A DNA stretch of 64,000 nucleotides, taken from NCBI GenBank assembly GCA_045659905.1, contig JAZRCT010000020.1:194-64193 (forward strand), given 5' to 3'. Numbering within the stretch: position 1 is the first letter of the stretch; each line of letters opens with the position of its first letter. The position numbers and the translations under genes were made by a program. The notes beneath the pieces are model-generated. The model had not been told where the DNA came from and did no database searches. It saw only the letters and a program-made list of their open reading frames with translations. Source of the stretch: Eubacteriales bacterium (GTDB taxonomy: Bacteria > Bacillota > Clostridia > Oscillospirales > CAG-272). This document shows, piece after piece, positions 1 to 64,000 of the stretch.

Positions 1-87
1 GTGAGCTTGATTCTCTGTTCGTCAGGCAGACGGACGTCGGCGATTGCAAAGACACTTTTCATAAATAAATTTCCGTGCTAATAAAAT

Positions 88-116
88 GAACTCCGCTTCG
101 TCCTGAAGCGGAGTTC
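88..116. terminator. Rho-independent hairpin downstream of rpmB
   Basis: Perfect 12-bp stem GAACTCCGCTTC / GAAGCGGAGTTC with a 5-nt loop. A/T runs on both flanks. It lies 9 nt after the rpmB stop. Confidence 0.7.
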
Positions 117-124
117 ATTTAAAG

Positions 125-310
125 TCAAGCACGCTCGACCTTGCCCGAACGAAGGCAACGGGAACATACGCAAACCGTAGTGTGCGTACCGTCAACTACT
201 GCCTTTACCTTGCGGATGTTGGGCTTCCAAGTTCTGTTCGTCTTGCGGTTGGAGTGGGAAACGTTATGTCCGAAAACAACGCCCTTGCCGCATACTTCAC
301 ACTTTGCCAT
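125..310 (-). CDS. rpmB: 50S ribosomal protein bL28
   Basis: 61 aa, MAKCEVCGKG...NVSHSNRKTNRTWKPN, the typical L28 signature. GGAGG RBS upstream. Confidence 0.95.
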   Translation of the reverse strand: MAKCEVCGKGVVFGHNVSHSNRKTNRTWKPNIRKVKAVVDGTHTTVCVCSRCLRSGKVERA

Positions 311-385
311 TTTGACACCTCCTAGATAATGCCTGATGAACGATATATATCGTCATAATTGTTTAAACATAAATCAACGGATAAT

Positions 386-414
386 ATTATAGCATATACT
401 TTTTCAAAAAGCAA
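386..414 (-). promoter_or_regulatory. sigma-A type promoter for rpmB
   Basis: Minus strand reads TTGCTT-17 nt-TATAAT with a TGc extended -10. Confidence 0.5.
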
Positions 415-454
415 GCCCTTTTTTGCATTTTTTCAAATTTCTTTTTTGAACCGT

Positions 455-1177
455 TTATTCAGCCTTGCTCTCGCCAAATTTGATGAGCGCCGCCCCCTTG
501 ATATAAAATAACGCAAAGTAATGTAAAAAGAGCGCAAGTATATCAAATATAAAGAACACTACTATCATTATTATCTCATTTGCTTTGTAGTAGGTGTATG
601 AGTTAAGATAATCTACGGTTGATATTACGTCGTTTATTGCAAAGTAGACGAATATCACCGACGAAAGCGCCATAAGGGCAAACGATATGGGATTTGAAAG
701 GTCAAACGCATCGGAGGTGTAAAGAAAATGCGACGCATCACGGCACTTGCCCTTTAGCCTTGCAACCGCATAAATCAGCAGGGCGATAAGGAGAGATATA
801 AGATATGCGATTATTTCCTCGCCAAGCGAAATCAAAAGCCCGTAGCCGAGCGCTTCAAGCGAATCAAAACCGTCGGGCAGAAGATAAAGATACCAGATAG
901 GCAGCGAGTAGAAAATCCTCGGCAAAGTCATAGCGGCAAGCGACAAAAGAGCGCTTTTCGTGCCTGAGAGCATATATACGGTAAGTGACAGAAGCGCCGC
1001 TGCGGAGGGAAGCAAAAGATAGGTAGACTTATTTACCGCCTCAGCGATATAGCGTATAGGCTCAAGCGTCCTTGCGAAGATATAGCTGTCAATATAAAAT
1101 ATAATAAATGAAAGGAAGTAGACGAGCGAAAGCAGAAGCGCTGCGGTGAGCGACATTCTTTTTGAATTGATTTTCAT
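455..1177 (-). CDS. multi-pass integral membrane protein, unknown function
   Basis: 240 aa with about 7 hydrophobic segments. AAGGAGG RBS. Own promoter at 1210-1238. No motif I recognise. Confidence 0.7.
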   Translation of the reverse strand: MKINSKRMSLTAALLLSLVYFLSFIIFYIDSYIFARTLEPIRYIAEAVNKSTYLLLPSAAALLSLTVYMLSGTKSALLSLAAMTLPRIFYSLPIWYLYLLPDGFDSLEALGYGLLISLGEEIIAYLISLLIALLIYAVARLKGKCRDASHFLYTSDAFDLSNPISFALMALSSVIFVYFAINDVISTVDYLNSYTYYKANEIIMIVVFFIFDILALFLHYFALFYIKGAALIKFGESKAE

Positions 1178-1209
1178 AAGGCTAGCCTCCTTTTTAGTTG
1201 TTTACAGCT

Positions 1210-1238
1210 ATTTTACCACATAAAAAGGCAAAGCGCAA
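1210..1238 (-). promoter_or_regulatory. sigma-A type promoter for the 455-1177 gene
   Basis: Minus strand reads TTGCGC-17 nt-TAAAAT with a TGg extension. Confidence 0.45.
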
Positions 1239-1309
1239 GTAAAAAAGAATTTTCCACAGCGGTGAAATGTGAATTTTTTGTAAATAAAAGATCTTTTTTT
1301 AAAATAGTC

Positions 1310-1338
1310 TTGAAATATATATAATAATATGATATTAT
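1310..1338 (+). promoter_or_regulatory. candidate promoter of rpsB-tsf
   Basis: TTGAAA-17 nt-TATTAT with a TGa extension, about 125 nt upstream of the rpsB start. Confidence 0.4.
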
Positions 1339-1465
1339 ATTTTGGACTGTCGCTTAGGGGCAGTTAAATATTACACACGTAGCGGGTAGGAATGACTGTC
1401 GGTGCTTGAATATCAGGTAGCAGTATTATGCCGCTATGGAGGAAAAACCAAGGAGGAACATTAAA

Positions 1466-2215
1466 ATGTTCGAAATCACAATCAAGCAGTTGCTTGAAGC
1501 AGGCGTTCACTTCGGTCACCCGACCAAGAAGTGGAATCCCAAGATGAGTGAGTACATCTTCACTCAGAGAAACGGTATCCATATCGTTGACCTTCAGAAG
1601 ACCGTAAAGAAGTTCGAGGAAGCTTACAATTTCGTTTCCGAGCTTGCTCAGGAGGGCGGCACTCTTCTTTTCATCGGTACTAAGAAGCAGGCGGCAGACA
1701 CCATCAAGGAAGAGGCTGAAAGATGCGGTCTTTACTATGTAAACGCTCGTTGGCCCGGTGGTATGCTTACCAACTTCAACACCATCCGCAAGTCCATCAG
1801 GCGTCTTAAGGAGCTTGAGAAGATGCAGGCAGACGGTACGTTCAATCTTCTTCCCAAGAAGGAAGTAGCAAAGAAGATGAAGGAAATTGAGGACCTCGAG
1901 AAGTCCTACGGCGGTATCAAGGAGATGGACAGACTCCCCTCCGCTGTATTTATCGTAGACACCCGCAAGGAGGCTAATGCGGTTAAGGAAGCTAAGAAGC
2001 TTGGCATTCCCGTAGTAGCTATCGTTGATACCAACTGCGACCCTGAGGATGCAGATTACATCATCCCCGGCAACGACGACGCAATCCGTGCAATCAAGCT
2101 TATCAGCGCTGCTCTTGCTGACGCTGTTATCGAGGCTCGCGGCGGCGTTCAGGAGACTCTTCCCGAAGAGACAGAGGCTGTAGCAGAGGAAGCAGCTACC
2201 GAGGACGCAGAGTAA
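1466..2215 (+). CDS. rpsB: 30S ribosomal protein uS2
   Basis: [18 protein letters not shown]..., the canonical S2 N-terminus. AAGGAGGA RBS 7 nt upstream of the ATG at 1466. The ORF-track start at 1436 adds 10 unlikely residues. Confidence 0.95.
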
Positions 2216-2253
2216 TTTTCCTCGCTTTACTAAAAATTAAGGAGAATAATAAA

Positions 2254-3171
2254 ATGGCATTTACAGCTAAAGACGTAGCCGAGCTCAGAAAGCAGACCGG
2301 CTGCGGTATGATGGACTGCAAGAACGCTCTTACCGAGGCAAACGGTGACTTCGAGGCTGCTATCAAGGTTCTTCGTGAGAAGGGACAGGCAGCAGTTGCT
2401 AAGAAGGCAGACAGAATCGCCGCTGAGGGTATAGTAGACGTTATGACTATCGGTGACGTTACCGCTATGATAGAGGTAAACTCCGAGACCGACTTTGTTG
2501 CAAAGAACGCACTTTTCCGTGACTTCGTTAAGGATGTTCTCAAGACTATAATCGCAAACAAGCCCGCTGACGTTGACGCACTTATGGCGTGCAAGTTCGA
2601 GGGCGGCGAGGGCACCGTTGCTGATGCTCTTGCAGAGAAGACCGGTACTATCGGCGAGAAGCTTTCGCTCCGCCGCTTCGTAGTGCTTGAGGGTACTGTT
2701 GCTACCTACATTCACGGCGCAGGCGCTACCGGTGTTGTAGTTACCTTTGATACCGACCTTGCAGACAAGGCAGAGTTCAAGGAGTGCGCTAACAACGTAG
2801 CACTTCAGGTTGCTGCGATGAACGTTCAGTATCTTGACAAGGCTTCCGTTCCCGCTTCGGTAATCGAAGAGGAGAAGAGCATTCTTGTCAACCAGATGAA
2901 GCAGGACCCTAAGATGGCAAACAAGCCCGAGCAGGTTCTCGTTAAAATCGTTGAGGGAAGACTTGGCAAGTTCTATGAGAACAATTGCTTGCTTGAGCAG
3001 GCGTACGTCAAGGAGGATTCTCTTACCGTTGCTAAGTACGTAGCAAGCGTTGCTAAGGAGCTTGGCGGCAGCATCAAGGTTACCGGATACGTTCGCTTTG
3101 ATAAGGGCGAGGGCATTCAGAAGAGAGAAGAGGATTACGGCGCTGAAATCGCAAAGATGATTAACGGCTAA
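2254..3171 (+). CDS. tsf: elongation factor Ts
   Basis: 305 aa, MAFTAKDVAELRKQTGCGMMDCKNAL (UBA-like N-terminus) plus the EF-Ts core. Conserved position directly after rpsB. Confidence 0.95.
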   Translation: MAFTAKDVAELRKQTGCGMMDCKNALTEANGDFEAAIKVLREKGQAAVAKKADRIAAEGIVDVMTIGDVTAMIEVNSETDFVAKNALFRDFVKDVLKTIIANKPADVDALMACKFEGGEGTVADALAEKTGTIGEKLSLRRFVVLEGTVATYIHGAGATGVVVTFDTDLADKAEFKECANNVALQVAAMNVQYLDKASVPASVIEEEKSILVNQMKQDPKMANKPEQVLVKIVEGRLGKFYENNCLLEQAYVKEDSLTVAKYVASVAKELGGSIKVTGYVRFDKGEGIQKREEDYGAEIAKMING

Positions 3172-3224
3172 TTCCAATTCTTCACGAGCGTATGTAATCA
3201 ATGTATATCAGCTCAAGCATAAAA

Positions 3225-3250
3225 AGCGAGGTAGAACTATCTACCTCGCT
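3225..3250. terminator. bidirectional terminator between tsf and the 3279-3911 gene
   Basis: AGCGAGGTAG-aacta-CTACCTCGCT, a 10-bp stem flanked by AAAA and TTTT. Confidence 0.75.
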
Positions 3251-3278
3251 TTTTGCGTTAATATTCATACAAAAACTC

Positions 3279-3911
3279 TTATTCTTCAACTCCAAGGAGC
3301 CTTTTGATTCTTTCAAAATTATGCGGGAATACTCCTGCGCCATCGAAGAATCTTGGGGCGTGCGAGTCTGTAAACTCTATAAGCAGTCGCCAGCGTGTAG
3401 GCTCGCTGAAGGATGCGCCGTAATGCTCGGGAAGATAGCTGTCGCGCCACTCGCCGATACGCATATCGATAAGAGTGCTGATTACCTTTTCACGATCGAG
3501 CGATACCTCGACAGATTTTACTCCGTTGGATATTTTGCAAAGCGTTGCCTCACTGTCGTAAATTATAAGCTCATAGCAATGGTCAAGATAAGTGCCTATT
3601 GCAAGCGAAACCTTGCGAATCTTTGATGCGTTTTCAATAAAATCCATCGACATAGTCTCCTCCTCGGTAAAGGTTGGAGTGATGCCAAGGCGAGTAAGAC
3701 TCTCGTAAGCCTCCTTAAGATAATTGCGGCAGGCAGAAAGCTGGTCTCTTTCACTCGGGAATGGATGCTCCTCAAAGGGATACGAGGGCGATTCCATCTT
3801 GTGTTTAAGCCTGGATATTTCCTTCCGAAGCTTTTTTATTTCGTCAAGCACGGTAGCCTCGTCCTTGCCGTCAAGATATAAATCACGGTAGCATTCTGCG
3901 TTGAGAAGCAT
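3279..3911 (-). CDS. hypothetical cytoplasmic protein (210 aa)
   Basis: GAGGA RBS 7 nt upstream of the ATG. Near-consensus promoter at 3951-3979. Charged helical N-terminal half and a mixed C-terminal half. No family recognised. Confidence 0.65.
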   Translation of the reverse strand: MLLNAECYRDLYLDGKDEATVLDEIKKLRKEISRLKHKMESPSYPFEEHPFPSERDQLSACRNYLKEAYESLTRLGITPTFTEEETMSMDFIENASKIRKVSLAIGTYLDHCYELIIYDSEATLCKISNGVKSVEVSLDREKVISTLIDMRIGEWRDSYLPEHYGASFSEPTRWRLLIEFTDSHAPRFFDGAGVFPHNFERIKRLLGVEE

Positions 3912-3950
3912 ATATAATTCCTCGTTTTCATAGCTGTACTTGTGTATATA

Positions 3951-3979
3951 ATTATATCATTTATGGGAAAAATTGTAAA
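3951..3979 (-). promoter_or_regulatory. sigma-A promoter of the 3279-3911 gene
   Basis: Minus strand reads TTTACA-17 nt-TATAAT with a TGa extended -10. Confidence 0.55.
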
Positions 3980-4172
3980 GGCAAATAGTCGCCAAACTTT
4001 TTTGTGCAATACATACAAAAATCGGAGAATTTAATAGAAAAATAATGCACAAATTGCAAAAAACAGCCTTGACGTACTTTTTGTCGAACGGTCTGTTTTT
4101 CTTTTTTGATGCTTCCCGTATAATTTTTCTTGTGGGAGGGAAAATAATAAAAAAATGAAAGGATAGAAAGCT

Positions 4173-4625
4173 ATGGTACTCACAGAAAAGGAAACGGGAC
4201 TTTTAAAGGATATGAAATCTCAGGAGGAGTTATGCATCAAAAAGTACAATAAGTATAAGGAGGAAGCAAAGTGCCCTAAGCTCTCTGAGCTTTTTGCTTC
4301 AATAGCAACAGCGGAAAGCGAGCATCTTAAGACTGTAAATGAAATTATGTCGGGCAAAGAGCCTGCATCTCCGAAGCCTCTTAGTGAAAATAACGCTATG
4401 TGCGTAGCCTGCGATTATTCAAGTACGGCTGACAAAGACGCCGATTGCTACCTCATTTCAGATTTGTTGTCTACCGAGAAGCACGTTTCCTCTCTTTACA
4501 ACATCAGCGTATTTGAATTCAATTCGCCTGCCGTAAGAAAGATGCTCAGCCATATTCAGGCAGAGGAGCAGCAGCACGGCGAGAAGCTCTACGCCTTTAT
4601 GAAGGCAAACGGAATGTATAGCTAA
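4173..4625 (+). CDS. spore coat protein F-like (Coat_F / ferritin-like four-helix) protein
   Basis: 150 aa. It has two repeats of the LTEKE..L.D...E..L..KY / LSTEKHVSSLYN type pattern typical of the CotF family. The symbol is not certain. Confidence 0.7.
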   Translation: MVLTEKETGLLKDMKSQEELCIKKYNKYKEEAKCPKLSELFASIATAESEHLKTVNEIMSGKEPASPKPLSENNAMCVACDYSSTADKDADCYLISDLLSTEKHVSSLYNISVFEFNSPAVRKMLSHIQAEEQQHGEKLYAFMKANGMYS

Positions 4626-4640
4626 TTGACACGAAAATCC

Positions 4641-4688
4641 CTCCTCATAAGTCGCAGCGCCGCAAGGTATGCTCAGACTTGTGAGGAG
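4641..4688 (+). terminator. hairpin after the CotF-like gene
   Basis: 13-bp stem CTCCTCATAAGTC / GACTTGTGAGGAG (one G-U pair) with a 22-nt loop. The T tract is weak (AAATTATTTTA). Confidence 0.45.
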
Positions 4689-4780
4689 AAATTATTTTAT
4701 GCGAAATCTCAAAGTTGGGGTAATCTTATAAAAAAAACACAAAAAATGACGTCAAGTATTGTGTATTTTACTCATTTTTG

Positions 4781-4809
4781 TTGACATTCTGCTTATATTT
4801 TGATATAAT
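4781..4809 (+). promoter_or_regulatory. sigma-A promoter of the capD-like/ppa unit
   Basis: TTGACA-17 nt-TATAAT with a TGa extension. It lies inside the ORF-track N-terminal extension, which argues for the downstream start. Confidence 0.6.
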
Positions 4810-4849
4810 TATTAGAGTAAATAAGGCTTTGCTCGAAATGGAGGATGCT

Positions 4850-6691
4850 ATGAAATACTTTCTTAGACATAAGGTAAAGACCTCAGCGGTAATTTTGGGA
4901 TTCATAGTTGCGTATTTTGCATCTACGCTGCTAGCGACGCTCGCAATGGAGCTTAATTTTGAGAAATATACCGAAATTGCAAAATATTCTTTACTTATCT
5001 GCTCGGTTTCTAATATAATCGGCGTAATAATTTCGAATTTACATACTGCGTATTTTCATCAAGCCAGCTTCAGAGAGCTTTTTAAGGTCTGCGGAATATG
5101 CAGCTTTACGCTTATAATAAATATCATACTTGCTATTTTCAATGAGGAAATGTCGCTTGGCTGGTGCATAGTTTGCTATCTTGTATTTTTGATATTAACC
5201 GCCATTATGGTTTGCGGACTTCGAATTTATACTCTTGTCTGCTCCTATATCAGAAGAAGGCACGATTCTTCGGCGTGCCGAGTTCTTATAGTTGGCGCAG
5301 GCGAAGCAGGTACTACCGTATTGAAGGAGCTTAAGTCCTCTGATAAAATCAGCTATAAGCCGATAGGCTTTATAGACGATAATCCCTCGCTTTTAGACGC
5401 TGAAATCTGCGGTGTCCGAGTGCTTGGCGAATGTAAGGACGTAAAGCGCATAGCCGATTCGGTAAAGGCGGAGCAGATAATAATAGCAATCCCCTCGGCA
5501 ACCCCCGCAGAGATTAAGAAAATCACAGAATACTGCCTGCCTACGGGCTGCGAAATTAAGGTGCTGCCGGGAATTTACCAGCTTATCAACGGTAAGGTGT
5601 CTGTATCTCAGCTGAGAAGCGTTGCTATCGAGGATTTGCTGGGCAGAGACCCAATATCGGTAAATCTTGACGAGGTTATGGGTTATATTGAAAATAGAGT
5701 AATTCTCGTCACTGGCGGCGGCGGCTCTATCGGAAGTGAGCTTTGCAGGCAGATAGCTCAGAAAAATCCAAAGAAGCTTATTATCCTTGATATATATGAG
5801 AACAACGCCTACGATATCGAGCAGGAGCTTATAAGAAAGCATCCCGAGCTTGAAATACTTACTCTTATCGCTTCTGTGCGTGACCTTCGCAAAATTGATT
5901 GCGTATTTGCGGAGCATAAGCCCGAAATCGTCTTCCATGCAGCAGCTCATAAGCACGTGCCGCTTATGGAGACCAGCCCCAACGAGGCTGTTAAGAATAA
6001 CGTAGTAGGCACTTATAACGTAGTCCGCTGCGCCGATAAGCACGGCTGCCTGCGCTTCGTTCAGATTTCTACTGACAAGGCGGTAAATCCGACTAATATT
6101 ATGGGCGCTACCAAGCGTGTGTGCGAAATGATTATTCAAGCATACGCAAAGCGCTCGAGTACCAGCTTCGTTGCCGTAAGATTCGGCAACGTCTTAGGCT
6201 CTAACGGCTCGGTAATTCCGCTTTTCAAGAAGCAGATAGCCGAGGGAGGTCCTGTTACCGTCACGCATAAGGATATTATCCGTTACTTTATGACTATCCC
6301 CGAGGCAGTAAGCCTTGTGCTTCAGGCGGGAGCTTATGCTAAGGGCGGTGAAATATTCGTGCTTGATATGGGCGAGCAGGTGCGTATATACGACCTTGCA
6401 GAACGTCTGATTCACCTTATGGGCTTTGAGCCTCATACCGAAATTGAAATTAAAATCACAGGTCTTCGCCCCGGAGAGAAGCTCTACGAGGAGCGCCTTA
6501 TGGCGGAGGAGGGACTTAAAAAGACCGATAACGGTCTTATCTCGATAGCAAAGCCTATCCCTATGGACGAAAACGCTCTTTGGGATAAGCTGAAAACGCT
6601 TGAGGATGCCGCTTATTCCGAGACCGGCGAAATGAAATCCATTATGGCAGAGCTTGTTCCTACCTATTCTCCCGATTGCGGGAAGAACTGA
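4850..6691 (+). CDS. polysaccharide biosynthesis protein, CapD/PglF/WbpM-type membrane-anchored NDP-sugar 4,6-dehydratase
   Basis: N-terminal TM helices, then two Rossmann motifs (VGAGEAG and VTGGGGSIGSEL), a ...YxxxK-type SDR core, and the MTIPEAV and GEIFVLDMG motifs typical of the CapD family. GGAGGA RBS 5 nt before the ATG at 4850. Confidence 0.85.
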   Translation: MKYFLRHKVKTSAVILGFIVAYFASTLLATLAMELNFEKYTEIAKYSLLICSVSNIIGVIISNLHTAYFHQASFRELFKVCGICSFTLIINIILAIFNEEMSLGWCIVCYLVFLILTAIMVCGLRIYTLVCSYIRRRHDSSACRVLIVGAGEAGTTVLKELKSSDKISYKPIGFIDDNPSLLDAEICGVRVLGECKDVKRIADSVKAEQIIIAIPSATPAEIKKITEYCLPTGCEIKVLPGIYQLINGKVSVSQLRSVAIEDLLGRDPISVNLDEVMGYIENRVILVTGGGGSIGSELCRQIAQKNPKKLIILDIYENNAYDIEQELIRKHPELEILTLIASVRDLRKIDCVFAEHKPEIVFHAAAHKHVPLMETSPNEAVKNNVVGTYNVVRCADKHGCLRFVQISTDKAVNPTNIMGATKRVCEMIIQAYAKRSSTSFVAVRFGNVLGSNGSVIPLFKKQIAEGGPVTVTHKDIIRYFMTIPEAVSLVLQAGAYAKGGEIFVLDMGEQVRIYDLAERLIHLMGFEPHTEIEIKITGLRPGEKLYEERLMAEEGLKKTDNGLISIAKPIPMDENALWDKLKTLEDAAYSETGEMKSIMAELVPTYSPDCGKN

Positions 6692-6727
6692 ATTTTGCCC
6701 ATTTTTAAAAAAGGAGTAAGACCGTAT

Positions 6728-7258
6728 ATGTCAAATATCTGGCACGATATATCCGAAAGCAGGATTACCCCCGAGGATTTTATATGCGTCATAGAAATAT
6801 CCAAGGGCAGTAAGAAAAAGTACGAGCTCGATAAGGAAACGGGATATATAATTCTCGACAGAATCCTTTATACCTCTACTCACTATCCTGCAAATTACGG
6901 CTTCATACCGAGGACCTACGGCGACGACGAGGACCCGCTTGACGTGCTGCTTCTGTGCGCCGAGCCGCTTGAGCCTATGTCGCTCGTGCGTGCTTATCCT
7001 ATCGGCGTAATAAAAATGGTAGACAACGGCAGAAACGACGAGAAGATAATAGCAATTCCTTATAACGACCCGAATTATAATAATTATAAGGATATTTCGG
7101 ATTTGCCTATGCACATATTCGAGGAAATGCGGCATTTCTTCACGGTCTACAAGAATCTTGAAAATAAGACTACCGCAGTCGACGAGGTTATGGCGAGAGA
7201 GGACGCAATAAAGGTAATCGAAAGTGCGATAGATAATTATAAAGAGAAATTTGATTAA
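6728..7258 (+). CDS. ppa: family I inorganic pyrophosphatase
   Basis: EISKGSKKKYELDK...YPANYGFIP.T...DEDPLDVLLL, the family I PPase signature. AAGGAG RBS. ATG at 6728. Confidence 0.9.
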   Translation: MSNIWHDISESRITPEDFICVIEISKGSKKKYELDKETGYIILDRILYTSTHYPANYGFIPRTYGDDEDPLDVLLLCAEPLEPMSLVRAYPIGVIKMVDNGRNDEKIIAIPYNDPNYNNYKDISDLPMHIFEEMRHFFTVYKNLENKTTAVDEVMAREDAIKVIESAIDNYKEKFD

Positions 7259-7272
7259 ACCAATATGAAAAG

Positions 7273-7311
7273 AAGACGCCTTTGCGAAAAAACTCGCAAA
7301 AGCGTCTTTTT
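7273..7311 (+). terminator. terminator of ppa
   Basis: AAGACGCCTTTGCGA / TCGCAAAAGCGTCTT stem (1 mismatch) followed by TTTTT. Confidence 0.7.
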
Positions 7312-7321
7312 ATAAAAAAAG

Positions 7322-7355
7322 ACGGGAGAATACCGCTTTTGCGGTATTCTCCCGT
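7322..7355 (-). terminator. terminator of the opp operon
   Basis: Perfect 15-bp stem ACGGGAGAATACCGC-tttt-GCGGTATTCTCCCGT. On the minus strand it is followed by CTTTTTTTA. Confidence 0.8.
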
Positions 7356-7373
7356 ACTTGATATCAAGTACGA

Positions 7374-7444
7374 ATTATTTACGCGTGCAGTACATAAAGT
7401 ACTTGTTAATTATTTACGAGTGCAGTACATGAAGTACTTGTAAC
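7374..7444. repeat. 35-nt-period tandem duplication of the oppA 3' end
   Basis: 7374-7409 and 7409-7444 match at 32 of 36 positions. The second copy is the real oppA stop region. Confidence 0.85.
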
Positions 7445-9248
7445 CAAGGGGATTGCAGAAGAAGCCTTCTACGTTGTCATCGATCATATAAATGTCGGTG
7501 TAGTAGTATACGGGTACGATAGCACCGGTAGACATAAGGAGGTCCTCAGCAGCGTGCATAAGCTGGTATCTCTTGGTCTTGTTGGTCTCAGCCTTGATGA
7601 GCTTGATAAGCTCGTCGTAGGTCTGTGCCCAAGTACCGTTGGTTACCTTGAGGCCTTCAACGTCAACGCTGTACATAGCAAGGTTAGCGTGGTCGCCCTT
7701 ACCGTACTGAACGTCGTTGTTACCCGAACCCGAGGTCCACATATCAAGGAAGGAGATAGGATCGTTGTAGTCAGCAAGCCAGCCGTTACGAGCTACGGTG
7801 TAGTTACCGTCCTTACGAGTGTTAAGGAAGGTGTTCCACTCCTGGTTGGTAAGAGTCATGGTGATGCCTACTGCAGCGAGCTTCGACTGAATGTACTCAG
7901 CGATTGCCTTGTGTCCGTCGTTGGTGTTGTAGATGTAGGTCATAGAAGGAACGTTGGTGAACTTCTTGGTGTTCTCGTCGTAGTTATAGTACTTCTTAAG
8001 AGTAGCAACTGCGGAAGCAATGTTGTCCTCAAGCTTAGCCTTGTCTACGGAGTAGTAGCCCTTGCCGCCGTTAGCGTTCTTATAGAACTCCTTGCCGTCA
8101 GCGTCGGTCATACCCATAGGAACGAAGGTGTTAGCGGGAACCTCACCTGCCTGAGAAATGTTCTCAACGAGGTAGTTTCTGTCGATGAGGAGACCCATAG
8201 CAGCACGGATTTCAGCGTTAGCAGCCTCAGCAGCAGTACCGGTAAGGTTGCTGTCGGAGGGAAGAAGGCTCTCGTTTACGTTGAAGCAAACGTAGTAAGT
8301 ACCAATCTGACCGGAAACAACGAACTCGTTAGGATACTCGGTCTTAAGAGAAGGAATCTCAGCGGTAGGAACGTCGTCGATAAGCTGCCACTCGCCGCTC
8401 TCGAAGTTGATAAGCATGTTGGATGCATCATCGGAGAGGTAGAACTTGATGGTAGGCATAGTAACGGTGTCCTTGTCGATGTAGTTATCGTTCTTCTTAA
8501 GAGTGATAACGGAATCGTGAGTCCAAGAATCGATTACGTAAGGACCGTTGTTAACGTAGGTCGAAGGCTCGGTAGCCCAAGACTCGTTGGAAACAACGTC
8601 AGAACGAACGGGGTAGTAGGTGGGGAACGCAAGAAGCTCATTCCAGTAAGCTACGTCGTTCTTAAGAGTAACCTTGATGGTCTTAGCGGTGTCGTCAGCA
8701 ACAACGTCAAGCTTAGCGTTAGGATTAGCGAGATCGTAAATGATATCGCCATTTTCGTCCTTAGCAACGGAGCCGTCAGGATTCTTTCTTTCTACCTGCT
8801 CCCACATTTCGTCATAGCCCTTAACTACGTCGAACATATAGCCGTAGTCAGCGCCGAGAGCGGGAGATGCTGCTCTGTTCCATGCGAATACGAAGTCGGA
8901 AGCCTTTACGTCCTTACCGTCGGACCACTTAAGGCCGTCACGGAGAGTGTAGGTGTAGGTAACGGTTCCGTCGTTGTTCTTAACGCCTGCGGGAAGTTCC
9001 TTAGCAGCGTCAGCAACGATTACGAGGTTGCCCTTGTCGTCCTGAGACCACTTAGCAAGGCCCTGGAAAAGGTGAGCAACGAGGGTCGCGCCGTCAACAG
9101 CAGAGTTGAGTGCGGGGTCGATAGTGTCAGGCTCAGAAGAGAGACATACCGAAAGAACGTTCTTGTCGTTCTTGTTGCAGGATGCAAGGCATGCAAAGCA
9201 AGCTACGAGCATAGCAGCAAGAAGAACGAGTGCGAGGATCTTTTTCAT
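7410..9248 (-). CDS. oppA: peptide/oligopeptide ABC transporter substrate-binding lipoprotein (SBP family 5)
   Basis: 612 aa. Signal peptide with lipobox LASC. Family-5 SBP length and motifs. Last gene of a BCDFA operon. Confidence 0.85.
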   Translation of the reverse strand: MKKILALVLLAAMLVACFACLASCNKNDKNVLSVCLSSEPDTIDPALNSAVDGATLVAHLFQGLAKWSQDDKGNLVIVADAAKELPAGVKNNDGTVTYTYTLRDGLKWSDGKDVKASDFVFAWNRAASPALGADYGYMFDVVKGYDEMWEQVERKNPDGSVAKDENGDIIYDLANPNAKLDVVADDTAKTIKVTLKNDVAYWNELLAFPTYYPVRSDVVSNESWATEPSTYVNNGPYVIDSWTHDSVITLKKNDNYIDKDTVTMPTIKFYLSDDASNMLINFESGEWQLIDDVPTAEIPSLKTEYPNEFVVSGQIGTYYVCFNVNESLLPSDSNLTGTAAEAANAEIRAAMGLLIDRNYLVENISQAGEVPANTFVPMGMTDADGKEFYKNANGGKGYYSVDKAKLEDNIASAVATLKKYYNYDENTKKFTNVPSMTYIYNTNDGHKAIAEYIQSKLAAVGITMTLTNQEWNTFLNTRKDGNYTVARNGWLADYNDPISFLDMWTSGSGNNDVQYGKGDHANLAMYSVDVEGLKVTNGTWAQTYDELIKLIKAETNKTKRYQLMHAAEDLLMSTGAIVPVYYYTDIYMIDDNVEGFFCNPLGYKYFMYCTRK

Positions 9249-9342
9249 TTTTGTTTTGCTTTCAAAAATATATTTTCATAAAGCGTAGAACTTAAGCTGC
9301 ACGTCGTAAGTCATACGCATAAATGACAGTAGGTTAAAGAAG

Positions 9343-10359
9343 TCAGACGCCTATTTCTTCGACTCTGTGGCAAGCCACGAAGTGACCCGGCTTCACTTCC
9401 TTGAATTCGGGCATATCCTTTGCGCAAATATCCGTTGCGTAAGGGCATCTCGTACGGAAGGGACAGCCTGAGGGAGCGTTGAGAGGGGAGGGGATATCGC
9501 CCGAGAGGGCAATTCTCTGATTCTCTCTTGCGGTCTTAGGGTCGGGCATAGGCACTGCCGACATAAGCGCCTTGGTATAGGGGTGGAGCGGCTTATCGCA
9601 GATTTCGTCGCTTTCAGCAAGCTCTACCATCTTACCGAGGTACATTACGGCAATTCTGTCAGAAATGTGGCGAACGACGAGAAGGTCGTGCGCTATAAAG
9701 AGGTAGGTAAGACCAAGCTTCTCCTGAAGCTCGTCAAACATATTGATAACCTGCGCCTGAATGGATACGTCAAGTGCCGATACAGGCTCGTCGCAGACTA
9801 TGAATTCGGGATTCACCGCAAGTGCTCTTGCGATGCCGATACGCTGTCTCTGACCGCCCGAGAATTCGTGTGCATATCTTGATGCGTGCTCTGAGTTAAG
9901 GCCAACGTGATCCATAAGCTCAAGAATCTTTTTCGTTCTTTCTTCCTTGGTGGAATACATCTTATGAATGTCAAGAGGCTCGCCTATGATATCCGCAACC
10001 GTCATTCTCGGGTTAAGCGAGGAATAGGGGTCCTGGAATACCATCGTAGCCTTTTTTCTGAATTCCTGAAGCTCCTGCTTGGTCTTGACGGGCTTTCCGT
10101 TGAATATAATCTCGCCGTCGGTGGGCTTGTAAAGCTGGAGAAGCGTTCTGCCGACGGTAGTCTTTCCGCAGCCCGATTCGCCAACCAGACCGAGCGTCTC
10201 GCCGCGCTTTATAGAGAAGGATACGTTGTCTACTGCCTTAAGAGGCTTCGTCTGAAATGCGTTTATCGCAATATCGAAATACTTTTTAAGATTTCTTACT
10301 TCAAGGAGAACGTCGTCTTTGACTTCTTTGTCAGCGGGGATATTCTTGATATCTTCCAT
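9343..10359 (-). CDS. oppF: oligopeptide ABC transporter ATP-binding protein
   Basis: Walker [10 protein letters not shown], signature FSGGQRQR, Walker B FIVCDEP, and a C-terminal Opp/Dpp Cys-rich extension. Confidence 0.9.
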
Positions 10360-11456
10360 TATTCGTTGCCTCCTTCGTCAGCGGTATTTTCGCCTTCACG
10401 GCTTTCCTTGTAAAGCGGAGCAAATTCCTCGTTTACAAGTACAAGGTCGCAGTCAACCTCGCTCTGACCTGCGGCAATTTCTGCCTCAAGTCTTTCCTTT
10501 TCGTTCATCCAGCAGGCTGCCTGATGGCAGTCGTTAATCTGTATTCTCTCGGCTCTGTCGGTGATGCACACCTTCATAGCGGCGTCGCATCTCGGAGCAA
10601 AGGGACAGCCCTTGGGCATATTGAGAAGGTCAATAGGAGTACCCGTGATAGGCTGAAGCTTAGTGCCCGCGGAGGTGGTGGAGGGAATAGAACGAAGAAG
10701 TCCCTTGGTGTATTCGTGCTTGGGGTTGTAGAAAATCTCGTCAGCCGTGCCCTGCTCGCATATAGAGCCTGCGTACATAACGATAACCTCGTCGCACATC
10801 TGCGCTACGACACCAAGGTCGTGAGTAATCATTATGATAGCCATTCCAAGCTCACGCTGGAGGCTGGACATAAGGTCGAGAATCTGTGCCTGAATAGTAA
10901 CGTCACGCGCCGTGGTAGGCTCGTCTGCGATAAGAATATCCGGCTCGCAGGCAAGCGCCATAGCAATCATAACTCTCTGGCGCATACCGCCCGTGAACTC
11001 AAAGGGGTACTGCTTCATACGCTTTTCAGGCTCGTTTACGTTTACGAGCCTCAGCATTTCAACAGCTCTGTCCCAAGCCTGCTTCTTATCTCTCGGAGTG
11101 TGAAGCATTATAGCCTCGGTGAGCTGGTGACCTATCGTATAGGTAGGGTTAAGAGAGGTCATAGGGTCCTGGAAGATTATAGAAATTTTGTTACCCCTGA
11201 TAGTCTTCATTTTTTCTTCGCCCGAATTAACGAGCTCCTCGCCGCGGAACTTAATTGAGCCGCCGACGATTTTTCCCGTGCCTGCGAGAATCTGCATAAT
11301 GGAGTAAGCCGTAACCGACTTTCCCGAGCCGCTCTCGCCGACGATGCCGAGAACCTTTCCCTCGTCAAGATTGAAGGAAACTCCGTTTACCGCCTTGACC
11401 TCACCTGCATCGGTGAAGAAGGAGGTTCTTAAATCTTTTACTTCAAGTAAAGCCAT
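10359..11456 (-). CDS. oppD: oligopeptide ABC transporter ATP-binding protein
   Basis: Walker A GESGSGKS, signature FTGGMRQR, Walker B ILIADEP. The stop overlaps the oppF start (TAATG). Confidence 0.9.
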   Translation of the reverse strand: MALLEVKDLRTSFFTDAGEVKAVNGVSFNLDEGKVLGIVGESGSGKSVTAYSIMQILAGTGKIVGGSIKFRGEELVNSGEEKMKTIRGNKISIIFQDPMTSLNPTYTIGHQLTEAIMLHTPRDKKQAWDRAVEMLRLVNVNEPEKRMKQYPFEFTGGMRQRVMIAMALACEPDILIADEPTTARDVTIQAQILDLMSSLQRELGMAIIMITHDLGVVAQMCDEVIVMYAGSICEQGTADEIFYNPKHEYTKGLLRSIPSTTSAGTKLQPITGTPIDLLNMPKGCPFAPRCDAAMKVCITDRAERIQINDCHQAACWMNEKERLEAEIAAGQSEVDCDLVLVNEEFAPLYKESREGENTADEGGNE

Positions 11457-11473
11457 TTTTAAACTCTCCTTTC

Positions 11474-12523
11474 TTAGCCGTTAAGCTTAGGGTCGAATGC
11501 ATCACGCAAGCCGTCTCCGAGAAGATTCAGCGAAAGCACGACGAGCGAAATAACGATTGCGGGAATTGCGAGAAGGTGAGGATAGGAGCGTATTCCCTCA
11601 AGAGCGTCGGACGCAAGCGAGCCGAGCGAGGGCATAGGTGCGTTTACACCAAGTCCTAAGAACGAAAGATAGCTCTCGGTGAATATAGCCGAGGGTATCT
11701 GAAGTGCTGTGGAAATAACGATAACCGAAATGCAGTTGGGAAGAAGATGCTTCTTGATAATCCAAGAGCCCTTAGCGCCTGCCGCCTTTGCCGCAAGCAC
11801 GTATTCCTGCTCACGAAGCGAGAGTATCTGACCTCTTACAAGTCTTGCCATCGATACCCAGTAAAGGAGGGCAAATACTATAAAGAGCGAGATAATGTTA
11901 GTTCCTATCTTCTCAAGAACCGTACCCTCAAGCGGCTCCTTCAGCGCATCGTTAAGCACCGACGCAAGAAGTATTACCATCAGCATATCGGGAAGCGAGT
12001 AGATAATATCTACTATTCTCATAAGTATCATATCGACCTTACCGCCGACGTAGCCTGCGATAGAGCCGACGAGAAGTCCCATTACGAGCACTATAATGCT
12101 GGCAAAGAAGCCTACGAGAAGCGAAATTCTCGTGCCGTATACCACACGGATAAAGTAATCTCTGCCGTGCTTGTCAGTGCCGAAAATATGAGGGAATACG
12201 AATTCGCCGTTGTCTCGCTTTGCCTGCTCGGTCTCACCGTACTCAAAGGGAGCGAGGTTGTTGTATGATGGGTCGGAATAAATATTTCCCGGCGCATAAT
12301 CGTAGGAATAAGGCCATACCATAGGAATGATTATTGCGCAAAGCGTGATAATTACTATGATAAAGAAGCTTACCGTAGCAACCTTGTTCTTTAAAAGACG
12401 CTTTATACCGTCCTTAAAGAAGGTTGACGGAGGACGCATCTTTACCATATAAGCCTTGTCCTCAGCGCTTGCGGGAGTGAACCTTGAGAGGTCTACGTGC
12501 ATTGATAATATTTTCTTTTTCAT
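11474..12523 (-). CDS. oppC: oligopeptide ABC transporter permease
   Basis: 349 aa, BPD_transp_1-type permease with an OppC-like N-terminal region. Confidence 0.85.
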   Translation of the reverse strand: MKKKILSMHVDLSRFTPASAEDKAYMVKMRPPSTFFKDGIKRLLKNKVATVSFFIIVIITLCAIIIPMVWPYSYDYAPGNIYSDPSYNNLAPFEYGETEQAKRDNGEFVFPHIFGTDKHGRDYFIRVVYGTRISLLVGFFASIIVLVMGLLVGSIAGYVGGKVDMILMRIVDIIYSLPDMLMVILLASVLNDALKEPLEGTVLEKIGTNIISLFIVFALLYWVSMARLVRGQILSLREQEYVLAAKAAGAKGSWIIKKHLLPNCISVIVISTALQIPSAIFTESYLSFLGLGVNAPMPSLGSLASDALEGIRSYPHLLAIPAIVISLVVLSLNLLGDGLRDAFDPKLNG

Positions 12524-12541
12524 TTCGCAAAGCCTCCCTTT

Positions 12542-13564
12542 TTATTCCAGATTGATTCTGGGGTCTGCAATCTTGTACATAATGTCGCCGATAAGGTTCA
12601 TAACAACGATAAGTACTGCAAGAATAATGGTAGTACCCATAATAAGCGGATAGTCACGTCCCGTGATACTGTTGACGAACGCACGTCCTATACCGGGCAC
12701 GGCGAATATTTGCTCTACTACGAGCGAGCCTGTCACGATGTACGCAAGCATCGGACCGAAGTAGGTAATTACGGGTATGAGCGAGTTCTTAAGTGCGTGA
12801 CCGAAGATAATTCTTACGTTGGGCACGCCCTTGGCTCTTGCCGTTCTTATGTAATCCTGACCGAGCACGTCAAGCATAGACGAGCGTGTAAGTCTCGTGA
12901 TGTACGCCATCGGCGAAAGCGAAAGCGTGAATATGGGCAAAATAAGACCTGCGGCAGTAGAGCCGTTTGCAGGGAATACCTTCCATTCGTAAGCAAACAG
13001 AAGTAGTAGCAGCGTGCCCATTATGAACGACGGCATCGATACGAACGCCGTGGTGATAACCATTATCACTCGGTCTATAATCTTGTTTCGGTTGAGCGCT
13101 GCAATAGCTCCGAGAACCACGCCTACTATAAGCGCAATCACTGCAGCGAAAAGTCCGAGCTTTGCCGAGGTAGCCATACCGTCGGTTATGATATTAAGCA
13201 CGGTTCGTCCGTCCTTTTTCAGCGAGAATCCGAAATCAAATCTGAAGATTATATCTCCAAGGTAGGTGAAGTACTGCACGACAAGCGGCTTGTCAAGTCC
13301 GTACTTTGCCTCGAGCTGGTCGATTACCGACTGCGGAAGCGTTTTTTCTGCCTGGAAGGGTCCGCCGGGTACAGAGTGCATTACGAAGAAGGTCACCGTA
13401 ATAACAACCCACACCGTAAGAAGCGCAAGCCCTACTCTCTTGAGAATGTAAATTCCCGTCTTGGAAGTGAGTGCTCCCCACGTAGCCTTGGCAGCCGTAA
13501 CTATTGCATTCTTGACGGCATCAAGGACACGCTTGAAGCTGAAGCTGTTCTTTTGCTGTTCCAT
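12542..13564 (-). CDS. oppB: oligopeptide ABC transporter permease
   Basis: 340 aa, with ...YIRTARAKG... the EAA-loop motif typical of OppB/DppB. Confidence 0.85.
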   Translation of the reverse strand: MEQQKNSFSFKRVLDAVKNAIVTAAKATWGALTSKTGIYILKRVGLALLTVWVVITVTFFVMHSVPGGPFQAEKTLPQSVIDQLEAKYGLDKPLVVQYFTYLGDIIFRFDFGFSLKKDGRTVLNIITDGMATSAKLGLFAAVIALIVGVVLGAIAALNRNKIIDRVIMVITTAFVSMPSFIMGTLLLLLFAYEWKVFPANGSTAAGLILPIFTLSLSPMAYITRLTRSSMLDVLGQDYIRTARAKGVPNVRIIFGHALKNSLIPVITYFGPMLAYIVTGSLVVEQIFAVPGIGRAFVNSITGRDYPLIMGTTIILAVLIVVMNLIGDIMYKIADPRINLE

Positions 13565-13698
13565 TTTTTCTTGTTACCTCTTTTGGTTTTTTACCGCATT
13601 TGCGGCTTTACGCATATGTAGCTTCGTCCGTCTGTGCCTCGGAAAACGCATAGCAAGGACTATGATAAATAATATATATAAATGCGTAGTACCTAACA

Positions 13699-13727
13699 AT
13701 TATAACCCATTAATTATAAAATGTCAA
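13699..13727 (-). promoter_or_regulatory. sigma-A promoter of the opp operon
   Basis: Minus strand reads TTGACA-17 nt-TATAAT, a perfect consensus. The leader to oppB is about 125 nt. Confidence 0.65.
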
Positions 13728-14030
13728 GTAAAAAAGTATTTTTAACAAAAATTAGTAAATGCGTGCGCCATGCGCACGTGCGAGGACAAGGCGTTTCCTC
13801 GCCACAGTCTAAAGCAAAATTACAATTTTCAGCTCCTTGCTTAGTCTATCGGGAAAATGCTCGGCAAAATCCCAAAGGAAGCGCTTGAAATCCCTTGAAC
13901 CAAGAATTTCTGTTATTGCGAACCGAATCTTTGAATATTTATACGCAGAATTACGGAAGCAGCGCCGTGATAATTGTTTTCTTACATTTTTCGCTATTTC
14001 CCGAAAAACAAGCGCTTTTGCCAAAAACCG

Positions 14031-14059
14031 TTGACTTTGCAAAGGAAATTTGATACAAT
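14031..14059 (+). promoter_or_regulatory. sigma-A promoter of the 14093-16162 unit
   Basis: TTGACT-17 nt-TACAAT with a TGa extension. Confidence 0.6.
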
Positions 14060-14092
14060 AAATTATCAAATATTTCACTTTGGAGTTTTCTT

Positions 14093-15118
14093 ATGCTTAA
14101 TTTTGAAAGCGATTACATAAAGGGCGCTCACCCGAGAATCCTCGAAGCGCTTATGAATTCAAACGACGAAGCTCTCTCGGGCTACGGCAGAGATAAATAC
14201 ACCAAGGAGGCCGAGGACCTTATCAGGCAGGCGTGCGAGGACCCGCTAGCGGACGTTTTCTTCCTTATGGGCGGCACTCAGGCGAATAAGACCGTAATAG
14301 CTACGGCGCTTAAGGACTACGAGGGCGTAATAGCTCCCGCTACGGGGCACGTGTCGCTCCACGAGGTCGGAGCTATCGAATATACCGGTCACAAGGTAAT
14401 AGAGCTTCCTCATATCGAAGGAAAAATCGACATTACTGCACTCAAGGATTATCTTGAAGCTTTTTACGGTGACGAAAATAACGTTATGATGGTAGTACCG
14501 GGTATGGTTTATATATCTCACCCCACCGAATACGGCACGCTTTATACGCTCGACGAGCTTACTATGCTCCGTGAGGCTTGCGATAAATATAATATGAAGC
14601 TTTTTCTTGACGGTGCAAGGCTTGGCTACGGACTTGCCGCTCTCACTACCGACGTGACGCTTCCCGATATAGCAAGACTTTGCGACGTTTTCTATATTGG
14701 CGGCACTAAGGTGGGTGCGCTTTGCGGTGAGGCGGTCGTCTATCCTATGGGCGGAGCTCCCGAGCGCTTCTGGAGTCTTACCAAGCAGCACGGCGCTATG
14801 GTGGCGAAGGGCAGAATCTTCGGCGTTCAGTTCAAGACACTTTTTGAGGACGGCTTGTATTTTGAAATAAGCCGTAACGCAATTGAAAGAGCAGAGGAGC
14901 TTAAGGCTCTCTTTAAAAGTCGCGGATATGAATTTTTCCTCGATTCGCCTACCAATCAGCAGTTCGTAATTCTTACGAACGAGCAGTACGAAAGGCTCAA
15001 CAAGAGCGTGAGAATGAGCTTTTGGGAGCGCATAGACGCAGAGCGGCTTGTCGTTCGTTTTGCTACCAGCTTCGCTACTACAAAAGAGGATATCGAGGCT
15101 CTGTCTCGAATAATTTAA
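14093..15118 (+). CDS. threonine aldolase / beta-eliminating lyase family PLP-dependent enzyme
   Basis: 341 aa. FESDY..GAHP.IL.AL......L.GYG.D......L, then GGTQAN and FYIGGTK (PLP Lys context), as in low-specificity L-threonine aldolases. Confidence 0.8.
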   Translation: MLNFESDYIKGAHPRILEALMNSNDEALSGYGRDKYTKEAEDLIRQACEDPLADVFFLMGGTQANKTVIATALKDYEGVIAPATGHVSLHEVGAIEYTGHKVIELPHIEGKIDITALKDYLEAFYGDENNVMMVVPGMVYISHPTEYGTLYTLDELTMLREACDKYNMKLFLDGARLGYGLAALTTDVTLPDIARLCDVFYIGGTKVGALCGEAVVYPMGGAPERFWSLTKQHGAMVAKGRIFGVQFKTLFEDGLYFEISRNAIERAEELKALFKSRGYEFFLDSPTNQQFVILTNEQYERLNKSVRMSFWERIDAERLVVRFATSFATTKEDIEALSRII

Positions 15119-15136
15119 TCAAAACGGAGTGACAAT

Positions 15137-16162
15137 ATGATTACTGTTAAGCTTGGCAATACGGGTATAACGTCCCCGAAAAACGGCTTCGGCGCTTTGC
15201 CTATACAAAGAATCAGCACAGAGGAATCTACCAAAATTTTAAGACGGGCTTACGAGTCGGGAATTACCTATTTCGATACTGCTAGGATGTATTCCGACAG
15301 CGAGGAGAAAATAGGTATAGCGCTTTCCTCGGTAAGAGATAAAATCACAATAGCCACTAAGAGTCACACGGCAAATCCCGAGGGCTTCTTTGACGATTTA
15401 AAAACCAGCCTTTCGCTTCTACGTACGGATTATATCGATGTATATCAGTTCCACAATCCCAAGGCTTGCTATAAGCCCGGCGACGGCACAGGTATGTATG
15501 AGGCTATGCTCGAGGCAAAGGCGCAGGGGCTTGTCCGTCATATAGGCATCACGAGCCACCGTCCCGACGTGGCAAGAGAGGCCATACTTTCGGGACTTTA
15601 TGAAACGCTGCAATTTCCGTTCTGCTACCTTGCGACCGAGGGTGATTTTGAAATAGTCAGGCTTGCAAAGGAGCATAACGTCGGCTTTATCGCAATGAAG
15701 GGGCTTTCGGGCGGACTTATCACAAATTCAAGGCTCGCTTATGCTTTTATGTGTGAATATGACAACGTCCTTCCAATTTGGGGCGTTCAGCGTATGAACG
15801 AGCTTGAGGAGTTTGTTTCCTACGCCGATTCCGGCTTTTCGGTCACCGACGAAATGAGAGCCGAAATAGAAAAAGACAGGCGTGAGCTTGTCGGCGGCTT
15901 CTGCCGAGGCTGTGGATACTGTATGCCCTGTCCTATGGAAATAGAGATAAACAATTCTGCAAGAATGTCTCAGCTCATAAGGCGCTCGCCGAGTGCGCCG
16001 TTCCTCACACCCGAGTGGCAGGAAAAGATGCTGAGAATAGAGAACTGTATAAATTGCGGCGCTTGCGCTGCAAAATGTCCATACGGGCTTGATACGCCGA
16101 AGCTTCTTCGTGCAAATCTTGAAGATTACAAAAGGATAGTTTCGGGCGAAATAAAGCTTTGA
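15137..16162 (+). CDS. aldo/keto reductase with a C-terminal 4Fe-4S binding tail
   Basis: AKR core (FDTARMYSDSEE, IGITSH), then CRGCGYCMPCP and CINCGACAAKCP Cys clusters. Confidence 0.85.
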   Translation: MITVKLGNTGITSPKNGFGALPIQRISTEESTKILRRAYESGITYFDTARMYSDSEEKIGIALSSVRDKITIATKSHTANPEGFFDDLKTSLSLLRTDYIDVYQFHNPKACYKPGDGTGMYEAMLEAKAQGLVRHIGITSHRPDVAREAILSGLYETLQFPFCYLATEGDFEIVRLAKEHNVGFIAMKGLSGGLITNSRLAYAFMCEYDNVLPIWGVQRMNELEEFVSYADSGFSVTDEMRAEIEKDRRELVGGFCRGCGYCMPCPMEIEINNSARMSQLIRRSPSAPFLTPEWQEKMLRIENCINCGACAAKCPYGLDTPKLLRANLEDYKRIVSGEIKL

Positions 16163-16218
16163 TATGACTACATTTGTTGTCATAATGTGTCAAAAAACGT
16201 CAAAAAGACGAGGTAAAA

Positions 16219-16262
16219 CAAGCACGCATTTTTGAGCATTTTGCTTAGTTTGTGCGTGCTTG
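16219..16262 (+). terminator. terminator after the aldo/keto reductase gene
   Basis: CAAGCACGCA / TGCGTGCTTG stem followed by CTTTCTTTTTC. Confidence 0.6.
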
Positions 16263-16314
16263 CTTTCTTTTTCTAATCGCCCGTTTCGTAACCCGTTGAA
16301 AAACGGCGGGCGAA

Positions 16315-16332
16315 TTGTTAAAAAATAAACAA
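16315..16332. promoter_or_regulatory. candidate Rex (redox repressor) operator upstream of rnf
   Basis: TTGTTAAaaaaTAAACAA compared with the clostridial Rex consensus TTGTTAAnnnnTTAACAA (1 mismatch). It lies 46 nt upstream of the rnf -35. Confidence 0.35.
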
Positions 16333-16377
16333 TATTCGGGGTATAATATATAGTAAAAATGCACAAAAAAATTTTAC

Positions 16378-16406
16378 TTGACAATTGCCAAATCCTACCC
16401 TATAAT
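16378..16406 (+). promoter_or_regulatory. sigma-A promoter of the rnf operon
   Basis: TTGACA-17 nt-TATAAT, a perfect consensus, 38 nt upstream of the rnfC ATG. Confidence 0.65.
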
Positions 16407-16443
16407 GTTAATGAATTATTAATTATTTGAAAGGAAGGACCAA

Positions 16444-17766
16444 ATGTTTTTTTCTCTACACGGCGTTCATTTGCCGCACAGAAAAAATACGGCTTCTATG
16501 CCGCCCGTCAGAATGACGCCGCCGAAGACGGTGACTATACCTATGTCGATGCATATAGGAAAGCCTGCCGACCCCGTATGCAAGGTTGGCGATAAGGTTT
16601 ACGTCGGCACTCTTATCGGAGCACAGAGCGGATTCGTATCCGCACCGGTATATTCGAGCGTTTCGGGTACTGTAAAGAAGCTTGAGGAAATTCTCCTTGC
16701 AAGCGGAATTAAGGCTCAGGCGGTTACTATCGAATCCGACGGCGAGATGACTCCCGACCCCGAAATCAAAGCGCCCGAGGTCAGCTCTAAGGAGGAGCTT
16801 GTCGAGGCTATCAGAAATGCGGGTACGGTAGGACTTGGCGGAGCCGGATTCCCGACTCACGTCAAATTCAATATTCCCGACGGAAAGCACGTGGACGAGC
16901 TTATCGTCAACGGAGCTGAATGTGAGCCCTATATCACGAGCGACACCCGCACTATGGTTGACAAGACCGAGGATATCACTCACGCTATACTCACTATTCT
17001 TAAGCTCGTCGATATCGGCAGGGTAATAATCGGTATAGAGAGCAATAAGCCCGAGGCTATTGCCAAAATGAGCGAGCTTTCGAAGCTTGATTCAAGAATA
17101 TCGGTTAAGGTTCTTCCGAGCCTTTATCCCCAGGGCGGTGAAAAGGTTCTTATATATCACACGACGGGAAAGGTAGTTCCTGCAGGTAAGCTTCCGCTTG
17201 ACGTCGGCTGTATAGTCTGCAACGTTACTACTCTCGGAGCTATCGGAAATTATATCAAGACGGGTATGCCTATCGTATCCAAGTGCGTTACGGTTGACGG
17301 AAGCGCCATAAAAGAGCCCAAGAACGTAATAGTTCCTATAGGAACTAAGATTTCAGACGTAATGGAATTTGCAGGCGGCTTTAAGTGCGAGGTCGGCAAG
17401 GTGCTTTACGGCGGACCTATGATGGGTATTTCAGTCCCCTCGCTTGACCTTCCGGTAATGAAGAATACAAACGCCCTTATTGCGTTTAATAAGAAGGATT
17501 CCGAGCCAAAGCCAGAGACGGCGTGCATTCGCTGTGGCTCCTGCGCAGAGCACTGTCCCTTCTCGCTCAATCCCGCTGCTTTTATGCGTGCTTATAAGAG
17601 CGGCAACACAGAGGAGCTTAAGAGGCTCAGAGTGGATATCTGTATGGAATGCGGCTGCTGCTCCTACGTATGTCCCGCAGGACAGCCTCTGGTACAGAAT
17701 AATAAGCTTTCCAAGGCGCTTCTTCGTGACCTTGCAATGAAGAAAAAGGAGGGACAGGGTAAATGA
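16444..17766 (+). CDS. rnfC: Rnf complex subunit C
   Basis: 440 aa. GLGGAGFPTHVK nucleotide/FMN motif and two CxxCxxCxxxCP ferredoxin motifs (CIRCGSCAEHCP, CMECGCCSYVCP). Confidence 0.95.
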   Translation: MFFSLHGVHLPHRKNTASMPPVRMTPPKTVTIPMSMHIGKPADPVCKVGDKVYVGTLIGAQSGFVSAPVYSSVSGTVKKLEEILLASGIKAQAVTIESDGEMTPDPEIKAPEVSSKEELVEAIRNAGTVGLGGAGFPTHVKFNIPDGKHVDELIVNGAECEPYITSDTRTMVDKTEDITHAILTILKLVDIGRVIIGIESNKPEAIAKMSELSKLDSRISVKVLPSLYPQGGEKVLIYHTTGKVVPAGKLPLDVGCIVCNVTTLGAIGNYIKTGMPIVSKCVTVDGSAIKEPKNVIVPIGTKISDVMEFAGGFKCEVGKVLYGGPMMGISVPSLDLPVMKNTNALIAFNKKDSEPKPETACIRCGSCAEHCPFSLNPAAFMRAYKSGNTEELKRLRVDICMECGCCSYVCPAGQPLVQNNKLSKALLRDLAMKKKEGQGK

Positions 17767-18704
17767 GCGACGGTGTAAACAAACTCAATATATCGGTATC
17801 CCCCCATATAAAAAGCCCGAGGACCACTCGGGATATAATGCTCGACGTGCTTATAGCCCTGCTTCCTACCGCTATTGCGGGCTGCTTTATTTTCGGCTTT
17901 GCGGCGCTTGCGCTTATCGTCGCCTGCGTTTGTGTGGCGGTGCTTTCGGAATATCTTTTCTGCGTGCTTACCAAGCGCAAGAATACCGCTACCGACCTTT
18001 CTGCGGCGGTTACGGGACTTCTTCTTGCACTTAATATTTCGGTAAACGTACCGATTTGGCAGGCGGTAATCGGCACTGTGTTTGCAGTGATTTTCGTCAA
18101 ATGCATATTCGGCGGAATCGGCAAGAATTTTGCCAACCCCGCTATTACGGCTAGAATATTTATGGTTATCGCCTTTACCGAGCTTGCATCGTCTGCATAT
18201 CCCTTATGGGATATCGTCAGCTCGGCTACGCCTCTGTCCGCACTCGCCTCAGGCAAGAGCGTCAGTATGCTCGACCTCTTTCTTGGCAACAAGGGCGGCG
18301 CAATCGGTGAGGTCTGTATCCTTGCGCTTCTTATCGGCGCTGCGTATCTCCTCATAAGGAGGGTAATCAGCTGGCACGCTCCCGTTTGTATGATTGCTAC
18401 GGTGTTCGTCTTCTCACTTCTTATTGAGGGCTTCAATTTTGGAGCGGCGCTTATGTGGGTGCTTTCGGGAGGACTTGTTCTCGGTGCGTTCTTTATGGCT
18501 ACCGACTACGTCACTACCCCCACCACGGGACTTGGCAAAGCTATTTTCGGCATCGGCGCAGGATTTATCACTGCGGTTATCAGATTCTTCGGCAACTATC
18601 CCGAGGGCGTTTCCTTTGGTATTCTCATTATGAATATCGTGACTCCCTACATCGACAGACTTACCGCCAGAAGACCTTTTGGAAGCAAAGGAGGTAAGGC
18701 TTAA
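17763..18704 (+). CDS. rnfD: Rnf complex subunit D
   Basis: 313 aa polytopic NqrB/RnfD family protein. Candidate flavinylation site SSATPL. ATGA overlap with rnfC. Confidence 0.95.
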   Translation: MSDGVNKLNISVSPHIKSPRTTRDIMLDVLIALLPTAIAGCFIFGFAALALIVACVCVAVLSEYLFCVLTKRKNTATDLSAAVTGLLLALNISVNVPIWQAVIGTVFAVIFVKCIFGGIGKNFANPAITARIFMVIAFTELASSAYPLWDIVSSATPLSALASGKSVSMLDLFLGNKGGAIGEVCILALLIGAAYLLIRRVISWHAPVCMIATVFVFSLLIEGFNFGAALMWVLSGGLVLGAFFMATDYVTTPTTGLGKAIFGIGAGFITAVIRFFGNYPEGVSFGILIMNIVTPYIDRLTARRPFGSKGGKA

Positions 18705-19243
18705 TGAAAACCTACGTTAAATCGATTGCGGTCCTTGCGTCCATATGCCTTGTGCTTGCGGCGCTTCTCGGACTTGTTAATATGCTTACACAGCCTGTAA
18801 TAGAGGATGCAGAGAACCGTAAGGTTCAGGCGGCGCTTGCAGAGGTGCTTCCCGACGCTACCTTTGAGAAGCTTTCGTTCGTTGACTACGAGGGAACGGT
18901 TGAATTTCCGAGCAGCGTCCTTGAGGCATATTCGGCTGACAACGGCGGCTTCGTATTCAAGCTTGACGTAAAGGGATATTCCACGGGGCTCGTGCTTCTC
19001 GTCGGCGTCAATGCCGAAGGCAGAGTTTCGGGAAGTAAGGTTATCAGCAGCAACGAGACCAACGGCGCAGAGAATAGCTACGGCGAAAATCTCGTCGGTA
19101 AGACCTCCGATACTATAAATTCGGTTGCTACCGTTTCGGGCTCTACGCTTACTACCACCGCATACAAAAATGCGGTTAAGACGGCGCTTGACCTTGCGGC
19201 GGCACTTAAGCCCTTGATTACTGCGAAAGGAGCTAACGGATAA
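18704..19243 (+). CDS. rnfG: Rnf complex subunit G (FMN_bind)
   Basis: 179 aa, N-terminal TM helix, FMN_bind motif VATVSGSTLTTTAY. Confidence 0.9.
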   Translation: MKTYVKSIAVLASICLVLAALLGLVNMLTQPVIEDAENRKVQAALAEVLPDATFEKLSFVDYEGTVEFPSSVLEAYSADNGGFVFKLDVKGYSTGLVLLVGVNAEGRVSGSKVISSNETNGAENSYGENLVGKTSDTINSVATVSGSTLTTTAYKNAVKTALDLAAALKPLITAKGANG

Positions 19244-19974
19244 TGGAAAAGAAGAATAATGTAAAAGACCTTTTGCTTAACGGCGTTCTTTTTGAAAACC
19301 CCGTATTCGTGCTCGTTCTCGGTACTTGCCCTACGCTTGCTGTCACCACGACGCTTCTCGGAGCTGTAAGTATGGGTATTGCGGCAATGCTCGTTTTGAT
19401 TTGCTCGAATGCGGTTATTTCGCTTCTCAGAAAGGTCATTCCCGAAACCGTAAGGATTCCTTGCTACATCATAGTTATAGCGGGCTTCGTTACTCTCGTT
19501 GAGATGCTGATGCACGCATATCTGCCCGACCTTTACGAGCTTCTCGGAATTTATCTAGCCCTGATTACGGTTAACTGTATCATACTCGGCAGAGCCGAAA
19601 TGTTTGCGGGTAAGAATTCAGTAGGCAAGTCGGCGCTTGACGGTCTTGGAATGGGACTCGGCTTTACCGTAGCCCTTTGCGCTATGGCGCTCGTGCGTGA
19701 GGTGTTCGGCAGCGCATCCTTCTTTGGAATAGCGATTCCTTTCTTAGAGCAGTACAAGATAGCCTTCCTTACGAAAGCTCCCGGCGGATTTTTCGTTTTC
19801 GGAATTATGATTGCTCTTACGAGCATAATTACCAAAGGTAAGTATCCCAAGAAAAAGAGCTTCTCCTGCGAGGGCTGTCCCTCGGCTTCGGTTTGCGGCT
19901 CTCACTCCTGCGAGGGCTGTGAGGCTAAGGTTGCCGATGCAGAAGCTGAAAATACCGAAAAGAAGGGAGCGTAA
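19243..19974 (+). CDS. rnfE: Rnf complex subunit E with a Cys-rich C-terminal extension
   Basis: VLVLGTCPTLAVTT is the RnfE/NqrD signature. There is an extra tail of about 40 aa with two CEGC motifs. Confidence 0.9.
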   Translation: MEKKNNVKDLLLNGVLFENPVFVLVLGTCPTLAVTTTLLGAVSMGIAAMLVLICSNAVISLLRKVIPETVRIPCYIIVIAGFVTLVEMLMHAYLPDLYELLGIYLALITVNCIILGRAEMFAGKNSVGKSALDGLGMGLGFTVALCAMALVREVFGSASFFGIAIPFLEQYKIAFLTKAPGGFFVFGIMIALTSIITKGKYPKKKSFSCEGCPSASVCGSHSCEGCEAKVADAEAENTEKKGA

Positions 19975-19979
19975 GACTG

Positions 19980-20576
19980 ATGGATTTCAAATCGCTTATA
20001 ATCATTCTGATGGGCTCTGTGCTTGTCAACAACTACGTTCTTTCGAGATTCCTCGGCATCTGCCCCTTCCTCGGCGTTTCAAAGAAGCTTGACCAGGCTA
20101 CGGGTATGGGTGTGTCGGTTATCTTCGTTATGATAATGGCAACGCTTGCTACCTGGCCTATTCAGGTATTTATCCTTGAGCCTCTGAAGCTCGGATATCT
20201 TCAGACGATAGCCTTTATTCTGGTTATTGCGGCGCTGGTGCAGTTTATCGAAATCGTTTTGAAGAAATTTATGCCCGCCTTGCATAAGAGCCTTGGCGTT
20301 TACCTGCCTCTTATCACTACCAACTGTGCGGTGCTTGGCGTTACTATCAACAATATAAACGACGGCTACAATTTCCTTGAATCCTTAGTAAGTGCGCTTG
20401 GCTGCGGACTTGGCTTTTTGCTTGCTATGGTACTCTTTGCAGGCGTCCGTTCACGCATAGAGGAAAGTGGAATTCCCAAGCACTTTAAGGGGCTTCCCAT
20501 CACTCTTATTTCTGCATCTATCGTCTCGCTTGCCTTCTTCGGCTTTGCGGGAATCGTAGAGAATTTATTTAAATAA
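19980..20576 (+). CDS. rnfA: Rnf complex subunit A
   Basis: VNNYVLSRFLGICPFLGVS is the RnfA/NqrE signature. 198 aa. Confidence 0.9.
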   Translation: MDFKSLIIILMGSVLVNNYVLSRFLGICPFLGVSKKLDQATGMGVSVIFVMIMATLATWPIQVFILEPLKLGYLQTIAFILVIAALVQFIEIVLKKFMPALHKSLGVYLPLITTNCAVLGVTINNINDGYNFLESLVSALGCGLGFLLAMVLFAGVRSRIEESGIPKHFKGLPITLISASIVSLAFFGFAGIVENLFK

Positions 20577-20588
20577 GGAGGACTTGAT

Positions 20589-21401
20589 ATGTTAGAGGTT
20601 TTGTTTGCCGTATTAGTCCTTCTTGCAATAGGTCTGGTGTGCGCAGTGCTTCTCGTCCTCGCCTCTCACTATATGGGCGTAGAGACCGACGAAACGGTCG
20701 TTAAGGTCAGAGAATGTCTGCCCGGCGCTAACTGCGGCGCTTGCGGCTACACGGGCTGCGACGGCTATGCCGAGGCGCTTGCCAAGGGCGGAGTAAAGAC
20801 TAATTTGTGTATCCCGGGAGGTCAGTCGGTAGCGACTAGTGTTGCCGAGGTTCTTGGCGTCGCTGCGGAGGGAGCAGATGTTCCCGTGGCTTTCGTTGCC
20901 TGCAACGGAACTGATGCAGCTACCTCGAGGCTTGCCGATTTTAAGGGCTGCGGAAGCTGTAAGGCTCGCTGCCTCGTTTACGGCGGCGGTGAGGCGTGCG
21001 TTTACGGTTGCCTTGGTTGCGGCGATTGCGCCGACGTCTGCCCCGTAGACGCAATATGCGTAAAGGACGGTATTGCCAGAGTGGATTCGAGAATCTGCAT
21101 TGGCTGCGGGCTTTGCTCCAAGACCTGTCCTAAGCATATTATCCATATGCTGCCGAGGAGTGCAAAGGCTGCGGTTATCTGCTCGAATCACGATTCGGGC
21201 GCTGTTGCCAACAAGGTCTGCAAGGTTGGCTGCATTGCCTGCCGTAAGTGCGAAAAGACCTGCCCTCACGGCGCAATTACCGTCGTAGATAATCTTGCTG
21301 TTATTGATTATTCAAAATGCACGGGCTGCCGTGAATGCGTTGCGGTTTGCCCCAAAAAGTGCATAAAGCCTACCGATTTTGATAGCAATAGAATAGGCTG
21401 A
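20589..21401 (+). CDS. rnfB: Rnf complex subunit B
   Basis: N-terminal TM helix, a CGACGYTGCDGYA cluster domain and several CxxCxxCxxxCP ferredoxin motifs. Confidence 0.9.
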   Translation: MLEVLFAVLVLLAIGLVCAVLLVLASHYMGVETDETVVKVRECLPGANCGACGYTGCDGYAEALAKGGVKTNLCIPGGQSVATSVAEVLGVAAEGADVPVAFVACNGTDAATSRLADFKGCGSCKARCLVYGGGEACVYGCLGCGDCADVCPVDAICVKDGIARVDSRICIGCGLCSKTCPKHIIHMLPRSAKAAVICSNHDSGAVANKVCKVGCIACRKCEKTCPHGAITVVDNLAVIDYSKCTGCRECVAVCPKKCIKPTDFDSNRIG

Positions 21402-21793
21402 TGGATATAGAGAGTGCGAATCCCCAAAAATCCGACGGAGCTACACGCTCAAAGAAGAAGCTCCGCAACGACTTGATACTTCTGTTTTCCGTGCTTGCTT
21501 TTGCGCTTGCCGTCTTCCTTATATTCTTCTTAGGCGGCAGTGCGGGCGAGCGTGTCGTTATAAAGATTGACGGAGAGTGCGTTCGTGAGCTTTCGCTCTA
21601 TGAGAACACAAGTATTGATATAGACTTTGGCGTGGATTCGGAATTTAAAAACAGACTTGTGATAGAGGACGGCGGAGCCTACGTCAGCGAGGCGAATTGC
21701 CCCGACGGAATATGTAAGGCGCACCGTGCTATCTCGAAGTGCGGCGAGACGGTTATTTGTCTGCCTCACAGGCTGGTTATCGAAATTGAGTGA
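21401..21793 (+). CDS. NusG domain II-containing membrane-anchored protein
   Basis: 130 aa, one TM helix, then ...CPDGICKAHRAISKCGETVICLPHRLVIEI, which matches the NusG_II/DUF1312-type motif as I recall it. TGATG overlap with rnfB. Confidence 0.7.
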   Translation: MDIESANPQKSDGATRSKKKLRNDLILLFSVLAFALAVFLIFFLGGSAGERVVIKIDGECVRELSLYENTSIDIDFGVDSEFKNRLVIEDGGAYVSEANCPDGICKAHRAISKCGETVICLPHRLVIEIE

Positions 21794-22308
21794 ATCGGAT
21801 TTTTATGCATAATAAGACAAGAATTCTTACTCTGCTCGGAGTATCTGCCGCTATCGCTATGATGCTTTCGTATATAGAGTTTCTTTTGCCGCCGCTTTTC
21901 AGCGCAGTCCCCGGCATTAAAATGGGACTTGCCAACGTCATAATAATATTTCTGCTGTATAAGCTTGATTTCAAGTCCGCTCTTGCGGTTTCTCTCGTTA
22001 GAGTGTGTCTTGCATCGCTTCTTTTCGGTACTGCGCTTACCTTTCTTTACAGCCTGAGCGGAGCTTTGCTGAGCTTAGCTCTTATGCTTTTAGCGAAGCG
22101 GCTCGGCTGGTTTTCGACGGTAGGCGTCAGCATGCTTGGCGGAGTTAGCCATAATCTCGGTCAGATTGCCGTGGCTATGCTTGTGCTCCGCACCCGAGAG
22201 ATTGGGTACTATATGGCGGTTCTTGCAGTAAGCGGTACGCTTGCAGGCGTATTCGTCGGTTTGACTGCGGCGTTTTTGATTAAGTACGTAAAACTATCCC
22301 GAAAATAA
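21790..22308 (+). CDS. Gx transporter family protein (Hpre_diP_synt_I-like, ECF-S-like membrane protein)
   Basis: 172 aa, 5 TM helices. EFLLPP....PG.K.GLAN and G...HNLGQ motifs. The start is ambiguous (GTG 21790 or ATG 21805). Confidence 0.7.
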   Translation: MNRIFMHNKTRILTLLGVSAAIAMMLSYIEFLLPPLFSAVPGIKMGLANVIIIFLLYKLDFKSALAVSLVRVCLASLLFGTALTFLYSLSGALLSLALMLLAKRLGWFSTVGVSMLGGVSHNLGQIAVAMLVLRTREIGYYMAVLAVSGTLAGVFVGLTAAFLIKYVKLSRK

Positions 22309-22324
22309 ATCAAGGAGAATTTCA

Positions 22325-23392
22325 ATGAAGAAAATAGCGTATATCGTTCTGGCTTCTATACTTCTTCTTATCGGCGCAAGCACTGCGTCGCATCTTATAG
22401 TGTTAAACAGTCAGGACGTCTATTTCGGCGTCGGCACTTACGCTTCTGCAAGCGACCTTGCGGCATCCGAGAGTGAAAAGGACGGAGTAGTACAGAAGAC
22501 CGACGGAAAAAGCGAGCTTGCTGTTACGGTAATGGCAATCACCGCAAATAGAGATGGCAAAATTCTCAAATGCGAAATAGACAGCGTCAGTGCGTCAATA
22601 GGCTATTCCGATTCCGGAGTGGTATCAGCCTCCCCGACGTATATGTCCAAGCGTGAGCTTGGCTACGATTACGGTATGTCAAAATACGGCATCTATTCCG
22701 ACTTTGACGGCGACGGCAGAGTGCTTGAATGGTTTGAGCAGGCAGACGCCTTTGAGAGCGTAGTAGAGGGCAAGGGGCTTGACGAGGTAGAGGCGCTTCT
22801 CGCTGAGGGCGGCAGAGGAAATAGCGAGCTTATCACGGCAGGCTGTACTATTGCCGTTTCGGACTTTATCCACGCATTCGACAGTGCACGCAAGAATCTT
22901 AAGCTTACCGAGGCTAAGACCGAGGACGAAATAGCTCTCGGTATATATACTGCAAGCGCAAAGCTTACCGACGCCACCGCCGAGGGGGGCGGCTCGGGCG
23001 AAATCAACGTTGCAATATTCGGTGCTACCGTGGATAATAGCGGTAAGGTTACCTCGGCTATGAGCGACGGCGTTGCTTATACCGCAGCGTTTGATAATAC
23101 CGGAAAGCCCGCTTCGGATTCCTCGGCTACTATAAAGTGTAAGAGAGAGCTTGGCTACGGCTACGGTATGTCGGTCTATGGCATTTATTCAGATTTGAAC
23201 GGTGACGGCGTGGTGCTTGAATGGTTTGAGCAGGCGGACGTCTTTGACAGCAAGGTCGTAGGTCTTACCGCCGCAGAGCTTCCCTCGCTCGTGCTTGATA
23301 CCGGCTACGGTAAGGATATCCTTACTACCGCAGGCTGCACTATTAACGTCAGCGATTTCGTAAAATCTGCGAATAAGGCTCTTGCCGATTAA
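22325..23392 (+). CDS. extracytoplasmic protein with two FMN_bind-like repeats (PplA-like candidate flavoprotein)
   Basis: N-terminal signal anchor. There is an internal duplication (aa about 64-190 and 226-355). Each repeat ends in TAGCT(I)xVSDF, aligned with the SGAT(x)TS motif of FMN_bind domains. It lies directly upstream of apbE. Confidence 0.6.
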   Translation: MKKIAYIVLASILLLIGASTASHLIVLNSQDVYFGVGTYASASDLAASESEKDGVVQKTDGKSELAVTVMAITANRDGKILKCEIDSVSASIGYSDSGVVSASPTYMSKRELGYDYGMSKYGIYSDFDGDGRVLEWFEQADAFESVVEGKGLDEVEALLAEGGRGNSELITAGCTIAVSDFIHAFDSARKNLKLTEAKTEDEIALGIYTASAKLTDATAEGGGSGEINVAIFGATVDNSGKVTSAMSDGVAYTAAFDNTGKPASDSSATIKCKRELGYGYGMSVYGIYSDLNGDGVVLEWFEQADVFDSKVVGLTAAELPSLVLDTGYGKDILTTAGCTINVSDFVKSANKALAD

Positions 23393-23429
23393 AATTTAAC
23401 GTAATATCAAGGAAAAAAGGAGAACGGAT

Positions 23430-24494
23430 ATGAAGCTTAGAATTTTCTTTAAGTTTTTTGCCGTTCTCCTCGTTTTTTCTATTGCGTTAGGTATTCTTTG
23501 CGGCTGCTCCTTTAGCCTTAAGCGAAGATATACCGATTATAGCTTTGATTATTTCGATACTGTCACCTCGATTATAGGCTTTGAGGTCAACAAGAATAGC
23601 TTTGATAAGACCTCTGCGAGAATAATGACTATGCTTTCGGAATATCATAAGCTTTTCGATATTTATCACGGCTACGAGGGAATAAATAACCTCTACACGC
23701 TCAATAGAGAAAAGGGAACTGCCGAAAATCCGATAAGGCTTAGCGCTCCGTTGATAGAATTTCTTGAGTTTGCGATTGACTGCTATGAAAAAACCGACGG
23801 CTACGTCAATATCGCAATGGGAAGCGTTCTGTCGCTCTGGCACGCCGAGAGGGAAATAGCAAAGAAAAATCCGGAAGCAGCAAGGCTGCCCTATGCAGAT
23901 GCGCTTGCCGAAGCGTCGGGGCATACCGATATTTCGGGTATAGTCGTTAATAAGGAAAATTCCACGGTATATCTGGCTGATGCTAATATGTCGCTTGACG
24001 TCGGAGCCATAGCCAAAGGATACGCCGTAGAGAAAATAGCCCGAGCGCTTGAAGCCGAGGGAATAACGGGCTACGTTATCAACATAGGCGGCAACGTGCG
24101 CACGCTTGGCGCTATGAACGACGGCTCGCCCTGGCTGGTAGGAATAGAGAATCCCGATAAATCAAACGCAGAGAAGCCCTATACGGATACGCTCGGTTTA
24201 AAGGGTGAGTCGCTCGTCACAAGCGGCTCTTATCAGCGCTTTTACAGCGTAAACGGCGTCAATTACCACCATATAATAGACAAGGATACGAATTACCCCG
24301 CCGAGGGCTATCTCTCGGTTTCGGTAGTCACGAAGGATTCGGGAATTGCAGACGCCTTATCCACTGCTCTCTTTTGCGTGAGCGTAGAGCAGGGCAGGGA
24401 AATCCTCTCTCGATTTGAGAATACAGAGGCTATGTGGGTATTGCAGGACGGCAGTATAAGTTATAGTGACGGCTTCGCAAAATACCGTAACTGA
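23430..24494 (+). CDS. apbE: FAD:protein FMN transferase lipoprotein
   Basis: 354 aa, lipobox LCGC. ApbE motifs (DVGAIAKGYA, INIGGNV, TSGSYQRF, HHIID). Confidence 0.9.
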   Translation: MKLRIFFKFFAVLLVFSIALGILCGCSFSLKRRYTDYSFDYFDTVTSIIGFEVNKNSFDKTSARIMTMLSEYHKLFDIYHGYEGINNLYTLNREKGTAENPIRLSAPLIEFLEFAIDCYEKTDGYVNIAMGSVLSLWHAEREIAKKNPEAARLPYADALAEASGHTDISGIVVNKENSTVYLADANMSLDVGAIAKGYAVEKIARALEAEGITGYVINIGGNVRTLGAMNDGSPWLVGIENPDKSNAEKPYTDTLGLKGESLVTSGSYQRFYSVNGVNYHHIIDKDTNYPAEGYLSVSVVTKDSGIADALSTALFCVSVEQGREILSRFENTEAMWVLQDGSISYSDGFAKYRN

Positions 24495-24550
24495 AGCTTG
24501 TTATAAGGTGAAAAAACGCCGTTTAGACCACAAAAAATAGAACAAAAAAT

Positions 24551-24613
24551 CTCCGAAGCAGCAACGCTTGCGCTAATAAGACGCAACGAAAAAGCATAGC
24601 TTCGGAGTTTTTT
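24551..24613 (+). terminator. terminator of the rnf-apbE transcription unit
   Basis: CTCCGAAGC ... GCTTCGGAG stem (39-nt interior) followed by TTTTTT. Confidence 0.55.
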
Positions 24614-24944
24614 AGCTTAAAAACGGGGAAAAAGACGAATCTGCGCAAAAAATTATGTGTAGAAAAAACTATTCATAATTTGTGCATAATTTACAACTTA
24701 TTTTGTCTTGCCGCAGTGCGGCTGGCAGAAGCGAAAAAAATGGCGCAAAAGGTAAAAATAATTTACTGATAGTCTAAAACAACGAAAATGAAGCCTATTT
24801 TATAAGCTATTTTGGTAAATTTAAATTACCCAAGCCGAGTTCGTCAAAACGATAAAGACAAAAAAGAGTCGAGCGGCAGACTTTTTTGCGCCGTCGCCCG
24901 CACATTTTTGCAAAATCGCCTCTGTTTGACGAAAAAACCTCATA

Positions 24945-24973
24945 TTGACATTTATTTTAAATTATGTTATAAT
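24945..24973 (+). promoter_or_regulatory. sigma-A promoter of the carbohydrate cluster
   Basis: TTGACA-17 nt-TATAAT with a TGt extension. It lies inside the ORF-track N-terminal extension of the SBP gene. Confidence 0.65.
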
Positions 24974-25040
24974 TCTTTCCGTAAATTACCCGTGCTGTTT
25001 TATGTGCGGGAAAAGAATATATCTTGGAGGAAATCATTTC

Positions 25041-28000
25041 ATGAAAAAGTCAATGTTTCAGAGAGCTGTGTGTTTGCTTCTTTCTGTTGCGACTTTGTTC
25101 GGCTTGGTTGCGGTGACTGTGTTTGCGGGCGCTATTAAACCCGAATCCACCGCCGCAACTCTTGATGAGATGCAGAAGCTCGTCGGTACCACTACCTACG
25201 CTGAGTATCTCAAGACGATTCCCGACCCTGTCGGAGGGCTGTCGGTTATAAAGCTTGACAACTCTACCGCCATCGACGAGAAGAAGAATAAGCCTGACAA
25301 GGTTACGGAAAGTCCCGAATGCATAGAGTCGAAGCAGGAAAATCCCGGTGCGTGGGCAGAATACGGAGAGGGTCACGGTGACGCTCTTTACATTCCCGCC
25401 ACGGGTTCGGTTACCTGGAGCGTAGTAATCCCCGAAAATGCCGGCGGCAATTACTACATTAAGATAACTTACTTCAACTGCGAGACTTCCGAAAGCAGTA
25501 TCAGCTCGATTGAGCGTAAGCTCTACCTCGACGATTACATTCCGTTTGCAGAGGCAGGTCAGCTCAATCTCACGAAGTACTGGGAATACCCGACCTACGT
25601 TAAGACCGAGGTTAGCGATACAGACGAGCCTGACGGTGTGAGAGTAGAGTATCCCAGAGTTACGAGCGGTACGCTTGAGGAGAAGGGCTACTATAAGCAC
25701 GTAATCAGCGTCAAGGGCGGCAAGAAGACGGTTGATATATACAAAATCGAGGAAGATATCAACGGCAACTCGATGGCGCCCGATATTAAGCAGGTTTCCA
25801 AGTGGGGTGCTTACTACTGTCAGGATACCACGGGCTATTACAACGATTATTTCCGCTTCTATTTCCCTGCGGGTAACCGTACTATAACCCTTGCGGCAGA
25901 GCGTGAGCCCGTTATCATTGAATCGATAGAGCTCGTTCCCGTAGATTCGAATAAGTCCAATTCTACGACCTACGACGAATACATTGCGGCTCTTAAGAAG
26001 GGCGGAGCAAAAGCGCCCGTCGACGGTGGTGTTACGAGAATCGAGGCAGAGTTCCCCGATTTCGTTTCGGACTCGTCGGTTGCCGCAACCAACGACAACA
26101 CCTCTGCGATAAACTATCCTGCATTCTCCAACGCTCAGCTTTATAACGTAATAGGCGAGAATAGCTACAATACGGTAGGTCAGTGGGCGGCGTACAAATT
26201 CACCGTTTCCAAGGACGGTCTTTACAAGCTGGCTCTCAGATACAAGCAGGATGCGCTTCAGGGTATGTATATATGCCGTGCTATCAAGCTTTCGGGCGGT
26301 GCATACGGCGATACTCCCGCAGCTCCCTTTGCTGAGGCTTACAACTGCCAGTTTGACTACGACAAGGTGTGGCAGACCAACTACGTCGGCGATTACGTAT
26401 ATTACGGTGCAGACGGCAATCGCATAGATATCAGCTCGCTGAGACTCAACTCAGACGGTCAGTACGTCAACGCTGCCGACGAGGTGGTTGAGGTCAGAAG
26501 AGAAAAGAGAGATTTCGAATTCTACTTCGAGGAGGGCGAGGAGTACACGGTTTACCTTGAGTGCTCACTCGGTACTCTTAAGGAGTTAATCCAGAGAGTA
26601 GAAAATTCGCTTGACGAAATGAACGCCTGCTACTTAAGAATACTTCAGCTTACCGGTAACGACCCCGACGAATACCGTGACTACGGCTTTAAGGATATAA
26701 TGCCTGAGGTTTTAAGGTCGCTTCTCGAGCAGGCAATCGAGCTTGAGGCTGTTAAGCTTGAGTTCGAGGCGCTTTGCGGAACGACCGGCTCGCATATCAC
26801 GACGCTTCATACGATAGCGCTGCTTCTTGATAAGATGGGCGCTGAGAACGGCGACGAGATAGCTGCGAATATGACGACTCTTAAGTCTTACCTCGGTACT
26901 CTCGGTACTTGGATTAACAACTCCAAGAGAAGTGCTATGGTTGTGGACAGCATTTACGCAGCTCCCGCCGATTATGAAATCTGGCACGAGAGCTTGCCCA
27001 GAGCAGAAGCCAACTTCTTCGAGTCAATCGGATTTGAAATCAAGTCGTTCTTCTATTCGTTCTTTACCGAATACGACCGGATGGGACTTACCACCGTTCC
27101 CGACGAAAATACGAGAAATGTTGACGTATGGCTTGCAACAGGCCGTGACCAGTCGCAAATCTGGCGTACTATGATAGACGCTAAGGGAAGCTTCACCGAC
27201 ACCACGGGCGTAGCGGTTACGCTTAAGCTCGTTACGGGCGGTACGCTTCTTCCCTCGATACTTTCCGGCAAGGGTCCTGACGTTTATATAGGACTTGGCT
27301 CTACCGACGTTATCAACTATGCGATAAGAGAGGCTGTTTACGGCGTAAGCGGTAACGACTCTGCTCTTGACGCAAAGAAGGTTACGGTCGGCGACAATAA
27401 AGACTATTCTGCAAATGATATATTCACCTCCAATTTCTATACATACTGCGTAGAGCAGGGCGGCAAGAAGACCTACACCGTTTCTCCCGTATACAACGGC
27501 GCCGAGAATCTTACCAACACCTCTCTGACCTTTGAAGAGGTTATCGGTGACAATTTCGTTGAAGCCGCTATGGACACCGTAAGACTTGGAAGAACGGTCA
27601 ACGGCAAGTTTGCTGAAACGACCTACGGTATACCGCAGACGATGTCCTTTGCGATGATGTTCTACAGAATGGACGTTCTTGCGAACCTTGAGCAGGAGGT
27701 TCCCGACACCTGGTCGGAGCTTCTTTCGCTTCTTCCCGTTCTTCAGACCAACAATATGTCAGTAGGTGTTACCTACGGCGCTGCGCTCAACTTTATGATT
27801 TATCAGATGGGCGGCAATATGTGGAAATATCCCGAGGACCCCAAGTACGCAGGTATGCAGATACACCTTGATTCGGATATAGCTCTTGAAGCGTTCGACT
27901 ACGTATGCAGACTTTACAGTGACTATTCCTTCCCTGTAAGCTTTGATGCGGCTAACCGATTCAGAACGGGTGAAATGCCTATCATCATAGGCGATTATGC

Positions 28001-28568
28001 AGGTATCTACAACCAGCTCGTCGTTTATGCGACCGAGATTGCAGGTATGTGGGAATTTACCTCGCTTCCCGGCACGACCAACAAGGCTACCGGTGAATTT
28101 AATTACGATTCTCTTGCGGGAGTCGGAGCTACCGTTCTTCTTAACGGCTGTGACGATATCCTTGCTGCATGGCAGTTCATTCAGTGGCAGACGAGCGAGA
28201 AGGTTCAGTCCGATTACGGTAACAGAATGGTTGCTCTTATCGGTCCTTCGGCTAAATACGAGTCTGCAAACGTAAATGCGCTCAAGAATATGTCCTGGAC
28301 TGCAAGCGAATATGCGGCGATAGACCTTCAGATGAAGAATCTGTCATCTATCGTTAACTATCCCGGCTCTTACATAATAGGAAGATATACAGAGTTCGCA
28401 TTCCTCGCAGCGGTTAACGACGGTGCTGACGCTGTCGAGGCTCTTAGCGGATATATCGACGCTATCAACGATGAAATCGCTCGTAAGAGAGCGGAATTCA
28501 AGCTCCCCACCGAAATAGAGCAGGGCGACGTTCCTTATACGAATTGTCCCTGCTGTGTCTCGAAGTAA
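25041..28568 (+). CDS. very large extracellular solute-binding protein (two CBM-like beta-sandwich modules + helical region + family-1 SBP domain)
   Basis: GGAGGA RBS before the ATG at 25041. Signal peptide MKKSMFQRAVCLLLSVATLFGLVAVTVFAGA with no lipobox Cys. The C-terminal roughly 480 aa look like a sugar SBP (VDVWLATGRDQ..., GKGPDVYIG...). Confidence 0.8.
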   Translation: MKKSMFQRAVCLLLSVATLFGLVAVTVFAGAIKPESTAATLDEMQKLVGTTTYAEYLKTIPDPVGGLSVIKLDNSTAIDEKKNKPDKVTESPECIESKQENPGAWAEYGEGHGDALYIPATGSVTWSVVIPENAGGNYYIKITYFNCETSESSISSIERKLYLDDYIPFAEAGQLNLTKYWEYPTYVKTEVSDTDEPDGVRVEYPRVTSGTLEEKGYYKHVISVKGGKKTVDIYKIEEDINGNSMAPDIKQVSKWGAYYCQDTTGYYNDYFRFYFPAGNRTITLAAEREPVIIESIELVPVDSNKSNSTTYDEYIAALKKGGAKAPVDGGVTRIEAEFPDFVSDSSVAATNDNTSAINYPAFSNAQLYNVIGENSYNTVGQWAAYKFTVSKDGLYKLALRYKQDALQGMYICRAIKLSGGAYGDTPAAPFAEAYNCQFDYDKVWQTNYVGDYVYYGADGNRIDISSLRLNSDGQYVNAADEVVEVRREKRDFEFYFEEGEEYTVYLECSLGTLKELIQRVENSLDEMNACYLRILQLTGNDPDEYRDYGFKDIMPEVLRSLLEQAIELEAVKLEFEALCGTTGSHITTLHTIALLLDKMGAENGDEIAANMTTLKSYLGTLGTWINNSKRSAMVVDSIYAAPADYEIWHESLPRAEANFFESIGFEIKSFFYSFFTEYDRMGLTTVPDENTRNVDVWLATGRDQSQIWRTMIDAKGSFTDTTGVAVTLKLVTGGTLLPSILSGKGPDVYIGLGSTDVINYAIREAVYGVSGNDSALDAKKVTVGDNKDYSANDIFTSNFYTYCVEQGGKKTYTVSPVYNGAENLTNTSLTFEEVIGDNFVEAAMDTVRLGRTVNGKFAETTYGIPQTMSFAMMFYRMDVLANLEQEVPDTWSELLSLLPVLQTNNMSVGVTYGAALNFMIYQMGGNMWKYPEDPKYAGMQIHLDSDIALEAFDYVCRLYSDYSFPVSFDAANRFRTGEMPIIIGDYAGIYNQLVVYATEIAGMWEFTSLPGTTNKATGEFNYDSLAGVGATVLLNGCDDILAAWQFIQWQTSEKVQSDYGNRMVALIGPSAKYESANVNALKNMSWTASEYAAIDLQMKNLSSIVNYPGSYIIGRYTEFAFLAAVNDGADAVEALSGYIDAINDEIARKRAEFKLPTEIEQGDVPYTNCPCCVSK

Positions 28569-28591
28569 CAAAAGAGATAAGGAGATAAAAG

Positions 28592-29539
28592 ATGTCACAG
28601 ACTAAAGAAGCAAACCGTCCGGTAAAGCGTTCTGAGGTCTCGAAGCTGCGTTGGACGTGGCAGGAAATGAAGAATAATAAGACGGCATACTTTATGCTTG
28701 CGCCGTTCTTTCTCCTCTTTATTATATTTACAATCCTGCCCGTTCTGCTCTCGATGATTTTGAGCTTAACCGACTTTAATATGTTGCAGATGCCGCAATT
28801 CCTCGGAATCTCCAACTTTATCCGTCTGTTCCTTGAAGACGATATATTTCTTCTTGCGTGTCAGAATACGTTAATATTTGCTGCGATTACAGGACCAGTT
28901 TCCTATCTTATTTCGTTGCTTATTGCGTGGTTCATCAACGAGCTTCCCCCGAAGATACGTTCGGTTGTAACCCTCGTATTCTACGCCCCCTCGATTTCAG
29001 GACAGGTTTACCTTATATGGAAAACCCTCTTCTCCTCGGACTCCTACGGTTGGGCGAATGCAACCCTTATAGACCTTGGAATTATAAACGAGCCTATCCT
29101 GTGGTTCCAGAATGCCGATTACGTAATGCCGCTTTGTATAGTGGTAGCGCTTTGGACCTCGCTTGGTACTGCATTCCTTTCGTTTATTGCAGGATTCCAG
29201 ACAATAGACCGTTCTATGTACGAGGCGGCTGCCGTTGACGGTATTAAGAACCGTTGGCAGGAGCTTTGGTACATCACACTTCCTACGATGCGTCCTCAGC
29301 TTATGTTCGGTGCCGTTCTAGCTATTACCAACTCGTTCGGCTTCGGTGCGGTAGTTGATGCGCTCTGCGGATTCCCGTCGGTAGATTATGCGGCGCATAC
29401 GATAATGCACCATCTTAATGACTACGGCGGACAGAGATACGAAATCGGTTATGCATCGGCAATAGCCGTAGTACTTTTCGTAATAATGTTCTCGGCGAAC
29501 GTTATTATCAAGAAGGTACTTTCGAAGGTAGGTGAGTAA
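28592..29539 (+). CDS. carbohydrate ABC transporter permease (MalF/UgpA-like), pair 1
   Basis: 315 aa, EAA loop YEAAAVDGIKNRWQELWYITLP. Confidence 0.9.
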   Translation: MSQTKEANRPVKRSEVSKLRWTWQEMKNNKTAYFMLAPFFLLFIIFTILPVLLSMILSLTDFNMLQMPQFLGISNFIRLFLEDDIFLLACQNTLIFAAITGPVSYLISLLIAWFINELPPKIRSVVTLVFYAPSISGQVYLIWKTLFSSDSYGWANATLIDLGIINEPILWFQNADYVMPLCIVVALWTSLGTAFLSFIAGFQTIDRSMYEAAAVDGIKNRWQELWYITLPTMRPQLMFGAVLAITNSFGFGAVVDALCGFPSVDYAAHTIMHHLNDYGGQRYEIGYASAIAVVLFVIMFSANVIIKKVLSKVGE

Positions 29540-29541
29540 GT

Positions 29542-30417
29542 ATGTCCAAAAAGCTTAGAACAAGAGGCCACAGAGTCGTTCTCAACCGCTCTGCCGGCGG
29601 CGATGCGGGCATTACCGTTATGCTCACCCTTATGGGACTGTTTATGTTCATACCTATGTATTACGTAGTAATTCAGTCCTTAAAGCCCCTCGATGAGTTG
29701 TTTATGTTCCCCCCGAAATTTTACGTAATCAGCCCTACGCTTGATAACTTTGCCGACCTTTTCACTCTTATGAGTGACTCTTGGGTACCGTTCTCAAGAT
29801 ACATATTCAACACCGTGTTTATTACTATCTGCGGAACTCTTGGCAACCTTATATTTGCATCGATGGCTGCGTATTCGCTTGCGAAGCTTCGTTTCCCCGG
29901 AAGAAACGCAATCTTCCAGATAATCGTCGCATCGCTTATGTTCCATTCTACGGTAAACCAGGTAACCCACTTTATCATTCTTTCCGCATTCGGCTGGATT
30001 GATACCTACCTTTCTATTATAGTACCCTCAATGGCTACTACGATAGGACTTTACCTTATGAAGCAGTTTATGGAAACGTCCGTACCCGATACGGTGCTTG
30101 AATCGGCACGACTTGACGGTGCGAGCGAATTCAGAACCTATCTTACAATAGCAATGCCGATGGTTAAGCCTGCGTGGCTTACGCTTATCATCGAGTGCTT
30201 CAAATCCCTTTGGAACTCCGGCTCTTCAATTTACATTCACTCTGAGGAGCTTAAAACGTTCAACTACGCAATTCAGCAGATTGTATCGGGCGGTATAGCC
30301 CGTTCGGGTGCCGGAGCTGCGGCAACCGTTGTAATGATGCTCGTGCCTATCCTCGTATTCGTTCTTAACCAGAGCCAGATTATCGAGACGATGGGTTCGT
30401 CGGGTATGAAGGATTAA
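29542..30417 (+). CDS. carbohydrate ABC transporter permease (MalG/UgpE-like), pair 1
   Basis: 291 aa, EAA loop LESARLDGASEFRTYLTIAMP. Confidence 0.9.
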   Translation: MSKKLRTRGHRVVLNRSAGGDAGITVMLTLMGLFMFIPMYYVVIQSLKPLDELFMFPPKFYVISPTLDNFADLFTLMSDSWVPFSRYIFNTVFITICGTLGNLIFASMAAYSLAKLRFPGRNAIFQIIVASLMFHSTVNQVTHFIILSAFGWIDTYLSIIVPSMATTIGLYLMKQFMETSVPDTVLESARLDGASEFRTYLTIAMPMVKPAWLTLIIECFKSLWNSGSSIYIHSEELKTFNYAIQQIVSGGIARSGAGAAATVVMMLVPILVFVLNQSQIIETMGSSGMKD

Positions 30418-30429
30418 GGAGGACTAGAA

Positions 30430-32619
30430 ATGAAGAAGAAAATTTTCAAAGCCCTTATCCTTACTTTAGTGCTGGTTCTCATTTTCGGTGCGGTAAGCGC
30501 ATCGGCGTTCGAGTCGTACGACACGTATACCTACTCAATTGACGGCCAGCCCCTTAAATCTCCCTCGGCGTACGACGCCAGCCAGTTCTACAATTCCGCC
30601 TCGATGGGACTTCTTTCCGATAAGCTCGGAGCTACGGCGCTTTCGGGAGCAAGCGATATCGTTACGGACGACGCATCAAACGTCTATATTGCAGATACGG
30701 GCAACAACCGTATAGTAATTCTTAATAAGTATTATGCGGCAACGAATATTATCGATTCCTACACCGACGAGTACGGTAAGCTTCAGACCTTCAACAAGCC
30801 TCAGGGCGTTTTCGTAACCTCACCGGCAACAGGCTCGTCTGACAGCTTGGTTTACGTTTGCGATACGGAAAATTCGAGAATAGTAGTATTCGACAGAGAC
30901 TACAACTACGTAAGAACTCTCGATAAGCCCGAGAGTGCGCTTCTCCGTGACGATGCTTTCAAGCCTACTGCAATTGCGGTTGACCTTTACGGAAGACTTT
31001 TCGTAGTTTCTCCCGCTTGCTATGAGGGCGTAATAGTAATGTCTAAGGAAGGCGACTTCACAGGATTTATCGGCGCTCAGAGAGCAGAGTACAGCCTTAT
31101 AGACATTATCTGGAGAAGATTCCAGACCGATGAGCAGCGTGACAAGATTGAGCAGAACGTATCTATCGCTTATAATAATATAACGGTAGACAAGAGCGGC
31201 TTCGTTTACGTTACCACCGACGGTATCGAGAAGAATCTTCAGGTTGGCGCTATCAGGTCTAAGAATTCCGACTACTCGCCCGTTAAGAAGCTCAATTCGG
31301 CAGGCGACGAGATTATGAAGCGTAACGGCTTCTTTGATCCCGGCGGAGAGGTCAACGTTTCTACTATGTCTATTTCGAAGGGCCCGTCCAAGATTGTGGA
31401 CGTAGCAATAGGCTCTGAGAATTCCTGGTCAATCCTTGATAAGATGCGTTCAAGAATATTTACCTACGACCAGAACGGTAATTTGCTTTTCGCCTTCGGC
31501 GATATGGGTGACCAGCTTGGTAACGGCGAGGACCTCGTCGGAATGACCTATCACAACGTAGACGGCATCAATTACCTTATCACGCTTGACAATGCCAACG
31601 CAACAGCGGGTGGCTACAAGATTACGGTATATTCTCCCACGGAATATTGCGACGCTATAATGAGCGCTCTTCGCAATCAGAACGAGCACAAGTATTCCGA
31701 TGCAATACTTTACTGGCAGGAGGTTCTTACCAGAAACAATAACTTTGACCTAGCGTACATCGGTATCGGTAAGGCCCTTTACAATCAGGGCAAGTACGAG
31801 GAAGCTATGGAAATGCTTTCCGGCGCTTACGAAACCGCCAACTATTCAAAGGCGTTTGCCGCTGTCCGTAAGGATATAATCGGCTCTTGGGTGCTTATAG
31901 TAATAATAGTAGGTGCGATAGCGCTTTGCATAGGATTGGTTAAATTCTTCGGTTGGGCGAAGAAGAAGAACAAGATTACCGCACTTAAGGTCGGAAGAAA
32001 GTCCTACGTCGAGGAGCTTGTATTCGCATTCCACCTCTGGATGCATCCGTTCGACGGCTTCTGGGATTTGAAGCACGAAAAGAGAGGCTCTGTAAGAGGC
32101 GGAACGACCATTATGGCGGTTACGATTCTTGCATTCTTCTACCAGTCCATCGGTAGAGGCTACACCTTCAATCCCCGTGATAATTATTCTACGATTTTAG
32201 TTCAGATTCTTTCAATTTCGCTTCCCGTAATTCTCTGGTGCGTTGGCAACTGGTGTCTTACGACGCTCTTTGACGGCGAGGGAAGCTTCAAGGATATTTA
32301 CGTTGCGACGACCTATTCACTTACTCCCCTTCCTATCCTCGTCGTAATATCCACTATCCTTACTAACGTTCTTACCGCAAGCGAGGGCTCTATGGTAAGC
32401 CTTCTCGTAACCTTCGGATACATCTGGGTTGCTCTGCTTCTGTTCTTCGGAACTCTTGTAACTCACGATTATTCGCTCGGAAAGAACGTCCTTACGGTTC
32501 TCGGAACAATCGTTGCAATGGTAGTTATAATGTTCATTGCCGTTCTGTTCTCGAACCTTGTAATTAAGATGATAACCTTCATTTCCGCAATAATTACGGA
32601 AATAGGCAACCGACTATAG
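30430..32619 (+). CDS. NHL-repeat beta-propeller / TPR / Yip1-domain membrane protein
   Basis: Signal peptide. NHL-like repeats (VYIADTGNNRIVILN, VYVCDTENSRIVVFD, LFVVSP...). A TPR-like stretch (YIGIGKALYNQGKYEEAMEML). A C-terminal block of about 5 TM helices that looks Yip1-like. Confidence 0.75.
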   Translation: MKKKIFKALILTLVLVLIFGAVSASAFESYDTYTYSIDGQPLKSPSAYDASQFYNSASMGLLSDKLGATALSGASDIVTDDASNVYIADTGNNRIVILNKYYAATNIIDSYTDEYGKLQTFNKPQGVFVTSPATGSSDSLVYVCDTENSRIVVFDRDYNYVRTLDKPESALLRDDAFKPTAIAVDLYGRLFVVSPACYEGVIVMSKEGDFTGFIGAQRAEYSLIDIIWRRFQTDEQRDKIEQNVSIAYNNITVDKSGFVYVTTDGIEKNLQVGAIRSKNSDYSPVKKLNSAGDEIMKRNGFFDPGGEVNVSTMSISKGPSKIVDVAIGSENSWSILDKMRSRIFTYDQNGNLLFAFGDMGDQLGNGEDLVGMTYHNVDGINYLITLDNANATAGGYKITVYSPTEYCDAIMSALRNQNEHKYSDAILYWQEVLTRNNNFDLAYIGIGKALYNQGKYEEAMEMLSGAYETANYSKAFAAVRKDIIGSWVLIVIIVGAIALCIGLVKFFGWAKKKNKITALKVGRKSYVEELVFAFHLWMHPFDGFWDLKHEKRGSVRGGTTIMAVTILAFFYQSIGRGYTFNPRDNYSTILVQILSISLPVILWCVGNWCLTTLFDGEGSFKDIYVATTYSLTPLPILVVISTILTNVLTASEGSMVSLLVTFGYIWVALLLFFGTLVTHDYSLGKNVLTVLGTIVAMVVIMFIAVLFSNLVIKMITFISAIITEIGNRL

Positions 32620-32640
32620 TGAAAGCGGAGGTAAATAATT

Positions 32641-35600
32641 ATGAAAATTAAAAAGTTAATATCGTCTGCTTTGACTATCGTTTTGCTGCTCGGCGCAATT
32701 CTTGCGGTCGTTACCGTATCTGCAAGCGCCGTATGCGATTCGACGTCGGCGACGGCAAATCTTTCCTCGGAACAGATAAAGGAGGTAGTTAACGCCTCTC
32801 TTGATTATGAATTCGAGACGGCAGAGGAAATGCTCGCATACGAGCTTTCTCTCGGTTACCTTGATTCTATGACTACCGCTGATAAGAAATTCAGTATGTA
32901 TGTCAACCGATACACCGGCTTGTTCTACTACGTTAATAACGTTACAGGTCAGATTCTGACGAGTAACCCCTCAAACGTTAAGGAATTCAACAACGGCAGT
33001 GTTGCAAAGCTCCTTATGAGCCAGATATCAATCGAATATATCGTCAACGCTACCAATAAGGAGAATACCGACTTCAATTCCACCGAGTGGGCAGCTCTTT
33101 ACTCTCAGATAAATACGAGCTTTATCTCGAACGGAATCAGAGTCAATTACACCCTCGGTGATACCACTACGAGATTCCTCCTTCCGGGAAGGATTCTTGC
33201 GGAGGATTACGAGGAGCTTGTGATTAAGCCTATGCTTCTCAGATTCGAGACGCTGCTTGAGACTCATCTGCGCTCGCTCGTTGAAGGCAATCCTAATTTC
33301 TCATTCTTCAACAATAGCGATTATGAGCCATATGAGTATGACTGCATCAGCTCTAAGGAGTATAAGAGATATGTTAGCGATATGGTATCTCTTGCGGGCG
33401 ATTATTACGGCAGAAATTCGGCAGAGCTTAAGGAAATCAAATCGGTTCAGACAGATATTCTTGCATTCTCCACTATGTTTTCTCTCAAGAACCCCAAGCA
33501 GTATGAGGAGACCGGTAAGACCGACAGTGCGACCTACAAGAATATGATTAAGTTCTACTATACTCCTCAGGAGGGCGTATCCGCCAACCTTGATATTTAC
33601 AATTCAAGCTCGGATGGATACCACGCTCCTATGTACGTATTCAAGGAGAGCGCAGTTACTGCGGAGAAGAGAGCTAACGCTGCAAGATGGAGAAAATACT
33701 GCCCCTCTTACACGTTTTCTGAAATGTTCGCAAGCGAAAAGGAGTGCGGCTATGTTGACGATTCCGAGCAGAAGCCGGTATTCAGATGCTCTCTTGAGTA
33801 TTCGTTCAACGAGGACGGAACTCTTTCGGTTCGCCTTCCTTCGAACTCCATCACCTTTGATGAAACCGTATACAGCCTCAAGGAGATAAGGCCCATTCAG
33901 TTCTTCGGAGCGGGCAATGTCAAAAACGACGGCTATATCTTCTTCCCTGACGGAAGCGGTACGATTGTTGATTTCAACGATTTCAATGACTACACCTTCA
34001 CTACCGAGAGCGCAATATACGGCAACGATTACGCATATTCGGCTCTTAGCGACACCAGCGCACACAGAGAGCAGGTCACTATGCCCGTCTTTGGTGTTGT
34101 AAACAGCATAAAGGCAAACGCTCTTACAAGCTCCCGCTTCGGCACTGAGACCGTTACTAACGGTTACTTTGCGATTCTCGAGGAGGGCGCATCTCTCGCT
34201 AAGCTTGGTTATATGGGCGGCGGCTCTCATAGCTATGCGGGCGCATACAGCGTCTATACTCCGTATCCTATGGATACCTACGACCTCTCCGAGACCATCG
34301 GCGTTGGCGGCTCGGGTGCGTATACGATAGTAGCAGAAACCAGGTACAACGGCTCTTACGTTACCAAGATAGTAATGCTTACAGACGATACCGTGGGTAA
34401 GGAATGCTATGGCAACAACGCTTATTACAGCGCATCTTACGTAGGTATGGCGGCTTGCTACCGTGACTATCTTAAGGCTGGCGGATATCTCAGCGCTCTT
34501 GAAAATATCAGCAAAGACCTTCCTCTTTATATAGAGGCTCTCGGCGCTATGGATATTACCACCAAAATCCTTTCGTTCCCTGTAACGCAGACTATTCCGC
34601 TTACTTCGTTTGACGACGTCCTTACTATGTATAATGAGATTTCCAATAATAAGGACACCTTCTTGAAGAAGGCAGAAGAATATGAAGCACTCGCTTTGGA
34701 GGTCAGCGAAACCTCTCTTAAGGAAAGCTACCTTAAGACCGCAGAGGGCTACCGTGCAATGGCAGAAACCGCAAAGAGCATTGAAAATATCAATTTCAGG
34801 CTTACAGGCTTCGCCAACGGCGGTATGCACTTCACCTATCCTGCTAAGGTAAGATGGGAAAGAGCCTGCGGCGGTAAGGATGCATTTGACAATCTTCTCA
34901 ACGAAGCAAAGAAGCTTTCTGACGAGGGCAAAAATCTTGGTATATACCCTGATTTTGATTTTATTTACATCAACAATACCGAGCTGTTCGACGGCGTTTC
35001 CAACAACAAGAACGTTTCGAGAATGGTTGATAACCGTTTCGCTTCCAAGCAGGAATACGATGCGGTGCTTCAGGAATACGTAACCTACTACACGCTCGTA
35101 GTAAATCCCGCTACCTTCGAGGAGCTTTACGGCAAATTCCTCAGAAAGTATTCGGCTCACGCTGCGACGGGAATTTCGGTTTCCACAATGGGCTCCGACC
35201 TTAACTCAAACTTTGACGAGGAGGACCTCACTAACAGAAGCGAGGCAGAGGCTTACGTTACCTCAATCCTTGCCAAGATGAAGAACGAGCAGGGCTACGA
35301 GATAATGGTAGATAAGGGTAATTCCTACACCTATAAGTACGTAAGACATATAATAGGTGCGGCTACCGATTCGAGCCATTACAGATATTCGTCTTACGCA
35401 GTTCCTTTCCTTGGAATGGTGCTTCACGGCTACGTAAATTATACCGGCGATGCGCTTAACTATGCAGGTACACCTCAGTATTACATTCTTCGTGCGATAG
35501 AGAATGGCGCAGCTCCTTACTACGTGCTCTGCTATCAGAACACCGGAAATCTTAAGGACGACGTTCTTCTCAGCAAGTACTACGGCGTTGATTACAACAC

Positions 35601-36270
35601 CTGGTTTGATTCTATCGTCACTACCTACGGCGAGCTTAACGCTGCAATAGGCGGACTTCAGAAGTACAACATCACAGACCACAAGATTATTCTCGGTGAG
35701 CGTGCGGTAGACGAGAACGAGCAGAATGCAAATTACGCAGCGCTTAAGGCAGAAATTATTGCTATGCTTGACGCTCAGATTGCTGAGGCTGTAAGAGTTG
35801 GCTACGAGTATCTTCAGAATAATGAAGCAAGCTCGGGAAGACCCCTTGCAGTATCGATAGATACAGACGCACTTATCGCTCAGTTCTGCGATATCCTTAA
35901 TCTTACCGCAGAGGAGCTTGTAGGCACGGCGGAGAAGCCCACTGCCTTCAAGACCGAAGTCGATGGTGTTGTAGCTAAGTATGAAGCTGAGTATCCTTCG
36001 GGTGGCACTAATCCTTACGTAGTAAGCTTTAGCGCCATTGAGTACGAGTCGCAGTATTCCTACATCACCGAGTCCTTGGCTACCGACGGTAAGAATTACG
36101 TTTATACCGACTACACCAGCGATATAAACAATATCGCAATGGTAACCTACTCGAATGGCACGGATAGCGTGACGTTTATTCTCAACTACAATATTTACTC
36201 CGTTACCGTTAAACTCGGCGATGGAGAAACCTACACAATCGGCAAGTACGATTATGTAAAAATAGACTAA
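32641..36270 (+). CDS. 1209-aa membrane-anchored extracellular protein, DUF5696-like (putative glycan-processing enzyme)
   Basis: N-terminal signal anchor. The DUF5696 assignment is from memory of similarly organised clusters and is not verified here. Confidence 0.6.
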   Translation: MKIKKLISSALTIVLLLGAILAVVTVSASAVCDSTSATANLSSEQIKEVVNASLDYEFETAEEMLAYELSLGYLDSMTTADKKFSMYVNRYTGLFYYVNNVTGQILTSNPSNVKEFNNGSVAKLLMSQISIEYIVNATNKENTDFNSTEWAALYSQINTSFISNGIRVNYTLGDTTTRFLLPGRILAEDYEELVIKPMLLRFETLLETHLRSLVEGNPNFSFFNNSDYEPYEYDCISSKEYKRYVSDMVSLAGDYYGRNSAELKEIKSVQTDILAFSTMFSLKNPKQYEETGKTDSATYKNMIKFYYTPQEGVSANLDIYNSSSDGYHAPMYVFKESAVTAEKRANAARWRKYCPSYTFSEMFASEKECGYVDDSEQKPVFRCSLEYSFNEDGTLSVRLPSNSITFDETVYSLKEIRPIQFFGAGNVKNDGYIFFPDGSGTIVDFNDFNDYTFTTESAIYGNDYAYSALSDTSAHREQVTMPVFGVVNSIKANALTSSRFGTETVTNGYFAILEEGASLAKLGYMGGGSHSYAGAYSVYTPYPMDTYDLSETIGVGGSGAYTIVAETRYNGSYVTKIVMLTDDTVGKECYGNNAYYSASYVGMAACYRDYLKAGGYLSALENISKDLPLYIEALGAMDITTKILSFPVTQTIPLTSFDDVLTMYNEISNNKDTFLKKAEEYEALALEVSETSLKESYLKTAEGYRAMAETAKSIENINFRLTGFANGGMHFTYPAKVRWERACGGKDAFDNLLNEAKKLSDEGKNLGIYPDFDFIYINNTELFDGVSNNKNVSRMVDNRFASKQEYDAVLQEYVTYYTLVVNPATFEELYGKFLRKYSAHAATGISVSTMGSDLNSNFDEEDLTNRSEAEAYVTSILAKMKNEQGYEIMVDKGNSYTYKYVRHIIGAATDSSHYRYSSYAVPFLGMVLHGYVNYTGDALNYAGTPQYYILRAIENGAAPYYVLCYQNTGNLKDDVLLSKYYGVDYNTWFDSIVTTYGELNAAIGGLQKYNITDHKIILGERAVDENEQNANYAALKAEIIAMLDAQIAEAVRVGYEYLQNNEASSGRPLAVSIDTDALIAQFCDILNLTAEELVGTAEKPTAFKTEVDGVVAKYEAEYPSGGTNPYVVSFSAIEYESQYSYITESLATDGKNYVYTDYTSDINNIAMVTYSNGTDSVTFILNYNIYSVTVKLGDGETYTIGKYDYVKID

Positions 36271-36288
36271 GAAGGAGGTAAATGAAAG

Positions 36289-37338
36289 ATGGATGAAAAC
36301 GTTGTTATGACCGAAGAAGCTGTTATGGCTGAAGCCGACGTTGCGAATGAAAATGGCGTAACGCCTGCCGACCTTGGCGGCTCTGCGGTAATAAATCCCG
36401 GCACGGGACTTCTCAGAACCCGTCGCAAAAAGGTTTCTCTTGATTCAAGAAAAGCGCGTGCAGGCTACATATTCACGCTGCCCTTTATTCTTGGTGTTCT
36501 TCTTATTTACCTTCCTATACTGCTCGACTCTGTTTGGTTCTCTCTCGGTAGAATAGACCCCGTCAACGTAGACGGCGTCCCCGGATTTGTAACCACCTGG
36601 GTTGGACTTGATAACTATATCAAGTCGATTACCGACGACGCAGGCTTCGTACAGAGCCTGCTCTCGGGAGTCCAGCAGCTTATATTTGAAGTGCCTGCGG
36701 TAATTATCTTCTCACTCTTTATAGCAGTAGTTCTTAACCAGAAAATGCTTGGTAGAGCAGTATTCCGTGCAATCTTCTTCGTTCCCGTTATTATATCTAC
36801 GGGACTTATGGAATCAATCAATGCGTCCGATATAGTCTCGGATTCCGCAGGCGGAATCAACGACGGCTCGGGCAGCAGCGCAGGCGGTATAGTATCTACG
36901 CTTGAAATCGAGCGCCTTTTCGCGACGATGCAGATAGGCGGCGAGCTTGTTACCTACGTCGTAGACCTCGTTAATAAGATTTACGATATTATCAACTACT
37001 CGGGCGTTCAGATGCTTATCTTCCTTGCAGGACTTCAGTCGATATCTCCCGCTATCTACGAGGCTTGTCAGATAGAGGGTGCTACCGGCTGGGAAACCTT
37101 CTGGAAGATTACCTTCCCGATGATTTCTCCTATGATTCTCGTAAATGCGGTATATACCGTTATCGACTCGTTTACAAGAGCTGAGAATATAACAATGAAG
37201 TATATCTCCGGTGTTTATATCCGGAGCCCCGAAATATCAACTGCAATGGCTTGGATTTACTTCCTCGTCGTCGTGCTTATCATAGCTGCGGTTGCGGGTA
37301 TAGCTTCAACGTTCATCTTCTATCAGAGGAAGGATTAA
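36289..37338 (+). CDS. carbohydrate ABC transporter permease, pair 2 (acidic N-terminal extension)
   Basis: 349 aa, EAA loop YEACQIEGATGWETFWKITFP. Confidence 0.85.
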   Translation: MDENVVMTEEAVMAEADVANENGVTPADLGGSAVINPGTGLLRTRRKKVSLDSRKARAGYIFTLPFILGVLLIYLPILLDSVWFSLGRIDPVNVDGVPGFVTTWVGLDNYIKSITDDAGFVQSLLSGVQQLIFEVPAVIIFSLFIAVVLNQKMLGRAVFRAIFFVPVIISTGLMESINASDIVSDSAGGINDGSGSSAGGIVSTLEIERLFATMQIGGELVTYVVDLVNKIYDIINYSGVQMLIFLAGLQSISPAIYEACQIEGATGWETFWKITFPMISPMILVNAVYTVIDSFTRAENITMKYISGVYIRSPEISTAMAWIYFLVVVLIIAAVAGIASTFIFYQRKD

Positions 37339-37351
37339 GGAGGTGGATGAT

Positions 37352-38401
37352 ATGAGTAAACAGATTGTTAAAGAAACAAAGAATAAAATCAGAGTTGACT
37401 ACGAGGGCAAGCTTTCGCTTAAAGAAAGATTCTTAAGCAAAGCAAAGACCTTTAATACCTGGATTAAGGTAGTAGTAAATATCTTCCGCTTTGTTCTTAT
37501 GATTGGCGTATCCTACGTTATCCTTTATCCCTTCTTTGCGAGAATCGCAGGCTCCTTTATGACGAGACAGGACGTTCTTGATGCTACGGTTTCGCTTATA
37601 CCGAAGAATTTTACTCTTGAAATATATAAGTATATTATCGTAGAGAATAATTACTTCGATGCGCTCTGGCACACGATACTTATCTCGCTTCTTTGCGCAC
37701 TTGCACAGACTCTCGTGGCTTGTCTTATCGGCTACGGACTTGCAAAGTTCAAGTTCAAGGGTAATAAGCTTATAATGGGCGTGGTTGTCTTCACGATGAT
37801 TATTCCTCATAAGACGCTCCGTCTTGCAATAGTAAAGCATTTCACGATGTTCGACTTTATGACGGTTCAGTCCTGGAATATGAAGGGAATTATCGAGCTG
37901 CTTACGGGCGATACAATCGAGCTTGTTAACAGTGCGTGGCCGTTGGCTATCCTCTCAATCTTCGGACTTGCGTTTAAGAACGGACTGTATATATACCTTA
38001 TGCGTCAGTTCTTCAAGGGCGTCCCCGATGAGCTTGAGGAGAGTGCATACGTTGACGGCTCGGGCGTGTACCGTACCTTCTTCCAGATAATCCTTCCGCT
38101 TTCAATCCCGATGATGATTACTATATTCCTGTTCTCGTTCTCATGGCAGTGGACCGACGAATTCTACACTACGCTGTTCTGGGACGATAACGTGAATAAG
38201 TTCTATCTGATGCCGGATATCTATAAGACCATACCTGAGACCTTGGCGCAAAGGTACGAGGATCTTGCAGGTTGGGCAGTGTATAAGAACGTAGTTCAGA
38301 ATACTGCGGCAATGCTTATCATTCTTCCGCTGGTAATTATGTACTTGTTCTGCCAGAGATATCTCGTTCAGGGAATTGAGCGTTCGGGTATTGTTGGATA
38401 A
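37352..38401 (+). CDS. carbohydrate ABC transporter permease, pair 2
   Basis: EAA loop EESAYVDGSGVYRTFFQIILP. AAGGAGG RBS 8 nt before the ATG at 37352. The ORF-track GTG at 37343 lies inside the RBS. Confidence 0.85.
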   Translation: MSKQIVKETKNKIRVDYEGKLSLKERFLSKAKTFNTWIKVVVNIFRFVLMIGVSYVILYPFFARIAGSFMTRQDVLDATVSLIPKNFTLEIYKYIIVENNYFDALWHTILISLLCALAQTLVACLIGYGLAKFKFKGNKLIMGVVVFTMIIPHKTLRLAIVKHFTMFDFMTVQSWNMKGIIELLTGDTIELVNSAWPLAILSIFGLAFKNGLYIYLMRQFFKGVPDELEESAYVDGSGVYRTFFQIILPLSIPMMITIFLFSFSWQWTDEFYTTLFWDDNVNKFYLMPDIYKTIPETLAQRYEDLAGWAVYKNVVQNTAAMLIILPLVIMYLFCQRYLVQGIERSGIVG

Positions 38402-38518
38402 AATTAAAATCTTATATGGGTATAGGCTAAAGTCCTGAGGCTTAAAAGCAGAGTAAGCTAGGAATAGCTGCTTAGCTGCCAAGCGAAAGGGCGGAGTCTA
38501 CGCCTGTATTACAAACGT

Positions 38519-38572
38519 AAGAGAGAGTAAATCGGTTTAATTGATTTTAAGCCGAAATGCTCTCTCTTTTTT
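38519..38572 (+). terminator. long-hairpin terminator, copy 1 of a repeated element
   Basis: AAGAGAGAG ... CTCTCTCTT outer stem with an inner TCGGTTTA/TAAGCCGA stem, then TTTTTT. About 85% identical to 43795-43846. Confidence 0.6.
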
Positions 38573-38756
38573 GTTTATCCTCGCTTTAGAGCTGTGATTT
38601 TTAATAATGCACTGAGATTTTTATGTATTTATTTATATTTAATTAAAAGGAAGAAAACTGCATAAGCCGTGAGACCTTGTCAAAAGTATACAAAACTTCG
38701 CCCAAACCTCGGTGTAATATAGCAAAAATGTTTAATATGTTAGAAAATATAGCAGG

Positions 38757-38777
38757 GGTATGAGAAATTCTCATACC
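38757..38777. promoter_or_regulatory. perfect 9+3+9 palindrome abutting the liv -35 (candidate operator)
   Basis: GGTATGAGA-aat-TCTCATACC, 8 nt upstream of the TTGACA at 38786. Confidence 0.35.
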
Positions 38778-38785
38778 GTAAACTA

Positions 38786-38814
38786 TTGACAAAAGGATAG
38801 GGAAAGTTTATAAT
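38786..38814 (+). promoter_or_regulatory. sigma-A promoter of livJHMGF
   Basis: TTGACA-17 nt-TATAAT, a perfect consensus. Confidence 0.65.
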
Positions 38815-38826
38815 ATATCCATACTT

Positions 38827-38910
38827 AAAAAAAGCAATTTGCCGAGTGTTTCTCAGAGTATGAGATTTAAAATCACACACCCTTGGCGACGCTCGGCAGA
38901 TTGCTTTTTT
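38827..38910 (+). promoter_or_regulatory. leader terminator/attenuator upstream of livJ
   Basis: 13-bp stem GCAATTTGCCGAG (38834-38846) / CTCGGCAGATTGC (38892-38904) enclosing a 45-nt interior that has its own small hairpin. It is followed by TTTTTT. It lies between the promoter and the livJ RBS. Confidence 0.5.
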
Positions 38911-38950
38911 GGGAAATATTTTACCTGAATAAGGTACAAGGAGAAAGAAA

Positions 38951-40069
38951 ATGAAAAAGACATTCGCAAAAATCTTTTGTCTGGTACTCGTAGCAGTTCT
39001 TATGGTTACCGGACTTGCATCCTGTAACAAGGGCGGCTTCAAGGATAATACCTTTAAGATTGGAGCTACCGGTCCTCTTACCGGAGAAGCAGCTTCCTAC
39101 GGAACTTCCGTAAAGCAGGGCGCTGAGCTTGCAATTAAGCACCTCAACGCTAAGGGCGGCACTCAGTTCTCGTTCCAGATTCTTGATGATAAGGCTGGCG
39201 CTGAGGACGCAGCGACCAACTACGACACGCTTATTGATGCAGGTATGCAGTTCTCGCTCGGTGGCGTAACCTCAGGCTCGGGCGAAGCATTCGCTAAGAA
39301 GGCTAATTCCGACGGCGTATTCTGTATGACTCCCTCGGGCTCTGCAGACCCCGTTATCACGAACCTTAAGTATTCCTTCCGTCTTTGCTTCGGCGACCCC
39401 GACCAGGGCGCTCTTGCAGCAGAGGAAATAAAGAAGGGCAATTTCGCTAAGGTAGGCGCAATCTACGACGAGAGCGATCCCTATTCTTCGGGTATCTACG
39501 CAGCATTCGAGGATAAGATGGCAGAGTTTAAGATTGATTACACCGAGCAGAAGTTTGACGCTGAGAATAAGGTTGACTTCTCCACTCAGGCAGAGGCTCT
39601 TAAGGAATGTGACATCATCTTTATGCCTTTCTACTACACCGAGGCTTCGCTCTTTATTAAGAAGGCAGTAGAGAAGAACTGCGATGCAGTATTCTTCGGA
39701 TGCGACGGCTTCGACGGTATTGCAGGTCTCGTTGAGAACGTTGACAACACCATCAAGTACATCACTCCATTTGACGTAGTAAGCACCGAGACCAACGTAA
39801 AGAATTTCGTTGATGCATATACCGCAGAGTACGGCGCAGCTCCCGACCAGTTCGCAGCAGACGCATACGACGTTGTTATGGTTCTTGCAGCAGCTCTTGA
39901 GGAGGCTGGCGCTACCGATTACTCGCTCTCCGCTAAGGCTCTTGGCGATATCATCTTCGATACCATTACCGATAAGGACTTCTCCTACGACGGTCTTACC
40001 GGTGACGATATGACCTGGGGCACTGACGGTAAGTGCACTAAAGCTCCTAAGATAGTAGAGCTTAAGTAA
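38951..40069 (+). CDS. livJ: branched-chain amino acid ABC transporter substrate-binding lipoprotein
   Basis: 372 aa, lipobox LASC, Peripla_BP_6-type sequence (FKIGATGPLTGEAASYG). Confidence 0.85.
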   Translation: MKKTFAKIFCLVLVAVLMVTGLASCNKGGFKDNTFKIGATGPLTGEAASYGTSVKQGAELAIKHLNAKGGTQFSFQILDDKAGAEDAATNYDTLIDAGMQFSLGGVTSGSGEAFAKKANSDGVFCMTPSGSADPVITNLKYSFRLCFGDPDQGALAAEEIKKGNFAKVGAIYDESDPYSSGIYAAFEDKMAEFKIDYTEQKFDAENKVDFSTQAEALKECDIIFMPFYYTEASLFIKKAVEKNCDAVFFGCDGFDGIAGLVENVDNTIKYITPFDVVSTETNVKNFVDAYTAEYGAAPDQFAADAYDVVMVLAAALEEAGATDYSLSAKALGDIIFDTITDKDFSYDGLTGDDMTWGTDGKCTKAPKIVELK

Positions 40070-40083
40070 TTAAAATATTATTT

Positions 40084-40131
40084 CAAGATAATCTCGTGCG
40101 ATTTTCTTCGTGCGAGCTTATCTTGCGTTTT
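40084..40131 (+). terminator. intra-operon hairpin after livJ (partial terminator)
   Basis: Imperfect CAAGATAATCTCG / CGAGCTTATCTTG stem followed by CGTTTT. Confidence 0.4.
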
Positions 40132-40197
40132 AGGAAAAAATAAAAAACAACTTGTTTTGCAAATAAAAGCTTACTTTTTCCTAGAGAAAGGGAAACA

Positions 40198-41064
40198 ATG
40201 ATAATCAATACAATTATCGACGGACTCAGCCTTGGCGCAATTTATGCGCTTATAGCGCTTGGCTACACTATGGTATACGGTATTGCGAAAATGCTTAATT
40301 TCGCTCACGGCGATATCATAATGGTAGGCGCATACGCTATTTTCACGGTGCTAATGATGGGCTCGTCGCCGATAGGCATAATTCTTGCTATTCTGATTCC
40401 TATCGTAGTCTGTACGCTTCTCGGTATTGCCGTTGAGCGCACTGCATATAGACCGTTAAGAGGCGCATCACCTCTTGCGGTGCTTATCACGGCGATAGGT
40501 GTCAGCTACCTTCTTCAGGGTATAGCTCAGCTTATCTTCGGAGTTACGCCAAAGACGCTTGACTTTAAAATCCCGGGAAGCTTTCTCGGCATACCCGTTT
40601 ACAGCATCGTGACTCTTATAGTAGCGGGTATAATAATGGTTTCTCTTACGCTTTTCGTAAAGTATACCAAGACGGGACGTGCTATGGTTGCCGTATCCGA
40701 GGACAGAGGCGCAGCTCAGCTTATGGGCGTTAACGTTAACGCAATAATTGCCATAACCTTCGCAATAGGCTCGGCGCTTGCGGCGTGCGCAAGTATTTTC
40801 TACGTTATGCAGATTCCTAAAATTGACCCGACTCTCGGCTCGCTTCCGGGCATCAAGGCGTTTACCGCAGCGGTTATAGGCGGTATAGGCTCGCTTCCCG
40901 GCGCTATGCTTGGCGGCGTGCTTTTAGGTCTGGTAGAGAAAATCGTTCAGTCCATACCTGCGCTCAGCTCCTATACCACCGCAATAGAGTTTTCGCTCCT
41001 TATCGTGATTCTTCTCGTTAAGCCCTCAGGACTTCTCGGCAAGAAGAGAAACGAAAAGGTTTAA
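40198..41064 (+). CDS. livH: branched-chain amino acid ABC transporter permease
   Basis: 288 aa, the typical LivH N-terminus (INTIIDGLSLGAIYALIALGYTMVYG). Confidence 0.9.
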   Translation: MIINTIIDGLSLGAIYALIALGYTMVYGIAKMLNFAHGDIIMVGAYAIFTVLMMGSSPIGIILAILIPIVVCTLLGIAVERTAYRPLRGASPLAVLITAIGVSYLLQGIAQLIFGVTPKTLDFKIPGSFLGIPVYSIVTLIVAGIIMVSLTLFVKYTKTGRAMVAVSEDRGAAQLMGVNVNAIIAITFAIGSALAACASIFYVMQIPKIDPTLGSLPGIKAFTAAVIGGIGSLPGAMLGGVLLGLVEKIVQSIPALSSYTTAIEFSLLIVILLVKPSGLLGKKRNEKV

Positions 41065-41076
41065 CGGAGGTGCGCT

Positions 41077-42261
41077 ATGAGAGAATATCTTAACAATATT
41101 AAGAGAAGCTTCAAATGGAAGCACTTCGTCAACTATATAGCGGTAGCGGCGGTGCTCGTTATCTTCACTGCGCTTTACTACGCAGGTGCGCTTAACCGTT
41201 CGCTCCCTTCGCTTCTTAACCAGATAGGATACAGCATACTTCTCGCCGTATCACTTAACCTCGTAGTAGGCTTCCTCGGAGAGCTTTCGCTCGGTCACGC
41301 AGGCTTTATGTGCGTTGGTGCTTATCTCGGTACTTACCTCGCCAACCTCTTTATAGCAGGTGGAATGCCTCCTATGCTTGCGCTTATCATTTCTATGCTT
41401 ATAGGCGGACTTGCAGCGGCAGTGCTTGGCTTCGTTGTAGGACTTCCCGCACTTCGTCTGCGCGGAGACTACCTTGCTATAGTAACGCTTGCGTTCGGTG
41501 AGATTATAAGAAATATCTGCCGAAATCTTCCTATGTTCGGCGGAGCGCTTGGACTTGGCTCAAGCCTCAACGACGCTGTAAACGGCAAACAAATCCCACC
41601 TCTGTTCATAGTTTCGCTCGTGCTAGTGCTTATTATGCTTGCAGTAGTGCAGAATCTCTTAAGGTCAAAGCACGGCAGAGCTATCACGGCTATCAGAGAC
41701 AACGAGATTGCCTCTAAGGCGACTGGTATCAACGTTACCTTCTACAAGCTTCTCGTATTTATAATATCGGCGTTCTTTGCGGGTATTGCAGGCGTTATCT
41801 ACGGCTCGGGCGTATCTCCCGTGCTTTACACCAACTTTGATTACAACTATTCTATCGAAATTCTCGTTATGGTCGTCCTTGGCGGTATGGGCTCGCTTAA
41901 CGGCTCAATCGTTGCGGCTACAGTTATCACCGTCCTTAATTTCTACCTTAAGTCCTTCCTTACGGGAGATATGGCGGCGGTAAAGACGCTCGTTTATGCG
42001 ATAATTCTTATAGTTATGGTTATCTATAAGAACGCTCCCGCACTTAAGAATATCAGAGAAAAATACGATATAAAGAAGCTTGTTACGAAAATCATTCCCC
42101 GTCATAAGCGTGAATCCTACGTGCGTGACGACGAGGCAAGATGGGACGTCGTTACTACCAAGATATCTATGAACGAGGTTCTTTCTACCGATATCGTGGT
42201 TCAGGAAAGCGTCACAAGCCCTGATAAGCCCGATAAGCCGCAGAGCGGCAGCAACGAGTAA
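41077..42261 (+). CDS. livM: branched-chain amino acid ABC transporter permease (with a roughly 65-aa hydrophilic C-terminal tail)
   Basis: 394 aa, LivM core (LNLVVGFLGELSLGHAGFM). Confidence 0.9.
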   Translation: MREYLNNIKRSFKWKHFVNYIAVAAVLVIFTALYYAGALNRSLPSLLNQIGYSILLAVSLNLVVGFLGELSLGHAGFMCVGAYLGTYLANLFIAGGMPPMLALIISMLIGGLAAAVLGFVVGLPALRLRGDYLAIVTLAFGEIIRNICRNLPMFGGALGLGSSLNDAVNGKQIPPLFIVSLVLVLIMLAVVQNLLRSKHGRAITAIRDNEIASKATGINVTFYKLLVFIISAFFAGIAGVIYGSGVSPVLYTNFDYNYSIEILVMVVLGGMGSLNGSIVAATVITVLNFYLKSFLTGDMAAVKTLVYAIILIVMVIYKNAPALKNIREKYDIKKLVTKIIPRHKRESYVRDDEARWDVVTTKISMNEVLSTDIVVQESVTSPDKPDKPQSGSNE

Positions 42262-42274
42262 GGAGGTGCTTAAA

Positions 42275-43051
42275 ATGAGTGAATACGTACTTGAAACAAA
42301 GAATTTAGGCATATCCTTCGGCGGCCTTAAGGCGGCTCAGGACGTTAATCTTAAAATCAAAAAGCACGAAATATACGGTCTTATAGGCCCTAACGGCGCA
42401 GGTAAGACGACCGTATTCAATATGCTCACAGGCGTATATCAGCCCACCACAGGCACTTTTTATCTTAACGGTGAGGAGCTTAAGGGACTTACGCAGGAGA
42501 AGATAAATAAAAAGGGAATAGCAAGAACCTTCCAGAATATCAGACTGTTCAACAATATGTCTGTTATCCGTAACGTAATGGTAGGACTTCACAATCTTCC
42601 CGAATTCAAATGCAGCCTTTTCGCTACTATTTTTCGTCTGCCGAGCTATTACAGAGCCGAGCGTGCTATGCGTGAGGAGGCAAAGAAGCTTCTTGAAATC
42701 TTCGGGCTTCTCGAGGAGCGCAATAATTACGCCTTCAATCTTCCTTACGGAAAGCAGAGAAAGCTTGAAATAGCGAGAGCGCTTGCTACAAGACCGAAGC
42801 TCTTGCTTCTTGACGAGCCTGCTGCGGGTATGAATCCGCACGAGACCGAGGAGCTTATGCAGACGATAAGGTTTATCCGTGATAATTTCGATATGACGGT
42901 GCTTCTTATAGAGCACGATATGAGTCTCGTTACGGGCGTGTGCGACAACGTCACGGTGCTTAATTTCGGTACTACTCTTGCAGAGGGTAAGACCGAAGAT
43001 GCGCTTTCAAATCCCGAGGTTATAAAGGCATACCTCGGCGACGACGAGTAA
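42275..43051 (+). CDS. livG: branched-chain amino acid ABC transporter ATP-binding protein
   Basis: Walker A GPNGAGKTT, signature YGKQRKLE, Walker B LLLLDEP. AAGGAGG RBS 8 nt before the ATG at 42275. Confidence 0.9.
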   Translation: MSEYVLETKNLGISFGGLKAAQDVNLKIKKHEIYGLIGPNGAGKTTVFNMLTGVYQPTTGTFYLNGEELKGLTQEKINKKGIARTFQNIRLFNNMSVIRNVMVGLHNLPEFKCSLFATIFRLPSYYRAERAMREEAKKLLEIFGLLEERNNYAFNLPYGKQRKLEIARALATRPKLLLLDEPAAGMNPHETEELMQTIRFIRDNFDMTVLLIEHDMSLVTGVCDNVTVLNFGTTLAEGKTEDALSNPEVIKAYLGDDE

Positions 43052-43060
43052 GGAGGAATT

Positions 43061-43771
43061 ATGGTACTTCTTGAAGTAAAAGACCTTGAGGTCAACTACG
43101 GACTTATCAAGGCTATAAAGGGCGTGTCGTTTGAGGTCAACGAGGGCGAGATTGTATCGCTTATCGGCGCTAACGGTGCAGGAAAGACCACTATTATGCA
43201 CGCAATAAGCTGTCTTATCGGTAAAAGCGCAGGAAGCGTAACCTTTGGCGGCACGGATATTTCCTCGGTAGCGGCGCATAAGCTCGTTACTATGGGTATA
43301 GCTCAAGTACCTGAGGGAAGAAGAATTTTCCAGGAGCTTACGGTATTTGAGAATCTTCAGCTTGGATATTATACCAAAAAGGATAAGCAGGAGTTTACCT
43401 CTAAGCTTGAGGAAATGTACGAGAATTTCCCAATACTAAAGGAAAGAAAGAATCAGATAGCTGGTACGCTTTCGGGCGGTGAGCAGCAGATGCTTGCTAT
43501 GTCAAGAGCGCTTATGTCAAGCCCCAAGCTTTTGCTTCTTGACGAGCCTAGTATGGGACTTTCGCCTCTTTACGTTAATACAATCTTTGAAATGATAAAG
43601 AAGGTTAACGAGCTTGGCACTACCGTGCTCTTGGTTGAGCAGAACGCAAAAAAGGCTCTCTCAATAGCAGACAGAGCCTACGTGCTTGAAATCGGTAAAA
43701 TGACCAAGTCGGGTACGGGAGCGGAGCTTCTTTCCGACTCCGCAGTGCGTAAGGCGTACCTCGGCGGCTAA
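43061..43771 (+). CDS. livF: branched-chain amino acid ABC transporter ATP-binding protein
   Basis: Walker A GANGAGKTT, signature LSGGEQQML, Walker B LLLLDEP. Confidence 0.9.
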   Translation: MVLLEVKDLEVNYGLIKAIKGVSFEVNEGEIVSLIGANGAGKTTIMHAISCLIGKSAGSVTFGGTDISSVAAHKLVTMGIAQVPEGRRIFQELTVFENLQLGYYTKKDKQEFTSKLEEMYENFPILKERKNQIAGTLSGGEQQMLAMSRALMSSPKLLLLDEPSMGLSPLYVNTIFEMIKKVNELGTTVLLVEQNAKKALSIADRAYVLEIGKMTKSGTGAELLSDSAVRKAYLGG

Positions 43772-43794
43772 GCCCAAACCCCTTTTACAAGAAA

Positions 43795-43846
43795 AAGAGA
43801 GAACAAATCGGATTAATTAAAAACCCGAAATGCTCTCTCTTTTTTT
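43795..43846. terminator. long-hairpin bidirectional terminator, copy 2 of the repeated element
   Basis: AAGAGAGA ... TCTCTCTT stem flanked by AAAAA and TTTTTTT. It lies between convergent livF and the DAHP synthase gene and resembles 38519-38572. Confidence 0.65.
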
Positions 43847-43872
43847 GTTCGTTTTTATCGCTTAAGACCGGC

Positions 43873-44904
43873 TTAAAGCTTCTCGGCAATATCGTAAATA
43901 AGTCTTTCGGTCTTTTCCCAGCCAAGGCAGGGGTCGGTTATCGACTTTCCGTAAACCTCGTCCTGAGAAATCTTCTGACAGCCGTCCTCAAGATAGCTTT
44001 CAATCATAAGTCCCTTGACAAGCTGCTTAACTGCGGGGTCGTAATTTCTTGAATGTATAATTTCCTTTGAAATTCTTATCTGCTCAAGGTATTTCTTGCC
44101 TGAATTTGCGTGGTTGGTGTCGACTATGCAGGCAGGATTTTTAAGTCCCGATTCGGCATAAATTTTAGCAAGCGAAGCCAAATCCTCGTAATGGTAATTG
44201 GAGTGCGAGCGTCCCTCGTCGTCCACGTAGCCTCGGAGAATAGCGTGAGCGTAAGGGTTGCCCTGGCTCTGTACCTCCCAGCCACGGTAGCAGAATATGT
44301 GCGAGGACTGTGCCGCCTTTATCGAATTCATCATAACGGTGATATCGCCGCTCGTTGGGTTTTTCATACCCACCGGCACGTCAAGTCCCGATGCGGTAAG
44401 TCTGTGCTGCTGGTCCTCTACCGAGCGTGCGCCTACCGCTACGTAGCCTACGAGGTCTGAAAGATATCTGTGGTTTTCAGGGTAGAGCATCTCGTCAGCG
44501 CAGGCAAAGCCGGTTTCCGAGATAGCCTTCATATGGAGATGTCTTATAGCGACGATACCCTTTAAAAGGTCAGGGTTTGCATTCGGGTCAGGCTGATGAA
44601 GCATACCCTTGTAGCCCTCGCCCGTGGTTCTCGGCTTGTTCGTGTATATTCTCGGAATAATTACTATCTTGTCGGACACCTTGTCCTGGACGGTACGAAG
44701 ACGGTAGATATAGTCAAGCACCGCATCCTCTCTATCGGCGGAGCAAGGACCTATTACCAGAATGAACTTGTCGCTCTCACCCGAAAAAATAGCCTTGAAT
44801 TCGTCGAGGTGACGCTTGCGTGCCTCCTCGATTTCATTAGTAATAGGGAACTGCTCCTTTATCTCAGCAGGGATAGGAAGCTTTCTAAAAAATTTCATAT
44901 TCAT
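43873..44904 (-). CDS. aroG: 3-deoxy-7-phosphoheptulonate (DAHP) synthase, class I-alpha (AroF/G/H type)
   Basis: 343 aa. VIGPCS, KPRTT, GARSVEDQ.HR, VGMKN and KSITD.C.GWE motifs as in E. coli AroG. Isozyme and feedback specificity are unknown. Confidence 0.9.
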   Translation of the reverse strand: MNMKFFRKLPIPAEIKEQFPITNEIEEARKRHLDEFKAIFSGESDKFILVIGPCSADREDAVLDYIYRLRTVQDKVSDKIVIIPRIYTNKPRTTGEGYKGMLHQPDPNANPDLLKGIVAIRHLHMKAISETGFACADEMLYPENHRYLSDLVGYVAVGARSVEDQQHRLTASGLDVPVGMKNPTSGDITVMMNSIKAAQSSHIFCYRGWEVQSQGNPYAHAILRGYVDDEGRSHSNYHYEDLASLAKIYAESGLKNPACIVDTNHANSGKKYLEQIRISKEIIHSRNYDPAVKQLVKGLMIESYLEDGCQKISQDEVYGKSITDPCLGWEKTERLIYDIAEKL

Positions 44905-44927
44905 AGTTCGTTACCTCGTAATATTAT

Positions 44928-45791
44928 TTAAATTGGTTTGTCGAAAAGCTCTCGTCTTTTCGCTGCGGCTCTCATTTCACGGCGCATTCCATCGGTGTCG
45001 CCCTCGGCGAGCAGCCGTCTTATTTCATTGAATTTGTCAATAAAAGTGTCCATTTCCAGGAGTAAAGCTTCCTTGTTAAGCTCAAAAAGCTCGCTCCACA
45101 TAAGGTCGTTTATCTTGGCAATTCTGGTAAGGTCACGGAATGAATCTCCCGTGTATTTTTCAAGCCCCTCGGCTTCGTTTGCGTTCATAAGCGCTACTGC
45201 TATTGCGTGCGTAAGCTGTGATAGAAAGGCTATCATAGCGTCGTGCTTTTCGGGGCTTAAGAGGCTTACCGATTTAAAGCCTAAAATCTCGCCTAATGCA
45301 CTTATAAGCTCTATTGCAGAATCGGTGTTCCTTTGTGTCGGGGTTATTATAAAATTTGCACCCTTAAATACGCTTGGAGTTGAGTATTCAACGCCGCTTT
45401 TTTCACGTCCCGCCATAGGGTGGTGCGAGATAAATTCAACTCCCGTATCAATAAGCAATTCCTGCACCGTATATACCACGCTTGATTTTACACCCGAAAC
45501 GTCGGTAATAACAGTCCCCGCACGGAAAAGATGCTTATAAGCCTTTACCCAGTCTATAAAAACGCTGGGATAGAGCCCAAATATAATAAGCTCGCTTTTT
45601 GCTATAAGCTCGCTGTCAACCTCGGTTGTACCGAAGCTTATCATTTTGTTTTCTATTGCATAATCAATGTCGCTCTGGTTTTTGGTTATGCAGGATACTG
45701 TGTAGCCCTTGTCAAAGAGCGCTTTGGCGTATCCGCCGCCAATCACTCCAAGACCGACTATAAGTATATGCGTGTCTTTATTCAGCTTCAT
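44928..45791 (-). CDS. tyrA: prephenate dehydrogenase
   Basis: 287 aa, Rossmann motif IVGLGVIGGG, then HPMAGRE. Confidence 0.9.
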   Translation of the reverse strand: MKLNKDTHILIVGLGVIGGGYAKALFDKGYTVSCITKNQSDIDYAIENKMISFGTTEVDSELIAKSELIIFGLYPSVFIDWVKAYKHLFRAGTVITDVSGVKSSVVYTVQELLIDTGVEFISHHPMAGREKSGVEYSTPSVFKGANFIITPTQRNTDSAIELISALGEILGFKSVSLLSPEKHDAMIAFLSQLTHAIAVALMNANEAEGLEKYTGDSFRDLTRIAKINDLMWSELFELNKEALLLEMDTFIDKFNEIRRLLAEGDTDGMRREMRAAAKRRELFDKPI

Positions 45792-47001
45792 TTTCTATCT
45801 TTACCTTTATTCCGAGCATTTGAAGATGACGGAAGAAGTCAGGATAGCTTTTGTCTATTGCCGAAGCGCCCTCTATATAGCCACCCACAAGGGTGAGAAG
45901 CACCGCCATTGACATCACTATTCTGTGGTCGTTGTGCGAGCATATCGGTACAGATGGGGATTTCAGCTCTTGCTTTTTGATTATTACTTTGTCGTCGTAA
46001 ACCTCGACTAAAGCACCAAGCTTCGAAAGCTCCTCCTTCATCGCAGACGCTCGGTCGCTTTCCTTTATTTTTAGTCTTGCCGTGCCTATAAATTCACCGC
46101 CAAACTTAGCGGCAGCAACGGCGAAAAGAATAGGACCGAGGTCGGGGCAGTCGGAAATATCTATTTTGGCAAAGCCACGGTTAAGTGAAAGGAAATGCTC
46201 TCTGTATACCCTGTCACCCTGAAGGCTGCAGGGTAGCAGTCCCTCGACAGTAACCTCGCCGCCAAAGAGATTCAGCGCCTCAATAAATGCGCTTCCCGAA
46301 TAATCTCCCTCGACCGAAAGTGAGCGGGGACGGTATCGTCCCGATTCGATGCCGATAGTAAATTGGTCTAAAAACTTTGCATGTATTCCGAATTCTCTTA
46401 CTGCCGCAAGCGTCATTTCAACGTATGAACGGCTTTCAAATGGCGGAATTATTTTAATAGTGCTTGATTTTTCCGTAAGAGGGAGCGCAAAAATCAGTCC
46501 CGTGATAAATTGGCTGCTGATATCGCCCGGTATCACGTACTCGCTGGGCGGTATCTTTCCCTCGACCGTGAGAGAATTACCCTCACGCCTGAAGGTATAA
46601 CCGTTGTCAGCGTAAATTTTTTCATATACCGAAAGCGGGCGCTCCATAAGTCTTTTAGCACCGCAAAATTCCACGCTCTTGCCCGTAAGCGAGGCAATCG
46701 GAATAAGGAATCTCAGCGTGCTTCCGCTTTCATTGGCAAAAAGCTTAGATGCTGGCGTGGCTTTCGTAATATCCACACCGTACACGGTATATGTGCCGCT
46801 TTCTCTGTCTATTTCTATTTTTGCTCCAAGCGCCCGAAGACAGTCTACCGTGGCGCTTACGTCCTGACATTCTCTGATACCGTAAAGCTCGCTCCTTCCC
46901 TCGGCAAGCGCCGCTGCTATAAGCATTCTGTGCGCTATGCTTTTTGAGGTCGGTGCGCTTACCGTACCCTTTGCCAAGGACGGCTTAATTTCAACTCTCA
47001 T
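45778..47001 (-). CDS. aroA: 3-phosphoshikimate 1-carboxyvinyltransferase (EPSP synthase)
   Basis: 407 aa, the typical EPSPS N-terminus PTSKSIAHRMLIAAALAEG. Overlaps tyrA by 14 nt. Confidence 0.9.
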   Translation of the reverse strand: MRVEIKPSLAKGTVSAPTSKSIAHRMLIAAALAEGRSELYGIRECQDVSATVDCLRALGAKIEIDRESGTYTVYGVDITKATPASKLFANESGSTLRFLIPIASLTGKSVEFCGAKRLMERPLSVYEKIYADNGYTFRREGNSLTVEGKIPPSEYVIPGDISSQFITGLIFALPLTEKSSTIKIIPPFESRSYVEMTLAAVREFGIHAKFLDQFTIGIESGRYRPRSLSVEGDYSGSAFIEALNLFGGEVTVEGLLPCSLQGDRVYREHFLSLNRGFAKIDISDCPDLGPILFAVAAAKFGGEFIGTARLKIKESDRASAMKEELSKLGALVEVYDDKVIIKKQELKSPSVPICSHNDHRIVMSMAVLLTLVGGYIEGASAIDKSYPDFFRHLQMLGIKVKIENEAE

Positions 47002-47431
47002 TTTTCTTATCTATCAGTATCTGACAGCCCTTAAGATAGCCGTCAGTACCAAGGCCCGTTACAGTCGCAACGCAGGCTCTCCTTATGTAGCTTATTTGTC
47101 TGAAATCCTCTCGCTCCTCAACCTTTGAGATATGTACCTCGACCGAGGGAAGCCTTGTAGAGAGCAGAGCATCGAGAAGCGCAATCGAGGTATGCGTGTA
47201 AGCTCCGGGGTTTATTACTATACCGTCAGCTCCCCCAAAATACGCCTCGTGAATTTTATCAACTAAGTCCCCCTCGTGGTTGGATTGATAAAATACGCAT
47301 TCAACGTCTCTTTCGGCGCAATATCGACGAACCTTTTGAATTAGCGCATCGTAGCTTTCGCTGCCGTATTTGTCGGGCTCTCTTATGCCAAGCAGGTTAA
47401 GATTTGGTCCGTTGATAATGTAAAGCTTCAT
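46991..47431 (-). CDS. aroQ: type II 3-dehydroquinate dehydratase
   Basis: 146 aa, INGPNLNLLG.REP..YG, SNHEG and NPGAYTHTS motifs. Confidence 0.95.
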   Translation of the reverse strand: MKLYIINGPNLNLLGIREPDKYGSESYDALIQKVRRYCAERDVECVFYQSNHEGDLVDKIHEAYFGGADGIVINPGAYTHTSIALLDALLSTRLPSVEVHISKVEEREDFRQISYIRRACVATVTGLGTDGYLKGCQILIDKKNES

Positions 47432-47465
47432 TGTGTACCTCGGTTAAATTTTTTGAGTAATTGAT

Positions 47466-48710
47466 TTATTGCTTTTCCTCGAATTTTTCTAAAATCCGTA
47501 AGAGCACCCGGCTCTTTTCGCAGTCTGCGTCAATTCTGAAATCGCAGACCGAAAGATATATAGGATAGCGCTCGTTATAGCGCTGTAAAATTGCTTCCTT
47601 AGTAGAGGATAGGGGTCTGTCGTCGGTAGGAATTAAGGCTGATACGGGGCGGTCTATAAAGTATATTTTGCCGTTTTTCTTCAGCTCTCTTACGTTTTCA
47701 CGCCTCAGCACAGCGCCTCCGCCCGTCGCAATTACAACGCCGCTATGCTTCGCAAGCTCGCCTATCGCTAAGGCTTCCTTTTCCCTGAAATATTCCTCGC
47801 CGTACCTTGAGAAAATTTCGGGAATTTCCATACCCGTAAGCTCTCTTACCGCATCGTCAGAGTCGAATATCTGCCTTTTCAGCTCCTCGCCGAGAAGCCC
47901 TGCCATAGTGGTCTTTCCCGAGGCAGGCATACCGACTAGGACTATATTTTCCTTTTCCTTGTAAATTCTTTCGTATATTTCGTCAAGCGTGCCGTCGGGA
48001 TAAGTCTTACCAAGAAAAATCTCGGATGCTCTTACCGCCTGAGCTACTAGCATATAAAGACCTCCCTCGGCTGGAATGCTCCTTTCTCTTGCCGAGAGAA
48101 TAAGCTCGGTCGAGAGGGGATTGTATACCGCATCAAGCACGCCGACAAGCCTGCTGAAGCAGGATAAATCAATAGGCGAACTTTGCGTTTTTGGGAACAT
48201 TCCCACGGGAGTTGTATTTATTATTATCTCGGCATCTGTGTGTGATTTGTAAACATCAGTGTACAAAACCGCCCCCTCTTTGCCGTCCCTCGATGCCCTT
48301 ACTATTTCACGAGCGCCGTAGTGCTTAGCCACCGCATACGCAGTCTTTGAAGTGCCGCCCGTGCCTAAAATAAGCACCTTTCTTTCAGAAAAAGAAATCC
48401 CTGCGTGACGAGCAAGCTCGCTCATTCCGTAAAAGTCGGTATTATAGCCGTAAAGCCTGCCGTCACGGTTTACCACCGTATTTACAGCGCCGATAAGCCT
48501 TGCAGGCTCGTCAACGTAATAAAGATGCGGTATAACCTTTTCCTTGTAGGGAATAGTCACGTTTATCGCCTTGAAATCCCGCTTTTCCATAAACGCGGAA
48601 ACCTCGTCCGGGCGAAGCTCCTTAAGTATATAATCGTAATCGCAAAGAGCGTTATGTATTTCCTTTGAGAAGCTGTGCCGAAGCACCTCTCCTATACAGC
48701 CGTATTCCAT
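47466..48710 (-). CDS. aroE: fused shikimate dehydrogenase / shikimate kinase
   Basis: 414 aa. The N-terminal roughly 245 aa are AroE (NVTIPYK, YNTD, GTGGTS). The C-terminal roughly 160 aa are AroK (Walker A GMPASGKTT). Confidence 0.9.
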   Translation of the reverse strand: MEYGCIGEVLRHSFSKEIHNALCDYDYILKELRPDEVSAFMEKRDFKAINVTIPYKEKVIPHLYYVDEPARLIGAVNTVVNRDGRLYGYNTDFYGMSELARHAGISFSERKVLILGTGGTSKTAYAVAKHYGAREIVRASRDGKEGAVLYTDVYKSHTDAEIIINTTPVGMFPKTQSSPIDLSCFSRLVGVLDAVYNPLSTELILSARERSIPAEGGLYMLVAQAVRASEIFLGKTYPDGTLDEIYERIYKEKENIVLVGMPASGKTTMAGLLGEELKRQIFDSDDAVRELTGMEIPEIFSRYGEEYFREKEALAIGELAKHSGVVIATGGGAVLRRENVRELKKNGKIYFIDRPVSALIPTDDRPLSSTKEAILQRYNERYPIYLSVCDFRIDADCEKSRVLLRILEKFEEKQ

Positions 48711-48769
48711 ATTTTACCGTTCCTTAGATTTATGCTGAGTGCAGTATATCCGAGCGTAGGGCGCTCGGG

Positions 48770-49867
48770 TTACGGCTTTGCAAGATAATCCGTGCCGTAT
48801 CTCGTCACGAGAAGGTCTGCGAGCGTCAGAGCGCACATAGCGTCTACTACCGCACGTGCTCTGTGTATTATAGCGGGGTCGTGCCTGCCCTCTATCTTGA
48901 TTTTACATTCCTCGCCCGATTTGAGATTTACGCTATTCTGCTCTACGAATATAGAGGGTGTGGGCTTTACGGCTAGCGAAAAGACTATCGGCATACCGTT
49001 AGTAATACCGCCGTTGATGCCGCCGTTGTTGTTGGTGCTCGTGGCTACCTTGCCGTCCTCTGCGAAAATAAAGGCGTCGTTTGCCTCAGAGCCGTATTTT
49101 TTAGCAAATCCGAAGCCAAGCCCGAATTCAATACCCTTTATCGCAGGTATAGAGAGCATTGCCTTAGCAAGCATACCCTCGACCGTGTCAAACCAAGGCT
49201 CGCCCACGCCTGCCGGGATTCCGTATACTGCGCATTCCAGAACGCCGCCTACGCTGTCGCCCTTTGCGGCAGCCGCAAGTATCTCGTCTGTCATACCCTT
49301 GCCTGCCGATTGCGAAAGAGTGGGGAATTCCGAGGAATTAAGCTTAAGGATATCCTCGGCGTAGTTTTCAAAGGGGCGGTCGCAAATGCCGTGAAGCTCC
49401 TTTATGTGAGTTCCGATTACGATGCCCTTCTTTTCGAGCGCCGAGCGAATCAGTGCGCCCGCTGCCACGATAGGAGCAGTAAGCCTTCCCGAGAAGTGTC
49501 CTCCGCCCGCCTTGTCCTGATAGCCGTGATACTTTACCTCTGCGGTATAGTCGGCGTGCGAGGGGCGGGGTGTGTTTTCAAGATTTGAATATGACGAGGA
49601 CTTCTTATTTTCGTTTCTTATGAGCATAAGAACAGGAGTGCCCTCGGTGTAGCCGTCCTTTACGCCGCTCAGAAATTCCACCCTGTCGGCTTCCTTCCTG
49701 GGGGTGGAGATGCCGCCCTTAGCCCTGCGCTTTTGCATCTCGCTTTCAATATATTCCTCGTCTACGGCAATACCTGGCGCTACGCCGTCAAGCACGCAGC
49801 CGATGGCCTCGCCGTGGCTTTCGCCAAATAGGGTAATCGTTAGGTTATTGCCAAAAGAGTTTTTCAT
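48770..49867 (-). CDS. aroC: chorismate synthase
   Basis: 365 aa, FGESHG, RPSHAD and GRHDP motifs. Confidence 0.95.
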   Translation of the reverse strand: MKNSFGNNLTITLFGESHGEAIGCVLDGVAPGIAVDEEYIESEMQKRRAKGGISTPRKEADRVEFLSGVKDGYTEGTPVLMLIRNENKKSSSYSNLENTPRPSHADYTAEVKYHGYQDKAGGGHFSGRLTAPIVAAGALIRSALEKKGIVIGTHIKELHGICDRPFENYAEDILKLNSSEFPTLSQSAGKGMTDEILAAAAKGDSVGGVLECAVYGIPAGVGEPWFDTVEGMLAKAMLSIPAIKGIEFGLGFGFAKKYGSEANDAFIFAEDGKVATSTNNNGGINGGITNGMPIVFSLAVKPTPSIFVEQNSVNLKSGEECKIKIEGRHDPAIIHRARAVVDAMCALTLADLLVTRYGTDYLAKP

Positions 49868-49916
49868 TCTTATGACCGTTCCTTTTCTTCATTTTAGGGG
49901 TAATGTTTAAAATAAA

Positions 49917-50927
49917 TTAATTTCCTGCTTTAATATGGCTTATCAGACTGTCAATCGATATCTTTTCTATTCTGAAGCTTCCTATTTCGTCAACGAATAC
50001 TGCGGCTATTTTGTCGCCGTCGCATTTCTTGTCGTGCTTCATAAATTCAAAGGCGTCGCCCTCTGCCATAGGAGCTTGCGTGGGGAGAGAAAATTTCTTA
50101 AGCAGCTCTGCTATGCGTACCCTCGCTCCCTCGCTTGCCATAGGCAGCATACCGATAGCAACGCACTCTCCGTGAAGATAATCGCTCGTAGCCTCTACCG
50201 CATGACCGTAGGTGTGCCCGAAATTAAGCACACGGCGAAGCCCCGATTCCTTTTCGTCAGCTTCCACCACCGAGCGCTTTATATTGACCGCCCTTAAGAT
50301 AATGCACTCAAGCTCGGAATTTTCTCCGTAAGCCTCAAGCATAGAGAAAAGCTCCGAGTCGCTCGTTGCCGCCATCTTTATAATCTCGGCAAAGCCTGCC
50401 GATACCTGCCTTTTGTCAAGCGTCCGTAGTGTGTCCGTGTCTATAAGCACGCCCTTTGGCTGATGGAATACGCCGACAATGTTTTTAGTACCCATAAAGT
50501 CGACTGCGCATTTGCCGCCGACGGAGGAATCCACCTGCGAAAGAAGCGTAGTCGGCACGTTGTAAAAATCAATGCCTCGCATATATGTGCCTGCGGCAAA
50601 GCCGCTCATATCTCCGCACACACCGCCGCCTACCGCAACCACGCAGTCGTCTCTGTGCATACCGAATTCGTGCATAGCACGAAGAATTCCCTCGTAGGTT
50701 GCGAGCGTCTTATTGCACTCACCCTCCGTAAATGTGTGTATTCTGTATTCCTTGCAGCTCTTGGCTACCGCCCTTGCATACTCAAGGGGAACGCCCGAGT
50801 CGGTGACTATCAACACACGCCTGTTCAAATTAAAAAACTCGCCTGCGTGTGAGAGCAGTCCCCGACCTACCGTGATATCGTAGCTTGCCGATGGAAGCCT
50901 TAAGCTGATTTTACCCTTTATTTCCAT
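49917..50927 (-). CDS. aroB: 3-dehydroquinate synthase
   Basis: 336 aa, GGGV.GD..GF, NFGHT.GHA motifs. Confidence 0.9.
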   Translation of the reverse strand: MEIKGKISLRLPSASYDITVGRGLLSHAGEFFNLNRRVLIVTDSGVPLEYARAVAKSCKEYRIHTFTEGECNKTLATYEGILRAMHEFGMHRDDCVVAVGGGVCGDMSGFAAGTYMRGIDFYNVPTTLLSQVDSSVGGKCAVDFMGTKNIVGVFHQPKGVLIDTDTLRTLDKRQVSAGFAEIIKMAATSDSELFSMLEAYGENSELECIILRAVNIKRSVVEADEKESGLRRVLNFGHTYGHAVEATSDYLHGECVAIGMLPMASEGARVRIAELLKKFSLPTQAPMAEGDAFEFMKHDKKCDGDKIAAVFVDEIGSFRIEKISIDSLISHIKAGN

Positions 50928-50937
50928 AAAAAGCCTC

Positions 50938-52020
50938 TTATTTCTTGTACGAGCCTACGAATTTAACCTTGTCGCAGTACTCTTCAAGGTCCTCAAGCAT
51001 TCGCTTGCCCTCTTTTGAGTTGATATTACCCTCGGCCTCTATGTAGAAATAGTATTGCCACATAGCGTCCTTTACGGGCCTTGAACGGAGCGTACGCATA
51101 TTGAAATTGTGCTTTCCTATAATGTCAAGCGCCTTTGCTAGCGCGCCCGCCTCGTTCCTTACCGTGAAAAGCATAATCGAATGAAGCCCCGAAATATTAG
51201 CGTCGTATTTATGCTCGGAGCGAGAGAACACCGCAAATCTCGTCGTGTTGGTTCTTTGCTCGTTGATATTCTTCTCTATAACCTCAAGCCCGAATATCCT
51301 TGCCGCCTCCTCGCTGGCAATAGCCGCCACGCTCTTGTCGCCAAGCCTTTTTACCTCCTCGGCAGCGAGAGCGGTATTTTCAAATTCTTCCTCGGAAAAT
51401 CCAAGGCGTCTTATATAGCCCTTGCACTGCGCAAGCGCCTGAGGATGGCTGATAACCCGCTTTATATCCGAAAGCTTTGCGCCTGGTACGCCTAAAAGAC
51501 AGTGAGTTATATCGATATCAACGACGCCGTTAACCTTAAGCTCACCCGAGAGCATAAGGTCGGTAACTGCGCCCACCTCGCCGTTGTAGCTGTTTTCAAT
51601 AGGAAGCACTACGCTTTCGCACTCGCCCGAAACGCAGGCGGCATAAGCGCTTTCAAAATTGGGATAAGCAATTTTTCTTGCGTTCTTGAAAAGCTTGCAG
51701 CAGGCAATATACGCAAAAGCACCCGCAACGCCCGAGTAGGCGACCCGCATACCGTTCATAATCATATCCTGATAGCTTCTCGATATTGCCATATTGCTTT
51801 CAAGGAAATTAACGAAGAAAGGGCGAAGCTCGTCCGAGTCAAGCTTTTTTGCGTTGCTTTCTATTACTGCCTGCTCACGAACACGGTCGAGTATTGGGAG
51901 ACCGTTTTCAATCTTGTATTCCGCAACCTCTCTTGCCGCATTCATTCTGGCAACGAAAAGCCTTCTCAGCTCGTTGTCGATTTCGTTTATGTCCTTTCTT
52001 ATTTCGGCTAAATCTCTCAT
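50938..52020 (-). CDS. pheA: bifunctional chorismate mutase / prephenate dehydratase (with ACT domain)
   Basis: 360 aa. N-terminal CM_2 helix (IRKDINEIDNELRRLFVARM). PDT core (ISHPQALAQC, TRF). C-terminal ACT domain. Confidence 0.9.
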   Translation of the reverse strand: MRDLAEIRKDINEIDNELRRLFVARMNAAREVAEYKIENGLPILDRVREQAVIESNAKKLDSDELRPFFVNFLESNMAISRSYQDMIMNGMRVAYSGVAGAFAYIACCKLFKNARKIAYPNFESAYAACVSGECESVVLPIENSYNGEVGAVTDLMLSGELKVNGVVDIDITHCLLGVPGAKLSDIKRVISHPQALAQCKGYIRRLGFSEEEFENTALAAEEVKRLGDKSVAAIASEEAARIFGLEVIEKNINEQRTNTTRFAVFSRSEHKYDANISGLHSIMLFTVRNEAGALAKALDIIGKHNFNMRTLRSRPVKDAMWQYYFYIEAEGNINSKEGKRMLEDLEEYCDKVKFVGSYKK

Positions 52021-52059
52021 AGTTAAAATCCCTTACGCATATAAATGTTTATGCATATT

Positions 52060-52087
52060 ATTATACACCCGTACTCAGGAAAGTCAA
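52060..52087 (-). promoter_or_regulatory. sigma-A promoter of the aromatic super-operon
   Basis: Minus strand reads TTGACT-16 nt-TATAAT, about 35 nt upstream of the pheA ATG. There is no room for an attenuator. Confidence 0.55.
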
Positions 52088-52288
52088 GGGCACAGAAGCA
52101 AAAAAATGTATTTTATTTCGTATTTTATGCATAAAAACTCATACCCGAAAAGCGCCTTGCACGCAAAATCGGCGGGACTTTGCAAAAACATCTTCTGCAT
52201 CATACTTCCTATATATCCGATTGGCTTTGCGAAATGCGGGACTGATATGCCTAAGTCATACCGAATAAGGCTTTGATATACCGTTAAA

Positions 52289-52320
52289 ATCTCCCGATTC
52301 TTCGGGGGATTTTTTCTTTT
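52289..52320 (+). terminator. orphan plus-strand intrinsic terminator in a divergent intergenic region
   Basis: ATCTCCCGA-ttct-TCGGGGGAT (9 bp, one G-U pair) followed by TTTTTCTTTT. There is no annotated plus-strand gene upstream. Confidence 0.6.
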
Positions 52321-52410
52321 TTCTATCTCGCTTTACCGAAAATAGCAAGGGAAATAACGCATCTGCTGATTTTATAGCGCTTATTGCGACCTTTAAGCGA
52401 TTCTAAGCTA

Positions 52411-52439
52411 TTTTCTTTCCTCGCTTGCGGTGATATAAT
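52411..52439 (+). promoter_or_regulatory. extended -10 promoter of the giant surface-protein gene
   Basis: TGaTATAAT at 52431-52439. The -35 is weak (TTTTCT). Confidence 0.4.
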
Positions 52440-52471
52440 TCTTAGGAAAATATTACCAAAAGGAGAGAAAA

Positions 52472-55400
52472 ATGTTTATCTTAAAGCTTGCAAGACTTTT
52501 AGTCCTGCTTATTTTCGGAGTTGCCTCGTCCATAGGAGGAAATGCGCAGTCTTTCGAATATAGCTCGGAATATACAGTAAGCCTTTGCTCGTATGAAACG
52601 AGCGCCGAGTATACCTTAGAGAGCGGCGGCGACTGTTATATCCTGAAATGCGGCGAATCCGAAAGCCGCTTTTCAGAACCCTACGAGGCGATAAATTCCT
52701 TGCCCGACGGAGCAGAGCTTAAATTATGCGCACTTTCCTGCGGCGGCGGAGTAATCGAGCGCTCACTCACGCTAAGCGGCGAGCTTACCGTCACGTCGGG
52801 CAATCTTGCGATTCTCGGCGGTACTGTTACTATTGATGGGATTTCCTTAGAGCTTAAATCGGGCGGCGTCATTATCAAGGACGGTGAGCTTCTGATAAAC
52901 GGCGGTGAGCTTCATTCCTATGCGGCTGAGGCGATTTCCTTATCCTCAACCTCCTCCTCGCTCCTCGTTTCGGGCGGAGAAATTTACTCCGAAAATGCTT
53001 CTGCGATAAGAAACACGCTCGGCAGAGTAATAATTTCGGGCGGTAAAATAAGCTCACGGTATACAAATTGCGTGTATAACTGCTCAGAGCTTATAATATC
53101 GGGCGGCAGTCTTACGTCAGAGCTCCCCGAAATTTCAAGCTCCGTGCCAATATTCCTATCGCACGGCGGCGATTATTTTTCGGAAAGGCTGAGAGTTGAA
53201 TACCGAGAGGGCTTTAAGAAGGGAAAAATTACTCCCGTTTTCTTGGGGGCAAGCGCAGCGCAGGCAGAGCTTATTTCGGTAAGCGATAGCTCGGGCGAGG
53301 AATATCCGCTTTCCTTTACCCTAAGCTCCGAGAGCCTGCTTCTGGATTGCTTTCTTTCGGTAAATCTGCCCTACGAGGTGAAATTTTATCACGGTGACGA
53401 GCTGCTCCTTTCCTCTTATCTCTACGACGGAGAAGCTCTTTCACAGCCGAGTGTCAGCGCTCCGACAGGATACTCGCTCTTTGGGTGGTACACCGATTAT
53501 ACGCTTAGTGAAAGATATGCGTTCGGTATGGGCGTAAGCGGAGATTTGTCACTCTTTTCGGAATTTCGGCTGATACCGCCGAGCTTTGAAATTTCAAGCC
53601 TTTCCTTTACCTACGATAAGGCATCTCACCTCTTAGCCTTTGACAGAATATATCACCCCTGCCTCGACGAGGGAAAGCTCTACTATAAGTGGTATAAGGA
53701 CGGAGCTGTAATCAGCTCAAAGGAGATGCTTGAATTATCCAAGGTTTCGGATAGCGGAAGCTATAAATGTGAACTTACATTTACCTATAACGGCGATTTC
53801 AGCTATTCCGTTACCCCCGAATTGAATGTAGAAATATTCCCGAAGCTCGTTGAAATATCCCCACCGGCGAGCAAGGAATACACAGGCGAAATACTGTATC
53901 CCGACATAGCCGAATCCGAGCTCTATTACAGCGATTTTAAGGGCGGAGTTGAGGCTGGCGTATACGAGGTTATTCTTACTATGCACGACGGTGAAAATTA
54001 CCGCTTTTCCGAAGGGGTATCCCCAAGCCTTACGCTTAATTTTTCCATAACCCGTGCTAAAAACTATTTCACCGAAATATCCGTCGCCGAGGAATATTTT
54101 ATCGGTACTCCGTTTGACGCCGTATTCCGCACCCGCTTCGGTACGCCGAGGCTGCTGTTTTCGCTTGAGAGCGGGCAGGGCTTTAGCGATAAATTCCCAA
54201 GCGAGGCAGGGGAGTATTACCTTATGGCGTCGGTCGACCCTTGCGAGAGCTTTGAGGGTGTCACAAGCTCGCCTATTCCGTTTAGCCTAAAAGAAGACTC
54301 GCTGATATCGCTTGATTTGCTTACACCGCCGACTAAGCTTTCATACCTTGCGTTTGAATTTGTCAGCCTTGAGGGAATTTCGCTTGAGGCAACCTATCTT
54401 AGCGGCGTTAAGACCGAGGTTCCCGCATCTCTCATTAGCGTAGAATATAAGAATTCCTACGGTCTTTCGGTGACCGACCGCTCCGTCACGCTTTCCTACC
54501 TTGATTTAGCGATACCGCTCTCGGTTAGCGTTTCCCCCTGCGATTACGATATTTCGGGGATAGAATTCAGCGACAAAAGCCTGCCATTTTGCGGTAAGTG
54601 GCAAACCTTAAGCGCCGCAGGGAAAATCGTAGGCAAGGACGGTAAGGAGCTTTTGATGTCACTTAGAGGCGGCGGAGTAAATGCAGGCAGATACACCGTG
54701 AGCCTTGAATTTACCTCGCAAAGCCTTAATTACAATACGCCGCCTACGCTTTACAGGACGCTTGATATCACCCCGCTTGAGGTAGTATGCGAGTATTCAA
54801 ATCTTGAATTTATCTACGACGGCAGCGTAAAAGCGCCGAGCGCCGCTGCTTACGGAGTGAATTCCTTACCTCTTTCGGTGAGGGTTGAATCCGTGTTCAT
54901 CGATGCGGGGAGCTATACAGTAAGTGCCGTGCTTCCCGACGGTAATTACAGGCTTAAAAATCCCTCCGTCAGCTTCGTTATAAAAAAAGCACCCCTTAAT
55001 CTTTCGGGAGCGAGGCTTTCGGAAAGTAGCTTTATCTACGACGGTAAGCCTAAAAGCGTGTCGCTCGTCGGACTTCCCGAGGCGGTTTATGCGGTGGGAT
55101 ATCTCGATTCGGTATACACCGAGGCAGGGGATTATCTTGCGAGAGTAAGCCTTTCCTTCGACGAAAGAAACTATTATCTCGATTCGCAGCTTTCCTATAA
55201 ATGGAGCATAGCCAAGGCAGAGTACGATATGTCGGGTATTGAATTTCTTGATACCGAGGTTGTCTACGACGGAAAATCCCATACGCCAAGAGTGGTAGGA
55301 AGACTTCCCGTCGGCGCTGACGGAAGCTCGCCGGAATACCGATTTTTAAATAGCGTGTGCGACGTCACCGGTGACGGCGTATCGGTGACAGCGGTATTCT

Positions 55401-57265
55401 CCACCGATAGCAAGAATTATAACGCCCCGAAAAGCATAACGAGGTCGGTGCTTATAACTCCCCTTGAAATCGAGGTAGTCTGGGAGGGACTGCGGCAGAC
55501 CTTCAGCGGCGCTTCTATATGCGCCACGGCAGCCTCCGAGCTTTGCGAAATCGAAGTTACGGGTGGCGGCGTTGATGCAGGCAGCTACACCGTCACCGCT
55601 GCCCCGAAAAGCCGAAATTACAGTATAAAAAACGCCCTTGCCACCCTGATAATAGAAAAATGCCAAAACGAATTTCTATCACAGCCTAGCATTCTTTCGG
55701 CGTATTTCGGCGACCGCCTAATCAAGGAGGGCAGCACGAAATACGGAAACGCCGTGTTCTCGTTCTACCTTGATAAAGCGCTGACGCAACCGATAGACGA
55801 GCCGTATGAGGTCGGAGAATATTATATGACCGTAAGCGCCCCCGAGGGGATAAACTATCTTGCGATAGTAAGCGAGCCGATAAAATTTTCTATACTAAAG
55901 GTTCTGCCGATAGGGCTGATGGGCGAAGTGAAAAAGGAGGTGCTTTTGGCGCTTGACCGAATAGCAAGCGAGGATATCGAGGTCAGCTTCGTCAATAACA
56001 ACGGTACTTTTACGAAAATTCCGTTTTCAAAGCTTAAGGTAAGCTACCGAAGCGGGGATTCGCTTCGCTACGGGGATAACGAAATAGGAATATCCGCAGG
56101 CGGATTTTATACTACGCTTGGCATAAGGGTAGCACGCAGAAGCTACGATATGGAGGAGGCAAGATGGGAAAATACGCACCATACCTACGACGGTGAGGAA
56201 AAGACGGCTAACGTAGTAGGGCTGCCCTCGGGCGTCAGCGTCAAGAAATATATATTAAACAAGGCGACGAATGCAGGCGAATACAGGCTTTCTTGCATAT
56301 TTGAATATGACAGAGAAAATTATAACGATCCGAAAATAGCCGAAGCAAGCCTCGTTATATATAAAAAGGAGCTAAAGCTGCCAAATGGCGCTGTATATAC
56401 CTACGATAAGGAAATAAAGCGGCTTTCGGTTGCCGATACGGATTACTATATCGGCGGCGAGGTGTACGGGACCGAGAGTGGTAAATATAGACTAGCCCTC
56501 ACTCTTAGGGATAGCGAAAATTATTGCTTTTCGGGCGGTGACTCGAGCGTCACGCTTGAAATTTTGCCAAGAGAAATAACGCTCAGGGTAAATCAGGATT
56601 TTGACAGCTATACGCTGATAGACGGCAGTATTATAGACGATGACGATATCGGCGTAAAATACGAGCAAATAGGTAATTTTGTATATATAAGCTTACAAAA
56701 TCCCAACTATAAAGCAACAGTAATACCGAGAAATGTAAATGATAAATCGGGTAATCTATGGATACTTTTGCTGATTGCCGCCGTTGCCGTATTCCTTTTC
56801 CTTTTAGGGTATTTTATCTATAAGAAAAGGCAGGAGATACGCCTTACCACGGCTGGAGCGCACGGAAGTGCAGACGGAGCAGCTAACACGGGAAAAGAAC
56901 AAAACCTCACGGCAACGCTAATGTGCGTAGACAGAGCGTATGCCGATAGCCTGATTTCAAATAGCCTTGCAAAAACTCTGAGGAAAAAGAGCGAGAGCGA
57001 AATAGAAAGCTCTGGCAGAGGACTTGCAAAAATATCGCTGGGGGCTATTTCGTCAGCCTTTGAATCGGGGGATTTGGTCGATATAAATGCGCTTAAAGAA
57101 AAAATGCTGATTTCAAGCGAGGCGGGAAAAATCAGAATAACCGCAGACGGCGTAATAGATAAGCCACTTAAGGTATACGCCGATTCCTTTGCGCCCTCGG
57201 CGCTAAAAATGATTGCTCTTACGGGCGGTGAAAGCTTTACAGTAAAGAAAAAACGCAAAATTTGA
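52472..57265 (+). CDS. 1597-aa surface repeat protein (beta-helix-like N-terminus, Listeria-Bacteroides repeat, more than 10 MBG/YDG-type repeats), C-terminal TM anchor and uL15-like cytoplasmic tail
   Basis: Signal peptide. GYSLFGWYTD repeat. Recurring ..YDGK.K.P...GLP....AG.Y.V......NY......I.KA.L units. TM helix LWILLLIAAVAVFLFLLGYFIY, then KKRQ. The tail aligns by eye with the C-terminal half of uL15. Confidence 0.85.
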   Translation: MFILKLARLLVLLIFGVASSIGGNAQSFEYSSEYTVSLCSYETSAEYTLESGGDCYILKCGESESRFSEPYEAINSLPDGAELKLCALSCGGGVIERSLTLSGELTVTSGNLAILGGTVTIDGISLELKSGGVIIKDGELLINGGELHSYAAEAISLSSTSSSLLVSGGEIYSENASAIRNTLGRVIISGGKISSRYTNCVYNCSELIISGGSLTSELPEISSSVPIFLSHGGDYFSERLRVEYREGFKKGKITPVFLGASAAQAELISVSDSSGEEYPLSFTLSSESLLLDCFLSVNLPYEVKFYHGDELLLSSYLYDGEALSQPSVSAPTGYSLFGWYTDYTLSERYAFGMGVSGDLSLFSEFRLIPPSFEISSLSFTYDKASHLLAFDRIYHPCLDEGKLYYKWYKDGAVISSKEMLELSKVSDSGSYKCELTFTYNGDFSYSVTPELNVEIFPKLVEISPPASKEYTGEILYPDIAESELYYSDFKGGVEAGVYEVILTMHDGENYRFSEGVSPSLTLNFSITRAKNYFTEISVAEEYFIGTPFDAVFRTRFGTPRLLFSLESGQGFSDKFPSEAGEYYLMASVDPCESFEGVTSSPIPFSLKEDSLISLDLLTPPTKLSYLAFEFVSLEGISLEATYLSGVKTEVPASLISVEYKNSYGLSVTDRSVTLSYLDLAIPLSVSVSPCDYDISGIEFSDKSLPFCGKWQTLSAAGKIVGKDGKELLMSLRGGGVNAGRYTVSLEFTSQSLNYNTPPTLYRTLDITPLEVVCEYSNLEFIYDGSVKAPSAAAYGVNSLPLSVRVESVFIDAGSYTVSAVLPDGNYRLKNPSVSFVIKKAPLNLSGARLSESSFIYDGKPKSVSLVGLPEAVYAVGYLDSVYTEAGDYLARVSLSFDERNYYLDSQLSYKWSIAKAEYDMSGIEFLDTEVVYDGKSHTPRVVGRLPVGADGSSPEYRFLNSVCDVTGDGVSVTAVFSTDSKNYNAPKSITRSVLITPLEIEVVWEGLRQTFSGASICATAASELCEIEVTGGGVDAGSYTVTAAPKSRNYSIKNALATLIIEKCQNEFLSQPSILSAYFGDRLIKEGSTKYGNAVFSFYLDKALTQPIDEPYEVGEYYMTVSAPEGINYLAIVSEPIKFSILKVLPIGLMGEVKKEVLLALDRIASEDIEVSFVNNNGTFTKIPFSKLKVSYRSGDSLRYGDNEIGISAGGFYTTLGIRVARRSYDMEEARWENTHHTYDGEEKTANVVGLPSGVSVKKYILNKATNAGEYRLSCIFEYDRENYNDPKIAEASLVIYKKELKLPNGAVYTYDKEIKRLSVADTDYYIGGEVYGTESGKYRLALTLRDSENYCFSGGDSSVTLEILPREITLRVNQDFDSYTLIDGSIIDDDDIGVKYEQIGNFVYISLQNPNYKATVIPRNVNDKSGNLWILLLIAAVAVFLFLLGYFIYKKRQEIRLTTAGAHGSADGAANTGKEQNLTATLMCVDRAYADSLISNSLAKTLRKKSESEIESSGRGLAKISLGAISSAFESGDLVDINALKEKMLISSEAGKIRITADGVIDKPLKVYADSFAPSALKMIALTGGESFTVKKKRKI

Positions 57266-57284
57266 CCTAAATATTTAAAATCAC

Positions 57285-57313
57285 TTGAAAAAATGCAACC
57301 TCGGTGCTATAAT
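57285..57313 (+). promoter_or_regulatory. sigma-A promoter of the ECF-S-like gene
   Basis: TTGAAA-17 nt-TATAAT with a TGc extension. The leader is short, with no room for a riboswitch. Confidence 0.55.
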
Positions 57314-57340
57314 AAATAAAAAACATCAGAGGTAAAAGCT

Positions 57341-57937
57341 GTGAAAAATAAAATCAATATAAGAAAGCTCACCTATCTTGCAATGCTTACAGCGCTCGTA
57401 GTAGTGCTTCAGCTGGCGATAGCTCCGCTTATCGGCTCGCTTACGGGACTTTCGCCCGCTTTGGTGCTCGTTCCGATTATGCTCGGCGTGGCAGCTATGG
57501 GTATTGGCGGCGGCGCTTGGCTTGCTTTCGTATTTTCATTCATAGTTCTTTTCGACCCGACGACCGTGCCTTTTCTTGAATTTAATCCATTCCTTACGGT
57601 GCTTTTGGTTTTCGTTAAGGGAGTAGGCTCTGCGGTGCTTTCGGGACTTATTTTCAAGCTTCTTCAGAACAAGAATAGAATTCTCAGCCTTGCGCTTGCA
57701 TCGGTGTGTATGCCGATATTTAATACAGGCATATTCGTCGTTGGCTGTCTTTTATTCTTCCGTGAGCTTACGGGAGTTGGCATATATGCGCTCTTTACCT
57801 CGGTTAATTTTATAATCGAGCTTGTAATCAATCTTACGCTCGTTCCCGCTATCCACCACCTGCTTTTGATTTCGGGCGTGCTTAAGGATAACGCAAATAA
57901 GCCTTCCTCGGTCGATTCCGAGAATAGCGAAAATTAA
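57341..57937 (+). CDS. ECF transporter S-component-like membrane protein (substrate unknown)
   Basis: 198 aa, 5-6 TM helices, N-terminus ..IRKLTYLAMLTALVVVLQL typical of S components. GTG start with a GAGGT RBS. Confidence 0.55.
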   Translation: MKNKINIRKLTYLAMLTALVVVLQLAIAPLIGSLTGLSPALVLVPIMLGVAAMGIGGGAWLAFVFSFIVLFDPTTVPFLEFNPFLTVLLVFVKGVGSAVLSGLIFKLLQNKNRILSLALASVCMPIFNTGIFVVGCLLFFRELTGVGIYALFTSVNFIIELVINLTLVPAIHHLLLISGVLKDNANKPSSVDSENSEN

Positions 57938-57949
57938 ATAAAAAGGGAA

Positions 57950-57981
57950 GAGGACAGCCCCTGAGTATTAGGGCTGTCCTC
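57950..57981 (+). terminator. GC-rich hairpin after the ECF-S-like gene
   Basis: Perfect 11-bp stem GAGGACAGCCC / GGGCTGTCCTC. There is no T tract, so termination efficiency is uncertain. Confidence 0.35.
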
Positions 57982-57991
57982 AATTCAGATT

Positions 57992-58669
57992 ATGCCGAAA
58001 ATCATATATAAGGACGAAAATATAGTAGTAATAGACAAGCCCGTCGGTATGCCCTCGCAAAGCGATATGAGCCGTGACACCGACGCTATGACGGCGACCT
58101 CTAAGCTTCTTTCTGCTGCGGGCGAGGATGGCAATCTCTTTTTGATTCACAGGCTTGACAGAGGGGTTGGCGGACTTATGGTGTTTGCGAGAAATAAGCG
58201 ATGCGCAGCCGAGCTTTCCTCTGCTATACAAAACAGGAGCTTTTCTAAGGAATATCTTGCGGTAGCTAAGGGAATACCCGAGGATGGCGTATATACGGAT
58301 TATCTCTTTAAGGATAGCGCCTCTAATAAATCCTACGCCGTAAGGACAGAGCGCCGAGGAACGAAATACGCCGAGCTTTCGCTGTCGAAAATAGCCACCC
58401 GCACGCTTGACGAGGGCGCAAAGACGCTGGTCAGAGTAAAGCTTTCTACGGGCAGACACCACCAGATAAGAGTTCAGCTTTCAAGCCGCAAAACGCCTCT
58501 TGTGGGCGATAAGAAATACGGCGGCGGTGACGCTTTGAGCGGGGGCGTTGCGCTTTTTGCTTTTTCCTTAAGCTTCAATATGCTGGGCAAGGAATACTCG
58601 TTTTTTGCTAAGCCAAATACCGATAAATACCCTTGGAAAATCTTTAAGGACGAGGTTGATTCTATATGA
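57992..58669 (+). CDS. RluA-family pseudouridine synthase (no S4 domain)
   Basis: 225 aa, VIDKP.GM and HRLDRGVGGLMVFA catalytic-Asp motif. Confidence 0.85.
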   Translation: MPKIIYKDENIVVIDKPVGMPSQSDMSRDTDAMTATSKLLSAAGEDGNLFLIHRLDRGVGGLMVFARNKRCAAELSSAIQNRSFSKEYLAVAKGIPEDGVYTDYLFKDSASNKSYAVRTERRGTKYAELSLSKIATRTLDEGAKTLVRVKLSTGRHHQIRVQLSSRKTPLVGDKKYGGGDALSGGVALFAFSLSFNMLGKEYSFFAKPNTDKYPWKIFKDEVDSI

Positions 58670-59808
58670 CCGAAAAGCTATATTATAAGGACGCTTACGT
58701 AAAGGAATTTACGGCAACGGTGCTTTTTTGCCGTGAGCTTTGCGGAAAATACGAGGTAATACTGGATAGGACTGCCTTTTTCCCCGAGGAGGGCGGTCAG
58801 AGCGCCGATACGGGCTTTATAAATTCCATACCCGTAATAGCCGTAAAGGAGCGTGAGGGGATTATATATCACACCCTTGAGCGTGCCGTTTCGGTCGGGG
58901 AATGCGTATTTTGCAGTCTTGATTTTAAGTCTCGCTTTTCAAAAATGCAGATACATACCGCCGAGCATATCCTCTCAGGACTTTTTCATAGCGAGTACGG
59001 TATAGAAAACGTCGGCTTCCGTCTTGGGGAGGGCGAGGTTACTATGGATACCTCTGCCCCCGTATCCGAGGAGATGGCAGACCGAATAGAGGCGCTTGCC
59101 AACGAAGCGGTATTTTCAAATAAGCGTGTAAGTGCGAAAATATATTCGCAAGAGGAAATAGGGGATAAGAAATACCGAGCAAAGCTTGAATTTTCCTCCG
59201 ACGTGCGCCTCGTCGAGATTGAGGGCGTCGACCTTTGCGCCTGCTGCGCTCCCCACGTCGCAAGGACGGGCGAGATAGGAATAATCAAGATTTTGAGGCT
59301 TGAAAGTCATAAGGGCGGCACACGCATATACATTCTGGCAGGTGAGAGAGCCTACCTTTATACAAAGGAGCTTTATAAGACTGCGCAAAGGGCATCGGCT
59401 ATGCTATCTGCGCCTCCTATTTCGATAGATAAGGAAATAATGAAGCTCATAGAGGCAAAAGCGAATACCGAAAGGTCGCTATCCTTGCTGAGAGAGGAAT
59501 ATGCGCTCGCCTCCGTCAACGCTTGTATAAAGAGCGAGGGGGATCTCGTCTTGTATTTTGATTTTGCGACGAGAGCGGAGCTTCGCACGGCGGTAAAGGC
59601 TATGAAGGAGCGTGCGGGCGGTATCGCCGTAGCCTTGGGTAAGGCAGAGCGCGGATACAGCTTCGTTATGCTCGGCGACGGCGATATTTCGGCAGAGGTC
59701 AAAAAAGCTACCGCCGCCCTTATGGGAAAGGGCGGCGGCAGAGGAAATATGGCAGAGGGAAGCTTCGGCGCTCCACTCGATGAAATAACCCAATATTTTA
59801 AGGGTTAA
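58666..59808 (+). CDS. alaX: alanyl-tRNA editing protein AlaX-L type
   Basis: 380 aa. Editing-domain zinc motifs HTAEH and CACCAPH. C-terminal DHHA1-like GKGGGRGNMAEG. ATGA overlap with the upstream gene. Confidence 0.8.
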   Translation: MTEKLYYKDAYVKEFTATVLFCRELCGKYEVILDRTAFFPEEGGQSADTGFINSIPVIAVKEREGIIYHTLERAVSVGECVFCSLDFKSRFSKMQIHTAEHILSGLFHSEYGIENVGFRLGEGEVTMDTSAPVSEEMADRIEALANEAVFSNKRVSAKIYSQEEIGDKKYRAKLEFSSDVRLVEIEGVDLCACCAPHVARTGEIGIIKILRLESHKGGTRIYILAGERAYLYTKELYKTAQRASAMLSAPPISIDKEIMKLIEAKANTERSLSLLREEYALASVNACIKSEGDLVLYFDFATRAELRTAVKAMKERAGGIAVALGKAERGYSFVMLGDGDISAEVKKATAALMGKGGGRGNMAEGSFGAPLDEITQYFKG

Positions 59809-59816
59809 GGTTTTTC

Positions 59817-60308
59817 TTATTCCTTAAAGGTAAGAGTGATTGAATCGGTATTCGAGCTTAGCTTCGTGAGCTTCACGCCTGCTGCGGCAAGCATGCGCTT
59901 GGAATTCTTCGTCGAGGGGGTGTCTGCGTACTTGTCGGAAAGATACACAACCTCTCTTATTCCTGCCTGAATTATAGCCTTAGCGCATTCGTTGCAGGGG
60001 AAAAGTCCTACGTATACGGTAGAGCCGACGAGCGACTTTCCACGGGTGTTAAGTATTGCGTTAAGCTCGGCGTGTACGACGAAGGGATACTTCGTCTCGC
60101 CCTCGCTTTCGTCACGTCCCCAGGGGAATTCGTCGTCAGAGCAGCCCTTGGGAAAGCCGTTGTAGCCGGTAGAGAGTATGCGGTTGTTCTCGTCGACGAT
60201 GCAAGCGCCGACCTGAGTGCTTGGGTCCTTTGAGCGCTTTGCGGCAAGCAGAGCCACGCCCATAAAGTATTCGTCCCAGCTGATATATCCTTCTCTTTTC
60301 TTAGTCAT
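59817..60308 (-). CDS. comEB: dCMP deaminase (ComEB-type)
   Basis: HAELNAI and PCNECAK zinc motifs. The ATG at 60308 has a GAGGT RBS and lies downstream of the promoter at 60342-60371. The ORF-track start at 60386 is upstream of that promoter. Confidence 0.85.
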   Translation of the reverse strand: MTKKREGYISWDEYFMGVALLAAKRSKDPSTQVGACIVDENNRILSTGYNGFPKGCSDDEFPWGRDESEGETKYPFVVHAELNAILNTRGKSLVGSTVYVGLFPCNECAKAIIQAGIREVVYLSDKYADTPSTKNSKRMLAAAGVKLTKLSSNTDSITLTFKE

Positions 60309-60341
60309 ATCATACCTCATATAATAATCGGATTTTTTCTT

Positions 60342-60371
60342 TAGTATAGCATCAAAATATAGCCTTGTCAA
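60342..60371 (-). promoter_or_regulatory. sigma-A promoter of the dCMP deaminase gene
   Basis: Minus strand reads TTGACA-18 nt-TATACT with a TGc extension. Confidence 0.5.
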
Positions 60372-60430
60372 TATTTCTTTTGGCAAATTCGGGGCTGAAA
60401 GCGAATGAAATCGAAGGGAGTGAGCGGCAA

Positions 60431-61309
60431 ATGTATTCTGAATGTATGCTCTGCGAGCGTATGTGCCGTGTAAACAGAAGCGCAGGCGAGACAGGCTTTT
60501 GCAGGTCTTACGGTTTGCCTAGGGTGTCGCTTTCTCAGCTTCACTTTTACGAAGAGCCTATAATTTCTGGCAAAAGTGGCTCCGGCGCTATCTTCTTTTC
60601 GGGCTGCTCGCTTGCCTGCTCCTACTGCCAGAATAGCGAAATATCAAGAGGAGCGGTAGGTAAGGAGGTCGACTGCGACGAGCTTGCCACCCTTATGCTT
60701 GCGCTTGAGGCAGAGGGCGCTCACAATATAAATTTCGTCACCCCAACGCATTTTTCACCCTCTGTCGCAGAAGCGATTGATATATCAAGAGCGAGAGGGC
60801 TTAAAATCCCGATAGTCTACAACACCTCAAGCTACGAGAGTGAGGCTGCGCTTCGTAGGCTTGACGGGAGAGTGGAGGTCTATCTTCCCGACCTTAAATA
60901 TTACCGAGCTGCGCTCGCCGAAAAATATTCAGCCGCAAGGAATTATCCCGAGGCAGCAAGGCGCAATATAGATATAATGCTTAAGCAAAGAGGTAAATTC
61001 CGTCTTAATAAAGAGGGAATAATAGAGAGCGGTGTGGTAGTAAGGCTTCTGCTTTTGCCCTCGGCGCTGGCCGATACGAAGCTGAATCTTAAATACCTCT
61101 ACGACCGCTACGGCGACGATATCTATATAAGCCTTATGAGCCAGTATACCCCAAATGAAAGACTTGCGCCGCCGCTCAACCGCAGAGTGACTAAGTCTGA
61201 GTACGACGAGCTTCTCGAATACGCCTACAAGCTTGGCGTAAAATATGCATTTACTCAGGATAAGTCCAGCGCAAGCAAAATTTACACGCCCGACTTTGGT
61301 GGCGATTAA
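60431..61309 (+). CDS. radical SAM protein, PflX-like (pyruvate formate-lyase activase-related)
   Basis: CSLACSYCQN, a CX3CX2C motif. AAGGGAG RBS before the ATG at 60431. Confidence 0.8.
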   Translation: MYSECMLCERMCRVNRSAGETGFCRSYGLPRVSLSQLHFYEEPIISGKSGSGAIFFSGCSLACSYCQNSEISRGAVGKEVDCDELATLMLALEAEGAHNINFVTPTHFSPSVAEAIDISRARGLKIPIVYNTSSYESEAALRRLDGRVEVYLPDLKYYRAALAEKYSAARNYPEAARRNIDIMLKQRGKFRLNKEGIIESGVVVRLLLLPSALADTKLNLKYLYDRYGDDIYISLMSQYTPNERLAPPLNRRVTKSEYDELLEYAYKLGVKYAFTQDKSSASKIYTPDFGGD

Positions 61310-61343
61310 TTCGGTATATGACAACAAATAGTTGCAAAATCAA

Positions 61344-61385
61344 AAGCATTCAGCTATAAAACAACTGCTGAATGCTTCTGTTTTT
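61344..61385. terminator. bidirectional terminator between the radical SAM gene and rsmI
   Basis: AAGCATTCAGC / GCTGAATGCTT, an 11-bp stem, followed by CTGTTTTT. Confidence 0.7.
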
Positions 61386-61386
61386 C

Positions 61387-62247
61387 TTATTTGTTTAGCC
61401 TTGCATAAAGCTCAGACTTCGGTATTCCTCTGTCCCTTGCAGCGGCCTTAATTGCGTCCATGCGCTTAAGACCTTCCTTTTCGTAGTAGCCTACGTGCTC
61501 CTCCTCGGAAAGCTGAAGGAGCGGATTGTCGCCGTCAATTTCAGCAGGGGTTGCGCCCTCTACTACGAGCACGAATTCGCCTCTCGGCTCGTTTGCCTCG
61601 TAATAGGCGCAGGCAGAGGAGAGCGTCGTACGCCTTATTTCCTCGTTAAGCTTCGTAAGCTCTCGGCAGATGGCAATTTTCCTTTCTTCACCGAGAATTT
61701 TTACCATAGCCGAAAGCGTGTCCTTAAGCTTGTGCGGAGCTTCGTAATAAATTACGGTGCGCACTTCGTTCTTAAGCTCGGTGAGTCGCTTTTCCTTTTC
61801 GCCCTGCTTCGCAGGCAGAAATCCCTCGAAGCAGAATTTAGAGGTAGCAAGCGACGAAAGAGCAAGAGCGCTGATAAGAGCAGTAGGCCCCGGGACTGTG
61901 GTGACGGTGATGCCCGCCTCGGCGCAAAGCTTTACAATATCCTCCCCGGGGTCGCTTACGGCAGGCATACCCGCATCGGTGACGATAGCGCAACTCTCGC
62001 CCGAAAGAAGCCTTGCGACGATTTTCTCGCCGCTTATGCGCTTGTTGTGCTCGTGGTAGCTGACGGTTTCCTTCTTTATTCCAAAAAGGGAAAGGAGCTT
62101 CTGCGAATTTCTCGTGTCCTCGCAGGCGATAAAATCCACCTCTGCGAGCGTTTTTTTCGCTCTTTCGGATAGGTCTGCGAGATTGCCGATGGGAGTGCCG
62201 ACGAGGTAGAGCGTTGATTTTTCTATCTTATTCTTTTCCTGACTCAA
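61387..62247 (-). CDS. rsmI: 16S rRNA (cytidine1402-2'-O)-methyltransferase
   Basis: 286 aa, LYLVGTPIGNL.D.S.RA...L......ACEDTR, the RsmI signature. Confidence 0.9.
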   Translation of the reverse strand: MSQEKNKIEKSTLYLVGTPIGNLADLSERAKKTLAEVDFIACEDTRNSQKLLSLFGIKKETVSYHEHNKRISGEKIVARLLSGESCAIVTDAGMPAVSDPGEDIVKLCAEAGITVTTVPGPTALISALALSSLATSKFCFEGFLPAKQGEKEKRLTELKNEVRTVIYYEAPHKLKDTLSAMVKILGEERKIAICRELTKLNEEIRRTTLSSACAYYEANEPRGEFVLVVEGATPAEIDGDNPLLQLSEEEHVGYYEKEGLKRMDAIKAAARDRGIPKSELYARLNK

Positions 62248-62251
62248 GGCT

Positions 62252-63007
62252 CTATCTCCTTTTTCTGAATTTGTCGGGGAAGAATCCCTCGGAATTTATG
62301 AATTTCATATCCTCGCTGTATTCCGTATGCGACTTGTCGGCGTAGAGAATCAGCGGCGGCGTCAGGAAAAGCCCGCACTTGCTGCCCTTCTTGCCCTCAA
62401 TTAAAAGCATTGAGGGAGCAGAGGACTCGTCGGCGTGCACCATAGTAAGCCGCTTCGGCTCGATTCCACAATTTCGCATAGCCGAAATTAAATCGGGCAT
62501 TCTGTCGCATCTGTATACCGCATAAAACAATCCGCCGTATTTTAGCATAAGCCTTGCCGCATTGACGAAATCCGAAATGTCGCCACATACCTCGTGGCGA
62601 GCCGTGTTTTTGCTTTCGCTTTCGTTTTTGTACCCGGAGGTCGCCTTCATATATGGCGGATTCGTGTATACCGCATCGTATATCTCGCCGCTTACGTAGT
62701 CACGAATATCCATATTAAAGCTGTTGAGTCTGTCGTCAAGACCGTTAAGCTTTGCGTTCCTTGCGGTAAGCTTAGCGTATTCCTCCTGCACCTCGTAGCA
62801 ATCGCATATATCTAGCTTGCCCCTTGAGAGAAGAAGCAGGGTAATGATACCGCTGCCTGCGCCAAGCTCAGCACCGAGCGCACCTTTTTTGTTGATAAAG
62901 CCTGCAAGCAGGAGTGCATCCGTACCAAAGGTAAGGCCGTCTGTATTCTGTATAAGAGAAAGATTATCGTTGACATAGTCAAGTCTTTCGTTGTCCTTAA
63001 GCTCCAT
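62252..63007 (-). CDS. trmN6: tRNA1(Val) (adenine37-N6)-methyltransferase (YfiC/YabB type)
   Basis: 251 aa, SAM motif ELGAGSG, catalytic NPPY. Conserved position next to rsmI. Confidence 0.8.
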   Translation of the reverse strand: MELKDNERLDYVNDNLSLIQNTDGLTFGTDALLLAGFINKKGALGAELGAGSGIITLLLLSRGKLDICDCYEVQEEYAKLTARNAKLNGLDDRLNSFNMDIRDYVSGEIYDAVYTNPPYMKATSGYKNESESKNTARHEVCGDISDFVNAARLMLKYGGLFYAVYRCDRMPDLISAMRNCGIEPKRLTMVHADESSAPSMLLIEGKKGSKCGLFLTPPLILYADKSHTEYSEDMKFINSEGFFPDKFRKRR

Positions 63008-63187
63008 AAAAATTCCTCATATCGGTATTTATCGGCGCTCACGATTCGTCCTGCGGCGTAAATTCCAATTGAACGTCACGCCTTTTTCGAGCGTTAAAGC
63101 AACCTACGCTCGTCGTCCGACAAAAACGCAAGCTTCGCCGACCGCCGTATTTTTAAAAAAGTAAATCGCTGAAACTTTAAAGCAAAA

Positions 63188-63224
63188 TGGCTGCCTCAAA
63201 TGCAAAGCGCAAAAGAGACAGCCA
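63188..63224 (-). terminator. terminator after the ferredoxin gene
   Basis: TGGCTGCCTC / GAGACAGCCA stem (1 mismatch) with A/T runs on both sides. Confidence 0.5.
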
Positions 63225-63247
63225 CTTTTTCCGAGATTATGTATTAA

Positions 63248-63418
63248 TTACTCCTCGGCAGGTGCTCCAACAGGGCATGCATCAGCGCAAGAGCCGCAGG
63301 AAATGCACTCGTCAGCGTTGATTACGTACTTGCCGTCACCCTCGGAAATGCATCCAACGGGGCATGCGTCAGCGCAAGCGCCGCAGGAGATGCACTCATC
63401 AGAAATTTTGTAAGCCAT
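63248..63418 (-). CDS. fdx: 2x[4Fe-4S] clostridial-type ferredoxin (56 aa, below the ORF-track length cutoff)
   Basis: Manual translation: MAYKISDECISCGACADACPVGCISEGDGKYVINADECISCGSCADACPVGAPAEE. It has two CxxCxxCxxxCP motifs. GGAGG RBS 9 nt upstream of the ATG. Confidence 0.9.
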   Translation of the reverse strand: MAYKISDECISCGACADACPVGCISEGDGKYVINADECISCGSCADACPVGAPAEE

Positions 63419-63451
63419 CTTAATTTACCTCCATAAATAGTAGCTAAATAT

Positions 63452-63479
63452 ATTTTAACACAACTTGTGAAAAAATCAA
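63452..63479 (-). promoter_or_regulatory. sigma-A promoter of the ferredoxin gene
   Basis: Minus strand reads TTGATT-16 nt-TAAAAT with a TGt extension. Confidence 0.5.
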
Positions 63480-63528
63480 GAGTATTTTCAAAAAAAGTAG
63501 AACAATAGTGAAAAAAGTAACCGAAGCC

Positions 63529-64000
63529 CTATTCTTCTGCGCTCTCCTCGCCCTCGTCGTCTGCCTTCGAGCCCTTCTTTGACTTAGGCACTCTCAGCAC
63601 CTTAAGGTCCTTTACCTTATATATTCTCGGCGCATCCTTTTCGTTTTCGTTAAGGCGTACCTTTACCTCACCCGCCAAGGGCTTCATTTCGATAACAGTA
63701 CCCTCGCCGTCTGCCGAAAGCACGGTAGAGCCGACGGGCGGAGTGACCTTAATAGCGTCCTCGTAGGTTTCGTGCTCGTAGCGAAGACAGCACATAAGTC
63801 TGCCGCAAGCGCCCGACACCTTAGAGGAATTGAGAGAGAAATTCTGCTCCTTCGCCATCTTTATAGATACCTGCACGAAATCCGAGAGGAAACCTGCGCA
63901 GCAGTATTTTCTTCCGCATACTCCGATTCCGCCCATCATCTTGGTCTCGTCACGGATTCCTATCTGGCGAAGCTCTATTCTGGTACGGAAGGTAGCGGCG
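63529..64000 (-). CDS. ricT: PSP1-domain protein RicT/YaaT (5' end beyond the window)
   Basis: ...TRIELRQIGIRDETKMMGGIGVCGRKYCCAGFL...CGRLMCCLRYE, the PSP1 C-terminal signature. The frame stays open to the window edge. Confidence 0.85.
   Translation of the reverse strand, partial: AATFRTRIELRQIGIRDETKMMGGIGVCGRKYCCAGFLSDFVQVSIKMAKEQNFSLNSSKVSGACGRLMCCLRYEHETYEDAIKVTPPVGSTVLSADGEGTVIEMKPLAGEVKVRLNENEKDAPRIYKVKDLKVLRVPKSKKGSKADDEGEESAEE

Follow-up and report, generated by a model that had tools for sequence, protein, structure and literature searches.

A two-domain FMN_bind relative with variant AGCT motifs, encoded between eetB and apbE in a clostridial rnf operon, is a candidate substrate of ApbE

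Introduction

Which protein does an ApbE flavinylate when the gene directly upstream encodes a product that escapes the usual searches for its substrates? These searches depend on the Pfam FMN_bind family and on [S/T]GA[S/T]. The substrate motif of ApbE is D-x-x-[S/T]-G-A-[S/T], and its acceptor residue tolerates a Thr-to-Ser exchange (PMC12052999). The question is raised by a stretch of 64,000 nucleotides (hereafter the window) from an Eubacteriales bacterium of the CAG-272 lineage (assembly GCA_045659905.1, contig JAZRCT010000020.1, positions 194 to 64,193), in which a 355-residue protein, here called X, is encoded at the end of an rnf operon, between eetB and apbE. The X family fails both searches, yet it is large.

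An earlier note on this DNA had described X as an extracytoplasmic, PplA-like, two-domain relative of FMN_bind with a variant acceptor motif and as a predicted substrate of the adjacent ApbE. In Listeria monocytogenes, the PplA system includes FmnB, which is an ApbE, together with EetA and EetB (Light et al., 2018; PMC9973259, PMC8906456). We examined X through its operon and genome, its predicted fold, its profile matches, the conservation of its motif and the loci of its relatives.

Results

The operon that contains X has the order rnfCDGEAB, a gene for a NusG_II-domain protein (PF07009), a gene for a PF07456 protein, X and apbE, all on the forward strand. A sigma-70-type consensus promoter (TTGACA-17-TATAAT, 16378-16406, forward strand), matching at 12/12 positions, stands 5′ of rnfC and is the sole 12/12 match until the next at 24945. 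The ten genes that follow it are rnfC (16444-17766); rnfD (17763-18704), whose product contains the motif DIVSSATPL; rnfG (18704-19243); rnfE (19243-19974); rnfA (19980-20576); rnfB (20589-21401); the genes for the EetA-like membrane protein (21401-21793; PF07009, E 4.8e-26) and the EetB-like protein (21790-22308; PF07456, E 1.9e-37); X (22325-23392); and apbE (23430-24494; PF02424, E 2e-67), which encodes the FAD:protein FMN transferase, here with an N-terminal lipoprotein-type signal. PF07456 corresponds to EetB, the subunit that binds the substrate in the FAD exporter of Listeria, and EetA is its usual neighbor; eetB co-localizes with rnf in 572 Clostridia genomes (PMC9973259). The RnfG of the window has a single FMN_bind domain that carries SGST, as the earlier note had read it. 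In most relatives of the window locus, RnfG is doubled and carries two SGAT sites.

The genome from which the window derives (1.77 Mb, 94% complete) encodes a single ApbE, and RnfG is its sole Pfam FMN_bind protein. The neighboring apbE had been recognized before, as had the lack of Ndh2 and DmkA partners. Using tblastn (E 1e-4), we found no homologs of Ndh2 or of the UbiA-type prenyltransferase DmkA in this 94% complete genome, and none of the polyprenyl synthase DmkB either.

X is translated from an open reading frame on the forward strand (22325-23392), with AAGGAG located 7 nt 5′ of the start. Residues 1-27 form an N-terminal signal or anchor helix, of which residues 2-21 are a hydrophobic helix in the AF2 model. 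Two domains of about 160 residues follow. Domain 1 (22412-22900, forward strand; approximately residues 30-192) consists of three long β-strands and then a helical half that contains EWFEQ. Domain 2 (22904-23389, forward strand; residues 194-355) was modeled by AF2 as a single domain with a pLDDT of 94.6; the model has strands at E9-22, E30-43, and E49-63, then helices, the motif loop and a C-terminal helix. The full-length model has a pLDDT of 92 and a pTM of 0.86 for the two-domain unit. The repeats are 45% identical between residues 61-188 and 222-352 (BLASTP E 3e-35), and both contain the previously noted block KRELGY.YGMS.YGIYSD..GDG.VLEWFEQAD. Thus, the description of X as a 355-residue protein with a hydrophobic N-terminal helix and two repeats is borne out.

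Both repeats terminate in T-A-G-C-T-I-x-V-S-D-F, and the two T-A-G-C-T motifs lie exactly where the earlier note had placed them. Motif 1 (22835-22849, forward strand) corresponds to T171-T175 in the loop that precedes the last helix of domain 1, and motif 2 (23327-23341, forward strand) to T335-T339. T175 and T339, 164 residues apart, are the predicted FMN acceptors. C83 is confined to domain 1, and there is no second conserved cysteine common to both domains. A lipobox cysteine, present in 188 of 202 relatives, is absent from the X of the window and likewise from its closest aligned relatives (75% and 55% identical). As judged from its N terminus, this X is signal-anchored or cleaved by SPase I and is no lipoprotein.

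The two repeats had been thought to reflect a recent duplication, in part from a nearly identical core of about 39 nt. The near-identity is real: 36 of 39 nucleotides are identical between 22721-22759 and 23213-23251. The range given earlier for the first copy, 22722-22760, is one base off, and in that register only 9 of 39 nucleotides match. The recent date did not hold up. Codon-aligned nucleotide identity of the repeats is 55% overall, and the same codon is used at only 33 of the 59 identical residues. In a maximum-likelihood tree of the domains from 16 species, all second domains fall in one clade (100/100), within the AGCT clade (100/100). Since the second domains of 16 species group together, the duplication is older than the clade, and we reject a recent origin in favor of an old one. 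Among more distant relatives, the domain tree reveals several independent duplications.

The earlier note had proposed a scan against PF04205 (FMN_bind) as a check on its reading. X gave no match at E ≤ 1, and neither X nor ten distant relatives, scanned directly, matched a relevant Pfam or NCBIfam family. Distant relatives gave only sub-threshold matches to PF04205 (E 0.15, 0.065, 0.007, and 0.0012). Foldseek searches of the PDB with the full-length and domain-2 models gave no match below E 0.01, and FMN_bind structures were absent from the top 50; with the full model, the only matches were meaningless MHC-like ones with TM <0.2.

Profiles of the X family matched a single PDB chain, 2KZX, with E values of 0.005 (full-length profile) and 7.6e-4 (domain-2 profile). 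The alignment places ...YgM..YG...EWfEQ...AGCTi... of X on ...YKM.EYG...EWHEQ...SGATI... of 2KZX, and the 2KZX fragment aligned to X scores above the PF04205 cut-off (25.9 versus 22 bits). As hhalign comparisons of X with RnfG-type FMN_bind alignments from the fetched loci were weak (P 0.003-0.06) and covered only the motif and last helix, we used a 2KZX-type bridge family, assembled from a weak genome match (L157). Its members are two-domain lipoproteins labeled 'FMN-binding protein' or 'major membrane immunogen'. The profile of this family matches 2KZX (E 3e-54) and 3O6U (E 4e-7); of the 36 members in its alignment, 27 match PF04205. When domain 2 of X was aligned with the bridge family by hhalign, the probability was 95.5% (E 1.6e-8, 64 columns), with AGCT on SG[A/V]T and threonine on threonine. 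The proposed correspondence of TAGCT to the SGAT end of FMN_bind domains is therefore exact, as AGCT falls on SGAT/SGVT.

Significant similarity between X and the 2KZX family is restricted to the C-terminal, helical half of each domain. On the strength of the 2KZX profile matches and the hhalign result, homology of this half, acceptor site included, to FMN_bind is well supported by sequence comparison. For the N-terminal sheet, the likeness is limited to an order of secondary-structure elements in the model that is compatible with FMN_bind.

Compared with the published ApbE motif, X retains Gly at position -2 and Thr at position 0, counting from the acceptor. It departs from D-x-x-[S/T]-G-A-[S/T] in having Ala at -3, Cys at -1, and Leu/Val at -6, and its acidic residue is at -7/-8. 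The corresponding stretches of X are E-L-I-T-A-G-C-T and D-I-L-T-T-A-G-C-T. Of 202 close relatives, 177 could be tallied by regular expression, and among these neither the C nor the T varies in either domain; outside this tally, most close relatives likewise carry the AGCT motif twice, and in three a single G-C-T motif is intact.

More widely, we tallied motif positions over 326 domains from the 149 best representatives. Thr stands at position 0 in 305 domains, Ser in 13, and another residue in two, so that a hydroxyl residue is found there in 318 of 326 (98%). Position -1 is Cys in 263, Val in 42, and Ala in 10; position -2 is Gly in 236 and Ser in 55; and position -3 is Ala in 271, Ser in 31, and Thr in 10. 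The hydroxyl residue is thus constant across the family while the flanking residues drift. Motifs of relatives include [DE]-L-x-S-S-V-T, D-L-N-S-K-V-T, GC[TS], SSCT, SGVT, and the canonical D-V-V-S-G-A-T, and of 212 Ruminiclostridium-type motifs, 209 have Val at -1. In a model substrate, replacing Ala with Val at -1 reduced flavinylation (PMC12052999).

The family is widespread. At 90% identity, the close AGCT clade forms >1,200 clusters, all of them devoid of Pfam domains. It is present in at least 529 species genomes, for the most part metagenome-assembled genomes of gut Acutalibacteraceae and Oscillospiraceae. In a class-wide sample, X-like domains were present in 47 of 399 Clostridia genomes. 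The domain profile matches 1,496 clusters at 50% identity, and a Ruminiclostridium member matches >4,400 clusters at 90% identity. An hhalign comparison joins the AGCT clade to the S-x-V-T clade (E 3e-38). Relatives of X are lipoproteins with one or two domains; among the 149 representatives, 131 proteins have two domains, 11 have four, two have six, four have one, and one has three.

The linkage of X to apbE extends well beyond the window. In most of 80 related loci that we fetched, X is directly upstream of apbE, and the usual layout is rnfCDGEAB-eetA-eetB-X-apbE. The 80 also include three loci in which apbE is 1.5-9 kb further downstream (L016, L038, L050) and two in which the contig ends first (L039, L047). 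Where X is separated from rnf (L063, L065, L074, L083), the X-apbE pair is intact. Most loci fetched for distant relatives likewise have apbE next to X, with S-x-V-T, GC[TS], and SGVT motifs alike; no apbE was found nearby in 8 of 40 distant-relative loci, mostly those with the weakest profile matches. In total, X adjoins apbE in most of the approximately 120 loci fetched, covering all motif types.

As ApbE serves RnfG and RnfD anyway, the apbE of the window operon is no independent evidence for X. That apbE is present only for Rnf, however, leaves the persistence of the X-apbE pair without rnf or away from it unexplained, and we set this explanation aside. In the genus of the window, apbE is present in 28 of 37 genomes and X in only about 11, always beside apbE; 17 genomes have apbE without X. 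Since many genomes of the genus have apbE and lack X, X is, by its distribution, accessory to Rnf maturation and dispensable for Rnf flavinylation.

The most informative locus is that of Ruminiclostridium, whose X is 35% identical to that of the window (E 2e-33). A single locus encodes a Pyr_redox_2 (Ndh2-like) protein, polyprenyl synthase, UbiA, EetA, EetB, X, and ApbE in the order ndh2-dmkB-dmkA-eetA-eetB-X-apbE, with X in the position of PplA. RnfD/NqrB is absent from the five Ruminiclostridium genomes examined, and two of the five, one of them closed, also have no match to PF04205. Similar orphan-ApbE logic earlier identified DUF2271 and DUF3570 as substrates (PMC8238504). Since the Ruminiclostridium ApbE has no RnfD/NqrB to serve, nor, in two genomes, any PF04205 protein, X is its evident substrate as judged by gene content for RnfD/NqrB and PF04205, the substrate classes covered here.

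Discussion

Several known systems resemble X in part. Closest in form is FMN-bind2, described as a domain of about 160 residues with elongated β1-β3, present in even numbers that pair through their sheets and found by BLAST (Huang, Meheust, Barquera, and Light, 2024, mSystems, PMC11334425). Its exemplar, NTW96865.1 of an Erysipelotrichaceae bacterium, has no InterPro entry (PMC11334425). X shares with FMN-bind2 the domains of about 160 residues, the three elongated β-strands, the association with ApbE and the lack of InterPro or Pfam coverage. The 164 residues between the two predicted acceptor threonines fit the description of FMN-bind2 as well. Domain counts in the X family, mostly two, four or six, would also fit, although four proteins have one domain and one has three. 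Equating the two families by the published description of FMN-bind2 only, we infer that X is of FMN-bind2 type. That paper describes [S/T]GA[S/T]-like sites; AGCT, S-x-V-T, and GC[TS] sites and the place at the end of an rnf operon are not described there (PMC11334425).

With the 2KZX family and with 3O6U, which is C. perfringens CPE2226, a flavinylated FMN-bind1 exemplar, X shares in its C-terminal half the pattern G.Y.M..G...EW.EQ ... [ST]G[AV]T.. and the final helix. At position -1, the 2KZX family has Ala or Val and X has Cys. Unlike X, these proteins have a compact domain of about 120 residues, an N-terminal sheet with DG.Y...SGWK, Asp at -6, and Ser/Thr at -3, and PF04205 detects most of the 2KZX family and does not detect X.

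In architecture and locus, X resembles Listeria PplA: both are extracytoplasmic, have two acceptor domains, predicted ones in X, and are encoded beside apbE, eetA, and eetB. PplA, however, is anchored as a lipoprotein, whereas the X of the window lacks a lipobox; it is flavinylated at T143 and T265, a spacing of 122 residues compared to 164 in X; and its locus includes Ndh2, DmkA, and DmkB, in contrast to the genome of the window, where the operon partner is Rnf. As the domains of PplA are of the compact type, the analogy suggests that X works like PplA and does not imply that X is its ortholog. Finally, X recalls the multi-flavinylated RnfG and Rnf clusters, for which it was proposed that extra outward-facing flavin sites on rnf operons divert electrons to acceptors outside the cytosol (Meheust et al., 2021, eLife, PMC8238504). 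In both cases, extra outward flavin sites are tied to an rnf operon, but those of the window would be on a separate, Pfam-invisible protein beside apbE, and its RnfG has a single domain.

The reading that we favor, and hold to be rather more probable than not on the strength of sequence and gene order, is that ApbE loads FMN onto T175 and T339 of X with FAD exported by EetA/EetB and that the two-flavin protein relays electrons outside the membrane. By extension from the Listeria work, EetA and EetB, encoded just upstream of X, would export the FAD. ApbE, encoded just downstream, would then move the FMN moiety onto the last residue of each AGCT, and the two covalent flavins of X would relay electrons at the outer surface of the membrane. 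The core of the earlier note, namely that X is a PplA-like protein outside the cytoplasm, with two FMN_bind-related domains and a variant motif, and a predicted substrate of the adjacent ApbE, is supported at the computational level by the profile links, the linkage to apbE and the homolog in the PplA slot.

Could X instead bind flavin non-covalently and serve flavinylation, taking FAD from EetA/EetB and handing it to ApbE for RnfG and RnfD, with a degenerate motif that is no longer a substrate? The position of X between eetB and apbE, within a flavin-trafficking module, would suit such a carrier, as would a motif that is non-canonical at -3, at -1, and at the acidic position, and covalent and non-covalent flavoproteins interconvert in evolution (Huang et al., 2024). 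We nonetheless regard a carrier as unlikely. The hydroxyl at position 0 persists across the family with Thr-to-Ser swaps, a pattern of an acceptor site and not of a lost one; 17 of the 28 genomes of the genus with apbE manage without X, and rnf-eetB-apbE clusters are common in Clostridia (572 genomes); and the Ruminiclostridium ApbE, as judged by RnfD/NqrB and PF04205, has no evident substrate other than the X encoded beside it. A non-flavin role, in which X would be a surface protein with an accessory or structural task in the Rnf complex or the cell envelope and its FMN_bind likeness only vestigial, seems to us the least probable of the alternatives. The failure of X to match Pfam, NCBIfam or Foldseek entries and the confinement of significant similarity to the C-terminal half are in keeping with it. 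However, the tight and ancient linkage of X is to apbE and not to rnf, X is found inside the electron-export locus of Ruminiclostridium, which lacks Rnf, and the best-conserved residues are exactly those of the acceptor site.

A different possibility concerns the cysteine, which might act as a redox thiol, form a second, cysteinyl-flavin link or bind a metal or persulfide, giving AGCT domains a chemistry beyond that of SGAT domains. Its invariance at -1 in both domains of the 177 tallied close relatives, despite overall identity of about 40%, speaks for a function, and it is retained in the GC[TS] variants of the same genus. We nevertheless consider this very improbable. The same position is Val (42 domains) or Ala (10) in the wider superfamily, Val in nearly all Ruminiclostridium-type motifs and Ala or Val in the 2KZX family, as is typical of a small hydrophobic packing residue, and no second cysteine is conserved in both domains, C83 being present in domain 1 only. 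In addition, residues at -1 and 0 of an extended segment usually direct their side chains away from each other. Because Val and Ala fill position -1 in relatives, we gave less weight to the idea that the cysteine is mechanistically special; most simply, Cys at -1 of X would be a packing residue, small and hydrophobic like the Ala or Val that relatives have there.

If X is a covalently flavinylated relay, from where would its electrons come? Since the genome has no genes for Ndh2 or demethylmenaquinone synthesis and X is at the end of the rnf operon, the outward flavin of Rnf, on RnfG, is the likeliest donor, which would make X, speculatively, a side outlet of Rnf to an extracytosolic acceptor. 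In this quinone-less organism the electrons for X probably come from Rnf, the donor step and the acceptor being speculative. The complete path, in which Rnf instead of NADH dehydrogenase and quinone feeds a branch of extracellular electron transfer that leads from the RnfG flavin, by way of the two flavins that ApbE would attach to X, to an external acceptor, is a tentative proposal that we think possible but doubtful. Were it true, small-genome gut Clostridia would have a quinone-independent electron outlet driven by ferredoxin/NADH.

The biology proposed for X extends a known system and introduces no new principle. Were the Rnf-fed path through X true, ApbE would moreover accept x-[G/S]-[C/V/A]-[T/S] sites, and well over 1,000 protein clusters that now carry the label 'hypothetical lipoprotein' would be covalent flavoproteins. 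Flavinylation of the X family would mean that the accepted ApbE recognition motif is too narrow and that clostridial electron-export loci have a PplA component that has so far escaped notice. Many gut Clostridia would then carry extra outward flavins on Rnf, which bears on how these fermenters dispose of reducing power.

Domain number and genomic setting of X

Only about 11 of the 37 genomes of the window's placeholder genus encode any form of X, the protein with two divergent FMN_bind-related domains and AGCT motifs that adjoins apbE. At eight loci of this genus (L164-L171), the gene order is X-apbE-rnfCDGEAB, and neither eetA nor eetB was found near these genes. Their X proteins are highly divergent, with motifs such as AGCS and SGCT...PYSPFSF, and one form (L169) has three domains in 547 aa. 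AGCT-type proteins with four or six domains also occur (624-991 aa; P0361, P0362 and similar proteins).

A closed Ruminiclostridium genome (G125) carries a complete Listeria-type electron-export locus (L105), consisting of genes for an Ndh2-like protein, a polyprenyl synthase and UbiA followed by eetA, eetB, X and apbE, with an Fe-only hydrogenase large-subunit gene directly downstream. This genome lacks Rnf and gave no Pfam FMN_bind matches. Another Ruminiclostridium genome, G025, encodes a small lipoprotein (L152:581-1141) that matches FMN_bind weakly and contains D-T-I-A-S-A-T, a further acceptor-like motif of non-canonical form.

Three loci (L098, L099 and L100, from genomes G237, G211 and G068, respectively) have two apbE genes side by side, adjoining eetB and an X of the S-L-V-T type. 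One ApbE of each pair may be a paralogue dedicated to the variant motif.

Downstream of apbE in the window lies a separate sugar-type ABC cluster (24945-38401) that includes a giant binding protein. A second perfect consensus promoter marks its start at 24945. This cluster is unrelated to the finding on X.

Motifs in RnfG and RnfD and the range of ApbE

In most relatives of the window operon, RnfG is about 390 aa long with two FMN_bind/SGAT sites (e.g., L001:3783-4961, L006 and L007), whereas the window (18704-19243) and L003 encode single-domain forms of 169-179 aa. The motif in the window RnfG is SGST. The window RnfD (17763-18704) contains D-I-V-S-S-A-T-P-L, in which Ser replaces the canonical Gly at position -2 from the acceptor. 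Since the genome encodes one ApbE, these motifs imply that this single enzyme must already accept, at minimum, both SGST and SSAT.

Follow-up and report, generated by a model that had tools for sequence, protein, structure and literature searches.

A 64-kb stretch of DNA (referred to here as the window) from an uncultured clade of gut Clostridia encodes two sugar-type permease pairs together with one giant solute-binding protein (SBP) and two further large proteins. This locus raises the question of whether such genes form a single transport system and, if so, what that system might do for the cell.

Gene organization of the cluster

Seven forward-strand open reading frames, tightly packed between positions 25041 and 38401, make up one sugar-type ABC cluster (Table 1). 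The intergenic gaps measure, in order, 23, 2, 12, 21, 18, and 4 nt, and this spacing suggests that the seven genes are co-transcribed. Only two perfect sigma-70 sites occur within 18 kb, one at 24945 and one at 38786, the latter being the promoter of the next operon. The SBP gene begins with an ATG at 25041 behind a GGAGG site, while the mechanically called reading frame begins at TTG 24945. The terminator hairpin has a predicted free energy of -29.7 kcal/mol (z = -7.4, with none of 200 shuffled sequences folding as well), and was overlooked by a simple scan because its stem is GC-poor. The first-pass annotation of this DNA described one consensus promoter, seven packed genes, and a terminator at 38519, and our analyses of gene spacing, promoter match, and hairpin folding agree with it. 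Profile and fold searches likewise confirmed its parts list of a carbohydrate-type (CUT1-like) ABC cluster. Pfam and NCBIfam annotation of the seven genes identified neither a second SBP nor a regulator, as had been claimed.

Table 1. Predicted features of the seven-gene cluster and its flanking signals.
Feature	Position	Strand	Evidence
Sigma-70-type promoter, TTGACA-17-TATAAT with TG extension	24945..24973	+	12/12 consensus match; predicted
Giant SBP, 1175 aa, no lipobox	25041..28568	+	AlphaFold model, Foldseek, homologues
Permease P1, 315 aa, MalF/UgpA-type, EAA loop YEAAAVDG...ITLP	28592..29539	+	BPD_transp_1 E 1e-12; best NCBIfam match UgpA
Permease P2, 291 aa, MalG/UgpE-type, EAA loop LESARLDG...IAMP	29542..30417	+	NCBIfam UgpE E 2e-23
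Candidate membrane scaffold, 729 aa, NHL/TPR/Yip1	30430..32619	+	Pfam, PDB sequence matches, hydropathy
DUF5696 protein, 1209 aa	32641..36270	+	Pfam PF18952 E 1e-116; AlphaFold; Foldseek
Permease P3, 349 aa, MalF/UgpA-type, EAA loop YEACQIEG...ITFP	36289..37338	+	BPD_transp_1 E 3.5e-10; NCBIfam UgpA
Permease P4, 352 aa, GTG start as listed, MalG-type, EAA loop EESAYVDG...IILP	37343..38401	+	BPD_transp_1 E 1.6e-13; NCBIfam MalG E 1.6e-18
Intrinsic terminator, hairpin 38519-38567 then UUUUUU	38519..38572	+	RNA fold

Each permease pair is arranged with the UgpA/MalF-like subunit first and the UgpE/MalG-like subunit second, according to Pfam and NCBIfam. We found that EAA-x3-G-x9-I-x-LP-type loops are readable in all four permeases and that the profiles agree, which bears out the earlier description of two pairs with intact EAA loops. 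The MalF-like and MalG-like subunits with EAA loops that characterize CUT1 importers are present twice, in P1/P2 and in P3/P4. The Pfam BPD_transp_1 score of P2 (25.1 bits) lies 1.3 bits short of the cut-off of 26.4. Hydropathy indicates that P3 has an N-terminal extension and a loop of approximately 100 amino acids between TM helices.

No MalK/MsmK/UgpC-type ATPase is encoded in the cluster or elsewhere in the window, in which OppDF and LivGF are the only ABC ATPases; the cluster lacks an ATPase, as previously noted. In Firmicutes, it is usual for the ATPase to be encoded outside a sugar ABC operon. A UgpC gene lies directly upstream of the related cluster in P. cellulosilyticus, and a search of 93 further loci turned up no UgpC-type ATPase at a distance of up to 10 kb. 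Adjacency in P. cellulosilyticus only is consistent with a shared orphan ATPase.

Domain architecture of the large proteins

The giant SBP begins with a hydrophobic segment that ends in an AxA-type signal-peptidase site (VFA|G). Its AlphaFold model (pLDDT 80) shows two beta-sandwiches (residues ~116-300 and ~332-509) followed by a bundle of four helices (511-630); the C-terminal ~520 amino acids (632-1152) have a MalE-like fold. Over residues ~632-1152, Foldseek aligned the model with sugar SBPs (E ~1e-13, TM 0.7-0.79), and it is by this fold match that the protein qualifies as the MalE-like (SBP_bac_1/8) binding protein of a CUT1 importer. Sequence matches to GanS and Lin1841 are weak, and a Pfam scan of the window's protein returned no match. 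Close homologues contain PF13416 or PF01547, while relatives show sub-threshold hints of CBM_35/Golvesin_C. A lipobox was never found in the giant SBPs and is present in 9 of 10 ordinary SBPs encoded next door. The giant SBP is non-lipidated, and is either secreted or held by its N-terminus.

The 729-aa protein consists of a signal peptide, a PknD-like NHL beta-propeller (residues ~55-400), a TPR region (~419-470), a TM helix (483-501), and, based on hydropathy, a five-TM Yip1 domain (535-712). Residues 535-703 match the Yip1 family PF04893 (E 3e-14, 53.6 bits against a threshold of 28.6). Its NHL and TPR Pfam matches are sub-threshold, and its sequence matches in the PDB are Pizza/PknD NHL propellers and consensus TPR proteins. 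The N-terminal hydrophobic segment ends in an AxA-type signal-peptidase site. Among the SBP, DUF5696, and Yip1 proteins, only the Yip1 protein contains further TM helices.

The 1209-aa protein, formerly described as DUF5696-like, is a true DUF5696 protein: its PF18952 score is 391 bits against a gathering threshold of 25.6, and all 28 aligned homologues also match. It starts with a hydrophobic segment containing an SASA|V site, followed by an N-terminal extension. Since this segment ends in an AxA-type signal-peptidase site, the label "anchored" given to the protein in the first-pass annotation is unproven. The AlphaFold model (pLDDT 84, pTM 0.77) consists of a beta-sandwich, a (beta/alpha)8 barrel with a coiled-coil insertion, a helical extension, and a C-terminal beta-sandwich, and it includes the N-terminal beta-sandwich and (beta/alpha)8 barrel of the GH129-type fold. 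Foldseek matched the model to GH129 (5opq, E 4.5e-20, probability 1.0; 5wzp, E 5e-17) and GH31 (5aee, E 8e-10). Among all PDB chains, 5opq and 5wzp included, neither phmmer nor a profile search identified a sequence match, and relaxed Pfam scans of 28 DUF5696 members identified no GH family. The predicted likeness to GH129/GH31 glycosidases is therefore one of fold only, and the searches did not give the result that the first-pass annotation had named as evidence against its reading, namely membership of a known CAZy family whose substrate is known from a published locus. Its statement that no CAZy-type motif is recognizable stands for the sequence and fails for the fold.

In the short forms of DUF5696, which are embedded in larger loci, the candidate acids are D857 (98%) after strand 4 and D918 (95%) after strand 6, both picked by strand order in the model. 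The corresponding residue states in the window and its clade are N857, D859, D910, and S918; N857 and S918 replace the two acids conserved in the locus-embedded proteins.

Conservation and genomic context

We found that the gene order SBP-P-P-NHL/Yip1-DUF5696-P-P is invariant in 163 related loci, comprising 83 from the window's own clade (59 complete, with the order judged as far as each contig reaches) and 80 further metagenome loci (34 complete). Identical order was found in Butyrivibrio, Roseburia, Acetatifactor, Paenibacillus, and Cohnella, where every component is one-to-one orthologous at 24-57% identity, and nine distant loci of Bacilli and Clostridia, all in cultured or named genera, keep it. 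Giant SBP homologues are full-length in all distant loci. Among the loci examined, none contains DUF5696 without both permease pairs, the giant SBP, and NHL/Yip1. The co-occurrence of SBP, Yip1, and DUF5696, which had been proposed as a check across Clostridia, is strongly positive there and extends to Bacilli. Our data indicate that the cassette is widespread among Firmicutes of both gut and soil.

In most of the distant genera, the cassette resides within mannan or (arabino)galactan loci that also encode glycoside hydrolases and regulators as well as additional lipoprotein SBPs. Eight distant loci are flanked by GH43, GH53, GH35/GH42, GH26, or GH113; all eight have lipoprotein SBPs nearby (one or two extra per locus), and seven encode LacI or a histidine kinase within the 10-kb flank, with a response regulator in addition in Butyrivibrio. 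The hydrolase, transporter, and regulator of a Gram-positive polysaccharide utilization locus are thus found together in seven of eight short-form relatives, while the window locus contains the transporter only. In locus-embedded relatives, NHL and Yip1 are encoded by two translationally overlapping genes, with a TM anchor at the end of the NHL product; the two are fused in all 64 metagenome loci where this could be judged. The window belongs to a stand-alone class, with fused NHL-Yip1 and no hydrolase, regulator, or second SBP. The neighbours of stand-alone cassettes in several lineages are housekeeping genes (Rnf/ApbE, liv, MnmA, MetRS, SmpB, HtpG, and SpoIIE). As the window's clade has no adjoining hydrolase, regulator, or ordinary SBP, its carbohydrate context comes from relatives of 24-57% identity, which counts against the glycan-uptake reading proposed below. 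A search of the available literature returned no paper naming DUF5696 or PF18952 and none on the cassette. The earlier remark that no substrate is assigned needs amending in that the relatives do provide a substrate context.

P1 identity is 81-96% across the clade; it falls to 54-57% in the loci of Lachnospiraceae and in most of those from Paenibacillaceae, and to 43% in P. cellulosilyticus. Median identity within the clade is 86% for P1 and 92% for P2, compared to 65% and 57% for LivH/M and 79% and 81% for LivG/F of the same loci. Judged by these identities, permease pair 1 is abnormally conserved. Moreover, the conservation of the giant SBP and P1P2 across loci for different polysaccharides is much too high for them to set specificity, and a simple reading in which the SBP captures the substrate sits awkwardly with it.

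Proposed function and alternative explanations

The cassette is real and uncharacterised, and we infer its mechanism as follows. We give a little better than an even chance to the reading that the seven genes are one functional unit and represent, in stand-alone form, an ancient Bacillota cassette for glycan uptake by CUT1-type ABC transport. With its beta-sandwich domains and binding cleft, the giant SBP would catch an oligo- or polysaccharide outside the cell, and it would dock on P1P2, the pair whose conservation is very high. The NHL-TPR-Yip1 protein may be a membrane scaffold that keeps the non-lipidated SBP and DUF5696 at the translocons, as YknW does for YknXYZ, an idea suggested by this precedent and by the occurrence of NHL/Yip1 as overlapping genes in one form and a fusion in the other. 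DUF5696, encoded immediately before P3P4 in the "receptor position", would trim or only bind the glycan and hand it to P3P4; given N857 and S918, trimming may not apply in the window's clade. An MsmK/UgpC-type ATPase encoded elsewhere would power both translocons. Physical contacts among the components are suggested by gene order and one gene fusion. Sharing of one SBP by both translocons, as proposed in the first-pass annotation, may occur in the window but is not a family trait, since locus-embedded relatives have additional lipoprotein SBPs. Because the promoter is consensus and no regulator is present, the cassette in the window's clade probably serves constitutive core uptake of an always-present gut glycan.

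The stand-alone class could instead be a housekeeping envelope system rather than a nutrient-uptake locus, for example one that salvages or processes the surface glycans of the cell itself, or a host glycan that is ubiquitous. We regard this as unlikely, even though several observations point to it: the consensus promoter, the lack of regulator, hydrolase, and extra SBP, the housekeeping genes beside the cassette in several lineages, its presence in every related genome fragment of judgeable length, the conservation of P1 and P2 above LivH/M and even LivG/F, and the remodelled putative active-site residues of DUF5696. However, all components are orthologous to those of cassettes beside mannanases and galactanases, cell-wall or exopolysaccharide genes are not consistently adjacent, and type I MalFG-type permeases are, to our knowledge, importers only.

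That two ordinary, independent sugar importers lie side by side, with one SBP lost and two unrelated surface-protein genes added, is improbable. Each pair alone does resemble a normal CUT1 pair, and the ordinary lipoprotein SBPs of locus-embedded relatives could serve one of them; yet seven components share one order without exception in the 163 related and nine distant loci, no locus examined had DUF5696 without the remaining components, and the gaps between genes are 2-23 nt. We give slightly less credence still to an ABC module that acts as a motor, instead of or besides a channel, with P1P2 motion pulling or processing an external polymer through the giant SBP, NHL-Yip1, and DUF5696 in the manner of FtsEX or MacB. 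The obligatory extracellular partners, the whole-length conservation of the giant "SBP", and the extreme conservation of P1P2 regardless of the polysaccharide of the surrounding locus would suit such a motor, but mechanotransmission is known for type VII ABC systems and is not known for MalFG-type importers.

Comparison with known systems

The proposed glycan-uptake cassette shares MalF/MalG-like pairs with EAA loops and a MalE-like fold with CUT1 importers (E. coli MalEFGK2; B. subtilis GanSPQ and AraNPQ with MsmX; streptococcal systems with MsmK). As in the trans-ATPase members of this group, the operon contains no ATPase, and a UgpC/MsmX-type ATPase adjoins the cassette of one relative. Unlike these systems, the cassette has two permease pairs per operon, obligatory NHL-Yip1 and DUF5696 proteins, and P1P2 conservation far above normal. 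Its SBP differs from CUT1 SBPs in being ~2.5 times the normal size and non-lipoprotein, with a front of two beta-sandwiches and a helical bundle.

DUF5696 shares a predicted beta-sandwich and (beta/alpha)8 barrel with GH129 (B. bifidum NagBb alpha-N-acetylgalactosaminidase and Zobellia 3,6-anhydro-D-galactosidase); the model reaches TM 0.67 on target with 5opq/8rzk, followed by GH31 YihQ at E 8e-10. Unlike GH129/GH31 enzymes, it has large insertions, no detectable sequence similarity to them, is exported, and is encoded within an ABC operon, and in contrast to GH129 the two best candidate acid positions are Asn and Ser in the window's clade.

Short-form cassettes are the transporter of Gram-positive polysaccharide utilization loci such as those of Roseburia and Eubacterium rectale, for mannan (GH26, GH113) and galactan/arabinogalactan (GH53, GH43, GH35, GH42). 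The window locus, in contrast, lies between housekeeping operons and has no sequence-recognizable hydrolase, regulator, or ordinary SBP.

YknW, a Yip1-family protein, is an assembly factor of the Bacillus ABC transporter YknWXYZ (PMC4887032). Both systems encode an ABC transporter alongside a Yip1-domain membrane protein that presumably binds it. The transporter YknYZ is of the MacB-like exporter type and has a membrane-fusion protein, whereas the partners in the cassette are importer-type permeases, and the Yip1 domain of the cassette, unlike YknW, carries a large NHL propeller together with TPR on the extracellular side.

Organization of the seven-gene unit

We found that the seven genes are separated by intergenic gaps of 2-23 nt and are bracketed by a promoter and a long terminator hairpin. 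The mechanical start of the first open reading frame is a TTG inside the promoter, while the likely start of the giant solute-binding protein (SBP) is the ATG downstream of GGAGG, from which we obtained the 1175-aa length claimed by the first-pass annotation. Perfect promoter sites number two in 18 kb, including that of the cassette; weaker promoter-like sites occur no more often than in shuffled sequence. No cre-like site was found at the cassette promoter, and no Rfam family or tRNA was found in the window.

Features of the cassette in the window
Feature	Position	Strand	Remarks
Promoter	24945-24973	+	TTGACA-17-TATAAT, perfect match with TG extension
Gene 1, giant SBP	25041-28568	+	1175 aa
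Gene 2, P1 (permease pair 1)	28592-29539	+	
Gene 3, P2 (permease pair 1)	29542-30417	+	
Gene 4, NHL-TPR-Yip1 protein	30430-32619	+	729 aa
Gene 5, DUF5696 protein	32641-36270	+	1209 aa
Gene 6, P3 (permease pair 2)	36289-37338	+	
Gene 7, P4 (permease pair 2)	37343-38401	+	
Terminator	38519-38572	+	Long hairpin with U-tract, RNA fold -29.7 kcal/mol, z = -7.4

An Rnf operon with ApbE lies upstream of the cassette, a LivKHMGF operon under its own perfect promoter lies downstream, and the remaining genes of the window are housekeeping genes (S2/EF-Ts, Opp, and a shikimate operon). Between the promoter of the liv operon, which encodes a branched-chain amino-acid transporter (TTGACA-17-TATAAT, 38786-38814), and livK, starting at 38951, runs a leader of 136 nt; this region (38786-38950) holds a hairpin with a U-tract at approximately 38824-38912 (dG -46.6 kcal/mol, z -7.0) that has no Rfam match and looks like an attenuator or terminator. 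Between the Rnf genes and ApbE lies a 355-aa open reading frame without Pfam match (22325-23392), and a similar unannotated gene lies upstream of ApbE in L001, a locus of the window clade. A 1597-aa open reading frame (52472-57265) probably encodes a large surface protein; its sole domain match is MBG_3, apart from a ribosomal L27A match at the end that looks spurious. We rejected as a gene a 518-aa open reading frame on the minus strand (33604-35160) because it lies wholly within the conserved DUF5696 frame; it is probably a side effect of codon usage in the sense frame.

Permeases, membrane protein, and giant SBP

Pfam and NCBIfam identified all four small proteins as BPD_transp_1 permeases, each pair ordered UgpA/MalF-like then UgpE/MalG-like, and EAA-type coupling loops are readable in 4/4. 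NCBIfam matches on the cassette were limited to generic permease models. In the 729-aa protein, Yip1 scored above threshold, with NHL and TPR as hints (Pfam, NCBIfam), and among PDB chains it shows similarity to PknD/'Pizza' NHL propellers as well as to consensus TPRs. Since a transmembrane (TM) helix at residues 483-501 precedes the five-TM Yip1 domain, the propeller and TPR region should, judging from sequence, be extracellular.

The giant SBP itself has no match in a Pfam scan. Its AlphaFold model (pLDDT 80) begins with a helix, continues through two beta-sandwiches and a four-helix bundle, and ends in a domain similar to sugar SBPs (E ~1e-13, TM 0.7-0.79), among them binders of sophoro-oligosaccharide, lacto-N-tetraose, and maltodextrin. 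The beta-sandwiches gave CBM_35, Golvesin_C, and PA14 hints, all sub-threshold. A lipobox is absent from the giant SBP of the window and from the nine others examined (0/9).

Fold and candidate active site of the DUF5696 protein

The 1209-aa protein is a member of DUF5696 (Pfam, E 1e-116). Its model (pLDDT 84, pTM 0.77) matched GH129 structures best (5opq/8rzk, E 4.5e-20; 5wzp, E 5e-17), followed by GH31 (5aee, E 8e-10) and, weakly, GH13, and the predicted fold is thus of the GH129/GH31 type. Neither phmmer nor a profile built from 28 sequences, both run against all PDB chains, revealed a sequence link to enzymes, relaxed Pfam scans gave no link to known enzymes, and hhalign gave none to E. 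coli YihQ (GH31). We therefore rejected membership in GH129, as the fold match comes without the sequence similarity that is the CAZy criterion.

All DUF5696 forms in a 93-sequence alignment share D437 (PDGSG), D463, E514, and E954, and the short forms additionally conserve D857 (98%) and D918 (95%). In GH31 enzymes, the nucleophile follows barrel strand 4 and the acid/base follows strand 6; with strand order read from the model, D857 and D918 would occupy these positions. Stand-alone forms keep D857 ('LNSDFD') and carry S or T at 918 together with D or E at 910. N857 is confined to the window clade ('LNSNFD', 100%), in which D859 and D910 stand at 97%; the window protein has S918. We consider it about equally likely that the acids have migrated in the window clade and that its protein binds without cleavage. 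Changing the nucleophile from Asp to Asn is a laboratory means of trapping GH129 Michaelis complexes.

Conservation and spread of the cassette

DUF5696 homologues with 38-60% identity occur only in metagenome-assembled genomes (MAGs) of uncultured gut Clostridia/Eubacteriales, where gene order is kept in 83/83 fetched loci as far as the contig reaches (59 complete). One of these, L031 (CAVEOF010000005.1), is labelled Coriobacteriaceae and carries the Clostridia-MAG cassette with liv synteny (SBP 55% and P1 86% identical to the window); this contig is probably mis-binned or mislabelled. A tblastn search against plasmids revealed the same order in Butyrivibrio fibrisolvens and Paenibacillus cellulosilyticus, with a DUF5696 identity of approximately 25%. 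Seeding with the Butyrivibrio DUF5696 protein added Acetatifactor, Roseburia, a further Lachnospiraceae-like contig, one metagenome contig, P. alkalitolerans, P. catalpae, and Cohnella nanjingensis, and another 80 metagenome loci with intermediate forms (34 complete) also show unchanged order. The co-occurrence of SBP, Yip1, and DUF5696 across Clostridia, proposed as a check by the first-pass annotation, is borne out: the order SBP-P1-P2-NHL/Yip1-DUF5696-P3-P4 is constant in the loci examined, including those of Bacilli. The DUF5696 family as a whole is large, with 6669 clusters at 50% identity and lengths of 830-1870 aa in a profile search.

Every component is orthologous one to one between the window and distant loci. 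In the Lachnospiraceae and most Paenibacillaceae loci, identity to the window is 54-57% for P1, 52-57% for P2, 37-43% for P3, 35-42% for P4, 35-40% for Yip1, 30-33% for NHL, 24-26% for DUF5696, and approximately 29% over the full length of the giant SBP; most components of the P. cellulosilyticus locus are less similar. Median identity across 17 loci is 86% for P1 and 92% for P2, versus 65% and 57% for LivH/M and 79% and 81% for LivG/F, and the P1 and P2 proteins of most Bacilli loci still share 52-57% identity with those of Clostridia. By these identities, conservation of P1 and P2 is far above expectation. Since P1, P2, and the whole length of the giant SBP are conserved across loci for differing polysaccharides, our data suggest that their role is independent of substrate, and specificity may lie in P3P4, ordinary SBPs, and hydrolases.

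Locus-embedded and stand-alone cassettes

Eight loci of Lachnospiraceae and Paenibacillaceae have the cassette embedded in polysaccharide loci. Their enzymes and regulators are GH43 with a histidine kinase (joined in Butyrivibrio by a response regulator); GH53 with LacI; GH43 together with GH35, GH42, and LacI; or GH26 and/or GH113 with LacI. Here, NHL and Yip1 are encoded by separate overlapping genes, the NHL protein has its own C-terminal TM anchor, and each locus has one to two extra SBPs, 9/10 with a lipobox. The stand-alone class has longer SBP and DUF5696 proteins and an NHL-TPR-Yip1 fusion in 64/64 metagenome loci where this could be judged. We assigned to it the window clade, P. cellulosilyticus (L085), L094, L095, and the 80 metagenome loci, using a restricted set of seeds and a small sample of neighbours scanned with Pfam, which unfamiliar flanking hydrolase families would escape.

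The fully annotated flanks (L085, L094, L095, and clade loci L001-L003) contain no hydrolase and no LacI or two-component regulator; housekeeping neighbours in annotated flanks include MetRS, SmpB, HtpG, and SpoIIE. Seeds for nine hydrolase families, LacI, histidine kinase, ordinary SBPs, and UgpC yielded only two weak SBP-like matches (22-23% identity, L144 and L147) in the 80 metagenome loci, and ten same-strand neighbours sampled there with Pfam were housekeeping genes (MnmA, radical SAM, VanY, helicase) with one exception in L161. The product of this exceptional gene, the next one downstream of the cassette (15224-18568 of L161), is a NAGPA-family phosphodiester glycosidase of 1115 aa that also contains a dockerin and a galactose-binding-like domain; its presence may be coincidental, or it may point to a phosphodiester-linked glycan substrate. 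In L095, a ROK-family gene lies immediately upstream of the cassette, is transcribed divergently from it, and could code for either a regulator or a sugar kinase. The P. cellulosilyticus cassette is followed downstream (15943-25166 of L085) by four LLM-class flavin oxidoreductases, two further SBPs interleaved with them, and an NADPH oxidoreductase, a gene set that is unusual beside a sugar transporter.

In P. cellulosilyticus, the gene immediately upstream of the cassette encodes a UgpC/MsmX-type ATPase, and none comparable was found in 93 further loci searched to a distance of 10 kb. A UgpC probe of the window matched only Opp- and Liv-type ATPases, and a later scan of the metagenome loci matched only other ABC ATPases (26-29%). 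Firmicutes commonly share one orphan ATPase among several importers, and the missing local ATPase fits this habit.

Interpretation

The best-supported reading of our data is that the products of the cassette work as one conserved machine for carbohydrate uptake, with two CUT1 translocons at its core, and that the window carries its constitutive stand-alone form. A rival in which two ordinary importers merely happen to be adjacent is contradicted by the invariant co-occurrence. Other rivals are that the stand-alone class serves in housekeeping or acts on the cell's own glycans, and that the ABC module is used in a motor-like way. Within a single uptake machine, gene order, the NHL-Yip1 gene fusion, missing lipid anchors, and the YknW precedent (PMC4887032) suggest that the giant SBP would serve P1P2, NHL-Yip1 would act as a scaffold, and the DUF5696 protein would be an enzyme or receptor for P3P4.

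Literature searches over 8.3 million papers returned none naming 'DUF5696' or 'PF18952', and further searches for such a cassette returned nothing relevant. Taken singly, the parts are familiar (ABC importer, glycosidase fold, Yip1 accessory), while their combination and breadth appear undescribed. The cassette is common: it is part of mannan and galactan loci in cultured Roseburia, Butyrivibrio, Paenibacillus, and Cohnella, and large uncultured gut clades carry it as what appears to be a constitutive unit standing alone. Should all seven proteins belong to one machine, the textbook architecture of an ABC importer, with one SBP and one TMD pair, would have to be extended; a role could then be given to a large family of 'unknown function', with better annotation for thousands of genomes. 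Direct tests can start from cultured hosts whose substrates are known, from the candidate catalytic residues, and from an Asp-to-Asn variant that occurs naturally.

Uptake of large plant and host glycans is far less understood in Gram-positive gut bacteria than in Bacteroidetes with their SusCD systems. We consider it possible, if rather unlikely, that the cassette represents a new Gram-positive importer assembly, in which an NHL-Yip1 scaffold would join two translocons, one served by a giant CBM-carrying binding protein and the other by a glycosidase-derived protein in place of an SBP. In the window clade, where the putative nucleophile is changed to Asn (N857), the DUF5696 protein would therefore be a pure glycan receptor. 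Were this so, the cassette would be a functional Firmicute counterpart of the SusCD capture-and-import machines of Bacteroidetes.

Follow-up and report, generated by a model that had tools for sequence, protein, structure and literature searches.

Architecture and genomic context of the giant surface protein

The analysed stretch of DNA (64,000 nucleotides, hereafter the window) carries on its plus strand a giant gene (52472..57265, stop codon included) which, according to the ORF list and its translation, encodes a 1597-aa type-I membrane protein of an uncultured gut Clostridium. Orthologues from independent MAGs align with this surface protein from end to end at 34–39% identity. Putative expression signals at 52431..52467 (plus strand) comprise an extended −10-like element, TGATATAAT (52431-52439), and an RBS, AAGGAGAG (52460-52467), which direct reading of the sequence places 4 nt before the ATG. 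The consensus promoter scan returned no −35 match upstream of the gene, hence it does not list the TGATATAAT site; judged from the sequence, the two elements are probably the giant gene's own expression signals.

The protein begins with a Sec-type signal peptide, MFILKLARLLVLLIFGVASSIGGNA (approximately residues 1–25, 52472..52546, plus strand), whose cleavage site is approximate, and a hydrophobic N-terminal segment is found in nearly all complete orthologues. The extracellular region (residues 26–1428, 52547..56755, plus strand), delimited by Pfam and orthologue comparison, consists of a Gly-rich, β-helix-like N-terminal part followed by Ig-like, MBG and Listeria-Bacteroides-type repeats. 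MBG_3 was matched at 38.3 bits (Pfam cut-off 25) in three stretches, and matches to Flg_new (301–361) and Ig_2 (405–439) fell below the Pfam cut-offs. Repeat number varies, shorter orthologues being N-terminal or internal repeat deletions within the ectodomain. The single TM helix, LWILLLIAAVAVFLFLLGYFIY (residues 1429–1450, 56756..56821, plus strand), is directly followed by the flank KKRQEIR and has no LPXTG motif before it, the sequence there reading NVNDKSGNLWILLL. Helix and positive flank form a predicted stop-transfer signal and, together with the signal peptide, place the tail in the cytoplasm in the predicted topology. One TM helix, 40–190 residues upstream of the C-terminal module defined below, is present in nearly all complete orthologues.

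The 147 residues that follow the helix include a folded domain and divide, all on the plus strand, into four segments. A variable low-complexity linker (residues 1451–1485, 56822..56926; mean identity to orthologues 0.12, with length variation throughout the family) leads to the N-terminal extension of the module (residues 1486–1514, 56927..57013; identity 0.44), which lies outside the Pfam/uL15 match. The homologue of the uL15 C-terminal domain (residues 1515–1587, 57014..57232; PF00828 envelope 1521–1587; identity 0.50) comes next, and a short basic C-terminal tail (residues 1588–1597, TVKKKRKI, 57233..57262) ends the protein.

Upstream of the giant gene, Pfam identified pheA, aroB, aroC and aroE/K. 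The downstream syntenic block (57341..61309, Pfam), which we regard as context and not as a proven functional part, is composed of an ECF S-component (57341-57937), an RluA-type pseudouridine synthase (57992-58669), an AlaX-like editing protein (58666-59808), a tadA-like deaminase (59817-60386, minus strand) and a radical-SAM protein (60365-61309). Across 80 fetched loci, the genes immediately downstream included rluA in 76, alaX in 71, tadA in 59, the radical-SAM gene in 58 and the ECF S-component in 38. A strong promoter-like site found by the consensus scan (TTGAAA-17-TATAAT with a TG extension, 11/12 matches; 57285..57313, plus strand) lies in the gap that separates the giant gene from its downstream neighbour, which argues that the downstream genes would be transcribed separately. 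Because of this putative promoter, the genes on opposite strands and the insertion of the ECF gene in half of the loci, we take the strongly conserved rluA/alaX/tadA/radical-SAM arrangement for lineage synteny rather than for an operon. Neither the Rfam nor the tRNA scan gave a match anywhere in the window, a tblastn search with the tail as query yielded neither a second copy nor rplO across its full length, and the window holds no rRNA, tRNA or ribosomal-protein genes. A canonical rplO was found in none of the fetched loci.

The tail is a homologue of the C-terminal domain of uL15

Positions 57014-57262 (plus strand) translate to GRGLAKISLGAISSAFESGDLVDINALKEKMLISSEAGKIRITADGVIDKPLKVYADSFAPSALKMIALTGGESFTVKKKRKI, the C-terminus of ORF 52472-57265. 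An earlier note on this DNA had given exactly these last 83 residues of the 1597-aa product and likened them to the C-terminal half of uL15, a resemblance that the Pfam and structural searches it suggested have borne out. PF00828 matched residues 1521–1587 at 28.3 bits (gathering cut-off 21.5) over profile positions 2–70 of 72, with E-values of 2.4e-6 for the whole protein and 9e-8 for the tail alone. Using phmmer with the single tail against PDB sequences, we retrieved uL15 chains only; the best, E. faecalis 6o8w_M, aligned through its residues 73–142 at an E-value of 3.1e-4 with one single-residue gap, in keeping with the alignment without large gaps that had been described. With a 9-sequence family profile, all 81 matches among PDB sequences (81/81) were uL15 or eL18, the best at an E-value of 2.4e-9. 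The AF2 model of the tail module (pLDDT 87.7, pTM 0.81) likewise retrieved only uL15/eL18 ribosome chains among the Foldseek PDB top 50, with probabilities of 0.98–1.00; the shorter core alignments had an rmsd of 1.1–2.6 Å over 69–78 columns. Taken together, the Pfam, phmmer, profile and Foldseek matches lift the similarity well above chance and show genuine homology: the tail is a paralogue that has diverged from the globular C-terminal domain of a Firmicutes-type uL15.

The equivalog model TIGR01071 scored 22.9 bits with the whole giant protein and 27.7 bits with the tail alone, against a cut-off of 77.95, and its alignment covers only model positions 71–142 of 144. The Gly/Arg-rich N-terminal half of uL15, some 70 residues, is missing, as had been noted; upstream of the module lie instead the linker, the TM helix and the ectodomain. 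The giant protein is very probably no ribosomal protein. It is not the housekeeping rplO, a view already taken in the earlier note and upheld by the TIGR01071 scores and by a neighbourhood of aro, ECF, rluA and alaX genes in place of the spc operon. Because the best uL15 matches of the family profile come from Firmicutes uL15, the sequences fit an origin of the module by duplication of uL15 within the Firmicutes lineage.

Definition and conservation of the module

The module comprises residues 1486–1597 (112 aa, a unit of ~110 aa), in which a family-specific helix/hairpin precedes the uL15-like domain. Throughout the family, the helix A-D-x-L-I-x-D-x-x-A and the hairpin are followed by IDKPL and A-x-K-M-I-x-L-T-G-G, and the window copy can be aligned over the whole module. 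Its extension (residues 1486–1514) forms helices (ADSLISNSLAK..L) and the first β-hairpin strand in the AF2 model, with a pLDDT of 81–91; the columns A, I, A, L and G of this segment are invariant in the family alignments, and the extension is retained in the non-giant branches. The TM helix followed by a linker of about 60 residues in the earlier note therefore holds in part: the helix at 1429–1450, its KKRQEIR flank and a 64-residue spacing to the domain stand, but 29 of the 64 residues (1486–1514, VDRAYADSLISNSLAK...) are not linker and belong to the conserved extension of the module.

In the comparison with 51 orthologues from which the identities above derive, the ectodomain averaged 0.32, making the uL15-like tail the best-conserved part of the giant protein. 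The module alignments contain 24–28 invariant columns, and the window copy keeps ~19 of the ~23 columns conserved at ≥95%, the changes being T→S, K→R, L→T and S→A. Some family-invariant motifs are absent from uL15: IDKPL and A-V-K-M-I-A-L-T-G-G, together with an Asp conserved in the preceding helix. Of the uL15 signature, the module retains the polar residues N-x-D, K-V-L, G, K, F-S-x-x-A and GG, which include the FS and GG hallmarks listed in the earlier note. Lys/Arg reaches ≥80% at seven columns in both the giant (n=168) and the non-giant (n=46) branches, and three of these seven are shared with E. faecalis uL15. Compared with six canonical uL15 sequences, the giant branch has changed VKA to VYA and KFS to DFS, both lost positions being basic; the non-giant branches retain VKA. 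The residues after the uL15-like domain carry a mean net charge of +3.4 over ~15 residues (80 family members). The net charge is −1 for the window core, −1 to 0 for Firmicutes uL15 C-terminal domains and +2.4 for the family mean; since these Firmicutes domains are themselves about neutral, net charge was dropped as a discriminator of RNA binding. The last 112 residues are thus shown to be an autonomous, strongly conserved module, cytoplasmic in the predicted topology.

Distribution and anchoring variants of the module family

Searching a representative library of 1.84 billion proteins, we obtained 2522 matches at E≤1e-3, 1371 at E≤1e-10 and 232 at E≤1e-30; species-representative genomes gave 134 matches, and the module was matched in 375 metagenome stretches. 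The module terminates giant type-I proteins in at least 134 species-level genomes, so TM helices with uL15-like tails on other large surface proteins, which the earlier note had suggested looking for, are widespread; independent MAGs supply more than 50 full-length orthologues with the fused architecture. The family ranges over uncultured gut Clostridia from humans and ruminants, and each genome scanned has one copy of the giant gene. These data define the module family as a large, unnamed subfamily of PF00828. Literature searches on PF00828/uL15-like proteins turned up marker-gene uses only and no account of the fusion, for which the earlier note likewise knew of no described function, and annotation pipelines label the relatives as 'uL15 family ribosomal protein', 'ribosomal protein L15' or 'L18E'. 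Neither IMG/VR contigs nor BFVD contained a relative (no module match and no significant structural match, respectively), and a viral origin was rejected on these empty searches.

The module always lies at the extreme C-terminus, behind one of three N-terminal settings: a giant ectodomain with a TM helix, a short N-terminal TM anchor with an acidic repeat linker, or a soluble basic peptide. In four loci (L121, L139/L140, L166), the module gene follows a giant surface-protein gene after a gap of 0–12 nt, and this second gene encodes a TM helix, a linker and the module. Such adjacent split-gene pairs tie the module functionally to the giant surface proteins. Most anchored members also contain, beside the module, a domain X without relatives in Pfam, NCBIfam or PDB sequences; a further homology search returned two close relatives only, and AF2 on a 4-sequence alignment reached a pLDDT of 49. 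The soluble branch, a single genus-level lineage, adjoins rpsL-rpsG-fusA-tuf (one member is without the downstream rpsL), and the remaining branches adjoin unrelated genes. Gene neighbourhood, having no consistent link to translation, was rejected as a functional clue.

Possible roles of the module

Recruitment of a ribosomal-protein fold as the intracellular part of a surface protein, as the earlier note had proposed, agrees with the homology and the predicted cytoplasmic topology. The module has lost the rRNA-threading N-terminal half of uL15 and has gained the helix/hairpin extension and the basic tail; in the predicted topology, the TM helix and the flexible linker tether it to the cytoplasmic side of the membrane, below the giant repeat-rich protein. 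For its role we tentatively favour, with a probability of about 0.4, a dock at the membrane to which RNA or large ribosomal subunits bind. The docking domain would hold a conserved cytoplasmic partner there, which would be a structured RNA, with large-subunit rRNA or 50S/pre-50S particles as the most probable candidates. Family members would then be membrane-tethered ribosome- or RNA-binding factors, and the giant proteins would couple such a dock to a cell-surface structure. An RNA or other anionic ligand is favoured because every known relative of the fold, that is, all PDB and Foldseek matches, binds rRNA, because the uL15 polar signature is kept, and because of the seven conserved Lys/Arg columns and the basic C-terminal tail; the membrane-anchored 50S binders YqjD, ElaB and YgaM would offer a precedent by analogy. 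Several points speak against such a dock: the ancestral site on the mature 50S is taken by the resident uL15 and the module lacks the uL15 extension, the giant branch has lost two canonical basic positions (VYA, DFS), the neighbourhood has no consistent link to translation, and the long acidic linkers of the anchored branch would repel RNA. That the module still recognises large-subunit rRNA in particular, either at the uL15 site on uL15-free pre-50S or at another 50S/70S site, is rather doubtful.

A protein–protein adaptor without an RNA role is a possible reading that we consider nearly as likely as the RNA or ribosome dock. Here the linker-tethered, uL15-derived fold would position the giant surface protein by recruiting, or being held by, a cytoskeletal, divisome or cell-wall-synthesis component. 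The substituted lysines of the giant branch and the invariant motifs that uL15 lacks (IDKPL, A-V-K-M-I-A-L-T-G-G and the helix Asp) point this way, as does the frequent combination of an anchor, a disordered acidic linker and a C-terminal globular domain, a layout that would resemble that of ZipA. Domain X beside the module in most anchored members and the coupling to giant surface proteins in the split pairs would also suit a positioning role. However, the analysis turned up no candidate partner, a basic tail combined with seven conserved basic positions is more typical of anionic-ligand binding, and the solved structures of the fold (PDB, Foldseek matches) include no relative with a non-RNA partner.

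That the tail serves as a dock for the translating ribosome or SecYEG while the same 1600-aa protein is exported co-translationally, as the earlier note had suggested, is highly improbable; only domain ancestry and membrane position speak for it. The final 336 nt of the gene encode the module, whose ~110 residues are synthesised last. By the time it leaves the ribosome, the ectodomain and the TM helix have already been made, which precludes any action in cis during export. It also occurs on soluble proteins without any ectodomain and on proteins with only a short extracellular N-terminal stub, and in four loci it is a polypeptide separate from the giant protein. Scarcely credible is an artefact or relic, whether a mis-assembly or frameshift joining an rplO fragment, a decaying rplO pseudogene or the cell's real uL15 encoded as a fusion. 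Pipelines do call the relatives uL15 family, L15 or L18E, and P0016, which has a UvrD N-terminus, and P0015 are among a few relatives from metagenomes that are clearly chimeric. Against this stand the recurrence of the same fusion in independent MAGs (more than 50 full-length orthologues), a tail under stronger constraint than the rest of the giant protein, the missing N-terminal half of uL15, a TIGR01071 cut-off missed by 50 bits and a locus different from the spc operon. The tail was conserved among orthologues, one of the points on which the earlier note had staked its proposal.

Implications

The uL15-like tail is a real re-use, in hundreds of related proteins, of a fold otherwise seen in ribosomes only. 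All retrieved solved structures of the uL15/eL18 fold are ribosomal, and a conserved non-ribosomal subfamily shows exaptation; the module is thus a defined object for asking what an isolated uL15 domain can bind. The giant protein is a core envelope protein, present once per genome, whose most conserved part is intracellular, which points to coupling across the membrane and not to a simple adhesin; independent support for such coupling comes from the alternation of the fused gene with an adjacent gene pair. If the module does still recognise large-subunit rRNA, the rather doubtful possibility raised above, the family would constitute a new class, in the Firmicutes, of ribosome-binding factors tethered to the membrane and would provide the first non-ribosomal job of the uL15/eL18 fold, and the giant proteins would physically link a surface fibre to ribosomes, ribosome assembly or hibernation at the membrane. 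PF00828 serves as a single-copy marker in genome counting and phylogenomics (PMC10102025, PMC3663571); given this use and the pipeline names L15 and L18E, the module paralogue can register as a second L15 in carrier genomes.

Comparison with known systems

The module is ~30–35% identical over ~70 residues to Enterococcus, Listeria and Staphylococcus uL15, with the same predicted fold and the retained patterns N-x-D-x-L, K-[VI]-L..G and L.V.A..FS..A...I...GG. It differs from uL15 in lacking residues 1–70, the Gly/Arg-rich rRNA-threading extension, and in having its own N-terminal helix/hairpin and invariant motifs. RplO is a stand-alone protein of ~145 aa encoded in the spc operon, whereas the giant protein has 1597 aa, is membrane-tethered and is encoded elsewhere. 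Membrane tethering and the missing extension make stoichiometric 50S membership of the giant protein very unlikely, as judged from its predicted architecture. eL18/L18e, another paralogue of the uL15 globular domain, gives weak profile and Foldseek matches to the module; it is a stand-alone ribosomal protein and resembles the tail far less than bacterial uL15 does. Fold-usage tables assign eL18 to CATH fold 3.100.10, named for ribosomal protein L15 (PMC11354259).

YqjD, ElaB and YgaM are proteobacterial membrane-anchored hibernation proteins that bind the 50S subunit (bioRxiv 10.1101/2024.08.16.608256). If ribosome docking is right, they would share with the module family a cytoplasmic domain, a single TM helix and the 50S as partner, a likeness drawn from their literature description alone. 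They are unrelated to the module in sequence and fold, combining a C-tail anchor, a DUF883-type fold and an N-terminal binding region without an ectodomain, and they act at the tunnel exit, unlike the position of uL15. The Pfam content of the tail is PF00828 only.

ZipA, a gammaproteobacterial protein that binds FtsZ, is anchored by a TM helix at its N-terminus, from which a long, charged and flexible linker leads to a globular binding domain at the C-terminus. By analogy, the short family members would have the layout of such tethers, without any sequence relationship between ZipA and the module family.

In contrast to sortase-anchored LPXTG proteins, the giant protein has no LPXTG motif and ends in a 147-residue tail with a folded domain instead of a short charged one. 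It shares a signal peptide, MBG_3 and a variable repeat number with giant MBG/Listeria-Bacteroides/Ig-repeat surface proteins of Gram-positive bacteria, but carries a TM helix and a folded 112-residue cytoplasmic module in place of LPXTG/sortase or wall-binding domains. Unlike typical variable adhesins, it is encoded by a single gene per scanned genome that is syntenic across the clade.

A uL15-like domain at the C-terminus of a giant surface protein

The 83 residues quoted in the earlier note are the exact translation of window positions 57014–57262 (+) and are the last residues encoded by one ORF (52472–57265, 1597 aa). Their resemblance to uL15 (bacterial RplO), which that note had proposed, is real and is supported by four independent lines of evidence. 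In the Pfam search, PF00828 (L15/L18e/L27A) covers residues 1521–1587 at profile positions 2–70 of 72 with 28.3 bits (gathering score, 21.5 bits). In the NCBIfam search, the rplO equivalog TIGR01071 aligns at positions 71–142 of 144 only, with 22.9–27.7 bits (cut-off, 77.95 bits). Against PDB sequences, the single tail retrieved uL15 chains only, the best being those of Enterococcus, Listeria and Staphylococcus (E 3e-4 to 6e-3), aligned with one single-residue gap across 70 residues; a 9-sequence family profile reached E 2.4e-9, and 81 of its 81 matches were uL15 or eL18. AlphaFold2 modeled the 118-residue module confidently (pLDDT 87.7, pTM 0.81), and the best 50 Foldseek matches of this model in the PDB were all uL15/eL18 chains of ribosome structures, with shorter core alignments giving 1.1–2.6 Å across 69–78 columns. 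The canonical proteins that match best come from Firmicutes, which fits an origin of the module in that group through duplication of the rplO 3′ half.

The predicted topology, with identities calculated against 51 full-length orthologues, comprises a signal peptide (about residues 1–25), an ectodomain (26–1428; identity 0.32), a TM helix followed by KKRQEIR (1429–1450; 0.20), a low-complexity linker (1451–1485; 0.12), a helix/hairpin extension (1486–1514; 0.44), the uL15-like domain (1515–1587; 0.50) and a basic tail (1588–1597; 0.17). The cleavable signal peptide and stop-transfer helix place the tail in the cytoplasm, in agreement with the earlier note. The linker of ~60 aa described there is partly low-complexity sequence and partly the conserved module extension, which packs against the uL15-like domain in the AlphaFold2 model. 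The ectodomain gave one MBG_3 match above the Pfam cut-off, together with Listeria-Bacteroides-repeat and Ig-like matches, both below their cut-offs. A sortase signal was rejected, as the 1597-aa protein has no LPXTG motif ahead of the TM helix.

Conservation, distribution and rejected identities

The protein can be aligned over its full length, at 34–39% identity, with orthologues recovered in independent MAGs. Far from being unconserved, which would have counted against the earlier note, the uL15-like part shows the highest conservation of all segments in the comparison with 51 full-length orthologues. Scanning a single genome for each species yielded 134 relatives. Of these, 80 were retained, all from MAGs of uncultured gut Clostridia, Eubacteriales, Oscillospiraceae or ‘Ruminococcus’ and each with one module copy at the fetched locus. 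Essentially all complete loci encode an ORF of 680–1830 aa with an N-terminal hydrophobic signal and a single TM helix 40–190 residues upstream of the module, which always occupies the extreme C-terminus. Shorter orthologues have the same ectodomain minus N-terminal or internal repeats. Among 1.84 billion representative proteins, HMMER returned 2522 matches at E ≤ 1e-3, of which 1371 also passed E ≤ 1e-10 and 232 passed E ≤ 1e-30; every one of the best 150 was better than 1e-40, and most of these were 1500–1800 aa long. The window copy deviates at 4 of ~23 columns that are ≥95% conserved and scores 28 bits in Pfam versus 43–52 bits in other members, and is thus an intact but somewhat divergent member of the family.

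Many ‘small’ relatives on contigs <2 kb are giant genes truncated at the 5′ end. Among the metagenomic protein relatives, P0016 is an evident assembly or gene-call chimera of a UvrD-helicase N-terminus and the last 60 module residues; P0015 and P0270, the latter without an internal module stretch, are likewise evident chimeras.

An assembly artefact was ruled out by the occurrence of the same fusion in >50 independent assemblies and by the tail being under the strongest constraint. With no relatives among IMG/VR contigs and no significant structural match in BFVD, a viral origin was rejected. The tail is not ribosomal uL15 itself, nor the housekeeping rplO, as already argued in the earlier note: the N-terminal 70 residues are absent, TIGR01071 failed, and both size and locus are wrong.

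Architectures ending in the module

The helix-plus-uL15-like unit terminates not only the giant type-I proteins (type A) but also three kinds of non-giant protein, and PF00828 scores above cut-off in types A–D. Type B (340–540 aa) has only an N-terminal TM anchor and a long acidic repeat linker (EEPV-type), usually with domain X (~150 aa) and an IPYE..R..LI motif. Type C, from the lineage ‘Firmicutes bacterium CAG:313’, is soluble (about 200–280 aa), with a basic N-terminal motif (KIVLKRKKS..TYL) and charged repeats; at its loci (L081–L083, L086–L087 and many of L091–L169), the number of EEPVV or EEKRLAEE repeats is highly variable. Type D is soluble and carries domain X.

Domain X (YRRSF..LIQ...SW....F..G....K....K.L.lY.ALDP...KY, then IPYE..R..LI) occurs at L128 5443–5916, L132 5446–5919 and 10509–11531, and in L101, L105, L116, L121, L138–L147, L161 and L166, and has no relatives in Pfam, NCBIfam or PDB sequences. 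Most short members carry it ahead of the module, and a second L132 gene has it without the module. In L128 (4846–6342) and L132 (4717–6342), residues about 65–111, immediately behind the N-terminal TM helix, match a Listeria-Bacteroides repeat (TIGR02543 at 36 bits and Pfam Flg_new at 32.9 bits). Its predicted cytoplasmic position is unusual for repeats that are normally extracellular, and it may be a relic of an earlier ectodomain or reflect a different local topology.

The most informative finding is a split arrangement at four loci, which represent two lineages or more (L121 3–6164; L139 1–5843 and L140 2–6324; L166 2–6330): here the gene for a giant type-I surface protein has a type B gene 0–12 nt behind it. 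The upstream open frame spans at least 1474–1676 aa, and its product bears either Ig/MBG-like repeats or seven Listeria-Bacteroides repeats, with a TM helix and a short basic tail at the C-terminus. The second gene has its ribosome-binding site within the final part of the first and encodes an N-terminal TM helix, acidic linker, domain X and the uL15-like module. The window protein represents such a pair in fused form. Parts that are fused in one lineage and encoded by neighboring genes in another are a classic sign of joint action, indicating functional coupling of the module to giant surface proteins.

Gene context and expression signals

A ribosome-binding site (AAGGAGAG) was read from the sequence 4 nt 5′ of the giant gene ATG (+), with a −10-like element (TGATATAAT, +) ~30 nt upstream of it, and a strong promoter-like site (57285–57313) lies between the stop codon and the next gene; the giant gene is therefore probably transcribed alone. 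A terminator-like hairpin (12-bp stem, then a T-run; 52286–52313, +) sits ~160 nt 5′ of the ATG, in the divergent intergenic region with pheA (minus strand). No convincing gene end was found there, and it could be a leader/attenuator or a bidirectional insulator.

Downstream, the 80 fetched loci encode an RluA-type pseudouridine synthase (76/80), an AlaX-like editing protein (71/80), a tadA-like deaminase on the opposite strand (59/80) and a radical-SAM protein (58/80), with an ECF S-component gene inserted in 38; upstream genes show no conservation across these loci. In the window, the genes from rluA to the radical-SAM gene occupy 57992–61309 (tadA-like gene on the minus strand), with rluA and alaX overlapping by 4 nt. 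Given the opposite-strand genes, tolerated insertion and separate promoter-like site, we read the block as lineage synteny, not an operon. The soluble type C branch is flanked by a peptidase M32 gene and rpsL-rpsG-fusA-tuf (gmk-rpoZ-peptidase M32-X-rpsL-rpsG-fusA-tuf, X here being the module gene). The rpsL-adjacent loci all come from a single lineage of close relatives (RpsL 95–100% identical), one member lacks rpsL downstream, and the remaining branches have unrelated neighbors; together with the strand and promoter pattern, this context can neither establish a link to translation nor rule one out.

Elsewhere in the window, a same-strand cluster (24945–38401) encodes a 1207-aa protein without a Pfam match, a 1209-aa DUF5696 protein, a 729-aa Yip1/NHL-repeat membrane protein and several ABC-type permease components, and may be a polysaccharide/oligosaccharide uptake or processing locus.

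Naming and marker use

Pfam and NCBIfam hold no dedicated model for the module, and no description of the family was found in the literature searched. Public records carry automated names only, such as ‘ribosomal protein L15/L18E’ or ‘uL15 family ribosomal protein’ (MBQ9080868.1, 1177 aa; MBR2965343.1, 838 aa); one type C member is named ‘50S ribosomal protein L15’ at NCBI. Because PF00828 serves as a single-copy marker (PMC10102025, PMC3663571), the paralogue can register as a second L15 in marker counts.

Possible function of the module

The earlier note was right in its structural and evolutionary inference, but its specific proposal, that the tail aids co-translational export of its own polypeptide, is unsupported: by gene order the module is made last, and members without an ectodomain exist. 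Sequence and model show a strongly conserved globular module of uL15 ancestry, predicted to be cytoplasmic and membrane-tethered, which we infer to be a docking domain holding a conserved cytoplasmic partner. We tentatively favor an RNA or ribosomal partner (probability about 0.4). Its fold relatives among solved structures are all rRNA-binding ribosomal proteins, and eL18 is assigned to CATH fold 3.100.10, named after ribosomal protein L15 (PMC11354259). The module keeps uL15 polar signature residues; Lys/Arg makes up at least 80% at seven positions, in the giant branch (n = 168) as well as in the non-giant branches (n = 46), and uL15 shares three of these positions. The C-terminal tail is also basic. 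The YqjD/ElaB/YgaM precedent argues in the same direction.

Against RNA, the ancestral uL15 site is already filled in mature ribosomes, the rRNA-threading extension is lost, the giant branch replaces two canonical lysines (VKA to VYA, KFS to DFS), and the acidic linkers would repel RNA. A protein–protein adaptor, which we consider nearly as likely, would account equally well for these four features, and also for the ZipA-like layout of anchor, linker and C-terminal globular domain.

For an RNA or ribosomal partner, YqjD, ElaB and YgaM, membrane-anchored 50S-binding proteins (bioRxiv 10.1101/2024.08.16.608256), provide a precedent for such binding from the membrane. Compared with uL15, the tail belongs to the same PF00828 homology family but fails three uL15-defining features, and its relatives would constitute a paralogous, non-ribosomal PF00828 subfamily in new architectures.
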